DNA from: Macrostomum lignano
Lineage: Eukaryota
Length of the DNA: 64,000 nt
Assembly: GCA_002269645.1 (NCBI GenBank)
Contig: NIVC01000493.1
Span: 372,001-436,000 of the forward strand
Reading direction: 5' to 3'
Part shown: piece after piece, positions 1 through 64,000 of the stretch
Numbering within the stretch: position 1 is the stretch's first letter
Layout: the number at the start of each line of letters is the position of its first letter
Made by a program: the position numbers and the translations under genes
The notes under the pieces: generated by a model
What the model was told of the DNA's origin: nothing
Databases searched by the model: none
The model's input: only the letters and a program-made list of their open reading frames with translations

Positions 1-1385
1 AGGCTGGTGTGATTTCAATTCTTGCACTGATTTTTTAAACAAAAATTCTCGAATCGGCATTGTACCATGACCTTTGTGCCCGCTGGGCACTTATTCTTGC
101 CTTTTTATGCCATAGACTACATTTAAGCCCGCTTGCAGGAGTCACACTTACTTTAATGCAAATTAGCGGGCAGTTAATATCATTAACTAATTTTGTCCCA
201 CTTTGTCAAGGACACAAATGTCTATGGCACAATGATAACGGCGCCCTCTGATTTTCCCATTAACGCCCTTAAAGCATGGGTATTAATGTACTATTCTGTG
301 TATATTCTGTGCTCTATACTAGGCGACCTCAATACTCTTTGAGCTACACAGATTATTGTTTACGTGGGGCAGCTCTGCCTTCAGACCACAGACTTCCTTG
401 ACCCAGCCAAGGAGTTCTACAACCAGCAACCTGGTGTGGAAACGAGTTTTTCAGTTTTGCCTCATTAGGCCAGACTAGCATAGACAGAGTCAGACAGAGC
501 CATAGACATTCAGTGCTGGCTCCTTATCTTTACAATTGGCATGGCCTCATGAGGTAAAGCTCGCTTCCACTCCAGGTTGCTAATTATAGAACTCCTTGAC
601 CCAGCTGTATGGATTTTCCAGTTTTTTCCATAGACATTTTCACGTTCCGACGCTTACTCTCCTCGAGGTTTTGGCTCGTTTCAACCAAGGAGCTCTATAA
701 TTAGCACCTTGCTAATTAGCACCTTGCTAATTATAGAACTCCTTGGTTTTAACCCTCTGCAGCCTGTCAATATTGCTCTATAACGTATTGATGCCTTATG
801 ATCAGTTTGACTGAGATATTTCAAAGTCCTTAAAATTGCCTTATTTCAATTCATGTATCAAAACCAATTAAAATTAATTAAAAATAATTTCAATAGTTTG
901 TAATTACTCAGATACAAAGCCTCATAAGTTATTTACTTATAGTTTGATTTTAATTTTTATCAAATTAAAAAAGTCCACAAAGTTTCAACCGATTGAAATT
1001 TGGAATGCTTGCCTTAAAGGCGTGATTTTTTTTCATTTTTAATGCAAAAACTTAGACGCGCAAATATAACCACTTGTGATTTGGGTGGCGCTGTTGGCCG
1101 CTAGATATATTTGCTGAATAAGTAGCTTCTTGTGGGAGCTTAACAGTCAAAGCCATTGGCTATGCGTTTGCAGACCACTGCGGCATGAGTTGGTTGGGAT
1201 CAACTCATAGGGTAGGGGTTGCTCATCAATGGTTTTAGTTTTAAGCAGGTTCGCGGCCCAGGTCCTTATTTCGCGTCGTAGGGCATGGTATAGTAGCAGA
1301 ACTTCTTGGCCCAACTGGAAATCGGTTGCAGTTGCGATGAGATTACACTTATGCTTAATGAAGCGCAGTGCTACGCAGTGTGAAC

Positions 1386-1952
1386 TTACGTTGGCGCAGT
1401 GCAGCAGTACCTCTGCAGCATACAGTAGTTGCAGTGCCGGTAGCAGCAGGCATCCAGCACAGCACTCTCGGCTGAAATCAATTTTAATAAGGAACAAAAA
1501 TAAATCTATTTAGTCAGACGAACTCTGTACACAGCATCAAGCAGTTGCTGCGTCACGAGCTCACCAACTACACTGTTGCGCTCACCAGGGTGCATTGTGC
1601 TCCAAGGCAGTGAGCCGCCGCCCGTCTGTCTGTCGTCCGGCAGCACCTGCAGTTTGGAGAAATCGACGTCCCGCTTGGATGGAGCTTCGCCGGAAGCTTT
1701 TTTGCACGCCGCGTTGCTGGAGTTGTACAGGCCCACCTCTTTGCACAGCACCATGATGGTGCTGAGCAGTCTGCGCAAGTTGCAGGACCGGATGCGCTTG
1801 TGCGCGTACTCGTTCAGCCGGTTGGCCTCCTCCAGAGTCATCTTTGATGAAGCTGAAGCCATTGGCAGCAGCAGCAAAGGCAGCAGCAGCAGGGGCATTA
1901 GGAGAAGCGGCATGCACCCTGCAGACAGGTGAGGCATTGATAAATTAGACAT
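1386..1952 (-). CDS. Insulin-like peptide precursor 1 (2 coding exons: 1952-1565, or 1952-1586 with the alternative donor; 1471-1386), about 157 or 150 aa
   Basis: Hydrophobic signal peptide (MPLLLMPLLLLPLLLLPMASA); B-chain-like HKR-IRSCNLRRLLSTIMVLCKEVGLYN; dibasic KR at APSKR. Phase-1 GTGAGC donors at 1585 and 1564, TTTCAG acceptor ending at 1472. Exon 2 translates AESAVLDACCYRHCNYCMLQRYCCTAPT-stop, containing the insulin A-chain motif CC-x3-C-x8-C. Confidence 0.88.
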
Positions 1953-2189
1953 AGGAAGTGGCTGAGCGAGAGACTGTTAGACTTACTCGAAGACCTTCCG
2001 CCGAAAAGCGCGGCTCCGCTAGCCATTGAAGCTACAGGTAGTGCTAGCTGCCTTCAAAAAAGAGCAGGTAAAGGAAACGCCCACACAGTTTAGACGGGAA
2101 AACTATAAGTGCACTCCTGAAAGACGCCTTTTTTAGTCGAGCCTTGGACGAGTGGCAGATAAATCAGTTTTGAGGGCCGGGAGTAGCAG

Positions 2190-2310
2190 CAATTTATTGG
2201 CTTCAGTGGCCAATCAGTGCGCGCTGATGCAGCTGCATAAGCCAATGATTGAAATTCTGCTCGACTCGGTTTGATTGGCGCGGAAACAGGAAGACGCCAG
2301 GTGGGCGGTC
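2190..2310 (-). promoter_or_regulatory. CCAAT-box cluster plus GC box upstream of ILP1
   Basis: ATTGG at 2196 and 2274, CCAAT at 2210 and 2242, GGGCGG at 2303, all 240-360 bp upstream of the ILP1 ATG. Confidence 0.4.
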
Positions 2311-2984
2311 AGCAAATATTGCATCGAAGGGGCGAGGCTTGAAATCTGGGAATCCAACTTTCAGGAAATCCGATTTCTAAGCAAAGAAGTATTTATAAGG
2401 GAAAGCATACTTGCACGTGTAGGGTAGCTACTTTTGAAGAATAGATATATAATACTGACTAATTACGTGTGTGAGGGCGGTTCTGCCGAACGTAATGTGC
2501 ATGCGTGGGCATGCTCAGGGATCAGTGGAAGGGCTTGATTTGCCGTAGTGACCAAAGCTCCCTAAGAACTAACTAACAGGAAAGTTCAGTTCATTAGTTC
2601 AAACAACGGAGGCTTCAAGTTGAAGACACTCAGACTCAAACCAAGTTGAGCATACGCACATGTACAAAAACACCATGATTCACTTCAAGGTTATAAAAGT
2701 GGAGTCACAGGGCGCACCCCAGCGCTCGGGTTTGAACATAAGCAGCGCTGCCGAATAACGACAGATTCCTGCCCTGGCCTATGGTACGATGCCTGTAGGA
2801 CTCGTTCAAATGACGTTACACGTCTTTTGGACGGGCCATGCCGGCGCGGCGATAAAGTAGGCTATGTTTGTGACTCAATCGTCGCCCATTCTGTAAAGCA
2901 ACAAAGTAACGACAGACGATTGTCGACTTGCAACTTGCAAATCTGTCAAAGCCCAAGTTTTGGGCGCTGTAGACTTAACCACTC

Positions 2985-3400
2985 AAGTAACAACTACAGC
3001 CTGGTTTGGTAGGGCCTCCGACTGCAGGACCGCCATCAAAGAACGAAAGGCAGCTAAATCAAGCCAGCAGCAATGCTGCAGATCCGTAGGCCACTTGTGC
3101 CACAATGGGGCCGGAACAGCAGCATCCGGTTGACAGCTTCGCAGCTCAGCACTGAAGGCAGATGCTCCACTTTCTTTAAGTCCTGTGGTGCCCGGCTTCT
3201 TAAGAATTGCGACGATGTGTGCCGTGGTCATTTCGTTGGGTGCCTCCTCTCACCGACGAGCACGCGCGGTTCATCACTCTGGTGACCTCAATACCCAGAG
3301 TGGATGGGCAATGCCTGTAGCAGGCACAGCTACAAACAGATGCAACTGTGTTTGGATAGGCTATTTTTTGCCTTTGAGAAAAGACGTTACTGTTCGACAC
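2985..3400 (-). mobile_element. Degenerate LINE (CR1/L2-like) reverse transcriptase C-terminal / 3-prime fragment
   Basis: Minus-strand frames give VTRVMNRAC...HRRN and LWHKWPTDLQ...LAAFRS, resembling the LDRVQxRA, HRRxVA and WNxLP...FK motifs of LINE ORF2 C-termini; frameshifted. Confidence 0.45.
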
Positions 3401-4764
3401 TGAATTGCGTTCAATTTAAGAATTAATGAGACTTATGAGCTAATTAAAAAGAATTCAATCGGATTAAATCGTTTTTAATTTTATTGAATGAGGCCTTCTA
3501 ATTAATTTTTTAAGCCCTTTGTAAAATGGTACAAAGAATTTTAACGAAGCTGCTCATTTCAAAATGGCGCGGATCAAATCAAGGCCCTAGGAAATGATTG
3601 CACGACTTAAGCGGATTTTAAGACGCCTGTGAAACAGTTTTAATGATCCAACGCGAGTTATCCTTACCAATTGACGTGCCGTGCCTCGGGAGGCTGGACC
3701 TAATGGACGACAGACGAGTAAGTACACTCAGATATGCGACTTCCAGGAGAGCCATCCAAACACGCATATTTGAAATCATCTGTAAACCAACTTCCGTGAA
3801 CCCAATTTCAAAGGGTTAGAAACTGTGTTAGTTTATCCCCGAAGCAAAACAAATTAATGAAATGGACAACCTATCGGCTTAAACTCAAGGACCTCTAGAA
3901 GTTACAGCTGTAATTAGGTTGTAATTACGGTTGAAGGCCCGATGTTTTTTTTAACTTTTTAAACTGCTAGAAGCGGGAAAAACTTGAAGTACAGTGTGTT
4001 CTCCCTAAATGAGTTTTTGGATATTGTATTGCATCGAATGACGTTTTACCATAGACAATCTCGGGATAAGAAAAATCCCCAATTAGAAAAAATTCATTGC
4101 GGAGGCCAGGAAGAACGGGGATTTTGCTAAGTTTTCAGCGTTTGTTCGGACTCTTGGAGCAGTTTTTCTGAATTTAAGCCATTGTCCATAAAACTCGAGT
4201 AACGTTCAACCGTAACTTTAAATGATGCCTGTCTTCAAGCGTACGCTGCTAGTTTCTGATGCTCCAGTCGTTAGTACGACATAAGTATGCCTTAAGCTGT
4301 TACAAGTTGCAAATTGTCGATGTGTTCTATCGTCAGCATTGAATATTGGAAATATGCAGTAAAACACACTACTATTCGCTCTAAAAAAAAAAAAAAAAAA
4401 ACACTGTTAAATTGCCTTTTGAGTTCAGAATTAGGAGCAAGCGAAGTTTTCTGGGACCTGAGTCCCCGACTTCAGGTTTATTTGTAAATTTTCACCGGCA
4501 GTTGAGTTTGAAATGAGCAACTGTGAGCACTACAAATATGCACGGTTCAACCCAAGCATATCTGGGCTCAATACTTGTTAAACAAAGTAAGGTCAGAAAT
4601 TGCCATTCGTAATCATTCGTGAATCCACTGTTGTCCAGCGACCTCCGAGAAGGCTTAACACCAGTTTTCAACCCAGCTGGAATAGTGTCAGGGAGGGGAA
4701 AATGTGATGAAAAACCGGTGAAGTCGCGAGTTCCAGTTGTTACCAAACACGAACAGCATTTGTC

Positions 4765-5310
4765 TTACGCCGGCTGCGATTTGCAGAACCTTTGAAGCTC
4801 GCAAAGTGAACAGCCCGTCTCGTTTTTGCAGCATCTCTGTAGAACTGGTTTCAGGATCTCTGCAACAAGGTTGCGCAATGTACGTCTCAGTTTTGATTAC
4901 AGTTAGAAATTTGAACAGCGCAATGCATACTAAAATGGAATATAAAACCCACCGGCAATATCGGAGCTGCGCCGCCGTCTGGCGAGAAACCGCAGCTGCA
5001 CACTGGTGTTCAGGCCGACGCCAGCGCAGGCGGTCCCGAGCACTTCGAACAGCTTCCTGGCGTTGCAAGTTCTGAACTTCTCCTTGGGTAGAAACACTTT
5101 ACCATTGATGCCGATCTTTGGCGGATTGGCTTGGCTATTCGAGCAACTGCACAGCAACAGAAGCGTCAGAACGAGCAGGGCTGCAACGAGTTTGTTGTGG
5201 TGTTGATAGTGAGTTCACATTTTCATCGAAAAATATAAAGAATGAACAACGACCTGCGACATGAAGCATTCGCTCTCACCTGCACTCAGAATTCCAGCGG
5301 AGACGGCCAT
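4765..5310 (-). CDS. Insulin-like peptide precursor 2 (3 coding exons: 5310-5280, 5180-4953, 4859-4765), 117 aa
   Basis: Spliced product: MAVSAGILSAALLVLTLLLLCSCSNSQA-NPPKIGINGKVFLPKEKFRTCNARKLFEVLGTACAGVGLNTSVQLRFLARRRR-SSDIAEILKPVLQRCCKNETGCSLCELQRFCKSQPA-stop. Introns are CAG|GTGAGA...TTGCAG (99 nt) and CCG|GTGGGT...TTGCAG (93 nt), both phase 1, and the frame is preserved. B and A motifs align with ILP1. Confidence 0.9.
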
Positions 5311-5416
5311 TATCACAATCCGAATAATGACTCCAGCGGAAGAGATTGACGAGGCTGCCTGGTCCAAGAATCGAGCGCTGTTCCAGGCTGGAAGTTCCGA
5401 TCAGAGACTTTAGCAA

Positions 5417-5440
5417 CTTTTATAGACATCTACAGCCAAT
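5417..5440 (-). promoter_or_regulatory. TATA box (TATAAAAG on minus) and CCAAT box upstream of ILP2
   Basis: Plus-strand CTTTTATA at 5417-5424 and CCAAT at 5436-5440, 107-130 bp upstream of the ATG. Confidence 0.5.
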
Positions 5441-5664
5441 CGGATGGGCCCAAACGCCTTGAAGTTGGGGATTATCGCTGCGGTCAATTAGCTTTAACGG
5501 TTCGATTGGTGCATCCGGGAGCCGGGAGCCGGAATTCGAAGTGGGGAATCTCTGTAATTTCTTTTTCAAAATTAGGCAGACAAACTTATTTAACTTAGCT
5601 TTGAGCATTGTCTGAAAGCAATTCAGTATTTTTTTCATTTTTTCGGTAACGATTCAAACTTTAA

Positions 5665-5790
5665 GTTGGTCACATAATCATTGAAACTGGGGAGTTGGTC
5701 ACATAATCATTGAAACTGGGGAGTTGGTCACATAATCATTAAAACTGGGGAGTTGGTCACATAATCATTGAAACTGAGGAGTTGGTCACT
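5665..5790. repeat. 29-bp tandem repeat x4 (GTTGGTCACATAATCATTGAAACTGGGGA)
   Basis: Units start at 5665, 5694, 5723 and 5752. Confidence 0.9.
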
Positions 5791-6359
5791 TTTTTAAACT
5801 AATTCGTACATGTAAATAGTTATTGGTATCCTGAGAGCGCAGGAGCAGGCCGTGCTGCAACAACTGCATCAGCTACCTGGAACTTAGAACCGTTGCCAAA
5901 GATAAAGGAAAAAGTGTCTGGTAATTCAGGATGTAAAATGACTTAACAGTCCAGGTTTTGCTCATTGTTACCAAATTTCCCGTTTTTGAACAAAATGCTG
6001 AACAGGAGCGCTCTCAGACCAAGTACTTTTGTGCTGGACGGCGTGTGCCTGGCGTTTTTTGATTGTGCACTTCGTCATACAAAATGGGCTGGAGTTTGCA
6101 TTGGCACCCTCAGTAGTTACCAGACACGGACGCAGGCAATCGGTGTAGCGCCGAGTGCGTGCCTGACTTCGCCAGTAGGGTGCCTGCAGCGTCAGCAGTG
6201 GCACATCTTGAACCGGCTAGAGGCAGTACAACTCGGCGCAGACAATTTGGAGTGCCGAAAGCTTCGACTTGCTGTTCGAGCGAGTCTGTCAGCGCTCAGG
6301 TCTCAGCGTTGTACTAGTACAGCAAGAGGTCTCACCGTCCAACGCATCAACTCCGTTCC

Positions 6360-6600
6360 TGCGGCGGTCTGGTAGGGTCTCAGACTGCAGGACCGCCCCA
6401 CAAAACTGCAGCCTTCAACTCAGCGTGCAGAACGGTAACTGCTGGCACAGCTGTTCTGAAATCAGCTGCAGTGAGTCTCTCCAGAGCATTTGTTCAGTTG
6501 AAAGATGACTCTCCACAGAGGAATTCAAGAGGAGCTCCTGTGGTTCCGCATCGCCAGCTCTTCATCATTGTTGTGGACTATGTGGTTTGGTAATGGGAGT
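6360..6600 (-). mobile_element. Probable degenerate LINE 3-prime fragment
   Basis: Shares the 28-nt block GGCGGTCCTGCAGTCxGAGxCCCTACCA with the 2985-3400 fragment; upstream frame NALERLTAADFRTAV resembles a LINE ORF2 terminus. Confidence 0.35.
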
Positions 6601-6845
6601 GGCTAAATTCTGGTCCCACATCATGTCGCGCAAATATTACTACAACTACAAGTTAGACTGCCCACGGTTCTCAAAATCTCGTACATCTTCCGCCCCAACT
6701 AAATTGTTTTACGAGCGTAAAGTCGACACGGCGACACATACAGAAAATAATAATCAAGATGTGACAACCCTAATGCTCCGGCAAAAAAACTGGTTCGCTG
6801 GGAGCACATGACAATTAAGCTGCTTCGTGAGTAGCGGCAGCTATA

Positions 6846-6965
6846 GGGGGGCCGTAGCCTAGTGGTTATTATAAGCACGGCGCTCTGATGTGCCAGCGGT
6901 CCAGGCTTGATTCCAAGTGCAGTCACATTAACTTGGGTCTAAATTGGAATCTCGCCTTGGCTCTG
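6846..6965 (+). mobile_element. tRNA-derived SINE, family 2, copy 1
   Basis: GGGGCCGTAGCCTAGTGG (A box) ... GGCTTGATTCC (B box) followed by AAGTGCAGTCACATT...AATTGGAATCTCG; near-identical copy at 50739. Confidence 0.65.
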
Positions 6966-7699
6966 TGCGCCAGGTTGCACACAGTTTGTCTCTAATAAAG
7001 CATCTGTACAATAGACTGTTGGCTAAATACCAGCTCAATACTGAGGTGCTTAGAAGAGAAGTTTTTATCACGCTTCCTAAGTACTCGGGTCACGAGTTCG
7101 AGCACGCCATGGATCACCAGCATATCAAATCTTTAACTAAGGCAATGAAAACCAGTCGATAAATTTTTCTGCATCAATCAAAGCGATGAACAGTCTATTC
7201 AAGTTAGAAATGAGAGACTGACAACTTCTACTCAAAAGTCCAAAAAAGGATTTTAGCTATTTCAGAACAGCATCAGCAGAAATTGTACTTTGCAAGAGAG
7301 ATTTAAAAAGACTGGCTGACAGGTTGGATGGACCTGCATTTGATGGGTCTGATATGGCGGGCTACGCTCGGGAGGGCACCAGCCATGGCGTGCGTCACGA
7401 AGAGATTAGATGATGGCCCGCGGGTTGAGCAGCTATCTCCGCCTGCTCGAGTACTTTTTCCGAACTATTTAACTTTCACCTATAATGATCATTGGGGCCC
7501 GCGCAGATTATGCATGAGAGCTATTTGCTAAATTTCGCCTTTTCACTCCTTGTTCTCATTTTCAGGTATAAAAATATGTTCAGGTGTTTGCTTTGAGCAC
7601 AATTTTGGCCCCGACTAGCGTCCAGTTTTAGCGCGTGATAACCGTGTACGAACGCAGATGCAGAGCCGTATCTGCAGCTCAAATGGCTAAAGGAAAATT

Positions 7700-8250
7700 G
7701 GCGGCGCAATGGCCAATTATGCGGGCGCACAAAGAAGCCCTCGACGCCAGGAAAGCCGGCATCAAAGGCGGCAAAGAAGATAGTTGGAGATTGCTTGAAA
7801 GGGAATGCTAGAAGACATAATCGGACCGCTATGCTTGTATAGCTGAGCTGCGAGTGAGACGCAGATGGGCTCAGCCATATTTGACCACTTTTGGGGGCAC
7901 AGAATGCCGTCTTCTTTTGGAGAAAATTTCAGAAATAACTGCCGAGCAATCAGGCACGAGGTGTGTGCACCGGCACTATCATGATCTGCGCAGAGGCGGC
8001 TCAGGTGGCCCCAGGAGCATCGCATTTATGCCGCGGTTCTTTGAGACTGCTCAAAGGCCTATTGTGATGCCGATCGTGATTTCGCCATCCGGCTGACGTT
8101 ATAGAAATTTTAGCGCAGCCGTGCCACCCACATGATGAATCTGGCGATGATTTGGCTACGAGGACTGAACAAATCATCAATAGCGATTTCGTACGAAATT
8201 GGCCTGAAATATCTTTCCCGCTCACAAAACGTCGTTCAGACATCAAAAAA
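7700..8250 (-). mobile_element. Degenerate LINE reverse transcriptase fragment
   Basis: Broken minus-strand frames GEITIGITIG and WGHLSRLCADHDSAG resemble the ILGV/T.D and LGxLxR segments of CR1/L2 RT C-termini; stops and frameshifts throughout. Confidence 0.35.
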
Positions 8251-9455
8251 TACAGCGCCAAAGCAATTTTGCAGCGCAATCAAAAACAGCTTCGAACAAT
8301 GGCAAAGTGGTAAACACGTGGTCTGACTCTCTGGTAAGTGGTAAACACGTGAGATTAACCCTCTAATGGGTCTACAATAACACTGGCTGCCAGCAGTCTT
8401 ACAACACTAACCAGCTTTGCCACGCAGCAGTCAAACAGCTGGCAGGGAATTTATCGAAAGGCAATTTTCTGGAAGTCAATTTTATGCAAGATTTGCGGAA
8501 GTGCATTGTCACCCAATCTCACTGTTGATTGACACAAGCTGGTATTGCACGTTTTCCTTTTGAATCGAACCAGGAATCGCGAGTCGTGACGCAAAGATCA
8601 CAACGGGGCCTGAGCTACTCTGGAGCATCCGTTAGGAATGTCGATACTTCTGTTGCAGAAGCTATAGTGCTTATCCGACTCAAGCAGCTTTAATCAAGAA
8701 ATAAGAAATAATCAAGTAGGCAATGAGAAAACATGACATAAGGGAATTAGTGCTGCACAACACAACCAGGAGTGTCACAAGCGGGCACGATGTGTATCAT
8801 ATTAAGTAAATATTCTCATTATGGCTCAAAATTTGCACATAGCGAGCGGTTTGCGCACTTTCAAATGACACGCACTAGAAAGCAAAAGTTAGAAATAAAC
8901 AATAGAATTAGAGAAGACAGCAAGAAAAAAAGACAAATAGAATATTAGAACACTGGCGAACTGATGGAAATATTAAAGCAAATTAATCAAATCATTTGAA
9001 CTCTACAAACCAGCCCTAAACTGATTGAAAATAGGATGAAGCAGAAACTTTAACCGCCTAGTGATGAGTCGACAGTGTCCAGCAAAAGTTTTTTAACACA
9101 AACAAAGAAAAATTTGACTAAAAGGGAATTTTATTTCATGCAGGGAGAAAAGAAGAGCCTTCATGTTTATGAACGATTTAATTATGTGTTCAAGATCAAC
9201 TCTTGAAAGTAAATATTTGCATGGACTAGGTACGCCTAGGTGTAGAAGCAGAATCTGATGCAGTCCTTTGCACCCGACAGACAGAGCAATGGCCGACTTA
9301 AGAGTGAAATTATTATATAATGGACACCTTCACGCGTGACACAGCACAAGGAATTGCTTATTAAGATAACCAGCAGGATTCAGCTAAGCTAGAAGTGAAC
9401 TTTCTGAACAAAAACAAGCACAAAAGTCCTATTGGAAAAGCCTTCAAAGCCCGCC

Positions 9456-12314
9456 TCACTCCGAATAGTCGTATTCGGTTGAGCCGCCGTCAGAATCATC
9501 GGCGCCAGGTCTGGCGCCACCGCCGCCGCGCCGCTGCCTGGCGTCAATATCCGACTCGTCGTCGTAGTCGGAGTCGGCGTCGTCCTGGTCGCTGGAGTCG
9601 TACACCGGCTTCTTCACCGGCACCTCGGCGGCCGGCAGTACATCCAGCCGGATTGGCAGGTTCAGCTCGAGGTCAAGGTAGGAGTCGGAGCGCAGACACA
9701 GGGTGTAGGTGTAGCTGCCCGGCTTGTCCGGCGCTTGGAAGCGAAGCGGAACCTGCCGCGCAAATTGGGATTGCAGAGATTTAGACAGAGTATTGCAACT
9801 TGGGATTGTGGTATAATAGATTGAGTTCCCAGCATTGCAGTATGACAGATTGAGATTGCAGGATTGCAGGATTGGGATTGCAGGATTACAGTATTGGGAT
9901 TGCAGGATTGCAGCATTGGGATTGCAGGATTACAGTATTGGGATTGCAGGATTGCAGTATTGGATTGCAGGATTGCAGTATTGGGATTGCAGGATTGCAG
10001 TATTGGGATTGCAGGATTGCAGTATTGGGATTGCAGGATTGCAGTATTGGGATTGCAGGATTGCAGTATTGGATTGCAGGATTGCAGTATTGGGATTGCA
10101 GGATTACAGTATTGGGATTGCAGGATTGCAGTATTGGATTGCAGGATTTCAGTATTGGGATTGCAGGATTGCAGTATTGGGATTGCAGGATTGCAGTATT
10201 GGGATTGCAGGATTGCAGTATTGGGATTGCAGGATTGCAGTATTGGATTGCAGGATTGCAGTATTGGATTGCAGGATTTCAGTATTGGGATTGCAGGATT
10301 GCAGTATTGGGATTGCAGGATTGCAGTATTGGGATTGCAGGATTGCAGTATTGGGATTGCAGGATTGCAGTATTGGGATTGCAGGATTGCAGTATTGGGA
10401 TTGCAGGAGTGCAGTATTGGGATTGCAGGATTGCAGTATTGGGATTGCAGGAGTGCAGTATTGGATTGCAGGATTGCAGTCTTGCAGAATTGGGATTGCA
10501 GGATTGCAGTCTTGCAGAATTGGGATTGCAGTCTTGCAGTCTTGCAGAATTGGGATTGCAGTATTTCCGTATTGCAATTGAGCACAAAATTCAGATTTTG
10601 CAAAATCACAAGCCGGAGAGCTAATTTTTGCCTGGCATTAGGCGTCACTAAGCCAGCTTTTAAATTACAAAGGAAAGATGCACGCACTACACAAGATCAA
10701 TAGGGAATTCTGCTTGAAGCGTGACAAAAAGTGGCCATTTTTAGAATTATCAATTAAATTAAATTAAAACATGCAGAAAAAAAGTCTACCATGTCACCGA
10801 CAGACGGCCAGAAAGACGGCATTCACGTGAGATTAGCTAGCACGCAATTGCATTCATAGATTATTGCTTTTGAATTGTTTATGAGTTGTTTTTCCCATCA
10901 ACATGGATATCAGAAAGATAGAAGGCAGTTGTACAAGCATATGAAAAATTCTGATTTAGTATAGAACCATCGGTGGAAGAACCTCGGCGGGAGAAACTCA
11001 AGCAGAAGAAACTCGATGGGAGAAACTCAAGCAGAAGAAACTCGATGGGAGAAAATCGATGGCAGAAACTCGATGGGAGAAACTCAAGCAGAAGAAACTC
11101 GATGGGAGAAACTCAAGCAGAAGAAACTCGATGGGAGAAACTCAAGCAGAAGAAACTCGATGGGAGAAAATCGATGGCAGAAACTCGATGGGAGAAACTC
11201 AAGCAGAAGAAACTCGATGGGAGAAAATCGATGGCAGAAACTCGATGGGAGAAACTCAAGCAGAAGAAACTCGATGGGAGAAACTCAAGCAGAAGAAACT
11301 CGATGGGAGAAACTCAAGCAGAAGAAACTCGATGGGAGAAAATCGATGGCAGAAACTCGATGGGAGAAACTCAAGCAGAAGAAACTCGATGGGAGAAACT
11401 CAAGCAGAAGAAACTCGATGGGAGAAACTCAAGCAGAAGAAACTCGATGGGAGAAACTCAAGCAGAAGAAACTCGATGGGAGAAACTCAAGCAGAAGAAA
11501 CTCGATGGGAGAAACTCAATGGGAGAAACTCGATGGGAGAAACTCAATGGGAGAAACTCGATGGGAGAAACTCAATGGGAGAAACTCAATGGGAGAAACT
11601 CGATGGGAGAAACTCAAGCAGAAGAAACTCGATGGGAGAAACTCAATGGGAGAAACTCAATGGGAGAAACTCGATGGGAGAAACTCGATGGGAGAAACTC
11701 AAGCAGAAGAAACTCGATGGGAGAAACTCGGTGGGAGAAACTCGATGGGAGAAACTCGATGGGAGAAACTCGATGGGAGAAACTCGATGGGAGAAACTCA
11801 AGCAGAAGAAACTCGATGGGAGAAACTCGGTGGGAGAAACTCGATGGGAGAAACTCGGTGGGAGAAACTCGGTGGGAGAAACTCGATGGGAGAAACTCGG
11901 GAGAATCGAGCTCACCTGCTCTGTGTCATCGAGCGAGGTGATGAACACGGGCTGGGTGAGCAGCTTGGACACGCGCTTGTCGCAGATGTACAGCCACCAG
12001 AACTCGAGCTTCTCGCCCGGGAACATCGGGCAGTGCACGACTCGAGTTGTCCGACTCCGCGTATCCAGCGAGTTGTCCCTGCGCAGCTGCTCCTGCACCC
12101 GGTCCCAGCCGCTCTCGCCGTCGGACTCGTCGCCGTCCCGACTGGCGCCTGCACCGTCCGCCTCGTCGGCATCTTCGTCGGGCGCCTCGGCGGCCGGCTG
12201 CTGCTGGGCGTCGCCGTCGACGGACATTTCGACCAGCGGCGGCAAATCGTCGTCTTCGTCGTTCTCGGTGTTCCGTCCGGCTTCATCGTTTGCCGAAGCA
12301 GCGGCGGATTGCTT

Positions 12315-12349
<35 letters not shown>

Positions 12350-15300
12350 TGGCCTGCTGCTTCGGTTTACTCTTTCCCTTACCCTTGTTCAGCCAACTGT
12401 CCTTGCCGCGCTTCTTCTTCTGCTGCTGCTGATGATGATGCGACTGTTGAGGCTGCTGCGACGAATTCTTTGCCGGGGAGCCGTCGGTGCCGACCGTCGA
12501 GCCGCCGTTTGACGTCGGCGATGCCGCCGTCAGCAAATCATCTTGGCAGCCATTTTGAAGCAGAGTGTGCTGCCGCTGCGACTCATCGTCTCCTGCTTCG
12601 TCGAATTGGTTGGCGGAGGCATCGTCACCGACTGCGGAGGTGGCCGACATCAGCTCGGCCAGGTCGCGCCGCGTCAGGGTCACCGTCACCGTGACCAGGC
12701 TGCTGGCGGTCACCTGCATAGTTACCGGGGCGGTGTGGGTGGCGCATAAAACTTCGAACCGTATAAAAACTGCTATAAGGTTTTCTAAATTCGGGACTGC
12801 CGCTATCCTTTGGATATCTATCCCAGATCTTAAGTTATTAACACCGCAGATGGAGCCAAATATATAAAATCTCCCCAAATATCCCAGATCCCAAATTTAA
12901 TATTGACTACTTTTACTACTACTATTACTAGACTCGGAGGGTTTTTAGTCTACTTGTTAGGGCGCTCGACTCAAAACTGAAAGGTCGGGGCGGGGGTTCG
13001 ATTCCCAATCCCACTGGAACAATTTGTGTCCTTGAGCAAGATACTTAACTCTGCATTGCTTCAGTTCACCCAGCTGTAAAATGGGTGCCAGCATTAGCTG
13101 GGGTAATTGAGGGCGTGTGGCGACCCCCAGTCCTTGGACTGAACAGCCGTACGCTGCCTTCAGCTGCGCCGCGCAGTAGCTGCGGCTGAGCTGTCGGTTT
13201 CTGGGCAGGTGTAATACTGTAAGTACTAACTACTGCTACTACTGCTATTACTACTACTACTATTACTACTACAAATCTCAGATCTCCCCAGAATATCCCT
13301 GATCCCATTCGCCCAGCCGCTCACCTGCTCCGGTTTGTCATCGTCGATGACCTCAATTTTGCTCTGCACGTCGACCTGCGGCATGCCGGCGCACACGGTC
13401 ATAACATCGCGGTACTGGTCCTCGGTCAGGCTCCTAAGCAGCGCCCGCCGCTCGCTATCCGGCATCAGGGCCAATTGTCGAATAGTTCGAATATTTCGCT
13501 TCCTAGTAACAAAATGACGCAACGAATCTTCGGATATGTGCGGCAGCTGCAATATTGGACTCTTGTTCTCCCATAGGCCCTGGACAATCATGGGGCTCAG
13601 CTTCATGATGCACTCGATAGTCTCTAAGCGGGGGTGGCCACAGCGGCTACCGTAGTACTGGGCGCAGGCCACAAGCTGCATGCTAAGTGACACCATCTCC
13701 TGCAGCAGGGCCGGGCACTTGCATACAACTGTCCGCCTATCGACCTCCAGCGTATTGGGGTTCAGGTCCAGCCGGCTGAGATGCGCGTGCAGCAACACGC
13801 GAGCCTTCAAAGCGTATGGCAGACAGAACGGTGGCTCCTTGTTCTTTTCGTTTACCTGAGGCAGCTGCTTCATCACCATTGGAACCTGGACAGGGAATAG
13901 GCGAGGCAAAACTAATCATTATTCTTTCAGGTTATTAAAGCTGAGTCAAGATTGAGGCTGAAAAAGGTAATAGGGGATGAGACGAGAGGGAGACAAAGTT
14001 AAGGGGAGTAGGTTAAGGGAAGACAGTGAGGAGACAAGGTTAAGAGGAGAAGGGTGAGAGGGAGACAAGGTTAAGAGGAGAAGGGTGAGAGGGAGACAAG
14101 GTTAAGGGGAGAAGGGCGAGAGGGAGACAAGGTTAAGGGGGAGGGTGAGAGGGAGACAATGTTAAGGGGGAGATGAGATGGAGACAGGGTTACGGTGAGA
14201 AGGGTGAGAGGGAGACAAAGTTGAGGGGAGAAGGGTGAGAGGGAGACAAAGTTAAGGGGAGAAGGGTGAGAGGGAGACAAAGTTAAGGGAGAAGGGCGAG
14301 AGGGAGACAAGGTTAAGGGGAGGGTGAGAGGGAGACAATGTTAAGGGGAGATGAGATGGAGACAAGGTTAAGGGAGAGGGTGGGAGGGAGACAAGGTTAA
14401 GGGAGAGGGTGAGAGGGAGACAAGGTTAAGGGAGAGGGTGAGAGGGAGACAAAGTTAAGGGGAGAAGGGTGAGAGGGAGACAAAGTTAAGGGGAGAAGGG
14501 TGAGAGGGAGACAAGGTTAAGGGAGAGGGTGAGAGGGAGACAGGTTAAGGGAGAGGGTGAGAGGGAGACAATGTTAAGAGGAGAAGGGTGAGAGGGAGAC
14601 AAGGTTAAGGGGGAGGGTGAGAGGGAGACAATGTTAAGGGGGAGATGAGATGGAGACAGGGTTACGGTGAGAAGGGTGAGAGGGAGACAAAGTTGAGGGG
14701 AGAAGGGTGAGAGGGAGACAAAGTTAAGGGGAGAAGGGTGAGGGGGAGACAAAGTTAAGGGAGAGGGTGAGAGGGAGACAAGGTTAAGGGAGAGGGTGAG
14801 AGGGAGACAAGGTTAAGGGAGAGGGTGAGAGGGAGACAAGGTTAAGGGAGATGGTGAGAGGGAGACAAGGTTAAGGGAGAGGGTGAGAGGGAGACAAAGT
14901 TAAGGGGAGAAGGGTGAGAGGGAGACAAGGTTAAGGGAGAGGGTGAGAGGGAGACAAAGTTAAGGGGAGAAGGGTGAGAGGGAGACAAGGTTAAGGGGAG
15001 AAGGGTGAGAGGGAGACAAGGTTAAGGGAGAGGGTGAGAGGGAGACAAAGTTAAGGGGAGAAGGGTGAGAGGGAGACAAGGTTAAGGGAGAGGGTGAGAG
15101 GGAGACAAGGTTAAGGGAGAGGGTGAGAGGGAGACAGGTTAAGGGAGAGGGTGAGAGGGAGACAAGGTTAAGGGAGAGGGTGAGAGGGAGACAAGGTTAA
15201 GGGAGAGGGTGAGAGGGAGACAAGGTTAAGGGAGAGGGTGAGAGGGAGACAGGTTAAGGGAGAGGGTGAGAGGGAGACGGGTTAAGGGAGAGGGGATGAG

Positions 15301-18300
15301 GAATGATGGTGAGCGACAAGGTTAGTTATGGGGAGAACAGGAGATTATAGACTTCAGACAATGTCATGCTCTAAATCAGACATCAAACCGCTCTGACTGA
15401 CCTCTTCGTTGTCTGACGGTCGTTCAACCACTTCGGGATTCTGCAGCCGATTGAACTCGCAGGCGCTGGCCAGAATCATTAAGATGCGCCTAAACGACAT
15501 ATTAGGCGTGCGCATAAGGAAATAGCGAAATATTTCCGTAGTCTGCAGCAATATCGACTCGCCAGTGAACTTGATGGTTCTGTACCACCAGGTTCCAACC
15601 ACCACAGGCAGCAGCACCATGAATACGAGGCCGTAGACGCCAAGCACTAGCATGCTGTTCTCTTGGCGGACCAGCCATTTAGGCAGAGCGATGCCGAAAT
15701 TAATAGCCGTAGGGCCGTCAGGACTGCCGTGGATTTCCCAATTCTTTCTGTCCTGTTCGTTAGTGAGAGCCCGGTAGGCCTTGGAGATCTGCTGGAATAC
15801 CTGCGGATCGCCGCCTTTGTCTGGGTGATGCGTCAGTGACAGCTGGCGATAGGCTCTGCGAATGTCCATCGGACTGGCGCCCTGAACAGATTGACGGGGG
15901 TAGAAACAATATAATTTATACGCGCGCTTCTAATTTTACTACTAGTAGTAGAAATGCAAGAAAAAATCTAGCGATATTTTTAAGTCATTAAACATTTCAT
16001 AAAAAATTGTAGTATGCTTTTAGCACTACTTATAAAAGTAGCGAATCACGCGAATAATGTATAAATACGAAGGTAGGAAATCAAACATACTGTAATAAAT
16101 CAACAATTTACAATTACCTACCCGATCAATGCCCAGAACATTGTAGGGATCGAAGTCCATCCATTCGACCTTAATTGTGTTCACCTTGTACAACAGCACT
16201 GCCAGTATTATCCATAAGACAAAGAACAAAAGCTTCCTGTAATTGAAAAGTACATAAGTAACTCATGTCAGCTTAAATTACATTATTTCCGAGGCCAAGA
16301 ATAGAAACTTACAATAACTTTTTCTTTCGCTCTTTCCATGGCGAAAAAGATTTCAACAGATGCCGCTTCATCTGGCAGCCGTCGCAGTGACATTTCCGCT
16401 TGCCTTGCTCGATGCGATCTACGAATTTCAGGCCAGTGAAAATTGTAATCTGTCACACGGGTTAAGGCTAATGGGGGATCGCTTATATGTCAAGGCTTAT
16501 GGGGGGGGAATTGCTTAGATGTCAAGGCTTATGGGGGAATTGCTTAGATGTCAAGGCTTATGGGGGAATTGCTTAGATGTCAAGGCTTATGGGGGAATTG
16601 CTTAGATGTCAAGGCTTATGGGGGAATTGCTTAGATGTCAAGGCTTATGGGGGAATTGCTTAGATGTCAAGGCTTATGGGGGAATTGCTTAGATGTCAAG
16701 GCTTATGGGGGAATTGCTTAGATGTCAAGGCTTATGGGGGAATTGCTTAGATGTCAAGGCTTATGGGGGAATTGCTTAGATGTCAAGGCTTATGGGGGAA
16801 TTGCTTAGATGTCAAGGCTTATGGGGGAATTGCTTAGATGTCAAGGCTTATGGGGGAATTGCTTAGATGTCAAGGCTTATGGGGGAATTGCTTAGATGTC
16901 AAGGCTTATGGGGGCGCTGATAGAAGTGTCATAGACATGAAAAGTGTCAGGTCAAAAATAAGAGTCATGTAAAACATAAATAAGCATCTGTAAGACATAT
17001 AGAAGTGACATGTCGAACATAGAAAATTTATTTGGGAAATGCTACGACGTCAAAGCTTGAAGGAAATTGCTATAATGTGACTTTTGGGGAGAATTACTGA
17101 AATTTCAAGGTTTATAGGGGAAGAACTTCTAAGAAGTCAAGGCTTTAGGGTTAGGGTTGGGGTTAGGGTTACAATTAGGATTAGGGGGAATTGCTAAATA
17201 GGAGAGTTAGGGGGAATGGGGGATATTTCAAAGCTGACAAAGGATTTGTTGACATTTCAAGGCTGACAGGGGAGTTGTTGAGATTTCAAGGCTTATTGGT
17301 GGCATTTCTGAGATGTTAAGGCACATTGGGGGATTGTTGAAATGTCAAGGCTTATAGGCAGTGCTGGGCACTGGTCCGTTAATAAGTGTTAATCCATTAA
17401 TAAGCATTAATATTTCTCATTAATGTTAACGGACTGCCATTAAGATTTTTTGAACTAACAGATTAACGAATTTGTGTTAATTATTTTGTGAGTTAACAAA
17501 AAATTCATTGTTAACATCAAAGACAGTGTCAAGACAAACGATGCAAAGAAAAAACAAAAATACAAGTCTGGCAAGAAGTTACAACATTACAAATGTATTT
17601 GAATTTACCTAAATGTCTAATTAATCTCTTTGATTATGACAATGATCATGCAGATGTAACAACTTCTTACTAATGAACTTTAATAATGAATTAAAATTGT
17701 GAACTTTATTGCTTGTGTGTGAGCATTGATTGCTTTGATTCACTTCTTTGCCAATCTTTTGTAACTTTCTGCTGTGCCTGCTAATGCTACTGAAAAAACC
17801 TTCCTATTCGTATTTTATTATTAACTAATTAGCTTTTTAAGTTTCAAATAAATAAGTTAATTTGTTTACTGTATGCTTACTTTTAGTAGTATTATACTTA
17901 CAAGTTTTTACTATTATAATTTTTTGTTATTTTTTTAGCTTGTAAATTGGTTGGATGACCTGTGTTTAGCTAAAAAGATGGAAAAGCAAAAGCAGTGCAA
18001 GATTTCTGTATTTTCTGTGTTAACTTTAACGGATTAACCCTAATTAATGATTATCAGTTAATTTTCAGTTAACTTAATGATATTAAGAGTTAAAAAGTTA
18101 AGATTTTTTGTTTGAACACTAATGCTTTTGCCTTTAATGGAAGTTAAGATTTTCATTAATGGTGCCCAACACTGCTTATAGGGAAAATTGCTGAGATTAC
18201 TGCAAGAAGCTAAATATAATTTATTCTAAGAACTATTCCATTTTCTATTGGCTTAATAATAGGAGGAGCTAATTGCTGGTCTTAACTACATGCAAGAGCT

Positions 18301-20317
18301 TTTTTTGAACAAAATTTAGCATATATACCAAACCTGAAATTGGCAATTTTTAGTATGCCAATTATGTATGCCAATGTTAGACTTAAAAATTTTCTAATAT
18401 AAAGGCTAAAACAAAAAATGATTATTTTTTACCTATATATAAAATTGCTTAAAATATATAATGGAACATTTTGGACTTAAGGTAACATTTTATTATCTTA
18501 TAATCTATGTTCCTATAACCATATTTATATCTATATACTTTGTCTAAAAACCTCCATATCTTTAACTTTCTGTAACTATATCTATAGCTATAGCAGACTT
18601 TATTAAAACTTGTCAAGCTTGTAGACCTGAACTTGTAACATACATATAGGTTTGTAGATTTACTTAGCAGATATATATAAAGCAGAGCTGATTTCTTCCA
18701 AAGCTAAAAATAAAAAGCTATATGATGCTATTCATATTTTTATTAGACTACTATACTAAGATTTAACCTATAGACTATTGATTTGCCTTATGCAAGACTT
18801 TTACTTATTTGGCCAACTTATTTGGCCATAGACATTTTCTGATTTGGCACTATGTTGTGGCACCAATTAAAACTGTAAAAAAAATTGCAAAACAAACTAG
18901 AAGATCCCCTAGATTCTTTATAACATAGCTATACCATAGCATAAGCCTAAATTTGTTTCCATAATAGAAAAAGAAATCATTACATTTAGAAATGGTTCTA
19001 GGACATTTTGTCAACTAGAATTTTATCAACCAGCATTTTGTCAACTGGAATTTTGTCAATTAGTATTTTCTCAATTAGACATTATGGCAACTAGACATTT
19101 GGTTTAGGCCAAAATTATTTGTCCGTTATGTTGGTTGTTAACATTAACATATTTAAGTTTAAATTTTAAGTTTTATCATAAAAAATATTGAAACCATGTA
19201 CATAGCATTCAGGTACTATGGTTCAAGTATTGCAACACCATTGAAGACTAAACGTTTTTATAAAAATTTACTTCTAAGAAATATATACATTTTAAACAAA
19301 CTTGAAATTGCATTACCATTTCTAAATTCTCTAGCTGGTGCAGCTATAATAATTAGCTACAACTTTCTGAGCTGCCATAATGTCTAGTTGACAAAATGCT
19401 GGTTGACAAAATGTCCGATCATTTTAGAAACATACTAGCTATATCTATAATATTAAAGCTTATGGACATGGCAGCCATGTCCATATAGTATAGAATATGT
19501 CTCTTACTTCTCTTACAGTGGTGTCTTACAATGGCCATGTTAATGAAGTCTACAAAATGCTAGTGGCCATGTCATTAATGAGTTCACACTTTAAAATATA
19601 GTGGCTATGTTTCTAATATAGAATCCATTTAACACTAGAGATGATAGCAATCTTTTTATTGCCAAGATTTAAACCAACAATACCATGTGTGCTTACATGG
19701 CAAACATGCCTATATATAAGCTCAATTTTTTTAGACATGCAGTTGCTATTTTTATAAGTATTCCAAAATGAAATAGTATAATTATAATAAAAAATAATAC
19801 TATATGCTTAGGGGAAACATCATAATGCTGTGACACTTGGGAAGAATTGCTAAGATATTAAGAAGCTAGGCCTAAATGTAGTTTATTAAAAACTTGTATT
19901 TATTTTTTGTTGGTTCCCCAGTAGGGGAGCACCGATTGCTAGTCTAAGACTAAGACCACTATACTAGTCTAGTCTAGAACATGTAACTTTCATTTTTGTC
20001 TTATGTCTAAGATGAAAAAATATAAATAGGCCTATAAAATAAAACTCTTGAGTTAAAGTAGCCAAAATGTGACTTGTTACTTATTTCCCTAACCCTAATG
20101 CTTGTTTAAAAGCTAAAAGTTAAAAAAAAAATTTGCAAGACTCAAAAGTAGTCTAAGGAATGATTGTAAAACTTGCAAACTTTATTTTCTACATACCAGA
20201 TTGAGATGTCGGCCAAAAGTAGTAAGTCATAGGCAACAATACAAGTGCATAAAAAGCCAGAAGAAAATAATAGAAAGTTGATCCTGACTCGTCATATTCA
20301 AACTTCATCCCAGCCAT
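9456..20317 (-). CDS. SEC63: Translocation protein SEC63 homolog, 7 exons: 20317-20197, 16418-16313, 16236-16122, 15881-15402, 13885-13325, 12713-11916, 9752-9456 (825 aa)
   Basis: N-terminus MAGMKFEYDESGSTFYYFLLAFYALVLLPMTYYFWP; CHCDGC; J-domain with HPDKGG; GIALPKW..ENSMLVLGVYGLVFMVLLPVVVGTWWY; Sec63/Brl domain (CLPYALKARVLL, KCPALLQEM, EFWWLYICD, LRSDSYL); acidic C-terminal tail. All six introns are GT-AG with matching phases; total 2478 nt. Confidence 0.97.
9770..10580. repeat. Minisatellite of GGATTGCA / GTATTG modules (SEC63 intron 6)
   Basis: Dozens of GGATTGCAGTATTG-type units in mixed 8, 16 and 25-bp arrangements. Confidence 0.95.
10985..11900. repeat. 14-bp GAGAAACTCGATGG minisatellite with longer variants (SEC63 intron 6)
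   Basis: Direct reading; the longer unit carries an AAGCAGAA insertion; array ends about 15 nt from the exon 6 donor. Confidence 0.95.
12935..13270 (+). mobile_element. tRNA-derived SINE, family 1, with CORE/Meta-like central domain, copy 1 (SEC63 intron 5)
   Basis: GGTTCGATTCCC B box; GTGTCCTTGAGCAAGATACTTAAC...CAGCTGTAAAATGGG central domain; (CTA)n tail; copies at 22883 and 54453. Confidence 0.85.
13975..15295. repeat. Purine-rich 28-30 bp minisatellite GAGAGGGAGACAAGGTTAAGGGAGAGGGT (SEC63 intron 4)
   Basis: About 45 variant units filling most of the intron. Confidence 0.95.
16480..16915. repeat. 29-bp tandem repeat TTATGGGGGAATTGCTTAGATGTCAAGGC, about 14 copies, with degenerate copies continuing to about 18200
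   Basis: GTCAAGGC recurs at 16521, 16550 and onward; near-perfect units. Confidence 0.95.
17359..18174. mobile_element. Non-autonomous hAT-type MITE (816 bp) with 8-bp TSD
   Basis: Terminal inverted repeats CAGTGCTGGGCAC / GTGCCCAACACTG; CTTATAGG duplicated at 17351-17358 and 18175-18182; AT-rich non-coding interior. Confidence 0.88.
18993..19421. mobile_element. Mutator-like MITE with subrepeated inverted arms
   Basis: GGACATTTTGTCAAC at 19001 is inverted at about 19402-19416; AGACATTATGGCA / TGCCATAATGTCT also inverted; candidate 9-bp TSD ATTTAGAAA / TTTTAGAAA with one mismatch. Confidence 0.55.
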
Positions 20318-21189
20318 TGTAGATTATAGATGGAATCTGACGAGGATATGATTACGAGTGTGCCTAGCGAACAGAGAAAAGTTACTTTGTTTCCGTAAAT
20401 TATTGGCAAATTTTCTTGACAGACAACATGTACGTAATTGGAAACGAACGACAGTGGTCGGAAGTTCGAATGGGATTGATTTCGCGTAAACTTAAATTAG
20501 CATTTGCGGAGTTATTCTTTTTGATGCCTAGAAACTTATGCTTATCTGCAAAAAACAAAAAATTAACAGTGAAGCTTAGCTAGTTGGTCATGTTTTTAAT
20601 ATATATTTTTCTGTCTTAGTAAGTTTAGAACGTTTTGTTTTACTGATATTTAATCGCAAATATAAATCTATGCGACTGTTCAAAAAGCGATAGAATCGGT
20701 AACACGCCGAGGTCTTAATAGTTATTATAGATCATTCGCTACTTCCTCCAATACTGGATATTTTTATCCTAGACTGTACTAGCTTCAAATAAGCGGACAG
20801 AAATTTTCTTGGCCAGAGTGATTCGCATTCTACTAGCAAATACAGTTCAAAATTAGTGTTTTCGATTAATAACAGTTTACCGATTACCTTTACTATGTAG
20901 AGCGAAGAGGACTAATATTACTTTCTCAGTTTTTTAAACAGTGGTTTTCTTGTTCATTTACTCTCTGCATCTTTGCTCTGCTACGAAACTGCCGAATTAA
21001 CGTCACATGGTTGAGAAGTCAGAGGTGACTGTACCAGGAAAAACGAAGATCATAAAGGTACATTTTTTGTCCGATCGTTCCAAAGAAATCATCGTTGAAG
21101 TTGTGCAACGAAATGAAAATTCTAAAGTAGCAGAGAAAGAGCAGTCGCAAAGGTTTGTAAATGGTGCTTTTATTTCCAGTGTTCTTGTC

Positions 21190-21335
21190 CGTCCCTGAAG
21201 TACCCGTCCCTGAAGGCCCCGTCCCTGAAGTACCTGTCCCTGAAGTACCCCGTCCCTGAAGTACCCGTTTCTGAAGTACCCCTTCCCTGAAGCACCCGTC
21301 CCTGGATTACCCGTCCTGAAGTACCCGTCCCTGAG
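21190..21335. repeat. 15-bp tandem repeat CCGTCCCTGAAGTAC, about 9 copies
   Basis: Direct reading. Confidence 0.85.
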
Positions 21336-22025
21336 TTGAGACCAATGAATTTTATCTTATTTTTTTCTTTCTTTACTGTAATTGTTTTTTGATTCGTGTT
21401 TTTTATTGTATGAGTTTTTTTCTTTTTTTAGTTCTTTATTATGTTTGTTCTGGGTGCAAGAACAATCTTTAGATAGTTATTATTCAATTCAACAATCTAG
21501 TTAATTAGAAGTTGATACAAATGATTTACCCTGTTAATTCAGTCGTGCCTTCTACGCTCGCATACGAGTAGCTTTCATGACTTTTAAGTGTGCATTGACC
21601 AAGTGTGGGTTGTTTATACTATATTTTATGCCTAATTTGATTACAATCGAAAACACTCCTAACTGCCTCACTGCAGGTTGCCAGCCAAAGCACCTCAACA
21701 GCAAGAAAAATCGTCCCATCGAAAGCCGGCAAGAAACGTTTTTGGATGCTTAATTAGTAAGTGCGTGCGATTCTGATCTGTTCAAAGCAAAGACTCAAGT
21801 GCTAAATTTATAATCGTGGGCAGAAACTAACGCGCTACTCGAAGGCTGTTTCCTAATTAATCCCGTGTTGGGGATTAGTCGAAACGCGGGGATCTAATAT
21901 CCTATTTCCTGTCCCTTTGTGTTTGATAATCCCTATTCGAGCCGACAATCCCCAAAACCATACGGGACTTTATTAATTTATCTAAAGAGTGCCTGCACCC
22001 ACTCCGACCAGGCGCTTTGTCCACC

Positions 22026-23389
22026 ATGGTAGATGAGGAGGCCGAGTCCTGCCTGTCCGTCAGCGGCGATTCTGAACCGCGTCAGCACGCCACGACCTAC
22101 CGGATCTACAACAAATCCAACAGGAGATTCCTGGACAGCCCGTCTCCAGTGGAACTTGGTCGTCAGTTCGAATTTCCAGACGCTGCCGTCGCCAACAACG
22201 ACTGCGACGACGACGACAAGAGACAGTCGGCGTCGCCAGCGATGGACACGGAGGAGTCGGCAACGGATCCCGAGGAGCTGATGCGGCAGCACCTGGCCGG
22301 CTCTTCCGGTGAGATCATTTATAAAAAATGTTGCGCAACCTTGTCATGCAACTTGGTTTAAAAACTAGCTAGTTTGGTTAGTTACAATTCTAAGTTTCCC
22401 GATAGGTTAGATCCGCACTGTTGTTATAATGTAGCGTGCGTTGGGCCACAGGATCGGGCGAGATAGGAAGTTAAAAATATCCGTTTATGCGACCTCTTGA
22501 AGACACCTCGCGTACAAGGATATGTTTACTGCTGAACCGACTCATTGTGAGCCAGTGAAATATAATGACTCCTGTACTGTTCAGAGTAACTCAGGCCTGA
22601 CTCTGAATTGTAACTTCGCCAGAGAATCGAACCCAGGGAACTTTGATGCAACACCACGCTGGGGTCAGTGATAAAATGGTATCTGACTCTCGCGCCACGA
22701 CGACCCCTTGGTTCGATTGCATGCGCGGCCAAATTCATTTGGGCCTTGTGTACATTGGCGGAAAGTTGTCGTGCGATTCACAGCCATGAGGGCCAACCCC
22801 CAAAGCACAGGTGTACATGTGTAGGCCGCTGTACACCCTGTGTGCGCGTGTGTATGAATGCGTGCCTGCACCAAGCCTGTAGATAATAATAATAATAATT
22901 GATTACACCTGCCCCAATTGGGCCAGATGTGCAACCGACAGCTCAGCCGCAGCTATTGCGCGGCGCATCTGAAGGCTGCGTACGGCTGTTCAGTCCAAGG
23001 ACTGGGGGGTCGCCACACACATCCTCAATTACCCCAGCTAATGCTGGCACCCATTTTACAGCTGGGTGAACTGAAGCAATGCAGAGTTAAGTATCTTGCT
23101 CAAGGACACAATTTGTTCCAGTGGGATTGGGAATCGAACCCCGACCTTCAAGTCGTGAGTCCGACGCTCAAACCACTTAGGCTAGAACCCCCTCTAGAGT
23201 AAATGCCTGCAGAATAAGTGCTCTACGAGCGTAATTTCAGCTGAAGATATTCTCTATTATATTTCGATGTGGCATTTGTTTTTTTCAGACATTCTGCGCA
23301 GCCTCTGGGAGCACCAGATGAGATGCGAGGCTTCCGCTATTGCGTCCAACAGCCGCTGTGCAGATAATTCAGATCGCGGCGGTAACTAA
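22026..23389 (+). CDS. Putative unassigned protein-coding gene divergent from SEC63 (exon 22026-22308, probable exon from 23289)
   Basis: Kozak-like CCACCATGG; 94 GC-rich codons (MVDEEAESCLSVSGDSEPRQHATTYRIYNKS...); phase-1 donor CCG|GTGAGA; TTTTCAG acceptor at 23288 continues in frame (DILRSLWEHQMRCEAS...). No recognisable domain. Confidence 0.45.
22883..23194 (-). mobile_element. tRNA-derived SINE, family 1, copy 2 (full length)
   Basis: Minus-strand head GGGGTTCTAGCCTAAGTGG...GGTTCGATTCCC; same central domain as the 12935 copy; (TTA)n tail. Confidence 0.88.
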
Positions 23390-24289
23390 AGGCCAATGAC
23401 CGCCCCTTGCCTCGCAAAACAAAACTGCATTTTCGGCTGTGTGTTGCTAATGGCGGATCACTTTGTTACTGTTGATTCTATCTGTCGGCTCATCAGAATT
23501 ACATACTAAAAATAGTGCTTTGTGCGCTCTGTTGCCGTCTCAGTGGGCGACAGCCATCAGCCGCTTGCCTCGTCATTGTCATTTGCTTTCCGCATTTTTC
23601 TCTGACGAATGTTCCAAGGTCATTACTGCTTCTCTCTCTCTCCCTGACTCGCTTGCTACTCAAATCTGTCCTCACGCGACCTGTTCCCATATCAAGTCAT
23701 AAATCAGCCCTTCCCATTAAAAATAGGGATGTCCTGCGCCTCGTTGCAGGCGATGAAGCCTTGAAGCTGAGCCAATAGTCGGCACTCCCTTCTCTGAAGT
23801 ATTTTTCTTTGGCCTGACCAATTTTTACACAGTCAAAGTTGCAAATACAATATGTTAAATAATAATTAATCGGCTTCTATTATTAATGTCTGATTGTATT
23901 TTGTTGCACAAATGTTATGCCTCCATTTGTACATTTATATCCTATTTTTAGGGAATTGCCTCTCAATTTCTCTCTCGACTGTCGCTGCTTCATGCTGGCT
24001 GCTACAGAGACGAGACGCTACGGGGGAGGGGATTATCAGACCGGGGGAGGGGGGGGTAAGGGGGTTCGAAAGCTGATTCAGCTTGCTACCGGGAATTTTT
24101 TGAAAAGAAGGCGGATAGTTCCCGTTTCCCGTCCTCGATTCTGGAGGGCATGTCGGTGAGAAAGAAATGTCAAAGAGGCAAAGGATGAGCAGAGTAACTC
24201 GTTGTGCAGTTGGAGACTAACAGATGATTCATGCCGCTTCGAACTCTCAACTAAATGCTTCATCAGTTAACAAATTTATTAAAACATAA

Positions 24290-24940
24290 TAGACAAGGGG
24301 GAGAGAGAGAAGGAGAGAGGAGGAGATAGGAGAGAGGGAGAGAGGAGGAGATAGGAGAGAGGGAGAGAGGAGGAGATAGGAGAGAGGGAGAGAGGAGGAA
24401 ATAGGAGAGAGGGAGAGAGGAGGAGATAGGAGAGAGGGAGAGAGGAGGAGATAGGAGAGAAGGAGAGAGGAGGAGATAGGAGAGAGGGAGAGAGGAGGAG
24501 ATAGGAGAGAAGGAGAGAGGAGGAGATAGGAGAGAGGGAGAGAGGAGGAAATAGGAGAGAGGGAGAGAGGAGGAGATAGGAGAGAGGGAGAGAGGAGGAG
24601 ATAGGAGAGAGGGAGAGAGGAGGAGATAGGAGAGAGGGAGAGAGGAGGAGAGAGGAGAGAGGGAGAGAGGAGGAGATAGGAGAGAGGGAGAGAGGAGGAG
24701 ATAGGAGAGAGGGAGAGAGGAGGAGATAGGAGAGAGGGAGAGAGGAGGAGATAGGAGAGAGGGAGAGAGGAGGAGATAGGAGAGAGAGGGAGAGGGAGAG
24801 AGAAGGAGAGAGGAGGAGAGAAGTAGAGGGGAGGAGAGAGGAGAGTGGAGAGACAAGGAGAGAAGGCGAGAGAGAGAGAGAGAGAGAGAGAGAGGAGGAG
24901 GAGAGAGTTAGGGGAGAGAAGGGAAAGAAAGAGAGAAAGG
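24290..24940. repeat. 25-bp purine-rich minisatellite GGAGAGAGGGAGAGAGGAGGAGATA, then (GA)n
   Basis: Direct reading. Confidence 0.95.
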
Positions 24941-25755
24941 ACTTCCAGCACAGGATTCGTCTTAGTTCTGTCTAAGAATTTCGGTATTTTACTGATGTTA
25001 TTCAGAATACTGTTAGCATAAATCCCGCACAGTTTCATAGTTCTAAAACGGAGACTGGCACTCCTAGCTTGAAGCAGACGTTAGGGGTAGATATTTTAAA
25101 GGTTTTAGCTTCATCCAAGGACTCCTAGATTCTCCTAGGTGCTTAAATACAGTCGTCCATGCTTCATCGCAATGTCTACCGCTTGCTTGGCTCCGCCATG
25201 GCATAGTAACGTTTTCGCTAGTTTGCTGCCCGCGGGTAGGACGCTTGCCGATGGGAAGAAAATCGAACAAAAGAAGCGATCCCGAATTCTATATGGCTTC
25301 GTTCTTTCTCTGCTATCCGCAGATGTTTCAGCTGACGCCGGGGCTGAATAGGCGAGAGTCTATTTTTAGAGTCAGTTTTAGTGCTCCTGCGAGACTCGAA
25401 TAGGAGGGGGCGTAATGAGGATGAGGGATGGGGCCGAGTCGGGAAGAGGGGAGGGATGGGGCGGGCTTAATCTGAAAAGGAAGCCGCATGGCTTCGCGCA
25501 CGGTCGGAAGTAGCAGCCTGAGCAGAAGCATTCTTCATCTTAGCTTGCCTAGCACTGTGATTTAATCAGACGGAAATTTTCTGCTTTTAACTTCAATCTA
25601 AACAAAGCCGGGTAATGACAAATATGGCGAACGCTTGAGACTTGAGATCTGCTTACGGGGATGATTGATTAAGTGAGCACTGGCAGCACTGGCGCGCCAT
25701 GCCAGAACCAATGCAGATAAGACATTTTACTCACATTACATCACTTATTTCATTG

Positions 25756-26277
25756 GGGGGGGGGCATCACAAACCCGAAAAATATGAACTCCGAAAAGCG
25801 CTTTCCATCATAAACCCGAAATATCATAAACCCGAAATATCATAAACCCGAAATATCATAAACCCGAAATATCACAAACCCGAAATATCATAAACCCGAA
25901 ATATCACAAACCCGAAATATCACAAACCCGAAATATCACAAACCCGAAATATCATAAACCCGAAATATCATAAACCCGAAATATCACAAACCCGAAATAT
26001 CATAAACCCGAAATATCACAAACCCTAAATATCATAACTCCGAAATTGATAGCAACACACATCATAAACACGAAATATCATAACTCCGAAATTGCTAGCA
26101 ACGCACATGATAAACCCGAAAAATCACAACCCGAAATATCATACGAGCATTCTAGCAATGTCCAACACTAGTTTGGTTTTCGGAGATATGATATTTCGGG
26201 TTGTGATTTTACGGGTTTATGATGTGCGTTGCTAGCAATTTCGGAGTTATGATATTTCGGGTTTATGATGGCGACCC
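25756..26277. mobile_element. Mutator-like foldback MITE with internal 16-bp array (CATAAACCCGAAATAT) and 9-bp TSD
   Basis: Ends GGG..GCATCACAAACCCGAAA and TTTCGGGTTTATGATGGCGACCC are inverted; long inverted arms at about 26065-26140 and 26188-26270; ATTTCATTG duplicated at 25747-25755 and 26278-26286. Confidence 0.75.
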
Positions 26278-26279
26278 AT

Positions 26280-26730
26280 TTCATTGAGACACAAATCAAA
26301 CTGCGCGCTTATTTCATTGAGACACAAATCAAACCGCTCGCTTATTTCGTTGAGACACAAATCAAACCGCTCGCTTATTTCATTGAGACACAAATCAAAC
26401 CGCTCGCTTATTTCATTCAGACACAAATCAAACCGCTCGCTTATTTCATTGAGACACAAATCAAACCGCTCGCTTATTTCATTGAGACACAAATCAAACC
26501 GCTCGCTTATTTCATTGAGACACAAATCAAACCGCTCGCTTATTTCATTCAGACACAAATCAAACTGCGCGCTTATTTCATTGAGACACAAATCAAACCG
26601 CTCGCTTATTTCATTCAGACACAAATCAAACCGCTCGCTTATTTCATTCAGACAAAAATCAAACTGCGCGCTTATTTCATTGAGACACAATTCAAACTGC
26701 GCGCTTATTTCATTCAGACACAAATTAAGT
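26280..26730. repeat. 33-bp tandem repeat TTCATTGAGACACAAATCAAACCGCTCGCTTAT, about 13 copies
   Basis: Direct reading; produces the 11-aa periodic ORFs. Confidence 0.95.
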
Positions 26731-27009
26731 GGCGCTTAAGTTATGCGCGCTTATTCAACCATACTTATTAAAAATATTCGTAAGAATTTGAGGCTTATTG
26801 AGGACCGAACGTAAACATATACTTGTCGTATACTCATGGCATGTCCTTGTCAGAGAATCAAGTCATACTCGTATTAGAATAAAATTACCTGTTGTAGCTG
26901 CATTTTGCATTTATGCACTTCGGACAGTCCAGCAGGCTTGCTCTAACAGCTGAGGCCCACTTTCAAGAGCGGTGACGAGCGAGTCACCAAATCGGTGCTG
27001 TACCCGGGG

Positions 27010-27725
27010 GAGGGGAGAAGAGGGGAGGGTGAGAAGAGGGCAGGGTGAGAAGAGGGAAGGGTGAGAAGAGGGCAGGGTGAGAAGAGGGCAGGGTGAGAAG
27101 AGGGCAGGGTGAGAAGAGGGCAGGGTGAGAAGACGGCAGGGTGAGAAGACGGCAGGGTGAGAAGAGGGCAGGGTGAGAAGAGGGCAGGGTGAGAAGAGGG
27201 CAGGGTGAGAAGACGGCAGGGTGAGAAGAGGGCAGGGTGAGAAGAGGAAAGGGTGAGAAAAGAGAAGGGGAGAAGACGGCAGGGTGAGAAGAGGGAAGGG
27301 TGAGAAGAGGGAAGGGGAGAAGAGGGCAGGGTGAGAAGAGGGAAGGGTGAGAAGAGGGAAGGGTGAGAAGTGGGAAGGGGAGAAGAGGGCAGGTGAAAAG
27401 AGGGAAGGGGGAGAAGAGGGAAGGGGAGAAGAGTGAAGGGTGAGAAGAGGGAAGGGTGAGAAGAGGGAAGGGGAGAAGAGGGCAGGGTGAGAAGAGGGAA
27501 GGGTGAGAAGAGAGAAGGGGAGAAGACGGCAGGGTGAGAAGAGGGAAGGGTGAGAAGTGGGAAGGGGAGAAGAGGGCAGGTGAAAAGAGGGAAGGGGGAG
27601 AAGAGGGAAGGGGAGAAGAGTGAAGGGTGAGAAGAGGGAAGGGTGAGAAGAGGGAAGGGTGAGAAGAGGGAAGGGTGAGAAGAGGGAAGGGTGAGAAGAG
27701 GGAAGGGTGAGAAGAGGGCAGGGTG
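27010..27725. repeat. 16-bp purine-rich minisatellite GGGTGAGAAGAGGGCA
   Basis: Period 16 (27043, 27059, ...). Confidence 0.95.
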
Positions 27726-28304
27726 AGTTAGGCTCAATTAGGCGCTATCAAGGCTCGATTAAATGCCACAAGACTAAATTACGCTCGTGTGTAAGTATTC
27801 ATTTTGAAGATAAAGCTGTCGTTCTTGCACGGGTGTGGTTGGAAATTTAGCTATCAAAATGGAATCCCAATATGAATATTTTTCATGAGGCTGAGACGAA
27901 AGGCTGAGATTCGAACTGATAAAAGCACTCTAAGCGCGGATGCGGAGCAGACAGGCGTCATCGCATGTGGGGACGGGGTTGGTTCCGAGCTATTCGACAG
28001 CAGCCACACGCCAGCTGTCAGCGATATTCGCATAGTAGCTATGCACCGACAGGGCTTATGTAATACTTTAATCCCGTCTTCGCTAATCCTCTGCCTTTGC
28101 TGACCAGCATATGTCGTATTGATTTCGTCTTTCGATTCCGATACGCAGAGTGGATTCGTATGGCAGTTGTGCTCGAACTGAACCTGCTGCCCTGTCACTC
28201 CAGGTTGTGTCTGCTGCTGTTTACTGCAGAGATTTTTGATTGCCTACTCATCACGTGGTTGATTGCATACGAGCGTACCGGAACTGTTTTTGGCGCTCTA
28301 GAGG

Positions 28305-28665
28305 CTCAATTAGGCGCTATCAGGGCTCAATTGATCAATTAGGCGCTATCAGGGCTCAATTGATCAATTAGGCGCTATCAGGGCTCAATTGATCAATTAG
28401 ACGCTATCGAGACTCAATTAGGCGCTATCGAGGCTCAATTAGGCGCTATCAGAGCTCAATTAGGCGCTATCAAGGCTCAATTAGGCGCTATCAAGGCTCA
28501 ATTAGGTGCTATCAAAGCTCGATTAGGTGCTATGAAGGCTCGATTAAGTGCTATCAAGATTAAATTAGGCGCTATCGAGGCTCAATTATGCGCTTTTGGA
28601 GGCTCAATAAAGTGCTATCAAACCTTTATTAAACGCCATTTAGGCTCAATTAGTATCATCAAAGC
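28305..28665. repeat. 21-bp (first units 29-bp) repeat AATTAGGCGCTATCAGGGCTC
   Basis: Direct reading; related units also at about 27730-27770. Confidence 0.85.
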
Positions 28666-29305
28666 CCAATTAGTCATCATTGAGACCTTAAATTTGCGTT
28701 AAAAATGTCCACTAGCTACTAGTAGTAACCACAGCAGCTGACGCATATTCAAATACAAGTCAAGAATTTGCATTGCAAGACAATTTTTGATCAAACAAGT
28801 GTATTTTTCTTTCGGGTAAAAACTGATTTCACTGAGGCAAGAAATATTGATGGGAAATTTTTTTGCCGGCTTAATACGCTAGTACTAAGAAAGTCTCAAT
28901 CAATAAAATGTAATGTATAAACTTAAAACTTCATTAATTGTAAAACAAACTGTTAAAACAAATTCGAGAAAAACTTTTGCTTGACATAATCTGAATAACA
29001 AGTGAATGCTTTTTTAATTTATAAATTCGATTAAATAACAGCAATTAAATAAAGATTTCTAATGCAGAAGCTTCTTCTTTACAAAACTACGGTAAATTTT
29101 TCCATTCTGATTCAAAATCATTTTTGAGAAAACTGATTAGCCGAAGATATTGTACACATAAATAATCGATATTATCGATGACTTATTGCATAAACAATTT
29201 ATACTCTCAGTAGTATCTAGCTTCAAACAACAGTCGTAGTGGGCACCCCTTGAAAATGTTTATCCATGCCGGTCGGCAAACTTCCTCTCTCTCTCGGCGT
29301 CTCCA

Positions 29306-31102
29306 TCACTTCCTCATGTCCTCGGTGTACACGTTCGGCGAGTCGAATCTCGGCAGCAACTTGCCCCCATTCGACAGCGCGTGATTCGGCGGCGCCGCCT
29401 GCTGCTGATAGAAGCGGTCGGGCAGAGCCGGCGGCTGCAGCTGACTGGAAGTCTTCAGCTTCATTGTCGACTTATGGGGCGACGAAGTTGCCGACAGCGG
29501 CTGCATCGGCTGCGGCGGCGGAGTTGGCGAGCCTGAGTGGAGCAGCGGCCGCTTGCCGTCGTCGCTGCCGCCAGTCGTGAAGCCGATGGGCCGCATGGTG
29601 TCCGGGACGATCTCGCCCGGCTGCAGCTTCAACGCCTGGCTGGGAGCCTCGCCACCGCCGCTGCCAGGTGCCCCGCTGACAGCCGCAGCAGCAGCGGCAG
29701 CCGCGGCCGCAGCCGCCTGACTGTGCTCGTACTCAGTATCGTCGCGGAAGTCCCGCTCGATGTACTTTTTCTTGTAGGTTTCCCACAGTCGGTGCACAAT
29801 GTCTGAGCAGATGACGTCGCCAGTGTTAATAGAAATCATCTTGAGGATGAAGACGCCGTCCTGGCGCAGGAAGGCCTTGCAGAACTGCCTGATGGCCTTC
29901 TTCAGGCCGTGGCTGTCGGCTGAATCGCGGTTGTAGACGCCGTTCAAGCGGAGGAATTTCTTGATGAATTTGTACTGGCGCGGCAGCATAGTGATGCGGA
30001 TTGCCCAGCGCAGGATGCTGAGGCAGTTGAGTATGCTCAGCAGGAAGATCCAGAACCACAGAAAGATGTACAGCTTCTCATTCAGCATGTTGACTGGCAG
30101 GGCGCACTGCGCGATCTGCCAGTGGGTGGCGCCGGCAATTTTCAGCATCATTCCGCAGCCGCCGATGCGCGGGAAAATCTTCGTGTTCTGCCAGTCCTGG
30201 CCGTGGCTGAGGTTGCGCAACAGGTCGATGCCGAAGAAGGGATAGCTGCCAGGCATGCGCAGGAAGGTGTGCATGAGGTACAGCTGGCCCACTGAGTTCA
30301 CGGCGTACAAAATCTTCACCACCAAGTAGAAGTTCACCAGTTTGGTGCCCAGTCGCTTGCTAGGAATTAGGAAGCTGAAGACACGGTGCATCTGACGTTT
30401 GAGCACAGTCAGTCCGGATGTGCGGTACTCCCTGTGTTGATAAAACACGTTCACCAGGTTCCGATTGATGTAGTCCACCAGCTTCTTCCGCTTCTCTGGC
30501 TCCGCGTGGACGGCATCGTTAGAAAGGGACACTATGTACTCCAGATCTGTACCGGAGCAGTTGTGGCTGAAAAACTGCCAGATCACCCGAGGCATGTAGA
30601 ACAGGCAGCACTGGAGTCCTACAATGCGGATGTAAAATATTTGGCAAATTCAGTTAGTTTGCAGAGAGGGGCCATGCTCAATCTGTGGACTTTCTGAATA
30701 ATAAAAATGACCCTCTATCAGCCCAGTTGCAGCAACAATGAAGAGCACTTAGGTTTTACCTAGTACGAACGGCACCCATTGGTAGTAGTGGATCTTCAAG
30801 TGGGAGATGTTGTCCAGATTGTGCACGTTCAAGCCGTCCATGTCACGCACGTCGATGGCGTAGGTGCCCTCTGCCCAGCACCAGGCGTTCACGTAATCCA
30901 TGTTGCCAGTGCCGGAGACTGGAGTGGCGATGTAGCACGACAGTGGCGACATGAAATACGTTTTCACCGTCACCACAGTGCAGCAGATCATTAGAAACGA
31001 GCAGGTGAATAGAAAGTTCAACTTGTCAACAAAGTCTTCAAGGCCGACGTAGGTTGTCACCTTGAACTTGTTGAACATGTCGATGAGGTCGGAGCCAACC
31101 AT
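29306..31102 (-). CDS. inx: Innexin (2 coding exons: 31102-30760, 30618-29306), 551 aa
   Basis: EDFVDKLN; extracellular Cys pair SCY...WCW; innexin signature YYQWVP; LFYMPRVIW; QCALPVNMLNEKLYIFLWFW; RQDGVFILKMI. Phase-1 intron G|GTAAAA...TTGTAG. Confidence 0.97.
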
Positions 31103-32619
31103 CTTGACTGCTGGCTGCTAGCAGCGGGCCTTGGCGGGCGCGCTGGTAAATTACTAAATGGTTGAAGGGAGGAATAATGCAAAAATGCAGGTCTCGTCAG
31201 CAGTTACTCGCTACACAGGCTTAGCATATCAACACATCGTTGAAAGAAACACAGAGAAAAGTTGCTTACCGAAAAAGAAGATGGAATTAAGAGCGGCTTG
31301 CGCACGCAAAACGAACGGAGGGACCACTTTTCAGTGACTTGATTTGCTTTAAAAAGTAAATCCGAAACGGAAACTCGGCGAGTGCTGCTACTGTTCAGCT
31401 TTTTTCTTATTTAGCAAACCCAGAAAAGGCAAAGATTCGAGGCCAAAATGCGGTGGCCTCACTGGGCCAACGGTAGAACAAGGGAGGGGGGAGGTTGGCC
31501 AAGACTACCAACTCCTGGCAGCTGCACCTGAAATGCTGACGTCAGCTGCAAAAGCCAACAAGATGCGGCAGCTATAGAAACAGGTTTCCTTCTATTGCTT
31601 GAGCCGGCCTGCTCAGTTCAAATAATGTATGGATTATTCAGAGCCAGCTTCTTTTCTATTAGTCCTGAGCTTCCTCTCCAGGATTGCGTAATAGCGTCAC
31701 CGGGTGTTTTTTCCCAGGGGCGGTTGGTGGACGCACAAAAATAGACATCTGCCATCTCTCGTCCTCCATCGAATGGGAAAGCGAGTAACGTCGTGCAGGG
31801 AAGCTGGGATTATATTCCCCACTCTCTTTCTCTCTCTCTCTGTCTCTCTCTGTCTCCCCGCAAAGCCATCGCTAGTGAGGGTACAGGGCAAGGGGTCGGG
31901 GGTGTCTTGTTTGTTTCAGTCTCTGAGTCATCGGTTGACTGTCTCAGTTTGAGGCCTTGAGACGGCCTTTTCAATCGATATTGATGCATTTTCAGTTTTC
32001 ATAAATGTTACGCAATGTTATTAGTCACAATAAATTTAACGATCGGTTAAGATCGATGAAACGAGAGGCAGAATAGCCTGAGAGCTGAGCTTGTGTTGAC
32101 TGATAACTTGACTTACTGAGACGGAAATTGACTAAACAACGCAAGACTTCAAAGCTTTCAAATGTTAATTGGCGTACCATCTCAGTTTTCCGGTCACACC
32201 GGTTTAACTTTTGTCCTTCTGGCCCAGTGACCGTCTCTCGGGCCGTCTGATTGTTTATAATAGTTGCTTTCAAGCCGTTTGTTGCAGCAAGTCACATGCT
32301 CCCAGCTTGCAAGCAGGGCTGATTGCCAGATTCACAGCTAATCGCTTGACCCCATCAGAGAGCGGGTGGGCTCCCTCACACGCTCAGTCCGAAGTCTATT
32401 AAGTAAACTGATTGTTTAAATTTTAAATTTAAGTAATTAAGTTTAAATTTAAAGCTATTGAACATTTTCAATGTCATTGCTTCTATGTGTTCTTTTACTA
32501 CATTATTCTCGTTTATTCAACGTTTTATATACATCTATAATAAATGCGATGTTATGATACTTGTATTTTTACTAGTCTTTTATGTAAGTATTTACTTGAC
32601 TTGAATTTGTGTGTTGTCA

Positions 32620-34135
32620 GTGAATGTGTTGTCATTGATTGTGTTGTAATTTAATGCGTGTTGTCATTGAATGTGTGTGGCAATTGAATACGAGTAATGT
32701 GTTGTCATTGAATGTGTTGTCATTTAATGTGCTGTCATTGAATGTGTTGTCATTGAATGTGTTGTCATTGAATGTGTTGTCATTGAATGTGTTGTCATTG
32801 AATGTGTTGTCATTGAATGTGCTGTCATTGAATGTGCTGTCACTGAATGTGTTGTCACTGAATGTGTTGTCACTGAATGTGTTGTCATTGAATGTGTTGT
32901 CATTGAATGTGCTGTCACTGAATGTGTTGTCATTGAATGTGCTGTCACTGAATGTGCTGTCATTGAATGTGTTGTCACTGAATGTGTTGTCACTGAATGT
33001 GTTGTCATTGAATGTGTTGTCATTGAATGTGCTGTCACTGAATGTGTTGTCATTGAATGTGTTGTCATTGAATGTGCTGTCACTGAATGTGTTGTCATTG
33101 AATGTGTTGTCATTGAATGTGCTGTCACTGAATGTGTTGTCATTTAATGTGCTGTCATTGAATGTGCTGTCACTGAATGTGTTGTCATTGAATGTGTTGT
33201 CATTTAATGTGCTGTCATTGAATGTGTTGTCATTTAATGTGCTGTCATTGAATGTGTTGTCACTGAATGTGTTGTCATTGAATGTGTTGTCATTTAATGT
33301 GCTGTCATTTAATGTGCTGTCACTGAATGTGCTGTCATTGAATGTGCTGTCACTGAATGTGTTGTCATTGAATGTGTTGTCACTGAATGTGCTGTCACTG
33401 AATGTGTTGTCACTGAATGTGTTGTCACTGAATGTGTTGTCACTGAATGTGTTGTCACTGAATGTGTTGTCACTGAATGTGCTGTCACTGAATGTGTTGT
33501 CATTGAATGTGCTGTCACTGAATGTGCTGTCATTGAATGTGTTGTCACTGAATGTGTTGTCACTGAATGTGTTGTCATTGAATGTGTTGTCATTGAATGT
33601 GCTGTCACTGAATGTGTTGTCATTGAATGTGTTGTCATTGAATGTGCTGTCACTGAATGTGTTGTCATTGAATGTGTTGTCATTTAATGTGCTGTCACTG
33701 AATGTGCTGTCATTGAATGTGCTGTCACTGAATGTGTTGTCATTGAATGTGCTGTCACTGAATGTGCTGTCACTGAATGTGTTGTCACTGAATGTGTTGT
33801 CACTGAATGTGTTGTCATTGAATGTGTTGTCATTGAATGTGCTGTCACTGAATGTGTTGTCATTGAATGTGCTGTCACTGAATGTGCTGTCATTGAATGT
33901 GTTGTCACTGAATGTGTTGTCACTGAATGTGTTGTCATTGAATGTGTTGTCATTGAATGTGCTGTCACTGAATGTGTTGTCATTGAATGTGTTGTCATTG
34001 AATGTGCTGTCACTGAATGTGTTGTCATTGAATGTGTTGTCATTGAATGTGCTGTCACTGAATGTGTTGTCATTGAATGTGTCGTCATTGAATGTGTTGT
34101 CATTGAATGTGTTGTCACTGAATGTGTTGTCATTG
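32620..34135. repeat. 15-bp minisatellite GAATGTGTTGTCATT, about 100 copies
   Basis: Direct reading; variants at two positions (T/C) plus occasional CATTT. Confidence 0.97.
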
Positions 34136-34609
34136 AATTACGAGCTAATTGGTTTCGCGCCGCAGCAAGTATTTTAAGCTGGCTGGGTTCCAGACTTTTC
34201 TAGTCAAATTTATTTACACAAATCAGGTCATCAGTAAGCGAATTGGTGTTGCAAAATTTTATTTCAACTTTCATTTGCTCTGGAAGTCCAAGCCAAACTG
34301 TGAGAGAGGCTGGTGGGGGCTGTGCAGTACCAAGACTGGTCTTGGGGGGGGGGGAATTGCGTCGATTGCAACAGCACCACCTGTGGGGGGTCTCCGGCTG
34401 CTGACGGACAGCAGGGCGGCGGGTACGTGCGCAGTGGTGGCAGCTAATTCGTATCTGTGTGCACTATAGCATTGGCATATAATTTTCACAGTTTTTCTCC
34501 ACTTTCAGATCAGCATTTCAACTTGCATAGCTGTAGCTCCTTGTGCGTCCTTTTGGACGGATGCACAAATTTGCTTTGGCAATAATTTTGTCACAATTAA
34601 CACCCCCGT

Positions 34610-35545
34610 CTGATGAGCAGCATCTCCATCTGACAAGCAATACCTCCATGTGACAAACAATACCTCCATCTGACAAGCAATACCTCCATCTGACAAGCAA
34701 TACCTCCATCTGACAAACAATACCTCCATCTGACAAGCAATACCTCCATCTGACAAGCAATACCTCCATCTGACAAACAATACCTCCATCTGACAAGCAA
34801 TACCTCCATCTGACAAGCAATACCTCCATCTGACAAGCAATACCTCCATCTGACAAGCAATACCTCCATCTGACAAGCAATACCTCTATCTGACAAGCAA
34901 TACCTCCATCTGACAAGCAATACCTCCATCTGACAAGCAATACCTCCATCTGACAAGCAATACCTCCATCTGACAAGCAATACCTCTATCTGACAAGCAA
35001 TACCTCCATCTGACAAGCAATACCTCCATCTGACAAGCAATACCTCCATCTGACAAGCAATACCTCCATCTGACAAGCAATACCTCCATCTGACAAGCAA
35101 TACCTCCATCTGACAAGCAATACCTCCATCTGACAAGCAATACCTCCATCTGACAAGCAATACCTCCATCTGACAAGCAATACCTCCATCTGACAAGCAA
35201 TACCTCCATCTGACAAGCAATACCTCCATCTGACAAGCAATACCTCCATCTGACAAACAATACCTCCATCTGACAAGCAATACCTCCATCTGACAAGCAA
35301 TACCTCCATCTGACAAGCAATACCTCTATCTGACAAGCAATACCTCCATCTGACAAGCAATACTTCCATCTGACAAGCAATACCTCCATCTGACAAGCAA
35401 TACTTCCATCTGACAAGCAATACCTCCATCTGACAAGCAATACCTCCATCTGACAAGCAATACCTCCATCTGACAAGCAATACCTCCATCTGACAAGCAA
35501 TACCTCTATCTGACAAGCAATACCTCCATCTGACAAGCAATACCT
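34610..35545. repeat. 20-bp minisatellite TACCTCCATCTGACAAGCAA, about 47 copies
   Basis: Three units per 60-nt line, near perfect. Confidence 0.97.
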
Positions 35546-35704
35546 CTCAGTTTATTAGAAAATCGCAATAGCTTCTTGAAAATGCACTGATCAGGTCAGG
35601 AAAGAAGATACAAGATGTTACAACACTCTCAAGCATTCGCTCGCACTTCTACAATTGTAAGTTTACGGTCGTAGCTACTACAATCTAAGAATTGAGCTAG
35701 TTGA

Positions 35705-38700
35705 CTAGCAATCTTCGCCCCCCGTTGGGGGACATCTGTATAGAATCTCTGTTCTCTACAAGTAACAAAAAGATAGCAAAAAAGCCTTCACAAAGAAAAC
35801 AGACAAAATACTCAAATGAAGTGCAATGCAAAAAGAAATCATCCCAAGACAGCAAGCATCCCCCTGATAGCAAGCATCCCCCAGATTGCAAGCATCCCCC
35901 AGATAGCAAGCATCCCCCAAATAGCAAGCATCCCCTAGATAGCAAGCATCCCCCAAATAGCAAGCATCCCCCAGATAGCAAGCATCCCCCAGATAGGAAG
36001 CATCCCCCCTCCCGGATAGCAAGCATCCCCCAGATAGCAAGCATCCCAAAATAGTAAACATCCACCAGACAATAAGTAGCTAGTGCAACAATTTCCTTTG
36101 CTCTATAGTGGCTCCCTTAAAATTGGCATGACGCTTACTTTTACGTTTGAAATTGTGTATCTTTTATGTTTGACATGGTGGCTCTTTTATGTTCTACATG
36201 GTGGCTCTTTAATGTTCTACATGGTGGCTCTTTGATGTTTGATTCGGAGTTTTTTAATGTCTGACATGGTGTCACTTTAATGTTTGACATTGTGGTTCTT
36301 TTATGTTTGACATGGTGGCTCTTAGTGTTTGACATGGTGGCTCTATAATGTTAGACATGGTGGCTCCATAATGTTAGACATGGTGGCTCTTTAATGTTCG
36401 ACATGGTGGCTCTTTAATGTTAGACATGTTGGCTATTAAATTTTTGACATGGTGGCTCTTTAATGTTCGACATAGTGGTCCTTTTATGCTTGAAATGGTG
36501 GCTCTTTAATATTTGACATGGTGGCTCTTTTATGTTTGGCATGATGGCTCTTTGATGTTTGATATAGAGTCACGAATATACTTGACATGGTGACTCGTTA
36601 ATGTTAGACATGGTGGCTCTTTAATGTTTGACATGGTGGCTCTTTAATGTTCGACATGGTATATCTATAATGTTAGACATGGTGGCTTTTTAATGTTCGA
36701 CATGGTGCCTCTTTAATATTTGACATGGTGGTCCTTTTATGTTCTACACGGTGGCTCTTTTATGTTTGACATGATGGCTCTTTAATGTTTGACATGGAGT
36801 CACATATATGTTGGACATGGTGGCTCTTTAATGTTCGACATGGTGGATCTATAATGTTTGACATGGTGGCTTTTTAATGTTCGACATGGTGGCTCTTTAA
36901 TGTTAGACATGGTGGCTCTTTAATGTTTGACATGGTGGCTCTTTAATTTTTGACATGGTAGCTCTTTTATGTTTGACATGATGGCTCTTTTATGTTTGAC
37001 ATGATGGCCCTTTTATGTTCTTCATGGTGACTCTTTTATGTTAGACATGGAGTCACGAATATACTTGACATGGTGACTCGTTAATGTTAGACATGGTGGC
37101 TCTTTAATGTTTGAAGTGGTGGCTCTTTAATATTTGACATGGTGGCTCTTTAATGTTTGACATGGTGGCTCTTTAATGTTCGACATGGTGCCTCTTTAAT
37201 GTTTGACATGGTGGTCCTTTTATGTTTGACATGGTGGCTCTTTAATATTAGACATGGTGGCTCTTTAATGTTAGACATGGTAGCTCTTTAATGTTCGACA
37301 TGGTGGCTCTTTAATGTTAGACATGGTGGTTCTTTAATGTTCGACATGGTGGCTCTTTAATGTTAGACATGGTGGTTCTTTAATGTTCGACATGGTGGCT
37401 CTGTAATGTTTGACGTTGTGGCTCTTTAATGTTTGACATGGTGGCTCTATATTGTTCGACATGGTGGTTCTTTATGTTCGACATGGTGGCTCTTTTATGC
37501 TTGACATGGTGGCTCTTTACTTTTTGACATGGAGTCACATATATGTTTGACATGGTGGCTCTTTAATGTTTGACATGGTGGCTCTTTTATGTTTGACATG
37601 ATGGCTCTTTTATGTTTGACATGGTGGCTCTTTAATGTTCGACATGGTGGCTCTTTAGTGTTTGACATGGTGGCTCTTTAAGGTTTAACATGGATTCACG
37701 AATATACTTGACATGGTGACTCGTTAATGTTAGACATGGTGGCACCCTAGTGTAATGAATGCTCTTTAATGTTTGAAATGGTGGCTCTATATTGTTCGAC
37801 ATGGTGGTTCTTTATGTTCGACATGGTGGCTCTTTTATGCTTGACATGGTGGCTCTTTACTTTTTGACATGGAGTCACATATATGTTTGACATGGTGGCT
37901 TTTTAATGTCAGACATGGTGGCTCTTTAATGTTCGACATGGTGGTACTTTTATGCTTGACATGGTGGCTCTATAATGTTCGACATGGTGGTTCTTTTATG
38001 TTCGACATGGTGGCTCTTTTATGCTTGACATGGTCGCTCTTTACTTTTTGACATGGAGTCACATATATGTTTGACATGGTGGCTCTTTTATGTTGGACAT
38101 GGTGGCTCTTTTATGTTGGACATGGTGGCTCTTTAGTGTTTGACATGGTGGCTCTTTTATGTTTGACATGGATTCACGAATATACTTGACATGGTGGCTC
38201 TTTATTGTTCGACATGATGGCTCTTTAATGTTTGACCTGGTGGCACCCTAGTGTAATGATGGCTCTTTAATGTTTGAAATGGTGGCTCTTTAATATTTGA
38301 CATGGTGGCTCTTTAATGTTCGACATGGTGGCTCTATAATGTTAGACATGGTGGCTCTTTAATGTTCGACATGGTGGCTCTTTAATGTTAGACATGGTGG
38401 CTCTTTAATGTTAGACATGGTGGATCTTTTATGTTTGACATGATGGCTCTTTAATGTTTTACATTGTGCTTTTTGTTTTTAGCATTTAAAATGTTTTTAT
38501 TAGGGTTTTTTTAATAAAAAAATCTTTTTGCACTACTAAGCTTTGAACCCAGGTCGCTACATAAGCAGTCCAATCTGTTTGCATCGAGGCTTTCTCTTTT
38601 CAATTGGCGAACATGATTTGTGGCCCTTATAATTCAATGCTTACAGCAAGTTGGTTAGAGTAAAAAGTTATGACATAATCAATTTCTTAGTCAGCCAGTA

Positions 38701-39075
38701 TCAGTGTCAATTTAAGTTAGCAATATTGTTACGCAATTTCAATCAAGTTGTGTGTGCATTTCTTTGGCACTGTTTTCAACTTGTTGTGATGCAATCTTTA
38801 TCAGAATTGAAATTCAGTCAGTCAGTTTTTTCTCTAGCATTCTTACAATGCATTTCAGATCGAAAGAGCCGCTTGACCTTTGCAAAAAAGCCTGTTTTTC
38901 GAATATTTAATCCCTTTAATATTGAGCAATTTCTTAGCCAAGATGCATGTACCGTCCCAGGAAAATTTCTGATCGAATGGTGCAAGTTTGAAGAAAATCG
39001 GTTGAGCCATTTTTTCTGAAATCTATCGCATACCTACCCACATACATACAGACAACTCATTTTTAGTATATAGGA
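35705..39075 (-). mobile_element. Non-autonomous Helitron-like element, solo copy A (3371 bp), with internal 18-bp and 23-bp satellites
   Basis: On the minus strand: 5-prime TCCTATATACTAAAAATGAG; 3-prime GC hairpin GTCCCCCAACGGGGGGC followed by GAAGATTGCTAG; no TSD. The same architecture recurs at 55794 onward. Confidence 0.82.
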
Positions 39076-39494
39076 AACCATCAAACGATGAAGTGCCCTA
39101 GGAGTGGGGTGGGTGAGCCTGCAGACAGCGATGCAGCTGTCAGGCCACTTAGCTGGAACAGACTGGGCTTCTCCATGATTACAATTTAGAGAGTTCGTGC
39201 TCGCAGACTCTTGAGACTATGCTATCTGTGCCTTGCCAATTTCTGTGACCCAGTCTCCAAATGGCTAAACAAGCATTTGAGGTCTTACACTGTGCGTAGG
39301 GGGGCGGGGGGGTCCTGGGGCAGAAAAATAAACACATAAAAAAGGCTTCCATAAGAAAAATAAAAAAATCATGAGAGCTCATCTGAAACGCCTAAAACGC
39401 ACAGATTTTTCGTCTTTCGAATTTCCTCTTAGCATTTCACAAAGCCTGAACAAAGATTACAAGCTTTGTGCAAAAACGAAACCCCAGCACCAGA

Positions 39495-41407
39495 ATGCGA
39501 CTCTTGCCGCGTCGCTGTGGTCGACGGCCTGTCGTCTGTCTGACAGTCGTCCTGGCGGTCGGCCTGCCGACGATCCTTCTTACAATGCGGACCTCCCGAC
39601 CGTCGGATGCGCCGCGCCATCCGGCCACGTTGCCTTCGGCGCTACGCCGTTGCCTAGGAGACGGCGCCAGACAAATTGCGCCAACTCAGCTGGATGCCGC
39701 CTGCGCCGAAGCGCCGCCAGAGCCGTGTCGAATTGCCCGCCTCGACCATCTGGACCTGACCGGCTTTGCCGAGTCCCGCCTCCGCCTGCCGTCGTCCGGC
39801 GCGGCAATTAAAATCTTCCTATACCCGCCTGGGGACCTCATCTCGGACAGTGTTCGGCAGCGGGGCAGCTGGGAAGCGGCTCGGGTTCGATTCCTGACTA
39901 TGGCGCTACGCGCCTGGCCCCGCTCCGTTCTCATTGACGCCGGTAGCAACGTCGGAGTGTACAGCCTCACCGCGGCTCGAGTCGGCCGCAAGGTTCTGGC
40001 CATAGACGCCAACTATCGGGTAAGCTGGCCTCGATGACTTTGAGTTCTAAAGATATAGCATTTTCCAACCAAGCCATTCACTCTAGCCTAGATGTGTCAC
40101 TCTAGCCTCGGTGTGTCACTCTAGCCTAGGTGTCACTCTAGCCTAGGTGTGTCTCTCTAGCCTAGGTGTGTCACTCTAGCCTAGGTGTGTCACTCTAGCC
40201 TCGGTGTGTCACTCTAGCCTAGTTGTGTCACTCTAGCATTCGCCAATGCATATAGCGGCCGTCTCCGAGGCCCCCAAAACCCCAGGGTTAGGGCCACAGA
40301 CACCAGCTGCTGCTGATAATGCTTGAGAGCAACAGAAGCTACAGTCTATGGTCTTAACCCCTGGGTTCTCGCGCTGCTTGAGTTGACAAACTATGTAGTA
40401 TAGAATCTTTGGTTCAATCCTCAGCTACGCTCGTATTGAAGACTTACTATGTCTATGGTCTAAAAAGGGGGTCTGTGGAGCAGCCAGTTTAAGAGTTCGG
40501 TTGCGCAACTAAAAATTAATCCTTTTCACAGTATATATCAATAGCTTGATTCTCCCAGACTGCTCCCATCTGGCTCCTTGACTTTACTGGCTTGGAAAAT
40601 GCTATATCAAGCGTGTATATTTGTAAATTCTTAGGTCCAGCCAAAATACGAGTATTATGGATTTAGTGGTCAAAGTGGAGAACTTCCTATCTCGCTAGTG
40701 TAGGCGTACATACGAATGCATGAGTTATGAGTCAGCCCAATTCATCACCCGGTGACCTGTTTAGCTGTTTAGCTCAGCTAAAATCAATACTTGAGTCAGG
40801 CTCTCAGCACTCGCCCCGCTCTGGCCCGCAGAGCGCACTGAGGTTGGCAAAATCTGCGCAAGCCAACGGCCTCTCGGGACTGATCCACGTCTACTGGAAC
40901 GCGCTGTCCAACCGGCCAGGCGGCTCCGAACTCCGCCTGCGCCTGCCGGCTGGCTGCAACGTCGGCGGCGCCGCTCCGCTCGAGGGCGCCGACAGAGGCC
41001 GCGACGATGATTTTGTCGACGAAGCTGTCCGACCGCGCGCTGCCGGCCTCGACCAGCTGATCGCATCGTCTGGCGGCCATCTGGCCGGAGCGAGAGGCGT
41101 CTTTCTCAAGCTGGACATCGAAGGTCAGGAGTGGAGCGCCTTCGCCACCGGTCAGAAGCTGTTCAGCAACCACACGGTGCCGCTGGTGCTGATGGAATGG
41201 GGCGGCACGGCAGTGCACCGGCCGAACCTGGCCGTCTGGATGCTGCAGTTCCTGACTGGCCGGGGCTACAAGCCGTACGAGCTGCGGCCGACTGGGGATC
41301 AAGCCAATGCGCTGGTGCCGCTGCCTCTGCCGCACTGGCGCGCCTGGCCTGGCGACATTTTGTGGACTAAAAATGCGACATTGCTCACCGACGGCTGGCG
41401 CGTGTAG
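39495..41407 (+). CDS. FkbM-family (Methyltransf_21-like) SAM-dependent methyltransferase, type II membrane topology (exons 39495-40019, 40832-41407), 366 aa
   Basis: N-terminal basic segment plus TM (VVCLTVVLAVGLPTILLTM); D.IS..V...G.WE; SAM motif VLIDAGSNVGVYSL; FLKLDIEGQE; LMEW. Phase-0 intron CGG|GTAAGC...CCGCAG. Confidence 0.88.
40081..40237. repeat. 19-bp tandem repeat CTCTAGCCTAGGTGTGTCA, about 8 copies (methyltransferase intron)
   Basis: Period 19 (40081, 40100, ...). Confidence 0.9.
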
Positions 41408-41539
41408 AGTTGGGAGACTGCGCGGATTCTTGTTGGAAGTTTGCTGGTCATATTGTAAGCGCTGCCATGATGCCAGGGGCTTAATGCCAGGAACTTGTGT
41501 TGGGGAGCGCATTTTTGGGGATCTGATGTCATTTGATTG

Positions 41540-41754
41540 AGCGCCAGCACCAGGGGCGCCAGCACCAGGGGCGCCAGCACCAGGGGCGCCAGCACCAGGG
41601 GCGCCAGCACCAGGGGCGCCAGCACCAGGGGCGCCAGCACCAGGGGCGCCAGCACCAGGGGCGCCAGCACCAGGGGCGCCAGCACCAGGGGCGCCAGCAC
41701 CAGGGGCGCCAGCACCAGGGGCGCCAGCACCAGGGGCGCCAGCACCAGGGGCGC
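41540..41754. repeat. Perfect 15-bp repeat GCGCCAGCACCAGGG, about 14 copies
   Basis: Direct reading. Confidence 0.95.
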
Positions 41755-43826
41755 TTTATACAATACTTTTTGCCAGCCAAACGAAGGGTCTTGGCCCTCT
41801 TAACCCTCTACCTGGCTACGCCCCTGAGTGATAAAGCGATTTATTTTGCTGTTCGGCTTGAATTAATCGCATTTTATTTACTATCAATTCGCTCCGCGCA
41901 CTACTTTGCTAGTAGCATATACGCCAGTGTTATTTCTACACACTCAGAAGCAATACACTTGAATAATATTTATATAAAGCGCATCCAACATTTTATTTAT
42001 CCAGTGATCTCCGCTCATATTTTCCAGTAAAAACATCTTTTGTCTGGGCCAATGTAAACTCAAATCAGTGCCACTCTGTGGTTGAGCAAATAAAATACAC
42101 TTAAAGACATCCAAAGTGTGCAACCTTGTTAAGAAAAAGCAGACAATAACAGGCAATGAGTTCATAATTTCGGGTTGAACTAAGATTGGCATTTGAATTA
42201 CGTCAATAAATGGACAAACGGTGCAACGTCCTCTTCGTAAAGTACGCCAAGGACGACTGAGAGAGACGCGGGTACAACAGTTAACAGAAACTGCGTGCTT
42301 GGCTACGCTGACAATCTGGCTACGAAGTCGTCCTCAAGGGCGTCCAGCAACAGCAAAAGACTGTCAACACGCATAAGACCGTTGTGCTCTGCGTGCCGAA
42401 TCACATCGAGGCTGTGATTTTGTGCCGAGGCGCTGAGGGGCAACGACGAAACTACCGTGATGTCAACAGTTCGTCTATCTTCGACGGTTCCCGACGGTTG
42501 GTGGATCTTTTCGTTCAACGAAAGCATTCCTGTAGTCCGAGGATCTGCCTGACCGCCAGAGGGCGGCGTTGTTCTAGACGGTGGTCAACACGGTCCTGCT
42601 TTACAGGTTGGTGACTCGTTCTCGTAATTTCAAGCTCGGTCGACGAGCGAGTCACCAACGCGACATTGTATCGCGGCGTCGGTCCAAACGATCTGTTAGT
42701 TTGCGCTGTCGGAGACTCCAGCTGGCAGGCCACATCAACCGCCACCGAGTCGCACTGCCCCCACAGACAGAGCAGGAGGCGCTGCAGGCGACTATACTTA
42801 ACGGCCATCGCTAGGACGTCGAATAAGACAGCCAGGTATAATTTTTGCCAGCTCCGAGGGTGAAGTTTCTATTGGTAGGTGGAGAGTAGAGAGGGGGATA
42901 AGAGTCTGGGCTGGAAAGTGTGCTGAAGTGGGAGTTCCGGTGTCGCGGCGCTTGTTTAAGGTGATGAGTGAAAAAATTCAATAGAAAATCAATATTGGCA
43001 GCCTTTTAGGGCTCGCCTGAGTGAGGCGTGTCGTGTTGGGTTTTTCACCCAACTTCCTGCTTTCAAAATTTGAAGGCGCACGCGATTTCAAAATGTGACT
43101 GGATTTCAAATGACAGGGAAGGACATGACGCTTGAGCTGAGGTCTGGCTGTTGGCTTTCAGTCAACCGATCAGTATTACGGAACGACTATATTGAAGAGT
43201 CTTGCGTTGTAGTAAGTTTACTTTAACTTATATATAGTGGCGAATATTATAGTAAAACAGTGTTACGTTAGTCTTCAGGTAAAAGCTATGCGACAAAGGA
43301 CGAAAATAGCATGCAGGGTGGATAGTGCAGGTCTGGTCACGCTCTGCAGTTTTAACAAGACGGGGCAAAAAATCTACGCGGAGAAAATAGAGCAAAAATC
43401 GAAATAGTTAATGCCAATGATGGGTCTTAACAAAAAACGTACATGCGGTATTTCATCTCAGTCGCACCGGAGCTCCGAAATCTTTTTATCGCTAGTGCTT
43501 CTTTTGGAATGAGGCGAAAGTGGCAAAGTACGAGCGTAATAATATGAGTGGTAGTAAGAGCGGAGAAGAATCTCGATTGATTGAGATTAGCCTACCTGTT
43601 ACAATCAGTATTTATCTATTGTATTTACAAACGGTGTTTTTGAACTTCCGGTAGGTACTCGGAGCAGACACGGTTGCGGGGTTTAAAATTAGGGCGCGGC
43701 GACTTCACAGAGACGCTATCTGATAAGTGTTTTTAGAGTATTTGCTTCAAAAAAAGTCTCACAACGCAACGACTGATTGTAGATCACCTTGATATTTTTA
43801 CGCCGTTAATTATCATAACGAGGTCG

Positions 43827-46800
43827 CTACGAGGTCACGCTGGCATAACTCGGGACCTGCCCGTAGATGCCTCCCATCACGGCAACGCTGGCCAGCAGGA
43901 ACAGCCAGAACATGGCCCGATCAGTTGACCTCGCCATCGCCACCCAGGCATCGGGCCCGTTGCAGATGCATTCTTTGGTGCCATCGCTCGGATGAGCTTG
44001 CGACTCTTGCCTCGGCGAGTGTGGCTTCTTCTTGTTGGACACCACCTCGTCCGCTGCTCCGGCCTCGTAGTCCAGTAGCGACAGGTGGCTTGGCAGGCGA
44101 ATGAGGTGCGTGGTCTTCGACTGCTCAGTTGACGACACAGCTCCGTTACCGTTGGATGGCTGCTGCGGCCTCTGCCTGAGCTGCTGGCAACTCTCGTCGC
44201 CGTTGCTGCCGACAGACTCGCATCCGTCGACTGTTGTCGAGTGCGGAAAACGGAATCGAGCGGCGGTGGTGGCGCCGCTCAACGCCGCAAATCGGCTGTG
44301 TCGATGTCGATGACGCTCGGCTTCGAGGCGGCGCCGGCGGCGACACTCGCGGCAGTGAAGCAGGCTGACGAAGAGGCGCACCGGCCAGGGCGGCGGGCCG
44401 CTGCTCGTCACTTTGCGCACGTGGATGTTGGTGACAAGGACGCCCATCACAAGTGCTAGCGACACCATGACCATTGTGATGCCGAACAGAAGGCCTGGCC
44501 GGGTTTTGTGAGGATTAGCTGTTGCTTGAGCTGCTGTAATGCTATGGCATAGTTTAAAGCGAGGAGTCAAGCCCCATAACTCTTCCCTCAGAGATGAGCT
44601 GCACGCCCTGACTTCCCAGTCAAGCTTTCAGTGTACACACTCTGTGCCTTGGCATTGAACTCAGCATGTGAAAGTTCGCATGTATCATGAAACTAGATCG
44701 TTCATCCGGCGATTGCGGGGAAGCCATGCTGCAACTTATTGACAGAATCAAAGTTTTGGACAGCTTCAGATTCATCTTCAGATTCAGATTCATGTAAGCA
44801 GTCTTCATACATATACTGGTAGCGGCATGAAAGCGTTAGGAATTGGCAGGCATTCGGTGGGGAAGGCTCGGTGGGGAAGGCTCGGTGGGGAAGGCTCGGT
44901 GGGGAAGGCTCGGTGGGGAAGGCTCGGTGGGGAAGGCTCGGTGGGAAGGCTCGGTGGGGAAGGCTCGGTGGGGAAGGCTCGGTGGGGAAGGCTCGGTGGG
45001 GAAGGCTCGGTGGGGAAGGCTCGGTGGGGAAGGCTCGGTGGGGAAGGCTCGGTGGGGAAGGCTCAGTGGGGAAGGCTCGGGGGGGAAGCTCGGTGGGGAA
45101 GGCTCAGTGGGGAAGGCTCGGTGGGGAAGGCTCGGTGGGGAAGGCTCGGTGGGGAAGGCTCGGTGGGGAAGGCTCGGTGGGGAAGGCTCGATAGGAAAAG
45201 GTCCAGAGTGAGAATCTCATAAACCGGCATCATGAGAGCTAATACTTCGCCCACTCAATGTATTCAAGTCTGTGTCTGAACAAAACTACGAGCTGGTATT
45301 TTTGGAAGACTATTGCAGGATTCAAAAACCACTATTCTCTGTCACTCACTCCATTATTTTAAAAGAAGCGAAAATTCTACAGAGTTACTGAACCATGTCA
45401 GGCCTCCTTGGTGCGATCTCAGTCAAAGCTGAAAGCAGACAAAGTCAAAGAACCCGTGAATACTGAATGAAGAGACCTACAACGTCTGTAGAAGACAGTG
45501 GACACTTTCAATCTAAAATCTCAGATCAGCGAGGCTGCGCTGAATCCGAATTAATGAGGCCGAGTCCGTAGTCAGTGGAAAAGTAACTATCACTCATATC
45601 GCAAAGCTTTCGCAAAGTTATTAGTCAATTAGTGGGAGTGCCCGGTCCCCTGTTCCCTGGCTCGAGTTGTTGTATCTGGGTGAATCTGCAGAGAAAAAAA
45701 TGATTTTTCGGGTGTGTCGGTTTGCATGGGAAACTGCGGCAGATTGATCTACCTAATAGTGAAAGCGCTGAGCTCATCGATTCTCTGCAAACTGTTGGTC
45801 ATTTTTTGCAAGCTTTGTTATTTGCTACAGTTTTCCCAATGGATAACCGTGTTAGCTGAAGCTAATGGCACAGCTGGGAGTCGGTCAACTCTGCTAGATG
45901 GAGACCTGCGCTGCGAGGTCCACGCTTCTCTCATGATGCCAATTTATTGAAAAAAACGTTAGACCCAGTACTGACAGTCTCGCTCAGATATTCTGGCCTG
46001 CAGTGGTGTCCTTCGAAAGTAATTGCCCTCTCTGGGGGGGGGTGGGGTGGCGGCTCGGGAGGATGGCGGTGGCCCTCCACATGTAGGTGTCAGTCAGGAA
46101 AGTCTAAGAGAGAATATCAAATTATCTGTCAGATTAATAATTGCTCGACTTAATCCACAAGCTCTGGATAGCGAATGAAGCTGCCTTTATTATCGTAAAA
46201 TGCTGTGTAATATGTATTTCTATGCTTACATATGCGCCTTGCATATCCCCCATTAACACTCACCCCATTAGCATCAAACCCCATTGACACTCCACCCCAT
46301 AGACATACCCAATTGACACCCACCCCATCGACACCCACCCTATTGACACCCAATCTATTAACAGCCACCCCATCGACACCCACCCCATCGACACCCACCC
46401 CATCGACACCCACCCCATCGACACCCAACCCATTGACACCCACCCCATCGACACCCACCCCATTGACACTCACCCCATCGACACCCACCCCATTGACGCC
46501 CACTTAATTTGCAACCCACCACATTTAAAATGCAGACGTAAGTTATGAGTAAAACCCGGTATTCAGAAAAAATGCTTAAATTTAATCAGTTGAATCCGGT
46601 TTCTAAATGGATTGGCAATCACGAGGCATTTTGTCTCTTAGACGACAAAAAACTTACGTGCCTAATTGGGTCTATACTTACCAACACTTATGTAGGACAA
46701 ATCAGAACGTAAACTTTCTCCAATTGGTTCTACCTTAAAAAGATTTTATGCCTCATAAAAATTGGTCTCTGTGAGTTTGCGTTGAATTCAAAGGCTCTGG

Positions 46801-49800
46801 CGCCTCCGCTATAGCTCTAGCTCAAAGGCCAGGCCAGATTGTTGCTATGGGCCGCGTGTGTGAGCTTAGGACACTCAACTTCGGACACTTAAGTACTTCA
46901 CTCAGCTATTCTTTTGAATTTTTTATATCCACCCACCCACTCCGCCATACAAGATCGGGGAGTTGAGTGAATAAATCTGCTCAGGTCGAGAAAATCACCA
47001 GCTGCTAGAAGCTTAAAAGTATGCGTTTGAAAGGGCGGAGAAGGATTTTTCTGCATGAAATCGGAATTGGGCACTTCAGTTCACTTTGTTCAATAGAGGA
47101 CGGCGGTGCGCCAGTGTAGAACTTCTACAGTATGCGATGCATGCGCACAAACCGCTTAGTGAGCTTGTGCGGAGAGGCTGGGGCACCTCTTTATCCTCCC
47201 TCCAGGTGAGTGTACATGCAGTCACTCGGAGAGGCTGGGGCACCTCTCTTCATCCTACCTCAGGTGAGTGTCTATGCAGTCACTCGGAGAGGCTAGGGAA
47301 CCTCTTCATCCTCCCTCAGGTGAGTGTCTATGCAGTCACTCGGAGAGGCTGGGGAACCTCTTCATCCTCCCTCAGGTGAGTGTCTATGCAGTCACTCGGA
47401 GAGGCTGGGGAACCTCTTCATCCTACCTCAGGTGAGTGTCTACGAGTACTGTATGCAGTCACTCGGAGAGGCTGGGGCACCTCTTCATCCTCCCTCAGGT
47501 GAGCACCCGGTCACTCGGTGGGGAATCTCCATCCTCACTCAGGTGAGTGCCCAGTCTGTTGTCACTCACCCACAAGCGGAATGGCGTCAGGCGTTGGCGG
47601 CAGTGTGTCCCCAACGATGAGGAGGAACACCACCAGAGCCAGCAGGATGGTCAGCTCCAAGTTGACTTTTTCTCCCGTTTCAATCGGCAGGAAGAAGCCA
47701 AGAAAGCTGGCCACGTACATCAGCAGGCAGGGAAACATCAGGTTAAATACGTAGAACAACGAGCGTCGAGTCATGTCAATCACTATGGTAACGTCGGGCC
47801 ACGGCTCCTTGCAGCAGGCGTAGACACCCTCCGTTCTAGAAAATTTTATGGCCGAGACGTTCCACTCCTGCGGGGGAGATAAAGAGGAGTACAATTTTCT
47901 GAACTATAAATATTTCATAAAGGCTGAACCACACCCGGGGTCATGAAACTTGAACTATCTACGGGTCATGAACCCATGAGGCTCATGATCATTGAGACTA
48001 ATCTACTTCCGGTTCATTGAGACTAACCTACTTCCGGTTCATTGAGACTGACCTACTTCCGGCACATTGAGACTAACCTACTTCCGGTTCATTGAGACTG
48101 ACCTACTTCCGGCACATTGAGACTAACCTACTTCCGGTTCATTGAGACTGACCTACTTCCGGTTCATTGAGACTGACCTACTTCCGGTTCATTGAGACTG
48201 ACCTATGACACAAATAACGATGCAAATCGTGTCGCATACTATGCAAAAGGCATACAAGGGCACACCTGGTTATTCTCCCTATAGTAATTTTTATTTGCGT
48301 CAACTGATTCGTCGTGCCACACATCCACCTCAAACAGGTGATAAGTCCAGCTGATGAAGGTTATCATGCAAGTCTGCCGGTCGAATGGGAAATAGCGGAC
48401 ATTCAGGGTGCACGTGACCTTGACCACGGCCGGAAACATCCAGAGCACGCTGCCATTGTACCAGGCCACTGTATTTGTCGTCATAAACTTTTTGCTGCTC
48501 TCGTCGGCGCTAAAGTAAAGAGAAGTAAAATCATATGGAAAACGGATAATTAAATATCTGATAAATCTAGAACGTCTGGTCAGGGAAAAACACATTTAAA
48601 GTTGGATTTGGCTTCAGTAAGTTCAACAACCAATCAGCTTCGAGGTGGGGTTCGGCTGTTATCTGGCTACAGCAGTCAGACTGGGGGCTTCGGCAGCCAA
48701 TCAGCTTCGAGGTGGGGTTCGGCTGTTATCTGGCTACAGCAGCCAGACTGGGCTTCGGCAGCCAATCAGCTTCGAGGTGGGGTTCGGCTGTTATCTGGCT
48801 ACATAAATAAAATTATCAGTGGGAAAGAATAGTAAAAATTACCTAATTTTGTAGACTGCATCACGTGGGAACTCTTATTGATAATTTAAGCGTTTGGGTA
48901 GCTCTGTGTGCAGATGGCAGCACACGGATAGGAACCTGTGTGCTTTTAATTTAAAATTGAATACTGATGCGATTATTATTATTGCCCAGAAATTGTTATT
49001 TCATTGCGAGTGGACACAAAGATGAAGATGAACTTATTTCCCGTTCAGTCATTGTACTCTCTTCATCTGCTCTGCAGCTTCTTTTCATGCTCTATTTTTA
49101 GAGCCTTGCAGAGCAGCAGACTTTTCTCTTGTCATATCTGGCAAGCCGACTTTATAATGGAAATTTCAGTTCATTGTGTTGGTCGGGAGAAAAATTGTCT
49201 GTCCACACCATAGCTTTCGGATGATGCATTGGAGTTTTAAAGGCTGTAAATACGCTCGTAGGCGCTTAGCTGAGGTCTATCGGCAGCGTCACCTGCATGC
49301 GACTCATGCCCGCCTCAGTTGCTGGGAAAACTGCACCTGGGCCGAGCACTTGAGAACTTGAGAGTTTCAGTGGATTAAAATTTGCCTATATGTTTGGCGT
49401 AAATCGAGTTGAATGACTGATTTCAGGTTTTATTGGATTTTCTCTTTGACTGACTGGATTTTGCTAGAATTGCAGGAGTTCATAAGTACATGGGAAGTGA
49501 GTTTATAGTGTAAGATTATTTTACTTTTTAATTTAATATTATGAAACTTTTTAATATGCTCAGTGAGTTTGTAGGCGAGAGGGAAACAACTGGGGCAGCG
49601 GCGCTTAATCAAAAGACTGCAGGGATAGGGGCGCTTAATCAATGACTATGGGTAGTGGCGCGTAATCAAGGGACTGGGGGCCGCGGCGCTTAATCAAGGG
49701 ACTGAGGGAAGTGGCGCTTGATCAAGGGACTGAGGGAAGTGGCGCTTGATCAAGGGACTGGGGGCAGCGGCGCTTGATCAAGGGACTGGGGGCAGCGGCG

Positions 49801-52800
49801 CTTGATCAAGGGACTGGGGGTAGTGGCGCTTAATTAAGGGAAAAAACCACTGAGGAAAGTGGCGCTTAATCAAGGGACTGAGGGAAGTGGCGCTTGATCA
49901 AGGGACTGGGGGTAGTGGCGCTTAATCAAGGGACTGGGGGTAGCGGCGCTTAATCAAGGGACTGGGGGCAGTGGCGCTTAATTAAGGGACTGAGGAAAGT
50001 GGCGCTTAATCAAAGGGCTGGGGGCAGTGGCGCTTATTCAACGGGCTGGGGGCCGTGGCGCTTAATCAAAGGAATGAGTTTTCTGTCTGCTGACTAACCC
50101 AGAAACACAAAAAACTGTGCTTACTGATAAAATTCAAACTTAAAAAATGTTCTCCTCGCAATCCTCCCAGAGACATGGCAAGCCGATTCAAATAGCTCGT
50201 AGCAGCAGCAATACAAAGTGCAGTAATAGTTTTTTTATTCCCTTTTCATCAAGTGGCGGAGTTCACGCTTCAACAATATTCAAATCGCTTTGCGGATGCT
50301 GAGAAAGCTACGCTATCTACCAAGATGAGAGAAACAAAAGTTGAGGACGGTTGAGTTAGAAAAAAATTGTTTCATTGAAAAGAAACGCGTCTTACTCAAT
50401 GTGCACCCGACTCAAAGCGTCGCGCTTTCCGTCTTTATTGTAAAAGACTCACCCTGTTTAGGAAACTGGGCCTGAGTCTCTATTGAGCTGCTTTCATCCG
50501 AGTCTTTTATGTACTTTTTTAAAACCTGCTCTGTCTACCCGCGGTTTTGTATCCTGTCATTGTTCTGCGACTCCCAGCTATTGGGTCTCAGCATTCACTT
50601 GAAACGCATTATTGAAATCATTCTTTTCATTGAATTTTCGGGTATCGCATTTTGTAGCAAAGCATAGGAATTTTCCCGACTTGTTTCCAGTCCAGGGATG
50701 TCACAAGGAAATTCCATGGATATCTAAATATAGAAACAGGGGGCCGTAGCCCAGCGGTCTAGCGCAGGCTCTGGTGTGCCAGCGACCCAGGCTCGATTCC
50801 AAGTGCAGTCACATTTTGGGGCTGAATTGGAATCTCGGCTTGGCTCTGCTCGTGCAATTAACGGCCTTGAGAGCCAACCCCCCCCCCCCCAAGGCGCAGT
50901 GAAGTGTACATGCCTAACGATAATATAAAGTTAGGGCCGCTGTACACTCCTGTGTGAGTGTGTGCCTGCGTACGTATCCGCGCGCTTGTATGCCTGCTCA
51001 GGGGAGTCGGTGGAATGGGCAGCAATGCCTCTCGCCGGTTGTGTGTTGATGTCGCTTAAAGTGCACCAGGGTGTACACAACACAACCCCCCTGCTTCTAA
51101 TAAAAAATATAGCATCGGGACACAAGACGAGCTGATTTCTTTCACATATTGTTCCATTGTATGTGAATCTGCCAGTGATTCCCATCTTAGTTTATTGGAC
51201 CGTGTCGAGCAGAAGGCTGCCACGATCATTGGTGTCTCTTTCAAGGTTCCATATAACTTTGGGCCTCGCATAACTGTTGGTGAACTGGCTTTTGTCCATA
51301 GACTTCTGCGAGGTCAAGGATCCAGTGAACTTCAGCAGCTCCTGCTATTTTTAGAACTCCATGCATAAGTACGGGCCATTAGTTGGTGTTAAGAGTCTGC
51401 TTTGTGTGCTTCAAAAAGAATATTGTTCAGTTTTTTCTGAGGTTTTGTGCAAGTTAAGTCAAGATGTGTCTTGTTGGAGGACAGGCATCGTCCTGACCGG
51501 CATGCTGTACAAAATATGATGAAGGGCTGCAGGGCGTAATTATAAGAATAACTCGGCCCTAATGAGGTTTGCAACGATCCAATGGCCAAGTTATAAGAGT
51601 GCGCAGTTCATATCATATAAAGACATGGATGACGTATCGATTGTGGATGACATCAAAGTCACATTCGGACGGCTGGTCTGAAATTTTTGAGAAGCTCGAC
51701 ATTCGAATATTGATTTGCTGAGACTGCAGGGCTGCCTCGCCACAACTGATCTTATCAACTCGTGCGATGCGCATCAGTTGCCGGGGCACCGAGGACTGTA
51801 CGGAGTTTAATAAGTGCCTTGAGGCCAAATATGACAGACACTGGCTCAGTATGTAAATATAGCTTTTCAAATCGTATCTGTAGCCAACAGAATGACCACT
51901 TAGAACCACTAGGTCCTTGTCAAGGTGACAGTGGATAAGTACGGCAGGAACACAGGATGTACACAGCGGCCCTGACTCTCCAATCGTCAGGCATGTTCAC
52001 TCTCTGTGCCTCGTGGGTTGGCCCTCACATGGGTGAATCGCCCAACAACCTCCTGACCAATTTTCGTGCAATTTCTTCAACTTTAAAATTGGCATCAATT
52101 TGGGACCGTGAAAGCAATAAAACATGAAACAATTTAGCTCTAGACTAATAGCCTAGCTGAAGTCACTAATGACTATCGGAGCCGGTAAGTCAATTACGTG
52201 GGGGTGAATTGTACTTATCAGAGCGCACGCCAATTAAATTGACATCAAAGAAATGTTTGCGGCAACTTTTTTGCTCTGCAATATCGGCAAAATTCAATTC
52301 GATGAAAATGCTTGGCTCACCTATTAGAGATAACGATGTCCGGAGTCCAGATCGCACTGGATGGGATATGCAAATTTGTGGTGCCGTTGAAGTCCTCCGG
52401 ATCCCAGGTCAGGTATTCGTCTGTCCAGCGCTTGAAGGTTTTTTAGAAGGGAGCTTTGTGTCAAAAAGGAAACGGAAAGCGACATATAAAAGCGGATGGG
52501 GCTGCGGTGCAGCAAGATTAGATGCACCGCAAGTGGGGAGAAGTTTCCCAGTGTCTCAGTGTCCCAGTGTCTCAGTGTCCCAGTGTCCCAGTTTCCCAGC
52601 TATCTGAGCGTGACCGTGACAATGTCAGTTTATCTCTCGCTAGCCCAGTCCGCCCAGTTATAACAGCTATCTGATATAGATCCGCTGTTGCTAACTGAAA
52701 GCAATGTCAGCATTTTCTGTCATCTGCGTATTTTTGAAGCTGCCAGTCAGTTAATGACGAGCCGGAACTGCGCCTGTAAGCGAAGGCAATCAGTCTGTAT

Positions 52801-54922
52801 GGGAAGCCATGACTGTGAAGCGCCAGGATAGCTGGATGCGACTGGAGCGACAATGAGCAATGAGTAGTAGGCCATTTTTCTCTCTTCTACACGCTGCATC
52901 ATAGTCTACTCAACGAAATTAAACGTTAGACTTGAATAGTTTGCTTCAGAGTATGCTCAGACAGATTATAGAAGAATTCATAGCCTAAAAAAGGCCAGGG
53001 AAACCGTGAAGCACTCACCAGCCGGATTGACATCAAAGCAGAAAAGGTTTGGTGCTTCTCGTCCTGCAATGAAGTTAACGAAAACAGTCACTTTCAGATG
53101 CTCGTGGATTCTTAAGCATTCAAGTCCAGGTGGCGTACCTGTGCTGCTTACAGGGGGGTTGGAGTTCTCTCCGCTCAGACCCGCACAGGTGCAGAGCTGA
53201 GAAAATTAATCCAAGTCCTCATTTCGAGACAGGTCCCAAGAGATTAAGGAAAATGTCCCTATGTGAAGGAGCTACATGCAATTTCTAGACCATTTTTAGG
53301 GCCTGTCCATTGGCATGGCTAAGCTCGCAGGCAAGTACTTGACGCCCTTGTCAGTTAGTATTCAGCCAGAATAAGACCAGGCCATGTTAATCGTGGAATT
53401 TTTTGTTGGAAATCCGACAGATTAAGCTAAGCTTACGCATAATATTTTGCTCCACTTCTTTCCCCTGTCTCAAACCCCGAGTACAACTTGAGGGAGAAGA
53501 ATAGGAAGACTACTGGACACCCCACAGCGCAGCGAGTTCAATCGAGGGAAAAATAACAACTCGCACAGAGTCTGCACAGGTATTAACTCAAAGGTTAGCT
53601 CTTGACGCTAGAGCAAACAAGACAGGACTCAGTTCTTGTCTCAACAAAATGGATCAACTAACTCGTAAAAGTGTACGCAAACAACCAAGAGACGCCTCAG
53701 ATGGTCAGGCAACATTTGGTACAGTTGCGAGATGCATACTGGCTGTCAAATATGGATCTATTTCAGGTGACGTCACAGGAAAGGCATACAGCGTGGGATT
53801 TCTTATATGTGACAAGCTGGTAAATACTCTTGGAATCTGGGTAGCCTTGAAATTCAGAGTTGTCAACAACATTCCTTACAAAGTACACAGTCGGTGTCCA
53901 TGCACTACCTGAACTGGTCCATGGGCCGAAGACCTGATGATCCATTTAAATGTAACCACTACCAGCAAAAACAGAAAAGCATTCAAAACCTCTTTTTATT
54001 CAGAAGCACATGAAAGCCAATCAAAGCTCTACTGCAATCAGACAGATTATGTAACACTCAAAGATATTTGGCAGCCGTAAACACCTTTGAAACACCAGAA
54101 AACATTGCACTTGAATCAACGCAGGATTTCAGCTTAAAATGGTCCTCTCAGAATCTAGATGGCTCGGGTTTTTGGTGTCATTTCAACTGTGATTTATTCA
54201 GTGCCCAGCCTACCGTGTCCAGTATGTGGAACAGCGCCACAGCTATGTGCACGCGAATCTGCGTGCTGTCGTTGATCACCGGCCTGGAGGTTCGGTCGTA
54301 GCCGCACAGCAGGGCCTCCTTGGCCGCCTGCTCACTGGAGCAGCGCCTGCGTTGGCAGTGATCGGCGCACTCAGCGGTCAGCCGAGTGACACCTGTGTCC
54401 GGGACGGGTTTGAGCAATTTTCTCCTCATTAATGTATTGAGCTTTTGCCAACTAATAATAATAATAATTGATTACAGCTGCCCCAATCGGCCAGATGTGC
54501 AACCGACAGCTCAGCCGCAGCCATTGCGCGGCGCATCTGAAGGCTGGGGTCGCCACACACCCTCAATTACCCCAGCTAATGCTGGCACCCATTTTACAGC
54601 TGGGTGAACTGAAGCAATGCAGAGTTAAGTATCTTGCTCAAGGACACAAATTTTTCTGAGGTGGGTCGGGAATCGAACCCCCGACCTTTAAGTCATGAGT
54701 CAGACGTTCTAACCACCAAGCTACAACCTCGCCAAGTCTTCGCCATTATCGAGAAGCTGGATAGTTACCGTCCGGTCCGGACAGTCCGGAGTGTCCGGTG
54801 TCCGAGGCCCGGCCGGACGCGGCGGTGCCAAGATTTTTGGCCCGCGACGCTGCGCCCAGGCCCGGCCAGATGAGCAGCGAAGGCAGCGCCAGCAGCAGCA
54901 GCATTGAAAATTGCCCGCACAT
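43827..54922 (-). CDS. Nicotinic acetylcholine receptor alpha-type (Cys-loop) subunit, 7 exons: 54922-54769, 54392-54214, 53063-53019, 52430-52321, 48509-48266, 47867-47570, 44494-43827 (565 aa)
   Basis: Signal peptide; YDRTSRPV; DEKHQ (45-nt exon); WTDEYLTWDP...WTPDI (110-nt exon); Cys-loop CTLNVRYFPFDRQTC; loop C YACCKEPWPD; RRSLFYVFNL; GEK-M2; M3; M4 DRAMFWLF. All introns GT-AG with consistent phases; total 1698 nt. Confidence 0.95.
44857..45190. repeat. 15-bp G-rich repeat GGGAAGGCTCGGTGG (nAChR intron 6)
   Basis: Direct reading; about 22 units. Confidence 0.95.
46250..46500. repeat. 15-bp C-rich repeat ACACCCACCCCATCG
   Basis: Direct reading. Confidence 0.9.
47165..47550. repeat. 56-bp tandem repeat (GCAGTCACTCGGAGAGGCTGGGG...CCTCAGGTGAGTGTCTAT), about 7 copies
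   Basis: Units at 47276, 47332 and onward; adjacent to the nAChR exon 6 donor. Confidence 0.9.
47990..48205. repeat. 25-bp tandem repeat ATTGAGACTAACCTACTTCCGGTTC, about 8 copies
   Basis: Direct reading; inside nAChR intron 5. Confidence 0.92.
48628..48803. repeat. About 65-bp tandem repeat x3 (CCAATCAGCTTCGAGGTGGGGTTCGGCTGTTATCTGGCTAC...)
   Basis: Units near 48628, 48696 and 48760. Confidence 0.88.
49595..50070. repeat. 28-bp minisatellite GGCGCTTAATCAAGGGACTGGGGGCAGT
   Basis: About 16 variant units. Confidence 0.92.
50739..50855 (+). mobile_element. tRNA-derived SINE, family 2, copy 2
   Basis: GGGGCCGTAGCCCAGCGG ... GGCTCGATTCCAAGTGCAGTCACATT; matches the 6846 copy. Confidence 0.65.
51165..51600 (+). 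mobile_element. Degenerate LINE RT C-terminal fragment
   Basis: Plus frame CESASDSHLSLLDRVEQKAATIIG...VGELAFVHRLLRGQGSSELQQLL matches the LxxLDxVQxxAxxII...YRxxxGxxxxEL pattern of CR1/L2-type ORF2. Confidence 0.6.
54453..54730 (-). mobile_element. tRNA-derived SINE, family 1, copy 3 (nAChR intron 1)
   Basis: TAGCTTGGTGG A box; GGTTCGATTCCC B box; shared central domain; (TTA)n tail. Confidence 0.85.
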
Positions 54923-55269
54923 CAGACTGGTGGCTCTTTGATGTTCCGCTTTTTCGATTAGAAATCCTCCTTTGTTTGGATCTTTTGACCGCTATTTTTC
55001 CCAGCTAAGATTTGCTTTCTGCGACAGAATCACCGCGGCCCGAGCGCTGGGCGCATTATTATGCTTCTCTTTCTCTTCTCCATTTTTCAATCCTAATCCC
55101 GGGATTAACTATGGAATGGGGCTGTTCTCCTTGCCCGCGACATTAATCCTCTTTCCTCTCCTTCACGGTACTTTTGGGAGCGAGTTTCGCTTGGCTCAGA
55201 ATTGATGAGCCGCACGGAGAGTGCTGAGCAGATCCCGTCTCCCATTGGCTGTCATGTTTTTCTGTAGGG

Positions 55270-55640
55270 CAGGGTTCGGCAACTTTTTTTACCTAAAGGG
55301 CCAGATAGAGAATCTAGTGTATTGCTGCGGGCCAGATGAGAGGAGAGGGAAATGGGGAGAGAGAAGAAAGAAAAGATGAGAGATGGTAGAAGAGAGGAGA
55401 GGCGAGAGGCTAGATGAGAGATGCAATGAGAGATGCGATGAGAAAGATAAGAGAAGAGAGATTAGAGTAGAGAAGAGATGAGATGAAAGATAAGAGAAGA
55501 GAGATAAGAGGAGAGAGGAGATTAGAGATTAGAGGAGAGGAGTGGAGAGATGAGAGGAGAGGAGAGGAGAGAAGAGAAGAAATGAGAGAGATGAGAGGAG
55601 AGAAGAAATGAGAGAGATGAGAGGAGAGAAGAATTTCTTC
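55270..55640. repeat. hAT-like terminal fragment (CAGGGTTCGGCAAC...GGGCCAGAT) followed by a GA-rich low-complexity tract
   Basis: Only one terminus is visible; purine tract at 55345-55635. Confidence 0.45.
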
Positions 55641-55793
55641 AATACTCGTAGAAGTAACAAGCAAACCAACAGACTTCTTCGTCCAGATGAAGGTGCCGAG
55701 AAAGAGTCAATGCGACAGTCGATCCGCTGCCAGCACTCGAACTCACGCGGATCGCGAGAATTTCATCGCTAAGCAATCAGACTTCAGAGAATA

Positions 55794-58648
55794 CTAGCAA
55801 TCTTCGCCCCCCGATGGGGGACATCTAGATAGAATTTCTGTTCTCTACAAGTATCAATAAGATGGCCAAACAAAGCCTTCACATAGTCAATAGAAAAACT
55901 GCTCAGATGAAGTGCAATGCAAAAAGAAAACATCCTAAGACAGCAAGCATCCCCCAGATAGCAAGCACCCCCCAGATAGCAGGCACCCCCAGATAGCAGG
56001 CACCCCCAGTTAGCAAGCACCCCCAGATAGCAAGCACCCCCCAGATAGCAGGCACCCCCCAGATAGCAGGCACCCCCCAGATAGCAGGCACCCCCCAGAT
56101 AGCAAGCACCCCAGATAGCAAGCACCCCCAGATAGCGAGCACCCCAGATAGCAAGCACCCCCAGATAGCAAGCACCCCCAGATAGCAAGCACCCCCCAGA
56201 TAGCAGGCACCCCCCAGATAGCAGGCACCCCCCAGATAGCAGGCACCCCCCAGATAGCAAGCAACCCAGATAGCAAGCACCCCCAGATAGCAAGCACCCC
56301 CAGATAGCAAGCACCCCCAGATAGCAAGCACCCCCAGATAGCAAGCACCCCCAGATAGCAAGCACCCCCAGATAGCGAGCACCCCCAGATAGCAAGCACC
56401 CCCAGATAGCGAGCACCCCAGATAGCAAGCACCCCCAGATAGCAAGCACCCCCAGATAGCAAGCAACCAATTGATAGCAAGTATTGATCCTATACTAAAT
56501 AGCAAGCATCCACCGGAAAATAAGTAGCAAGTGCAACAATTTCCTTAGCTTTATAATGGCTCCTTTGTGATTGGCATGACGCTTCTTTTTACATTTGAAA
56601 TTGCGTCTCCTATGTTTGACTTGGTGGCTCTTTACTGTTCGACATGCTGGCTTTTTACTGTTAGACATGGTGGCTCTTCTATGTTTGACATGGTGGCTCT
56701 TCTATTTTTGACATGGTGGCTCTTTAATGTTCGACATGGTGGCTCTTTAATGTTCGACATAGTGGCTCTTTAATGTTAGACATGGTGGCTCTTCTATGTT
56801 TGACATGGTGGCTCTTTAATGTTCGACATGGTGGTTCTTTAATGTTTGACATGGTGGCTCTTTAATGTTCTACATGGTGGCCATTTATTGTTCGACATTG
56901 TGGCTCTTTACTGTTAGACATGGTGGCTCTTTTAGGTTTGACATGATGGCACTTTTATGTTTTGACATGGCGGCTTTTTAATGTTTGACATGGTGGCTCT
57001 TTAATGTTCGATATGGTGGCTCTTTACTGTTAGACATGGTGGCTCTTTAATGTTTTACATGGTGGCTCTTTAATGTTTGACATGGTGGCTCTTTAATGTT
57101 CGACATGGTGGCTCTTTAATGTTCGAAATGGTGGCATAAAGTCACATATATGTTTGACATAATGGCTCTTTAATGTTCGACATGGCGGCTCTTTTACGTT
57201 CGACATGGTGGCTCTTTTTAATATCTGACATGGTGGCTCTTCTATGTTTGACATGGTGGCTTTTTAATGTTTAACATGGTGGCTCTTTTATGTTTGACAT
57301 GGTGGCTCTTAAATGTTTGACATGGTGGCTCTTAAATCTTTGACATGGTGGCTTCTAAATGTTTGACATGGTGGCTCTTTAATGTTCTACATGGTAACTC
57401 TTTTATTTTTGATACGGTGGCTTTTTAATGTCTGACATGTTGTCTCTTTTATGTTTGACATGGTGGCTCTTTAGTGTTCGACAAAGTGGCTCTTTTATGT
57501 TTGACATGGTGGCTTTTAATTGTTTGACATGGTGGCTCTTTAATGTTCGAAATGGTGGCTCTTCAATTTTCAAAATGGTGGCTCTTCAATGTTTGAAATG
57601 GTGGCTCTTTTATGTTCGACATGGTGGCTCTTTTAGGTTTGACATGGTGGCTCCTAAATGTTTGACATGGTGGCTCTTTATGTTTGACATGGTGGCTCTT
57701 TTATGTTCGACATGGTGGATCTTTTTTGTTCTACATGGTAACTCTTTTATGTTTGATACGGTGGCTTTTTAATGTCTGACATGTTGGCTCTTTTATGTTT
57801 GACATGGTGGCTCTTTAATGTTCAAAATTGTGGCTCTTTAATGTTCGAAATGGTGGCTCTTTAATGTTCAAAATGGTGGCTCTTTTATGTTTGACATGGT
57901 GGCTCTTTTATGTTTGACATGGTGGCTCTTAAATGTTTGACATGGTGGCTCTTTAATGTTCGACATGGTAGCTCTTTTATGTTTGACATGGTAACTCTTT
58001 TATGTTCGATATGTTGGCTCTTCTATGTTTGACATTGCGCTTCTTTGATGTTTAGCAGTTTTGTTGTGTTTTTAAGGTGTTTTAATAAAAAAAATCTTTT
58101 TGCACTACTAAGATTCGAACCCAGGTCGCTAAATTAGCATTCCAGTCTGTTCGCATCAGGGCTATCTCTTTTCAATTGGAGAACATGAATTGTGGCCCTT
58201 ATAATTCAATTCTTACAGCAAGTCAATTGGAGTAAAAAGTTATGACATAATCAATTTCTCAGTCAGCCAGTATCAGTCTCAGTTTAAGTTAGCAATATGG
58301 TTACGCAATTTAATTCAAGTCGTGTGTGCATTTCTTCGGTACTGTTTTCAACTTGTTGTGATGCAATCTTTATCACAATCGGAATTCAGTCAGTCAGTTT
58401 TTTCTCTAGCATTCTTACAATGCATTTCAGATCGAAAGAGCTGCTTGACCTTTGCAAAAAAAGCATGTTTTTCGAATATTTAATCCCTTTAACATTGAGC
58501 AATTTCTTAGCCAAGATGCATGTACCGTCCCAGAAAAATTTCTGATCGAATGGTGCAAGTTTGAAGAAAATCGGTTGAGCCAATTTTTCTGAAATCTATC
58601 GCATACCTACCTACCTACCCACAGACAACTCATTTTTAGTATATTGGA
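55794..58648 (-). mobile_element. Helitron-like element, copy B (2855 bp), 3-prime-most unit of the tandem array
   Basis: CTAG plus hairpin at 55794; 5-prime TCCAATATACTAAAAATGAG at 58648; same internal order as copy A. Confidence 0.85.
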
Positions 58649-61600
58649 CTAGCAATCTTCGCCCCCCGTTGGGGGACATCTGTATAGAATCTCTGTTCTC
58701 TACAAGTAACAAAAAGATAGACAAAAAAAGCCTTCACAAAGAAAACAGACAAAATACTCAAAGGAAGTGCAATGCAGAAAGAAATCATCCCAAGACAGCA
58801 AGCATCCCCCAGATAGCAAGCATCCTCTAGATTGCAAGCAACCCTTGGATAGCAAGCATCCCCCAGATAGCAAGCATCCCCCAGATAGCAAGCATCCCCT
58901 AGATAGCAACCATCCCCCAGATAGCAAGCATCCTCCAGATAGCAAGCATCCCCCAGATAGCAAGCATCCCCCAGATAGCAAGCATCCCCCAGATAGCAAG
59001 CATCCCCCAGATAGCAAGCATCCCCCAGATAGCAAGCATCCCTCAGATAGCAAGCATCCCCCAGATAGCAAGCATCCCCCAGATAGCAAGCATCCCCCAG
59101 ATAGCAAGCATCCCTCAGATAGCAAGCATCCCCCAGATAGCAAGCATCCCTCAGATAGCAAGCATCCCCCAGATAGCAAGCATCCACCAGACAATAAGTA
59201 GCTAGTGCGACAATTTCCTTAGCATTATAGTGGCTCCTTTAAAATTCGCTTACTTTTACGTTTGAAATTGTGTAAATTTTATGTTTGACATGGTGGCTCT
59301 TTTATGTTCTACATGGCAACTCTTTTATGTTTGAAACAATGGCTTTTTAATGTCTGACATGGTGGCTTTTTAATGTTCGACAAAGTGGCTATTTAATGTT
59401 TGACAAGGTGGCTCTTTAATGTTCGACATGGTGGCTCTTTTGTTTTACATGGTGGCTCTTTAATGTTCGAAATGGTGGCTCTTTAATGTTTGACATAAAG
59501 ACACATATATGTTTGATATGGTGGGTCTTAAATGTTTGACATGGTGGCTCTTTAATGTTCTAAATGGTGGCTCTTTAATGTTTGACATGGTAGCTCTTTT
59601 ATGTTCGACAGGGTGGCTCTTTTAGGTTTGACATGGTGGCTCTTTTAGGTTTGACATGGTGGCTCTTAAATGTTCGACATGGTGGCTCTTTTATGTTTAA
59701 CATGGTGGCTCTTTAATGTTTGACATGGTGGCTCTTTAATGTTCTAAATGGTGGCTCTTTAATGTTTTACATGGTGGCTCTTAAATGTTTGACATGGTAG
59801 CTCTTTTATGTTGACATGGTGGTTCTTTTAGGTTTGACATGGTGGCTGGTTAATGTTCGGTATAATGGCCCTTTAATGTTCAACGTAGTGGCTCTTTAAT
59901 ATTCTACATGGTGGCTCTTTTATGTTTAACATGGTGGCTCTTTAATGTTCGAAATGGTGGCTCTTTTGTTTTACATGGTGGCTCTTTAATGTTTGGCATG
60001 GTGGCTCTTTTTTGTTCGAAATGGTGGCTCTTTTTTGTTCTACATGGTAACTCTTTTATATTTGATACGGTGGCTTTTTTAATGTCTGACATGTTGGCTC
60101 TTTTATGTTTGACATGGTGGCTCTTTAATGTTCGACAAAGTGGCTCCTAAATGTTTGACATAGTGGCTCTTTAATGTTCAAAATGGTGGCTCCTAAATGT
60201 TTGACATAGTGGCTCTTTAATGTTCAAAATGGTGGCTCTTTTATGTTCGACATGGTGGCTCTTTAATGTTCGAAATGGTGGCTCTTTAATGTTCAAAATA
60301 GTGGCTCTTTTATGTTCGACATGGTGGCTCTTTAATGTTCGAAATGGTGGCTCTTTAATGTACGACATAATGGCTTTTGAATGTTTGACATGGTGGCTCT
60401 TTAATGTTTGACATGGTAGCTCTGTTATGTTCGACATGGTGGCTCTTCTAGGTTTGACACGAAGGCTCTTAAATGCTTAACATGTTGGCTCTTTTATGTT
60501 TAACATGGTAGCTCTTTAATATTTTACATGGCGGCTACTTTATGTTCGACATGGTGGCTCTTTAATATTCTTCATGTTATAGCTCTTTCATGTTTGACAA
60601 GGTGGCTCTTTAATGTTCGAAATAGTGGCTCTTTAATGTTCGAAATGGTGGCTCTTTAATGTTTGACATAAAGTCACATATATGTTTGAGATGTTGGCTC
60701 TTAAATGTTTGACATAGTGGCTCCTTTATGTTTTACATGGTGGCTCTTCTATGTTTGACATGGTGGCTCTTTATTGTTTGACATGGTGGCTCTTTAATGT
60801 TTAACCTGGTGGCTCTTTTATGTTTGACACGGCGGCTCTCAAATGTTTGACAAAGTGGCTATTTAATGTTCGAAATGGCGGCTCTTTAAAGTTTGACATA
60901 AAGTCACATATATGTTTGAGATGGTGGCTCTTAAATGTTTGACATGGTGGCTCCTTTATGTTTTACATGGTGGCTCTTTATTGTTTGACATGGTGGCTCT
61001 TTAATGTTTAACCTGGTGGCTCTTTTATTTTTGACACGGCGGCTCTCAAATGTTTGACAAAGTGGCTATTTAATGTTTGAAATGGCGGCTCTAAAGTTTG
61101 ACATAAAGTCACATATATGTTTGAGATGGTGGCTCTTAAATGTTTGACATGGCGGCTCCTTTATGTTTTACATGGTGGCTCTTCTATGTTTGACATGGTG
61201 GCTCTTTAATGTTCTTCATGGTGGCTCTTTAATATTCTACATGGTGGCTCTTTTATGTTCGACATGGTGGCTTTTTAATGTTTGACATGGTGGCTCTTTT
61301 ATGTTTGACATGGTGTCTCTTTACTGTTTGACATGGTGGATCTTTAATGTTGAACCTGGTGGCTCTTTTATGTTTGACACGGCGGCTCTCAAATGTTTGA
61401 CAAAGTGGCTATTTAATGTTCGAAATGGTGGCTCTTTAAAGTTTGACATAAAGTCACATATATGTTTGACATGGTGGCTCTTAAATGTTTGACATGGTGG
61501 CTCTTAAATGTTTGACTTGGTGGTTCTTAAATGTTTGACATGGTGGCTCTTAAATGTTTGACATGGTGGCTCTTAAATGTTTGACATGGTGGCTCTTATT

Positions 61601-62616
61601 TGACATGTTGGACGTGGTGGCTTGTTTAGGTTTGACATGGTGGCTCTTATTTGACATGTTGGACGTGGTGGCTTGTTTAGGTTTGACATAGTGGCTCTTT
61701 TATGTTTGACATGGTGGCTTTTTAATCGTTGACATGGAGTCACGTATATGTTTGACATAGTGCTTATTTTATGCTTGGCATGGTGGCTCTTTAATGTTCG
61801 ACATGGTGGCTCTTCTATGTTTGACATTGCGCTTCTATTATGTTTAGCAGTTTTGTTGTGTTTTTAAGGTTTTGATAAAAAAATCTTTTTATACTACTAA
61901 GATTTGAACCCAGGTCGCTACATTAGCAGTCCAGTCTGTTCGCATCTTGGCTATCTCTTTTCAATTGGAGAACATGAATTGTGGCCCTTATAATTCAATT
62001 CTTACAGCAAATCAATTAAAGTAAAAAGTTATGACATAATGAATTTCTCAGTCAGCCAGTATCAGTCTCAATTTGAGTTAGTAATATTGGTTACGCAATT
62101 TAAATCAAGTCGTGTGTGCATTTCTTCGGCACTGTTTTCAACTTGTTGTGATGCAATCTTTATCACAATCGGAATTCAGCCAGTCAGTTTTTTCTCTAGC
62201 ATTCTTACAATGAATTTTAGGTCGAAAGAGCTGCTTGACCTTTGCAAAAAAGCATGTTTATTGGTTACGCAATTTAAATCAAGTCGTGTGTGCATTTCTT
62301 CGGCACTGTTTTCAACTTGTTGTGATGCAATCTTTATCACAATCGGAATTCAGCCAGTCAGTTTTTTCTCTAGCATTCTTACAATGAATTTTAGGTCGAA
62401 AGAGCTGCTTGACCTTTGCAAAAAAAGCATGTTTTTCGAATATTTAATCCCTTTAAAATTGAGCAATTTCTTAGCCAAGATGCATGTACCGTCCCAGGAA
62501 AATTTCTGATCAAATGGTGCAAGTTTGAAGAAAATCGGTTGAGCCATTTTTTCTGAAATCTATCGCATACCTACCCACATACATACATACAGACAACTCA
62601 TTTTTAGTATATTGGA
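58649..62616 (-). mobile_element. Helitron-like element, copy C (3968 bp), joined head-to-tail to B and D
   Basis: Plus-strand junction TTTTTAGTATATTGGA|CTAGCAATCTTCG at both ends; internal 174-bp duplication (62085 / 62259). Confidence 0.87.
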
Positions 62617-64000
62617 CTAGCAATCTTCGCCCCCCGATGGGGGACATCTGGTTAGAATCCTTGTTCTTTACAAATAACAAATAGACAGCGAACTAAAGCC
62701 TTCAAAAAACAACAACAGACATTCCCTCTAAAAACAAAACATCCCAAGACAGCAAGCATCCTCAGACAGCATTCAAGCATCGATCCCAAAATAGCAAGCA
62801 TCCCCCAGGTAGCAAGCATCCCCCGATAGCAAGCAACCCCAGATAGCAAGCATCCGCAGATAGCAAGCATTCCCCAGACCCCAGATAGTAAGCATCCCCC
62901 AGATAGCAAGCATCCCCCAGATCGCAAGCATCCCCCAGATCGCAAGCATCCCCCAGATAGCAAGCACCCCAAATAGTAAGCATCCACCATACAATAAGTA
63001 AAGTAGCTAGTGCTACAATTTCCTTAGCTCTATAGTGGCTCCTTTAAAATTGGCATGACGCTTACTTTTACGTTTGAAATTGTGTAAATTTTATGTTTGA
63101 CATGGTGGCTCTTTAATGTTTGACATGGTGGCTTTTTAATGTTTGACATGGTGGCTCTTTAATGTTTGACATGGTGGCTCTTTTATGTTCTACATGGTGG
63201 CTCTCTTATGTTTGATTCAGGGTTTTTTTAATGTCTGACATGGTGTCTCTTTATTGTTTGACATGGTGGCGTTTTACTGTTTGACATTATGGCTCTTTAA
63301 TTTTTGACATGGTGGCTCTTTTATGTTGGACATGGTGGCTCTTTTTTGCTTGACATGGTGGCTCTTTACTGTTTGACATGGTGGCTCTTTAATGTTCGAA
63401 ATGGTGGCTCTTTAATGTTTGACATGATGGCTCTTTTATGTTTGACATGGTGGCTCTTTTATGTTGGACATAGTGGTTCTTTAATGTTCGACATTGGTTG
63501 CTCTTTTATGTTCAAAAAGGTGGCTTTTTAATGTTAGACATGGTGGCTCTTTAATGTTCGACATGGTGGCTCTTTAATGTTAGACATGGTGGCTCTTTAT
63601 TGTTCGACATGATGGCTCTTTAATGTTTGACATTGCGGCTCTTTAATGTTTGACATGGTGGCTCCTTTATGTTTGACATGGTGGCTCTTTTTTGATTGAC
63701 ATGGTGGCTCCTTTATGTTTGACATGATGGCTCTTTTATGTTTGACATGGTGGCTCTTTAATGTTTTACGTGGTGGCTCTTTAATGTTCTTCATGGTAGC
63801 TCTTTTATGTTTGACATGGAGTCACGAATATACTTGACATGGTGACTCGTTATTGTTCGACATGGTGGCTCTTCTATGTTTGACATGGTAGCACTTTAAT
63901 GTTTGACATGCTAGCTCTATAATGTTTGACATGGAGTCACATATATGTTGGACATGGTGGCTCTTTAATGTTCGACATGGTGGCTCTTTAATGTTTGACA
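62617..64000 (-). mobile_element. Helitron-like element, copy D (truncated by the window end)
   Basis: CTAG plus hairpin at 62617, 18-bp array, spacer, then 23-bp array running to the end of the window. Confidence 0.82.

What the first reader, a model, noticed from the sequence alone, without database searches (positions are those of the whole stretch)
1386..5310. Tandem pair of divergent insulin-like peptides sharing a non-canonical cysteine framework
Neither gene appears complete in the ORF track. After splicing, both show a B-chain C-x12-C (RSCNLRRLLSTIMVLC / RTCNARKLFEVLGTAC) instead of the canonical C-x11-C, and no Gly after the first Cys. Both carry VGL(Y)N with an N-glycosylation sequon at the same spot (NSS / NTS), an extra Cys at position 3 of the A-chain x8 segment (NYCMLQRYC / SLCELQRFC), and a phase-1 intron just before the A-chain (93 nt in both if the ILP1 downstream donor is used). 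Predicted mature regions have odd Cys counts (9 and 7), so each may have one free thiol. Inference: a lineage-specific ILP subfamily that could form covalent homo- or heterodimers, or a glycosylated insulin-family ligand with its own receptor.
Basis: partly seen in the sequence, partly recalled or inferred. Interest (0 to 1): 0.85.

Follow-up and report, generated by a model that had tools for sequence, protein, structure and literature searches.

The report
Two tandem flatworm insulin-like peptide genes

Summary
The two insulin-like peptide (ILP) genes are real. Both lie on the minus strand of a Macrostomum lignano scaffold (window = NIVC01000493.1, 100% identical). Most sequence observations hold: B-chain C-x12-C, Asn instead of Gly after the first Cys, a VGL(Y)N sequon, an extra Cys inside the A-chain x8 segment, and a phase-1 intron before the A chain.

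Both gene models were truncated, however. The presumed stop codons (TAA at 1388-1386 and 4767-4765) sit inside GTAAGT/GTAAGA splice donors at the same codon position. Each gene continues into a terminal micro-exon (1314-1266; 4676-4655) encoding W-x3-[FW]-C.

For gene A, the four-exon model is exactly the public, RNA-seq-derived protein PAA69009.1/PAA82142.1 (167 aa, "IlGF domain-containing"). It scores 26.8 bits against Pfam Insulin (cut-off 23).

Mature cysteine counts become 10 and 8, both even. The free-thiol and covalent-dimer inference therefore loses its basis.

Gene B is intact in all three genome copies. It is unannotated and absent from the protein databases searched.

The missing Gly is shared with planarian ILP-1. 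Tandem ILP pairs and 8-Cys ILPs with unusual B-chain spacing are already described. What remains new is a tail-stapled cysteine arrangement plus the x12 spacing, and one unannotated paralogue. Interest is modest.

The parts
1987..2026 (-). Gene A (Mlig005970) exon 1: ATG at 2026-2024, encodes MASGAALFGGRSS + first base of the Arg14 codon; phase-1 donor ttcga|GTAAGT at 1986
   Evidence: Present in public protein P0002, which is identical to the model. The homeolog L001 has a 1-bp deletion here, and its annotated protein P0001 starts at the internal ATG 1913-1911.
1586..1918 (-). Gene A exon 2: rest of the signal peptide; B domain (Cys1..Cys2 = 1784-1743, C-x12-C); VGLYNSS (1736-1716); third B-side Cys (within 1712-1704); KR site (within 1679-1668); C domain. 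Alternative downstream donor at 1564.
   Evidence: The donor at 1585 (ccctg|GTGAGC) is the one used by P0001/P0002.
1390..1471 (-). Gene A exon 3: A domain, CCYRHCNYCMLQRYCC at 1448-1401.
   Evidence: The A domain aligns to IGF-II [21 protein letters not shown].
1266..1314 (-). It adds the 10th mature Cys. ATTAAA lies 222 nt downstream, starting at 1043.
   Evidence: Present in P0001 and P0002. Mapping P0001 onto L001 shows the same junctions.
5280..5310 (-). Gene B exon 1: ATG 5310-5308, MAVSAGILSA; phase-1 donor tgcag|GTGAGA at 5279. It is needed because exon 2 has no in-frame ATG before the B chain.
   Evidence: In frame in all three homeologs (I7T in L001).
4953..5180 (-). Gene B exon 2: signal-peptide core; B domain (5067-5026, C-x12-C); VGLNTS (5019-5002); RRRR furin-type site (4980-4969); phase-1 donor at 4952.
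4769..4859 (-). Gene B exon 3: A domain CCKNETGCSLCELQRFC (4833-4783; CC-x5-C-x8-C with an internal Cys; NET sequon 4824-4816).
   Evidence: The NET sequon is lost (T101A) in homeolog L002.
4655..4676 (-). Gene B exon 4, inferred terminal micro-exon: (A)WVENWC, stop 4657-4655. The acceptor is CCTCCCTGACACTATTCCAG|, after a 92-nt intron. It adds the 8th mature Cys. AATAAA lies 172 nt downstream, starting at 4482.
   Evidence: The donor position and phase match gene A, and so does the W-x3-[FW]-C pattern. The exon is identical in all three homeologs. No transcript evidence is available.

Best explanation
The region carries two tandemly duplicated four-exon genes, in the same orientation and about 2.6 kb apart, encoding secreted insulin/IGF-superfamily prepropeptides of Macrostomum lignano.

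Shared layout:
- A short first exon, then a phase-1 intron.
- Signal peptide, B domain and C domain, then the family-typical phase-1 intron.
- The A domain, then a phase-2 intron.
- A terminal micro-exon encoding a short D-domain-like tail with one Cys.

Cysteines. After signal-peptide removal, gene A has 10 Cys and gene B has 8.
- Six of them occupy the canonical insulin positions (inferred to form A6-A11, A7-B7 and A20-B19).
- The pair shared by both genes, Cys A14 and the tail Cys, most likely forms a fourth intramolecular disulfide that staples the tail back onto the second A helix (inferred).
- Gene A's further pair (A21 in 'YCC' and a Cys 13 residues after B19) would form a fifth bond. 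It resembles the A21-to-B-chain bond of 8-Cys ILPs such as octinsulin (inferred).

Processing (inferred from sites):
- Gene B would receive a single furin-type cut at RRRR, giving two chains.
- Gene A has a KR at the B/C border and no basic site before the A domain, so it could stay IGF-like single-chain or be cut once.

Function (inferred by homology with planarian ilp-1 and schistosome ILPs): ligands of insulin-receptor-type tyrosine kinases controlling growth, stem-cell and germline activity.

Shown here: the gene structures, family membership by sequence, the even Cys counts, the transcript-derived public model for gene A, and three intact genome copies of both genes.
For: Organism and locus:
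- The window is 100% identical to NIVC01000493.1 of the Mlig_3_7 assembly.

Gene A:
- My four-exon model equals public protein P0002 (167 aa, PAA69009.1/PAA82142.1, UniProt 'IlGF domain-containing') residue for residue.
- The GenBank annotation derives from a genome-guided RNA-seq transcriptome (PMC5730564).
- Pfam Insulin PF00049 scores 26.8 bits, E = 1e-5, above the cut-off of 23.
- The only PDB sequence hits below E = 0.5 are IGF-I/II and DILP A chains.

Gene B:
- BLASTP against gene A gives E = 1e-5.
- It shares all three intron positions and phases with gene A.
- It scores 22.3 bits against an insulin-superfamily HMM built from 8 known members without any M. lignano sequence, with 0 of 2000 shuffles above 10.2 bits. 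Gene A scores 34.4 bits.
- The ORF, all Cys and all splice sites are intact in the three homeologous loci.

Terminal exons:
- Donors overlap the apparent stops at the homologous codon.
- Acceptors have strong polypyrimidine tracts.
- The pattern W-x3-aromatic-C is conserved.

Family context:
- A phase-1 intron in the C domain is the family hallmark, and clustered ILP genes and 8-Cys ILPs are known (PMC8286064).
Against: - Gene B has no transcript evidence. It is not annotated in any of the three copies and has no match in 5.8 billion proteins. It misses Pfam Insulin and has no PDB sequence hit on its own.
- The copies differ by only about 1%, so conservation says little about selection.
- Structure prediction for gene A was poor (pLDDT 46 and 58), and Foldseek found no insulin-like match. 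The fold and the disulfide pairing are therefore inferred, not shown.
- No receptor data exist.
Confidence: 0.8

Rival explanations
1. One reading: each mature peptide has an odd number of Cys, hence one free thiol. The peptides would then form covalent homo- or heterodimers and define a new ligand type.
For: With the three-exon models ending at TAA 1388-1386 and 4767-4765, the counts are indeed 9 and 7.
Against: - Both TAAs lie inside consensus GT donors.
- The transcript-derived public protein for gene A continues into the micro-exon.
- Gene B has the homologous donor, acceptor and W-x3-[FW]-C tail.
- The counts become 10 and 8.
Confidence: 0.05
2. Both forms exist. Because the stop codon is embedded in the intron-3 donor, intron retention would yield a tail-less isoform with an unpaired A14 Cys, alongside the spliced even-Cys form. 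This would be regulated production of two ligand variants.
For: The TAA falls immediately in frame inside the donor in both paralogues, so retention gives a clean truncated product rather than a long read-through.
Against: - GTAAG donors contain TAA by consensus, so an in-frame stop at a phase-2 donor is expected by chance.
- Both deposited gene A protein forms (P0001, P0002) are the spliced form. The GenBank submission was filtered for redundant alternative transcripts, so this does not rule out other isoforms.
Confidence: 0.1
3. Gene B is a silent or decaying duplicate, not a functional hormone gene.
For: - It is unannotated in all three copies of an RNA-seq-based annotation.
- It is absent from the protein databases.
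- Its exon substitution rate between homeologs (5/744) is not clearly lower than that of its introns (6/568).
Against: - There is no nucleotide similarity left between A and B and only 25-30% protein identity. The duplication is therefore old, yet gene B keeps an intact four-exon ORF.
- It retains all eight framework Cys, consensus splice sites, a signal peptide, an RRRR site, a TATAAAAG 114 nt upstream and an AATAAA 172 nt downstream. An old pseudogene would not.
- Small, lowly expressed peptide genes are often missed by transcript-based annotation.
Confidence: 0.15
4. They are relaxin/dilp7/gonadulin-type ligands acting on leucine-rich-repeat GPCRs rather than on the insulin receptor kinase.
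For: - Clustered ILP genes in other bilaterians include GPCR ligands, and 8-Cys members such as octinsulin are proposed LGR ligands (PMC8286064).
- Gene A ends its A domain in 'YCC' like octinsulin.
- A sequon at B25/B26 would sit on the classical receptor-kinase contact strand.
Against: - Neither B helix carries the relaxin R-x3-R-x2-[IV] cassette (direct reading; the cassette is from my own knowledge).
- The best sequence matches are IGF-I/II.
- The octinsulin B chain pattern (C-x10-C-x2-C) is not present.
- The receptor repertoire of M. lignano was not examined.
Confidence: 0.1

Closest known systems
Planarian Smed-ILP-1 and neodermatan ILPs (SjILP, SmILP, FgILP)
   Same: - Flatworm insulin-superfamily prohormones with a signal peptide, B and A domains, and more than six Cys.
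- No Gly after the first B-chain Cys (Smed: C-Q; here C-N).
- The B helix is similar (RLLKAITTLC against RLLSTIMVLC).
- N-glycosylation sequons are present.
   Different: - Smed-ILP-1 has the canonical C-x11-C. Its extra Cys sit at A8 (CCC-x2-C-x8-C) and upstream in the C region. Schistosome ILPs also have CCCX2CX8C.
- The M. lignano pair has C-x12-C, no A8 Cys, an A14 Cys and a tail Cys encoded by a separate exon.
- Schistosome genes have two exons with one large intron. These genes have four exons with introns of 68-114 nt.
Echinococcus multilocularis emilp1/emilp2
   Same: Two ILP genes lie immediately adjacent on one contig in a flatworm (17 kb apart) (PMC3923246).
   Different: - The spacing here is 2.6 kb.
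- The sequences could not be retrieved, so orthology and Cys pattern were not compared.
Vertebrate IGF-I / IGF-II
   Same: - They are the best sequence matches (E = 0.002-0.04): A domain [21 protein letters not shown] against VLDACCYRHCNYCMLQRYCCT, and C-x3-G-[FL]-Y after B19.
- Gene B has a short C domain, and there is a post-A-domain tail beginning x-x-P, like a D domain.
[quoted passage not shown]
   Different: - IGFs have six Cys, C-x11-C and Gly at B8.
- Their 3' intron is phase 0; here it is phase 2.
- The tail here carries a Cys.
Eight-cysteine ILPs: ambulacrarian octinsulin and multinsulins (and C. elegans beta-type insulins, from my own knowledge)
   Same: - A fourth disulfide is predicted, and the positions of the extra Cys differ between classes.
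- Octinsulin ends its A domain in YCC like gene A and has a non-canonical B-chain spacing (C-x10-C-x2-C).
- The genes are clustered.
   Different: - Neither M. lignano gene has the octinsulin B-chain pattern.
- An A14-tail pair was not seen in the one octinsulin sequence translated here.
- Octinsulin genes have only the single phase-1 intron.

Membership tests
Insulin/IGF/relaxin superfamily (Pfam PF00049) | Profile match at or above Pfam's gathering score (23 bits) | tested here: met
Gene A as P0002: 26.8 bits, E = 1e-5.
Insulin/IGF/relaxin superfamily (Pfam PF00049) | Same profile match for gene B | tested here: not met
   No PF00049 hit at E <= 10 or E <= 1, and no PDB sequence hit. Membership rests on paralogy with gene A (E = 1e-5), on 22.3 bits against an ad-hoc superfamily HMM with 0 of 2000 shuffles reaching it, and on shared intron positions.
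Insulin/IGF/relaxin superfamily | A-chain signature CC-x3-C-x8-C | tested here: met
   Gene A has CC-YRH-C-NYCMLQRY-C. Gene B departs from it: CC-KNETG-C-SLCELQRF-C, i.e. x5 in the intrachain loop.
Insulin/IGF/relaxin superfamily | B-chain C-x11-C with Gly after the first Cys | tested here: not met
   Both genes have C-x12-C and C-N. The HMM alignment places a one-residue insertion right after Cys-Asn. Departures are known elsewhere: Smed-ILP-1 lacks the Gly, and octinsulin has another spacing.
Insulin/IGF/relaxin superfamily | Phase-1 intron within the C domain | tested here: met
   Gene A uses donor 1585 (or 1564) and acceptor 1471. Gene B uses donor 4952 and acceptor 4859. Both introns are phase 1. 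This is the family hallmark according to PMC8286064.
Insulin/IGF/relaxin superfamily | N-terminal signal peptide and basic convertase site(s) between the B and A domains | tested here: inconclusive
   By inspection only, since no predictor was available. Both have Leu-rich hydrophobic cores followed by small residues (ASASS|K; SNSQA|N). Gene B has RRRR. Gene A has KR at the B/C border but no basic pair before the A domain.
Insulin/IGF/relaxin superfamily | Insulin fold with three canonical disulfides | tested here: inconclusive
   AlphaFold2 on gene A with 3- and 5-row alignments gave pLDDT 46 and 58. The helices fall where the B and A helices are expected, but Foldseek against PDB gave no meaningful hit.
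Insulin/IGF/relaxin superfamily | Binds or activates an insulin-receptor-type kinase (or a relaxin-type GPCR) | not testable with these tools
   This needs receptor assays.
Planarian/neodermatan flatworm ILP class | A chain CCC-x2-C-x8-C (extra Cys at A8) with a partner Cys upstream | tested here: not met
   Smed-ILP-1 has CCCKSCTMLNLFKYC and schistosomes have CCCX2CX8C. The M. lignano genes have Tyr or Lys at A8 and place their extra Cys at A14, in the tail, and (gene A only) at A21 and 13 residues after B19.
Octinsulin | B chain C-x10-C-x2-C and A chain CC-x3-C-x8-CC | tested here: not met
   The sea-star octinsulin was translated. Only the terminal YCC of gene A matches.

The most novel reading that the evidence does not exclude
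The pair defines a Macrostomum-lineage ILP subfamily with three distinguishing features:
- An exon-encoded C-terminal tail is disulfide-stapled to A14.
- The start of the B helix is lengthened by one residue (C-x12-C).
- An N-glycan sits on the strand that corresponds to insulin B24-B26, the classical receptor-contact surface.
Together these would imply a receptor-binding mode different from insulin and IGF. Gene B would be a previously unrecognised second ligand.
Probability: 0.3. Interest if true: 0.45.

Novelty: new variant of a known kind. Interest (0 to 1): 0.3.

Why it matters
M. lignano is a transgenic, regenerating flatworm model, and insulin signalling controls body size, stem cells and germline in planarians.
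- Knowing that the species has two ILP genes, one of them missing from the public annotation, is directly useful for RNAi and reporter work, as are correct four-exon models.
- The cysteine arrangement (A14 to tail, plus C-x12-C) adds one more solution to the known diversity of four- and five-disulfide ILPs. It could serve as a lineage marker in the way the octinsulin pattern has been used.
- It does not open a new kind of biology. The striking claim of a free thiol and covalent dimers was an artefact of truncated gene models.

Tried and rejected
- **Homologue searches.** Gene A found only its own M. lignano cluster, and gene B found nothing. An A + B + Smed-ILP-1 profile found only P0001 and Smed-ILP-1. 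An exhaustive profile search of 1.84 billion representatives found only P0001. I could therefore not test whether other taxa share the framework.
- **Structure.** Two AlphaFold2 runs on gene A gave pLDDT 46 and 58, and two Foldseek searches against PDB returned nothing useful. I treat this as uninformative rather than as evidence against the fold.
- **Selection test between homeologs.** The copies are about 99% identical, so the test has no power.
- **A third ILP between the genes.** A B-chain-like C-x12-C-x3-GL motif at 3143 (minus strand) has no signal peptide and no A chain nearby. My rough estimate is that about three such matches would arise by chance in the window. Rejected.
- **Gene A exon 1.** I first doubted it was coding because copy L001 has a 1-bp deletion there. 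It is nevertheless part of public protein P0002 in the other two copies. I keep it, with the internal ATG 1913-1911 as an alternative start.
- **Residual DNA similarity.** None was found between the two genes or their promoters.
- **Rfam.** No hits in window 1-12000.
- **Literature.** The held library has no paper describing M. lignano ILPs.


Full report
**Source and setting.**
The window is eukaryotic. A search with the spliced product of the first gene returned a Macrostomum lignano protein. The first 8 kb of the window are 100% identical to scaffold NIVC01000493.1 of assembly Mlig_3_7, GCA_002269645.1. Two further copies of the whole locus exist in the same assembly, L001 on NIVC01001393.1 and L002 on NIVC01001357.1. 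They are 98-99% identical over most of the locus, including both genes. This fits the redundancy reported for this genome (PMC5730564).

**Check of the observation.**
Both genes lie on the minus strand.
- The B-domain segments are RSCNLRRLLSTIMVLC and RTCNARKLFEVLGTAC, each with 12 residues between the Cys.
- Asn, not Gly, follows the first Cys.
- VGLYNSS and VGLNTS follow the second Cys.
- The A-domain segments are CCYRHCNYCMLQRYC and CCKNETGCSLCELQRFC, each with an extra Cys at position 3 of the x8 stretch.
- A phase-1 intron lies just before the A domain.

Two details need correction.
- Gene B has CC-x5-C, not CC-x3-C.
- The '93 nt in both' intron holds for gene A only with the downstream donor at 1564. 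The public models use the donor at 1585, which gives a 114-nt intron.

**The gene models were truncated.**
- In gene A the apparent stop TAA (1388-1386) is part of ccaac|GTAAGT. A 75-nt intron leads to GATTTCCAG|TTGGGCC.., encoding (T)WAKKFCYYTMPYDAK*.
- In gene B the apparent stop TAA (4767-4765) is part of ccggc|GTAAGA. A 92-nt intron with a strong polypyrimidine tract leads to CTATTCCAG|CTGGGTT.., encoding (A)WVENWC*.
- Both donors are phase 2 and lie five codons after the last canonical A-chain Cys. Both tails read W-x3-[FW]-C.
- For gene A this is not only inference. My four-exon model is identical over all 167 residues to public protein P0002 (PAA69009.1/PAA82142.1, BOX15_Mlig005970g3/g1, UniProt 'IlGF domain-containing protein'). 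The copy on L001 is annotated as P0001 with the same junctions. The GenBank annotation was built from a genome-guided RNA-seq transcriptome.

With the tail exon, the mature peptides carry 10 Cys (gene A) and 8 Cys (gene B). The Cys at residue 15 of A and at residues 21 and 23 of B lie in the signal peptides. The odd counts, and with them the free-thiol and covalent-dimer idea, were artefacts of the truncated models.

**Family membership.**
- Gene A as P0002 passes Pfam Insulin (26.8 bits against a cut-off of 23). Its PDB sequence hits below E = 0.5 are all IGF-I/II and Drosophila ILP A chains. The A domain and the C-x3-G-[FL]-Y motif align to IGF-II.
- Gene B alone misses Pfam and PDB. It is nonetheless a clear paralogue of A (BLASTP E = 1e-5; 30% identity over the mature regions) and has the same three intron positions and phases.
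- I built an HMM from eight known superfamily members, none from M. lignano. Gene A scores 34.4 bits and gene B 22.3 bits. None of 2000 shuffles of either exceeds 10.2 bits.
- That alignment puts the extra B-chain residue directly after Cys-Asn, at the start of the B helix. It also puts a two-residue insertion in gene B's A6-A11 loop.

**How unusual are the shared features?**
- Planarian Smed-ILP-1 (sequence in the supplement of PMC2953531) also lacks the Gly (C-Q) and has a similar B helix. It keeps C-x11-C, however, and places its extra Cys at A8 (CCC-x2-C-x8-C), as schistosome ILPs do. Within the flatworm sequences I could obtain, x12 and the A14/tail Cys pair are therefore particular to M. 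lignano.
- ILPs with eight Cys at class-specific positions are well known (octinsulins, multinsulins). A sea-star octinsulin that I translated has a non-canonical B-chain spacing (C-x10-C-x2-C) and ends its A domain in YCC like gene A.
- Adjacent ILP genes are described in Echinococcus and in many bilaterians.
- The phase-1 C-domain intron is the family hallmark.

**Status of gene B.**
- It is not annotated in any of the three copies, and neither similarity nor exact look-up finds it in the protein collections.
- Its ORF, eight framework Cys and splice sites are intact in all three copies. The changes are I7T in L001, and Q27R, T101A and one synonymous change in L002. T101A removes the A-loop NET sequon, so that sequon is probably not essential.
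- No nucleotide similarity remains between A and B, so the duplication is old. An intact ORF after that time argues for function.
- A TATAAAAG lies 114 nt upstream of its ATG and an AATAAA lies 172 nt after its stop.
- Expression remains unproven.

**Likely mechanism.**
- Shown: two secreted-type insulin-superfamily precursors with an even number of Cys.
- Inferred: the three canonical disulfides, plus A14-tail in both genes. The tail (x-x-P-x-W-x3-aromatic-C) can fold back along the second A helix, and AlphaFold models this stretch as a helix, though at low confidence. Gene A would have an additional bond between A21 and the Cys 13 residues after B19.
- Inferred: processing at RRRR in gene B, and at KR (or none) in gene A.
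- Inferred: possible N-glycosylation at the position equivalent to insulin B25/B26.
- Inferred: signalling through insulin-receptor-type kinases, by analogy with planarian and schistosome ILPs.

**What did not work.**
- Structure prediction stayed at low confidence and fold search returned nothing.
- Four large homologue searches found no relatives beyond M. lignano and Smed-ILP-1.
- Whether the framework is shared by other macrostomids therefore remains open.

**Verdict.**
The finding is real but largely ordinary. It is a tandem pair of flatworm ILP genes, one already in the public databases under a generic name and one unannotated. The pair has a variant cysteine framework that is fully paired once the terminal exon is included.

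Noticed in passing
window 1-8000 versus L001, L002, L003: The locus exists in three copies in the Mlig_3_7 assembly. L003 is the window itself, and L001 and L002 are about 98-99% identical over most of the locus. This fits the duplicated genome of this species. Upstream of gene B (about 6300-7000), identity to L001 drops to about 91% with indels.
   Followed up: partly
window 2008 (gene A exon 1) versus L001: Copy L001 has a 1-bp deletion in exon 1 of gene A. This shifts the frame, and its annotated protein (P0001) starts instead at the internal ATG (window 1913-1911). The upstream start is therefore dispensable in at least one copy.
   Followed up: yes
window 4824-4816 versus L002: Gene B carries a second N-glycosylation sequon (NET) inside the enlarged CC-x5-C loop. 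Copy L002 has NEA instead, so the sequon is not fixed among homeologs.
   Followed up: yes
window 5664-5789: A 29-nt tandem repeat (4.3 copies, 96% matches) lies about 350-480 nt upstream of the gene B start codon. BLAST shows register-shifted self-matches there against the other copies.
   Followed up: no
window 2200-2278 and 5424-5509 (minus strand): Both genes have clusters of CCAAT/ATTGG motifs 130-250 nt upstream of the ATG: four for gene A and two for gene B. Gene B also has a TATAAAAG at -114. These are consensus matches only, not tested.
   Followed up: no
window 9834-10576, 10970-11899, about 24250-27740, 32640-35540, 55780-59190: The window holds long arrays of short tandem repeats, which produce spurious long ORFs in several frames. 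The first two ranges were measured with Tandem Repeats Finder (periods 8/22/44 and 14/29/57 nt). The other three ranges are approximate, judged from repetitive ORF translations.
   Followed up: partly
window 29306-30595 (-), 13226-15869 (-), 43827-44570 (-), 40727-41407 (+): Other gene fragments lie in the window. They are an innexin (Pfam E = 9e-50), a DnaJ plus Sec63-Brl pair of exons (a Sec63-like gene), a Cys-loop receptor transmembrane region, and an FkbM-type methyltransferase domain.
   Followed up: partly
window about 3143-3040 (minus strand): A B-chain-like motif (SCEAVNRMLLFRPHCGTSGL, C-x12-C-x3-GL) lies in the intergenic region between the two genes. It has no signal peptide and no A-chain exon nearby, so I judged it a chance match.
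   Followed up: yes

Follow-up and report, generated by a model that had tools for sequence, protein, structure and literature searches.

Does the nicotinic receptor-like locus in the 64,000-nt window (the whole stretch of Macrostomum DNA that was analyzed) encode an intact subunit, and do the unusual residues in its agonist pocket point to a ligand other than acetylcholine (ACh)? On balance, we favor the view that the gene is intact and maintained by selection, and that it encodes an agonist-binding, alpha-type, cation-selective nicotinic-family subunit of an unnamed subfamily.

The locus is a 7-exon gene on the minus strand, extending from 54922 to 43827, and its product is a Cys-loop cation-channel subunit of 523 amino acids. 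The initial annotation placed the gene at 47570-53063, a span that contains exons 3-6 only. The peptides it reported are all present on the minus strand, and canonical GT-AG splice sites join their exons. The exons are as follows.

54849..54922, minus strand: exon 1 in model A, with the start codon and signal peptide MCGQFSMLLLLALPSLLIWPGLGA and an in-frame stop upstream
Extended to 54769, minus strand: exon 1 in model B, with a better donor (gtaact)
54214..54346, minus strand: exon 2 in model A (start at 54392 in model B), N-terminal helix and strand beta1, ending ...ALFHILDT
53019..53063, minus strand: exon 3, 45 nt, DEKHQTFSALMSIRL, loop D with Leu79 (alpha7 N53), Ser81 (W55), and Arg83 (Q57)
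52321..52430, minus strand: exon 4, 110 nt, RWTDEYLTWDPEDFNGTTNLHIPSSAIWTPDIVISN (RWTDEY...PDIVISN), loop A with Ser119 (alpha7 Y93)
48266..48509, minus strand: exon 5, beginning SADESS, with loop E (Val135, Leu143, Met145), the Cys-loop C154-x13-C168, loop B FISWTY (Ile173, Trp175), and loop F
47570..47867, minus strand: exon 6, loop C YACCKEPWPD (Tyr218, Cys220, Cys221, Trp225), M1, and M2 IETGEKVNLELTILLALVVFLLIVGD
43827..44494, minus strand: exon 7, M3, the disordered intracellular loop, the MA helix, M4, and the stop codon

The gene model is firm everywhere except at the boundary of exons 1 and 2, where the donor of model A (gtcgcg) is weak and the two models differ; the binding site is unaffected by this ambiguity. 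Exon 2 gave 100% identity by tblastn and aligns with the YD(K/R)(T/S)SRPV...HILDT of relatives. Introns 2-6 are GT-AG, and the reading frame has no frameshifts or stop codons. The six introns and the exons of 45 and 110 nt represent the ancestral layout. Human alpha7 has exons of these two sizes, and the 45-nt exon 3 and 110-nt exon 4 recur in the orthologues L002-L004. Exon 3 is the sole 45-nt AG...GT open exon of its type in the gene region, exons 3 and 4 have no alternative versions in the window, and the gene is single-copy there. None of the pocket residues (equivalents of alpha7 55, 57, 93, 149, 188, 190/191, and 195) depends on a splice junction.

The product belongs to the pentameric Cys-loop channels, is of the alpha type, and has a cation-selective pore. 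It matched the Pfam families Neur_chan_LBD (5.8e-53) and Neur_chan_memb (1.4e-27), and its signature C-x13-C disulfide loop is C154...C168 (CTLNVRYFPFDRQTC), with both cysteines invariant in the alignment. An AF2 monomer model (pLDDT 80) had the ectodomain strands and helices at 239-261, 268-290, 300-330, and 483-514. The top Foldseek hits to this model were alpha7, followed by alpha4beta2, muscle nAChR, and 5-HT3A, and the top 50 were all nAChR or 5-HT3 chains. Vicinal cysteines (Cys220-Cys221) are at the tip of loop C. M2 has GEK, Glu-1', Leu9', and Asp20', with no PAR or PAK, and also has Asn2' and Glu4'. In searches with the window protein, nAChRs scored far above any anionic receptor. We rejected an identity as an amino-acid-gated anionic receptor (GlyR, GluCl): only the position of one Arg matches, and the GEK pore and vicinal cysteines are present.

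The agonist pocket of this subunit is not canonical. We assigned residues from a HMMER alignment to human alpha7 (E 1.2e-72), counting by hand, and the equivalences were reproduced by an independent profile alignment. Both alignments confirmed the substitutions that the initial annotation had reported (W55S, Q57R, Y93S, and Y195W, with W149, Y188, and the vicinal cysteines kept) and bore out its description of a vicinal-cysteine, alpha-type subunit of the nAChR family with an altered pocket. The substituted codons are as follows.

53030-53028, minus strand: TCA, Ser81 in loop D, alpha7 W55
53024-53022, minus strand: CGG, Arg83 in loop D, alpha7 Q57
52328-52326, minus strand: TCT, Ser119 in loop A, alpha7 Y93
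47801-47799, minus strand: TGG, Trp225 in loop C, alpha7 Y195

The kept residues are Trp175 (W149), Tyr218 (Y188), and Cys220/221 (C190/C191). The aromatic box (93, 149, 188, 195, and 55) is incomplete, with aromatics at three of five positions (Trp175, Tyr218, and Trp225) and serines at 93 (Ser119) and 55 (Ser81). The minus face is also more aliphatic (L53, S55, L117, and M119 in alpha7 numbering).

This pattern of substitutions exceeds chance. All five box aromatics are kept in 96 of 112 neighboring alpha-type domains. Among the 112 nearest alpha-type domains outside the clade described below, there is no aromatic at 55 in 4, at 93 in 11, and at both in 2, and Trp occupies 195 in 2. Alpha7 mutants Y93A and W55A still give currents, and W149A, Y188A, C190A, C191A, and Y195A give none (PMC3066128, Table 2). 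Judged by alignment, the pocket residues lost and kept here match the dispensable and indispensable sets of alpha7 exactly.

Most of the altered pocket is the property of a subfamily rather than of one gene. The subfamily, marked by [S/A]-x-R in loop D, has members in nemerteans, annelids, one brachiopod, Macrostomum, and one orthonectid (Lineus, Tubulanus, Owenia, Lingula, Macrostomum, Intoshia, and others); a mollusc member was looked for and not found. A phylogeny against spiralian relatives, as the initial annotation had proposed, grouped the window protein with spiralian members: the 13 full-length sequences, window protein included, were monophyletic on a long stem in 100/100 neighbor-joining (NJ) bootstraps, with alpha7, alpha9/10-like, and DopC-like sequences falling outside. 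The window protein scored 662 bits on the clade profile, whereas non-members reached no more than about 403 bits. By sequence relatedness, the subfamily appears to sit in the alpha7, alpha9-alpha10, and DopC part of the family tree; database annotators label its members 'alpha-9/alpha-10-like'. No functional or expression data on any clade member were found in the literature searched.

Within the clade, loop D is [S/A]-x-R in all 15 members that have loop D sequence, and W149, Y188, and the vicinal cysteines are invariant. Position 93 is non-aromatic in all members but one (states S, T, N, Q, and F); two further species among L002-L004 have A-V-R in loop D and Asn at 93. Y195W is private to the window genome, with Tyr in 55 of 57 relatives, so the pocket described by the initial annotation holds family-wide for the losses of the loop D Trp and loop A Tyr and not for the loop C change. 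There are 27 clade-specific signature positions, clustered in M2 and in loops B through F (including H65, T69, T75, L79, [S/A]81, R83, L143, I173, Y196, Q202, A219, N271 (2'), E273 (4'), and P295, among others), and the window protein matches the clade at 24 of these.

These comparisons largely refute the idea that the gene is decaying or misassembled and that its odd residues are errors or early pseudogenization, which we consider exceedingly improbable. The weak exon 1 donor in the minimal gene model and the private residues (Y195W and a few others) would fit decay, but the frame and introns 2-6 are intact, and the protein retains 119 of 130 clade-conserved positions (92%), with mostly conservative changes at the other 11. 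Furthermore, S/A-x-R is common to every relative with loop D sequence, and the TGG codon of Trp225 is two base changes from a Tyr codon. Conservation of the pocket difference across phyla indicates that it is functional rather than a product of decay.

The orphan nicotinic-type subunit is real, and we infer how it might have arisen and might work. In the clade ancestor, the loop D Trp would have become Ser or Ala and the loop A Tyr would have become Ser, Thr, Asn, or Gln (two of the five box aromatics), with other pocket-lining changes (N53L, Q117L, G147I, E189A, and loop F). M2 would have gained Asn2' and Glu4'; Arg57 was simply inherited. The channel would be a pentamer, homomeric or shared with a clade paralogue. 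An organic cation would dock under loop C against the loop B Trp, the vicinal disulfide, and both loop C aromatics (the Tyr and position 195), and closing of loop C would open the Glu-1'/Leu9'/Asp20' cation pore. Altered selectivity is expected because the floor and back wall of the pocket are reduced in size, have become more aliphatic, and bear a guanidinium. The ligand is probably a small organic cation. ACh or choline, acting at lower potency, is a possible but doubtful candidate, and another amine or small molecule may tentatively be put forward.

The substitutions would matter little for the ligand if the protein had an accessory or structural role in a heteromeric ACh receptor and its own pocket faces went unused, in the manner of vertebrate alpha5 or the muscle alpha1 minus face. 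Vertebrate alpha5 keeps the vicinal cysteines yet is not known to bind agonist. Loop D lies on the minus face and loop A on the plus face, and neither need meet agonist in a heteromer (PMC8634148). Two clade paralogues are present in several species, and the variable position 93 could reflect relaxed constraint on the principal face and not new specificity. However, W149, Y188, the vicinal cysteines, an aromatic at 195, R57, L53, and L117 show strong conservation across multiple phyla, the clade is placed among homomer-forming groups (alpha7, alpha9, and DopC), and even the orthonectid Intoshia carries a copy. We consider an accessory role unlikely, though worth weighing against the agonist-binding subunit that we favor.

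The initial annotation read the Arg at position 57 as the mark of a carboxylate or zwitterion site and proposed betaine or an amino acid as ligand. Its equivalence of alpha7 Q57 and GlyR R65 is correct (PMC3066128, Table 2), and a receptor for betaine, glutamate, or a glycine-like ligand in which Arg83 anchors the carboxylate as GlyR Arg65 does would fit this true homology, the conservation of Arg83 in the clade (at least 90%), and the space that loss of Trp55 frees next to the guanidinium. But Arg occupies this position more often than any other residue does (51 of the 112 nearest alpha-type relatives) and is older than the clade. It is also found in human alpha9 (PDB 4D01, 'YLWIRQIW'), which is ACh-gated, and in 5-HT3A (R92; PMC3537142), all of these being binders of cationic ligands. 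ACR-23, the one structurally solved zwitterion-gated channel of the nAChR family found here, has an intact aromatic box, and its site binds the carboxylate of betaine through the thiol of Cys224 and through a water that bridges to the Ala79 backbone, with no Arg (PMC11377560). The pore here is GEK and not PAR/PAK. Amino-acid sites typically have a second basic residue, and no counterpart of it was identified. Going by its distribution, Arg57 is inherited and not part of the remodeling. The commonness of Arg57 in relatives and its absence from the ACR-23 site leave a zwitterion or amino-acid ligand without specific support, and we regard such a ligand as improbable.

Compared with known systems, human alpha7 is the best solved-structure match both by sequence and by fold, and shares the GEK, Leu9', and acidic 20' pore. 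It differs in Trp55, Gln57, Tyr93, Gly147, Gln117, and Tyr195, is only about 33-36% identical, and groups elsewhere in the NJ tree. The 5-HT3A receptor is likewise cationic and, besides R92, has a non-aromatic loop A residue (N128) (PMC3537142; equivalences from PMC3066128). In contrast to the clade, it keeps the loop D Trp (W90), needs loop A Glu129 (an invariant Asn in the clade), has no vicinal cysteines, and is much less similar (about 1e-50). ACR-23, the C. elegans betaine receptor, is a cation channel of the nAChR family gated by the ligand class first proposed here, but its box is complete (Y116, W178, Y222, Y229, and W78) and Y116A abolishes current (PMC11377560). Alpo4, an orphan from Alvinella pompejana, is also lophotrochozoan and nAChR-like with a non-canonical pocket, but of the opposite pattern: aromatics kept (F103, W159, Y199, Y205, and W65), no vicinal cysteines, and a Met16' constriction.

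Octopus chemotactile receptors are lophotrochozoan nAChR-like proteins whose non-canonical pockets detect non-ACh ligands, and an environmental chemosensory channel of that kind, responding in sensory cells to poorly soluble or external molecules, is a very improbable identity for the subunit. Chemoreceptors derived from nAChRs do exist with pockets that have lost ACh-binding residues (as summarized in PMC13174522), and the aliphatic minus face would suit one. However, the chemotactile receptors have a very hydrophobic pocket and are intronless, expanded, and predominantly cephalopod-specific. The gene here has six introns at ancestral positions, occurs once in the window, and keeps the cation-pi Trp, TyrC1, and the vicinal disulfide. 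Its clade is low in copy number, is conserved in several phyla, and yielded no mollusc member. The best cephalopod match is 27% identical, and we rejected assignment to that group.

The alpha9/alpha10 subunits (CHRNA9/10) are alpha-type with vicinal cysteines and cation-selective, like the window protein, with which they share 38% identity over 320 amino acids. Alpha9 is among the highest-scoring characterized relatives on the clade profile (382 bits), and Arg57 is present in human ('WIR') and skate (P0096) alpha9. Unlike the clade, alpha9 keeps all five box aromatics (equivalents of W55, Y93, W149, Y188, and Y195), has a Ser2'/Gly4'-type M2, and is ACh-gated. Despite the Arg, orthology to vertebrate-type alpha9/alpha10 was rejected: Trp55 and Tyr93 are missing, and alpha9 fell within the sister group in only 2/100 bootstraps.

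The DopC-like P0104 scores about as alpha9 does on the clade profile (371 bits). DopC has mollusc, arthropod, and nematode members, and the [S/A]-x-R clade has none of these. We decoded fragments of Octopus DopC1 from its published probe set: they keep Trp55 (W-I-N), Tyr93 (LYNNAD), and the loop B Trp, with GEKISMGITTL in M2. The window protein matched 34 of these residues, compared with 153 for the mollusc P0104. DopC orthology (Octopus LOC115218923, Aplysia LOC101853763) was rejected on these counts, the differences in M2 and loops A and D, and the placing of DopC-like sequences within the sister group in 1/100 bootstraps. DopC1 channels, protostome relatives of alpha9/alpha10, are homomeric cation channels gated by dopamine and not by ACh, whereas alpha9/alpha10 respond to ACh (bioRxiv 10.1101/2025.04.02.646353), which shows that the identity of the ligand changes readily in this part of the family.

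The receptor gene has seven exons on the minus strand and encodes an intact nicotinic-type Cys-loop subunit. The interval 47570-53063, to which the initial annotation had assigned an alpha-type subunit, contains exons 3-6 alone and not the whole gene. The exons were:

54922-54849, minus strand, exon 1 (minimal model), with a weak gtcgcg donor
54346-54214, minus strand, exon 2 (minimal model)
53063-53019, minus strand, exon 3, 45 nt
52430-52321, minus strand, exon 4, 110 nt
48509-48266, minus strand, exon 5
47867-47570, minus strand, exon 6
44494-43827, minus strand, exon 7

Introns 2-6 have clean GT-AG boundaries. Two exon 1/2 junctions compete: 54849/54346, with the weak gtcgcg donor, and 54769/54392, with a gtaact donor. 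Splice sites are better in the latter, whose product is 42 residues longer in the stretch separating the signal peptide from the first helix; at 565 aa, it has an extended N-terminal linker of the kind seen in several relatives. The choice of model has no effect on the binding site. The minimal model encodes 523 aa and is free of frameshifts and internal stops.

The product matches the Pfam ligand-binding and transmembrane domains of neurotransmitter-gated channels. Its best solved relative by sequence was human alpha7 (E 1.2e-72), followed by alpha4, alpha6, alpha3, beta subunits, muscle subunits, and then 5-HT3A; the best Foldseek matches of an AlphaFold model were chains of alpha7, alpha4beta2, muscle nAChR, and 5-HT3A. 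Built from 70 relatives, the model had a mean pLDDT of 80 and was confident except in the intracellular loop (pLDDT was 60 with 14 sequences). The Cys-loop (C154-x13-C168) and the vicinal cysteines are both present, and M2 is of the cation type (IETGEKVNLELTILLALVVFLLIVGD).

We found no second receptor gene, tandem paralogue, or spare receptor-like exon within the whole window. Examination of all AG-45 nt-GT open exons in 57000-43000, and tblastn of 32 relatives against the whole window, revealed no mutually exclusive alternative to exon 3 or exon 4 that could bring back Trp55 or Tyr93. The region belongs to an animal genome rich in minisatellites, and those in the introns have units of 14, 15, 56, 25, 65, and 28 nt in up to 24 copies. 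The surroundings contain:

44854-45190, 46248-46503, 47170-47503, 47989-48205, 48630-48803, and 49592-50073, minisatellite arrays in introns 4, 5, and 6 of the receptor gene
approximately 9.6-12 kb, 24-27.7 kb, 32.6-34.2 kb, 34.6-35.5 kb, and 55.8-59.2 kb, larger arrays reading as long repetitive ORFs
50739-50803, plus strand, tRNA-like stretch with a B-box, in intron 4
54728-54663, minus strand, tRNA-like stretch with a B-box, in intron 1
11643-15869, minus strand, Sec63-type gene (DnaJ domain and Sec63 Brl domain)
29306-30595, minus strand, innexin gene, its C-terminal two thirds a single 429-aa ORF
39468-41407, plus strand, gene with an FkbM-type methyltransferase domain

The B-boxes of the two tRNA-like stretches are GCTCGATTCC and GGTTCGATTCC. 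Neither ARAGORN nor Rfam called a tRNA in either stretch, and both are probably the heads of tRNA-derived SINEs. The presence of an innexin gene identifies the source as an animal outside the chordates. A search with a fragment of Sec63 found only ENA fragments, at about 50% identity.

The agonist pocket is altered at the residues that the initial annotation had named. Counting alpha7 residues along a HMMER alignment, we found that W55 is replaced by Ser81, Q57 by Arg83, Y93 by Ser119, and Y195 by Trp225, and that W149 (Trp175), Y188 (Tyr218), and C190/191 (Cys220/221) are retained, all as originally described. An independent profile alignment gave identical assignments, and none of the codons for these residues crosses a splice junction.

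The protein belongs to a distinct spiralian subfamily, which we refer to as [S/A]-x-R after its loop D. Two homologue searches and an exhaustive profile search of 1.84 billion representatives yielded a distinct group of proteins sharing 42-57% identity with the window protein, from nemerteans (Lineus, Tubulanus), annelids (Owenia, Capitella, Helobdella, Dimorphilus, Lamellibrachia, Ridgeia), a brachiopod (Lingula), a flatworm (Macrostomum), and an orthonectid (Intoshia). Many further members were exon fragments from ENA and Logan assemblies. The closest full-length relatives by score were nemertean; the nearest receptor fragments were at most 66% identical, except for the 178-aa fragment P0077 (74% over 20% of the query). 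Scores against the clade profile were 610-750 bits for full-length members, 434-595 bits for those from Helobdella, Dimorphilus, Capitella, and Intoshia, which are partial or more divergent, and about 403 bits for the best non-member. Phylogeny had been proposed initially as a check on the receptor's identity. A neighbour-joining tree of 95 sequences placed the window protein inside the clade, whose 13 full-length members, the window protein among them, were monophyletic in 100/100 bootstraps. The sister group per 100 bootstraps was alpha7-like in 21, amphioxus alpha9-like in 20, soft-coral alpha10-like in 17, vertebrate alpha9 in 2, and DopC-like (DopC being a dopamine-gated channel family) in 1. 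No mollusc member was found in these searches, which were not fully exhaustive within 50%-identity clusters. Mollusc proteins did turn up in the neighbouring DopC-like group, which argues that molluscs were not simply missed.

The changes in the pocket were largely shared across the clade. Wherever a member's loop D sequence was available, it is Ser or Ala-x-Arg. Apart from one Owenia paralogue with Phe, members carry Ser, Thr, Asn, or Gln at 93. W149, Y188, and both vicinal cysteines are invariant. Of 57 relatives, 55 have Tyr at 195 and the other 2 have Phe; Trp occurs there in the window protein alone. Orthologues from two other genomes (L002-L004) have the same 45- and 110-nt exons, with A-V-R in loop D and Asn at 93. 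Only Y195W and a Ser at position 95 are private to the window genome. The clade has 27 fixed positions whose residues are seldom found elsewhere, among them H65, T69, T75, and L79 (strand beta2 and loop D), L143 (loop E), Ile173 in place of the usual Gly (loop B), Y196 and Q202 (loop F), A219 (loop C), and Asn2', Glu4', V281, G288, and P295 (M2 and its surroundings). The window protein retains 119 of 130 clade-conserved positions, the 11 deviations being mostly conservative, and we conclude from this retention that the gene is under constraint. With the reading frame also intact, we give almost no weight to a pseudogene or artefact. The remodelling of the pocket is old and common to the clade.

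Exons 5 and 6 of the window gene (junction 48266/47867) are a single exon in L002:9974-10516, L003, and L004:9974-10516. The window gene's extra intron lies between Gln202 and Glu203; within the subfamily, an intron was either gained or lost here.

The Arg at position 57 lies outside this remodelling. It had been read initially as a carboxylate-binding residue suggesting a possible betaine or glutamate site, and the alpha7 Q57 position does correspond to Arg65 of GlyR (PMC3066128). Among the 112 nearest non-clade alpha-type domains, 96 of which have a complete aromatic box, Arg is the commonest residue at 57 (51/112) and Lys occurs in 11; position 55 is non-aromatic in 4, position 93 in 11, and both in 2. 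Loop D is W-I-R in skate alpha9, a true vertebrate alpha9, and the human alpha9 ectodomain (PDB 4D01) has YLWIRQIW. 5-HT3A has W90 and R92 at the equivalents of 55 and 57 and Asn128 in place of the loop A Tyr (PMC3537142; equivalences from PMC3066128 Table 2). Within cationic receptors, Arg at 57 coexists with cationic agonists. ACR-23, the sole solved zwitterion-gated nicotinic-family channel found in this analysis, keeps Tyr116, Trp178, Tyr222, Tyr229, and Trp78, holds the carboxylate of betaine with the Cys224 thiol and with a water linked to a backbone carbonyl, and loses its current in the Y116A mutant (PMC11377560). Because Arg accompanies cationic agonists in relatives and ACR-23 uses other contacts, a carboxylate site deduced from Arg57 has no specific support, and Arg at this position is not diagnostic of carboxylate binding in cationic Cys-loop receptors. 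A zwitterion or amino-acid receptor using Arg83 is quite improbable.

The pattern of kept and lost residues suggests that the pocket may still bind an organic cation. In an alanine scan of alpha7, Y93A and W55A were functional and W149A, Y188A, C190A, C191A, and Y195A gave no current (PMC3066128). The pair lost from the clade (55 and 93) are the aromatics dispensable in alpha7, and the indispensable ones are kept; by analogy, this would fit a site binding a cation against the loop B Trp, with loop C closing. Compared to that of alpha7, the pocket would have a smaller, more aliphatic floor and back wall, with a guanidinium near. We infer that the window protein is probably a subunit that binds agonist in a cation-selective pentamer, which would be built of this subunit alone or together with the clade's paralogue and be gated by a small organic cation. 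An amine or small molecule other than acetylcholine is our tentative candidate for the physiological agonist, well short of probable; acetylcholine or choline is possible but doubtful. A role as accessory subunit of a heteromeric acetylcholine receptor is unlikely.

Spiralian genomes contain many nicotinic-like genes without known function, mostly lineage-specific duplicates. The [S/A]-x-R subfamily is low-copy, is present in flatworms, annelids, nemerteans, and a brachiopod, with an orthonectid copy too, and conserves its pocket and pore changes across phyla. Its tree neighbours include the acetylcholine-gated alpha9/alpha10 and the dopamine-gated DopC. These properties make it a well-defined target for deorphanisation. 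If the ligand is non-cholinergic, the subfamily would reveal fast transmission of a kind restricted to these phyla; a low-potency acetylcholine or choline channel, or an accessory subunit, would be ordinary. We found no specific description of the clade in the literature searched; databases already list members of it under alpha9/alpha10-like names. Spiralians are known to have divergent nicotinic-like subunits in which binding residues are substituted (PMC6896357; PMC10338036; PMC13174522). An octopus-type chemosensory channel is a very improbable reading of the window gene. What is new here is one more member, the definition of the clade, its conserved pocket and pore signature, and the correction concerning Arg57.

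The DopC relatives of alpha9/alpha10 form homomeric cation channels that open to dopamine but not to acetylcholine (bioRxiv 10.1101/2025.04.02.646353), an example showing that ligand identity changes readily in this part of the family. We decoded Octopus DopC1 peptides from that preprint's published probe set. Unlike the window protein, Octopus DopC1 keeps Trp55 and Tyr93, and its M2 is different. The window protein had 34 identities to the decoded peptides versus 153 for P0104, a DopC-like snail protein, and we therefore rejected the window gene as a DopC.

P0104 and P0161 (clam), the best matches to the decoded fragments, fell in a neighbour-joining cluster of mollusc, nematomorph, rotifer, tardigrade, amphipod, and nematode proteins (with P0119, P0128, P0131, P0142, P0170, and P0192). 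The aromatic box positions are aromatic throughout this DopC-like cluster except in P0104 (His at 93), and at 57 its members have Asn, Thr, Ser, or Arg. Loss of the canonical aromatics therefore does not account for the dopamine selectivity of that family.

It is conceivable, although we are doubtful, that the [S/A]-x-R subfamily serves as an ionotropic receptor whose transmitter is not acetylcholine but, for example, a monoamine, another amine, or a small molecule not yet considered. If so, loss of the loop A Tyr and loop D Trp, together with Ile147, Leu117, and Arg57, would make a new selectivity filter, and the subfamily would constitute a third ligand class beside alpha9/alpha10 (acetylcholine) and DopC (dopamine).
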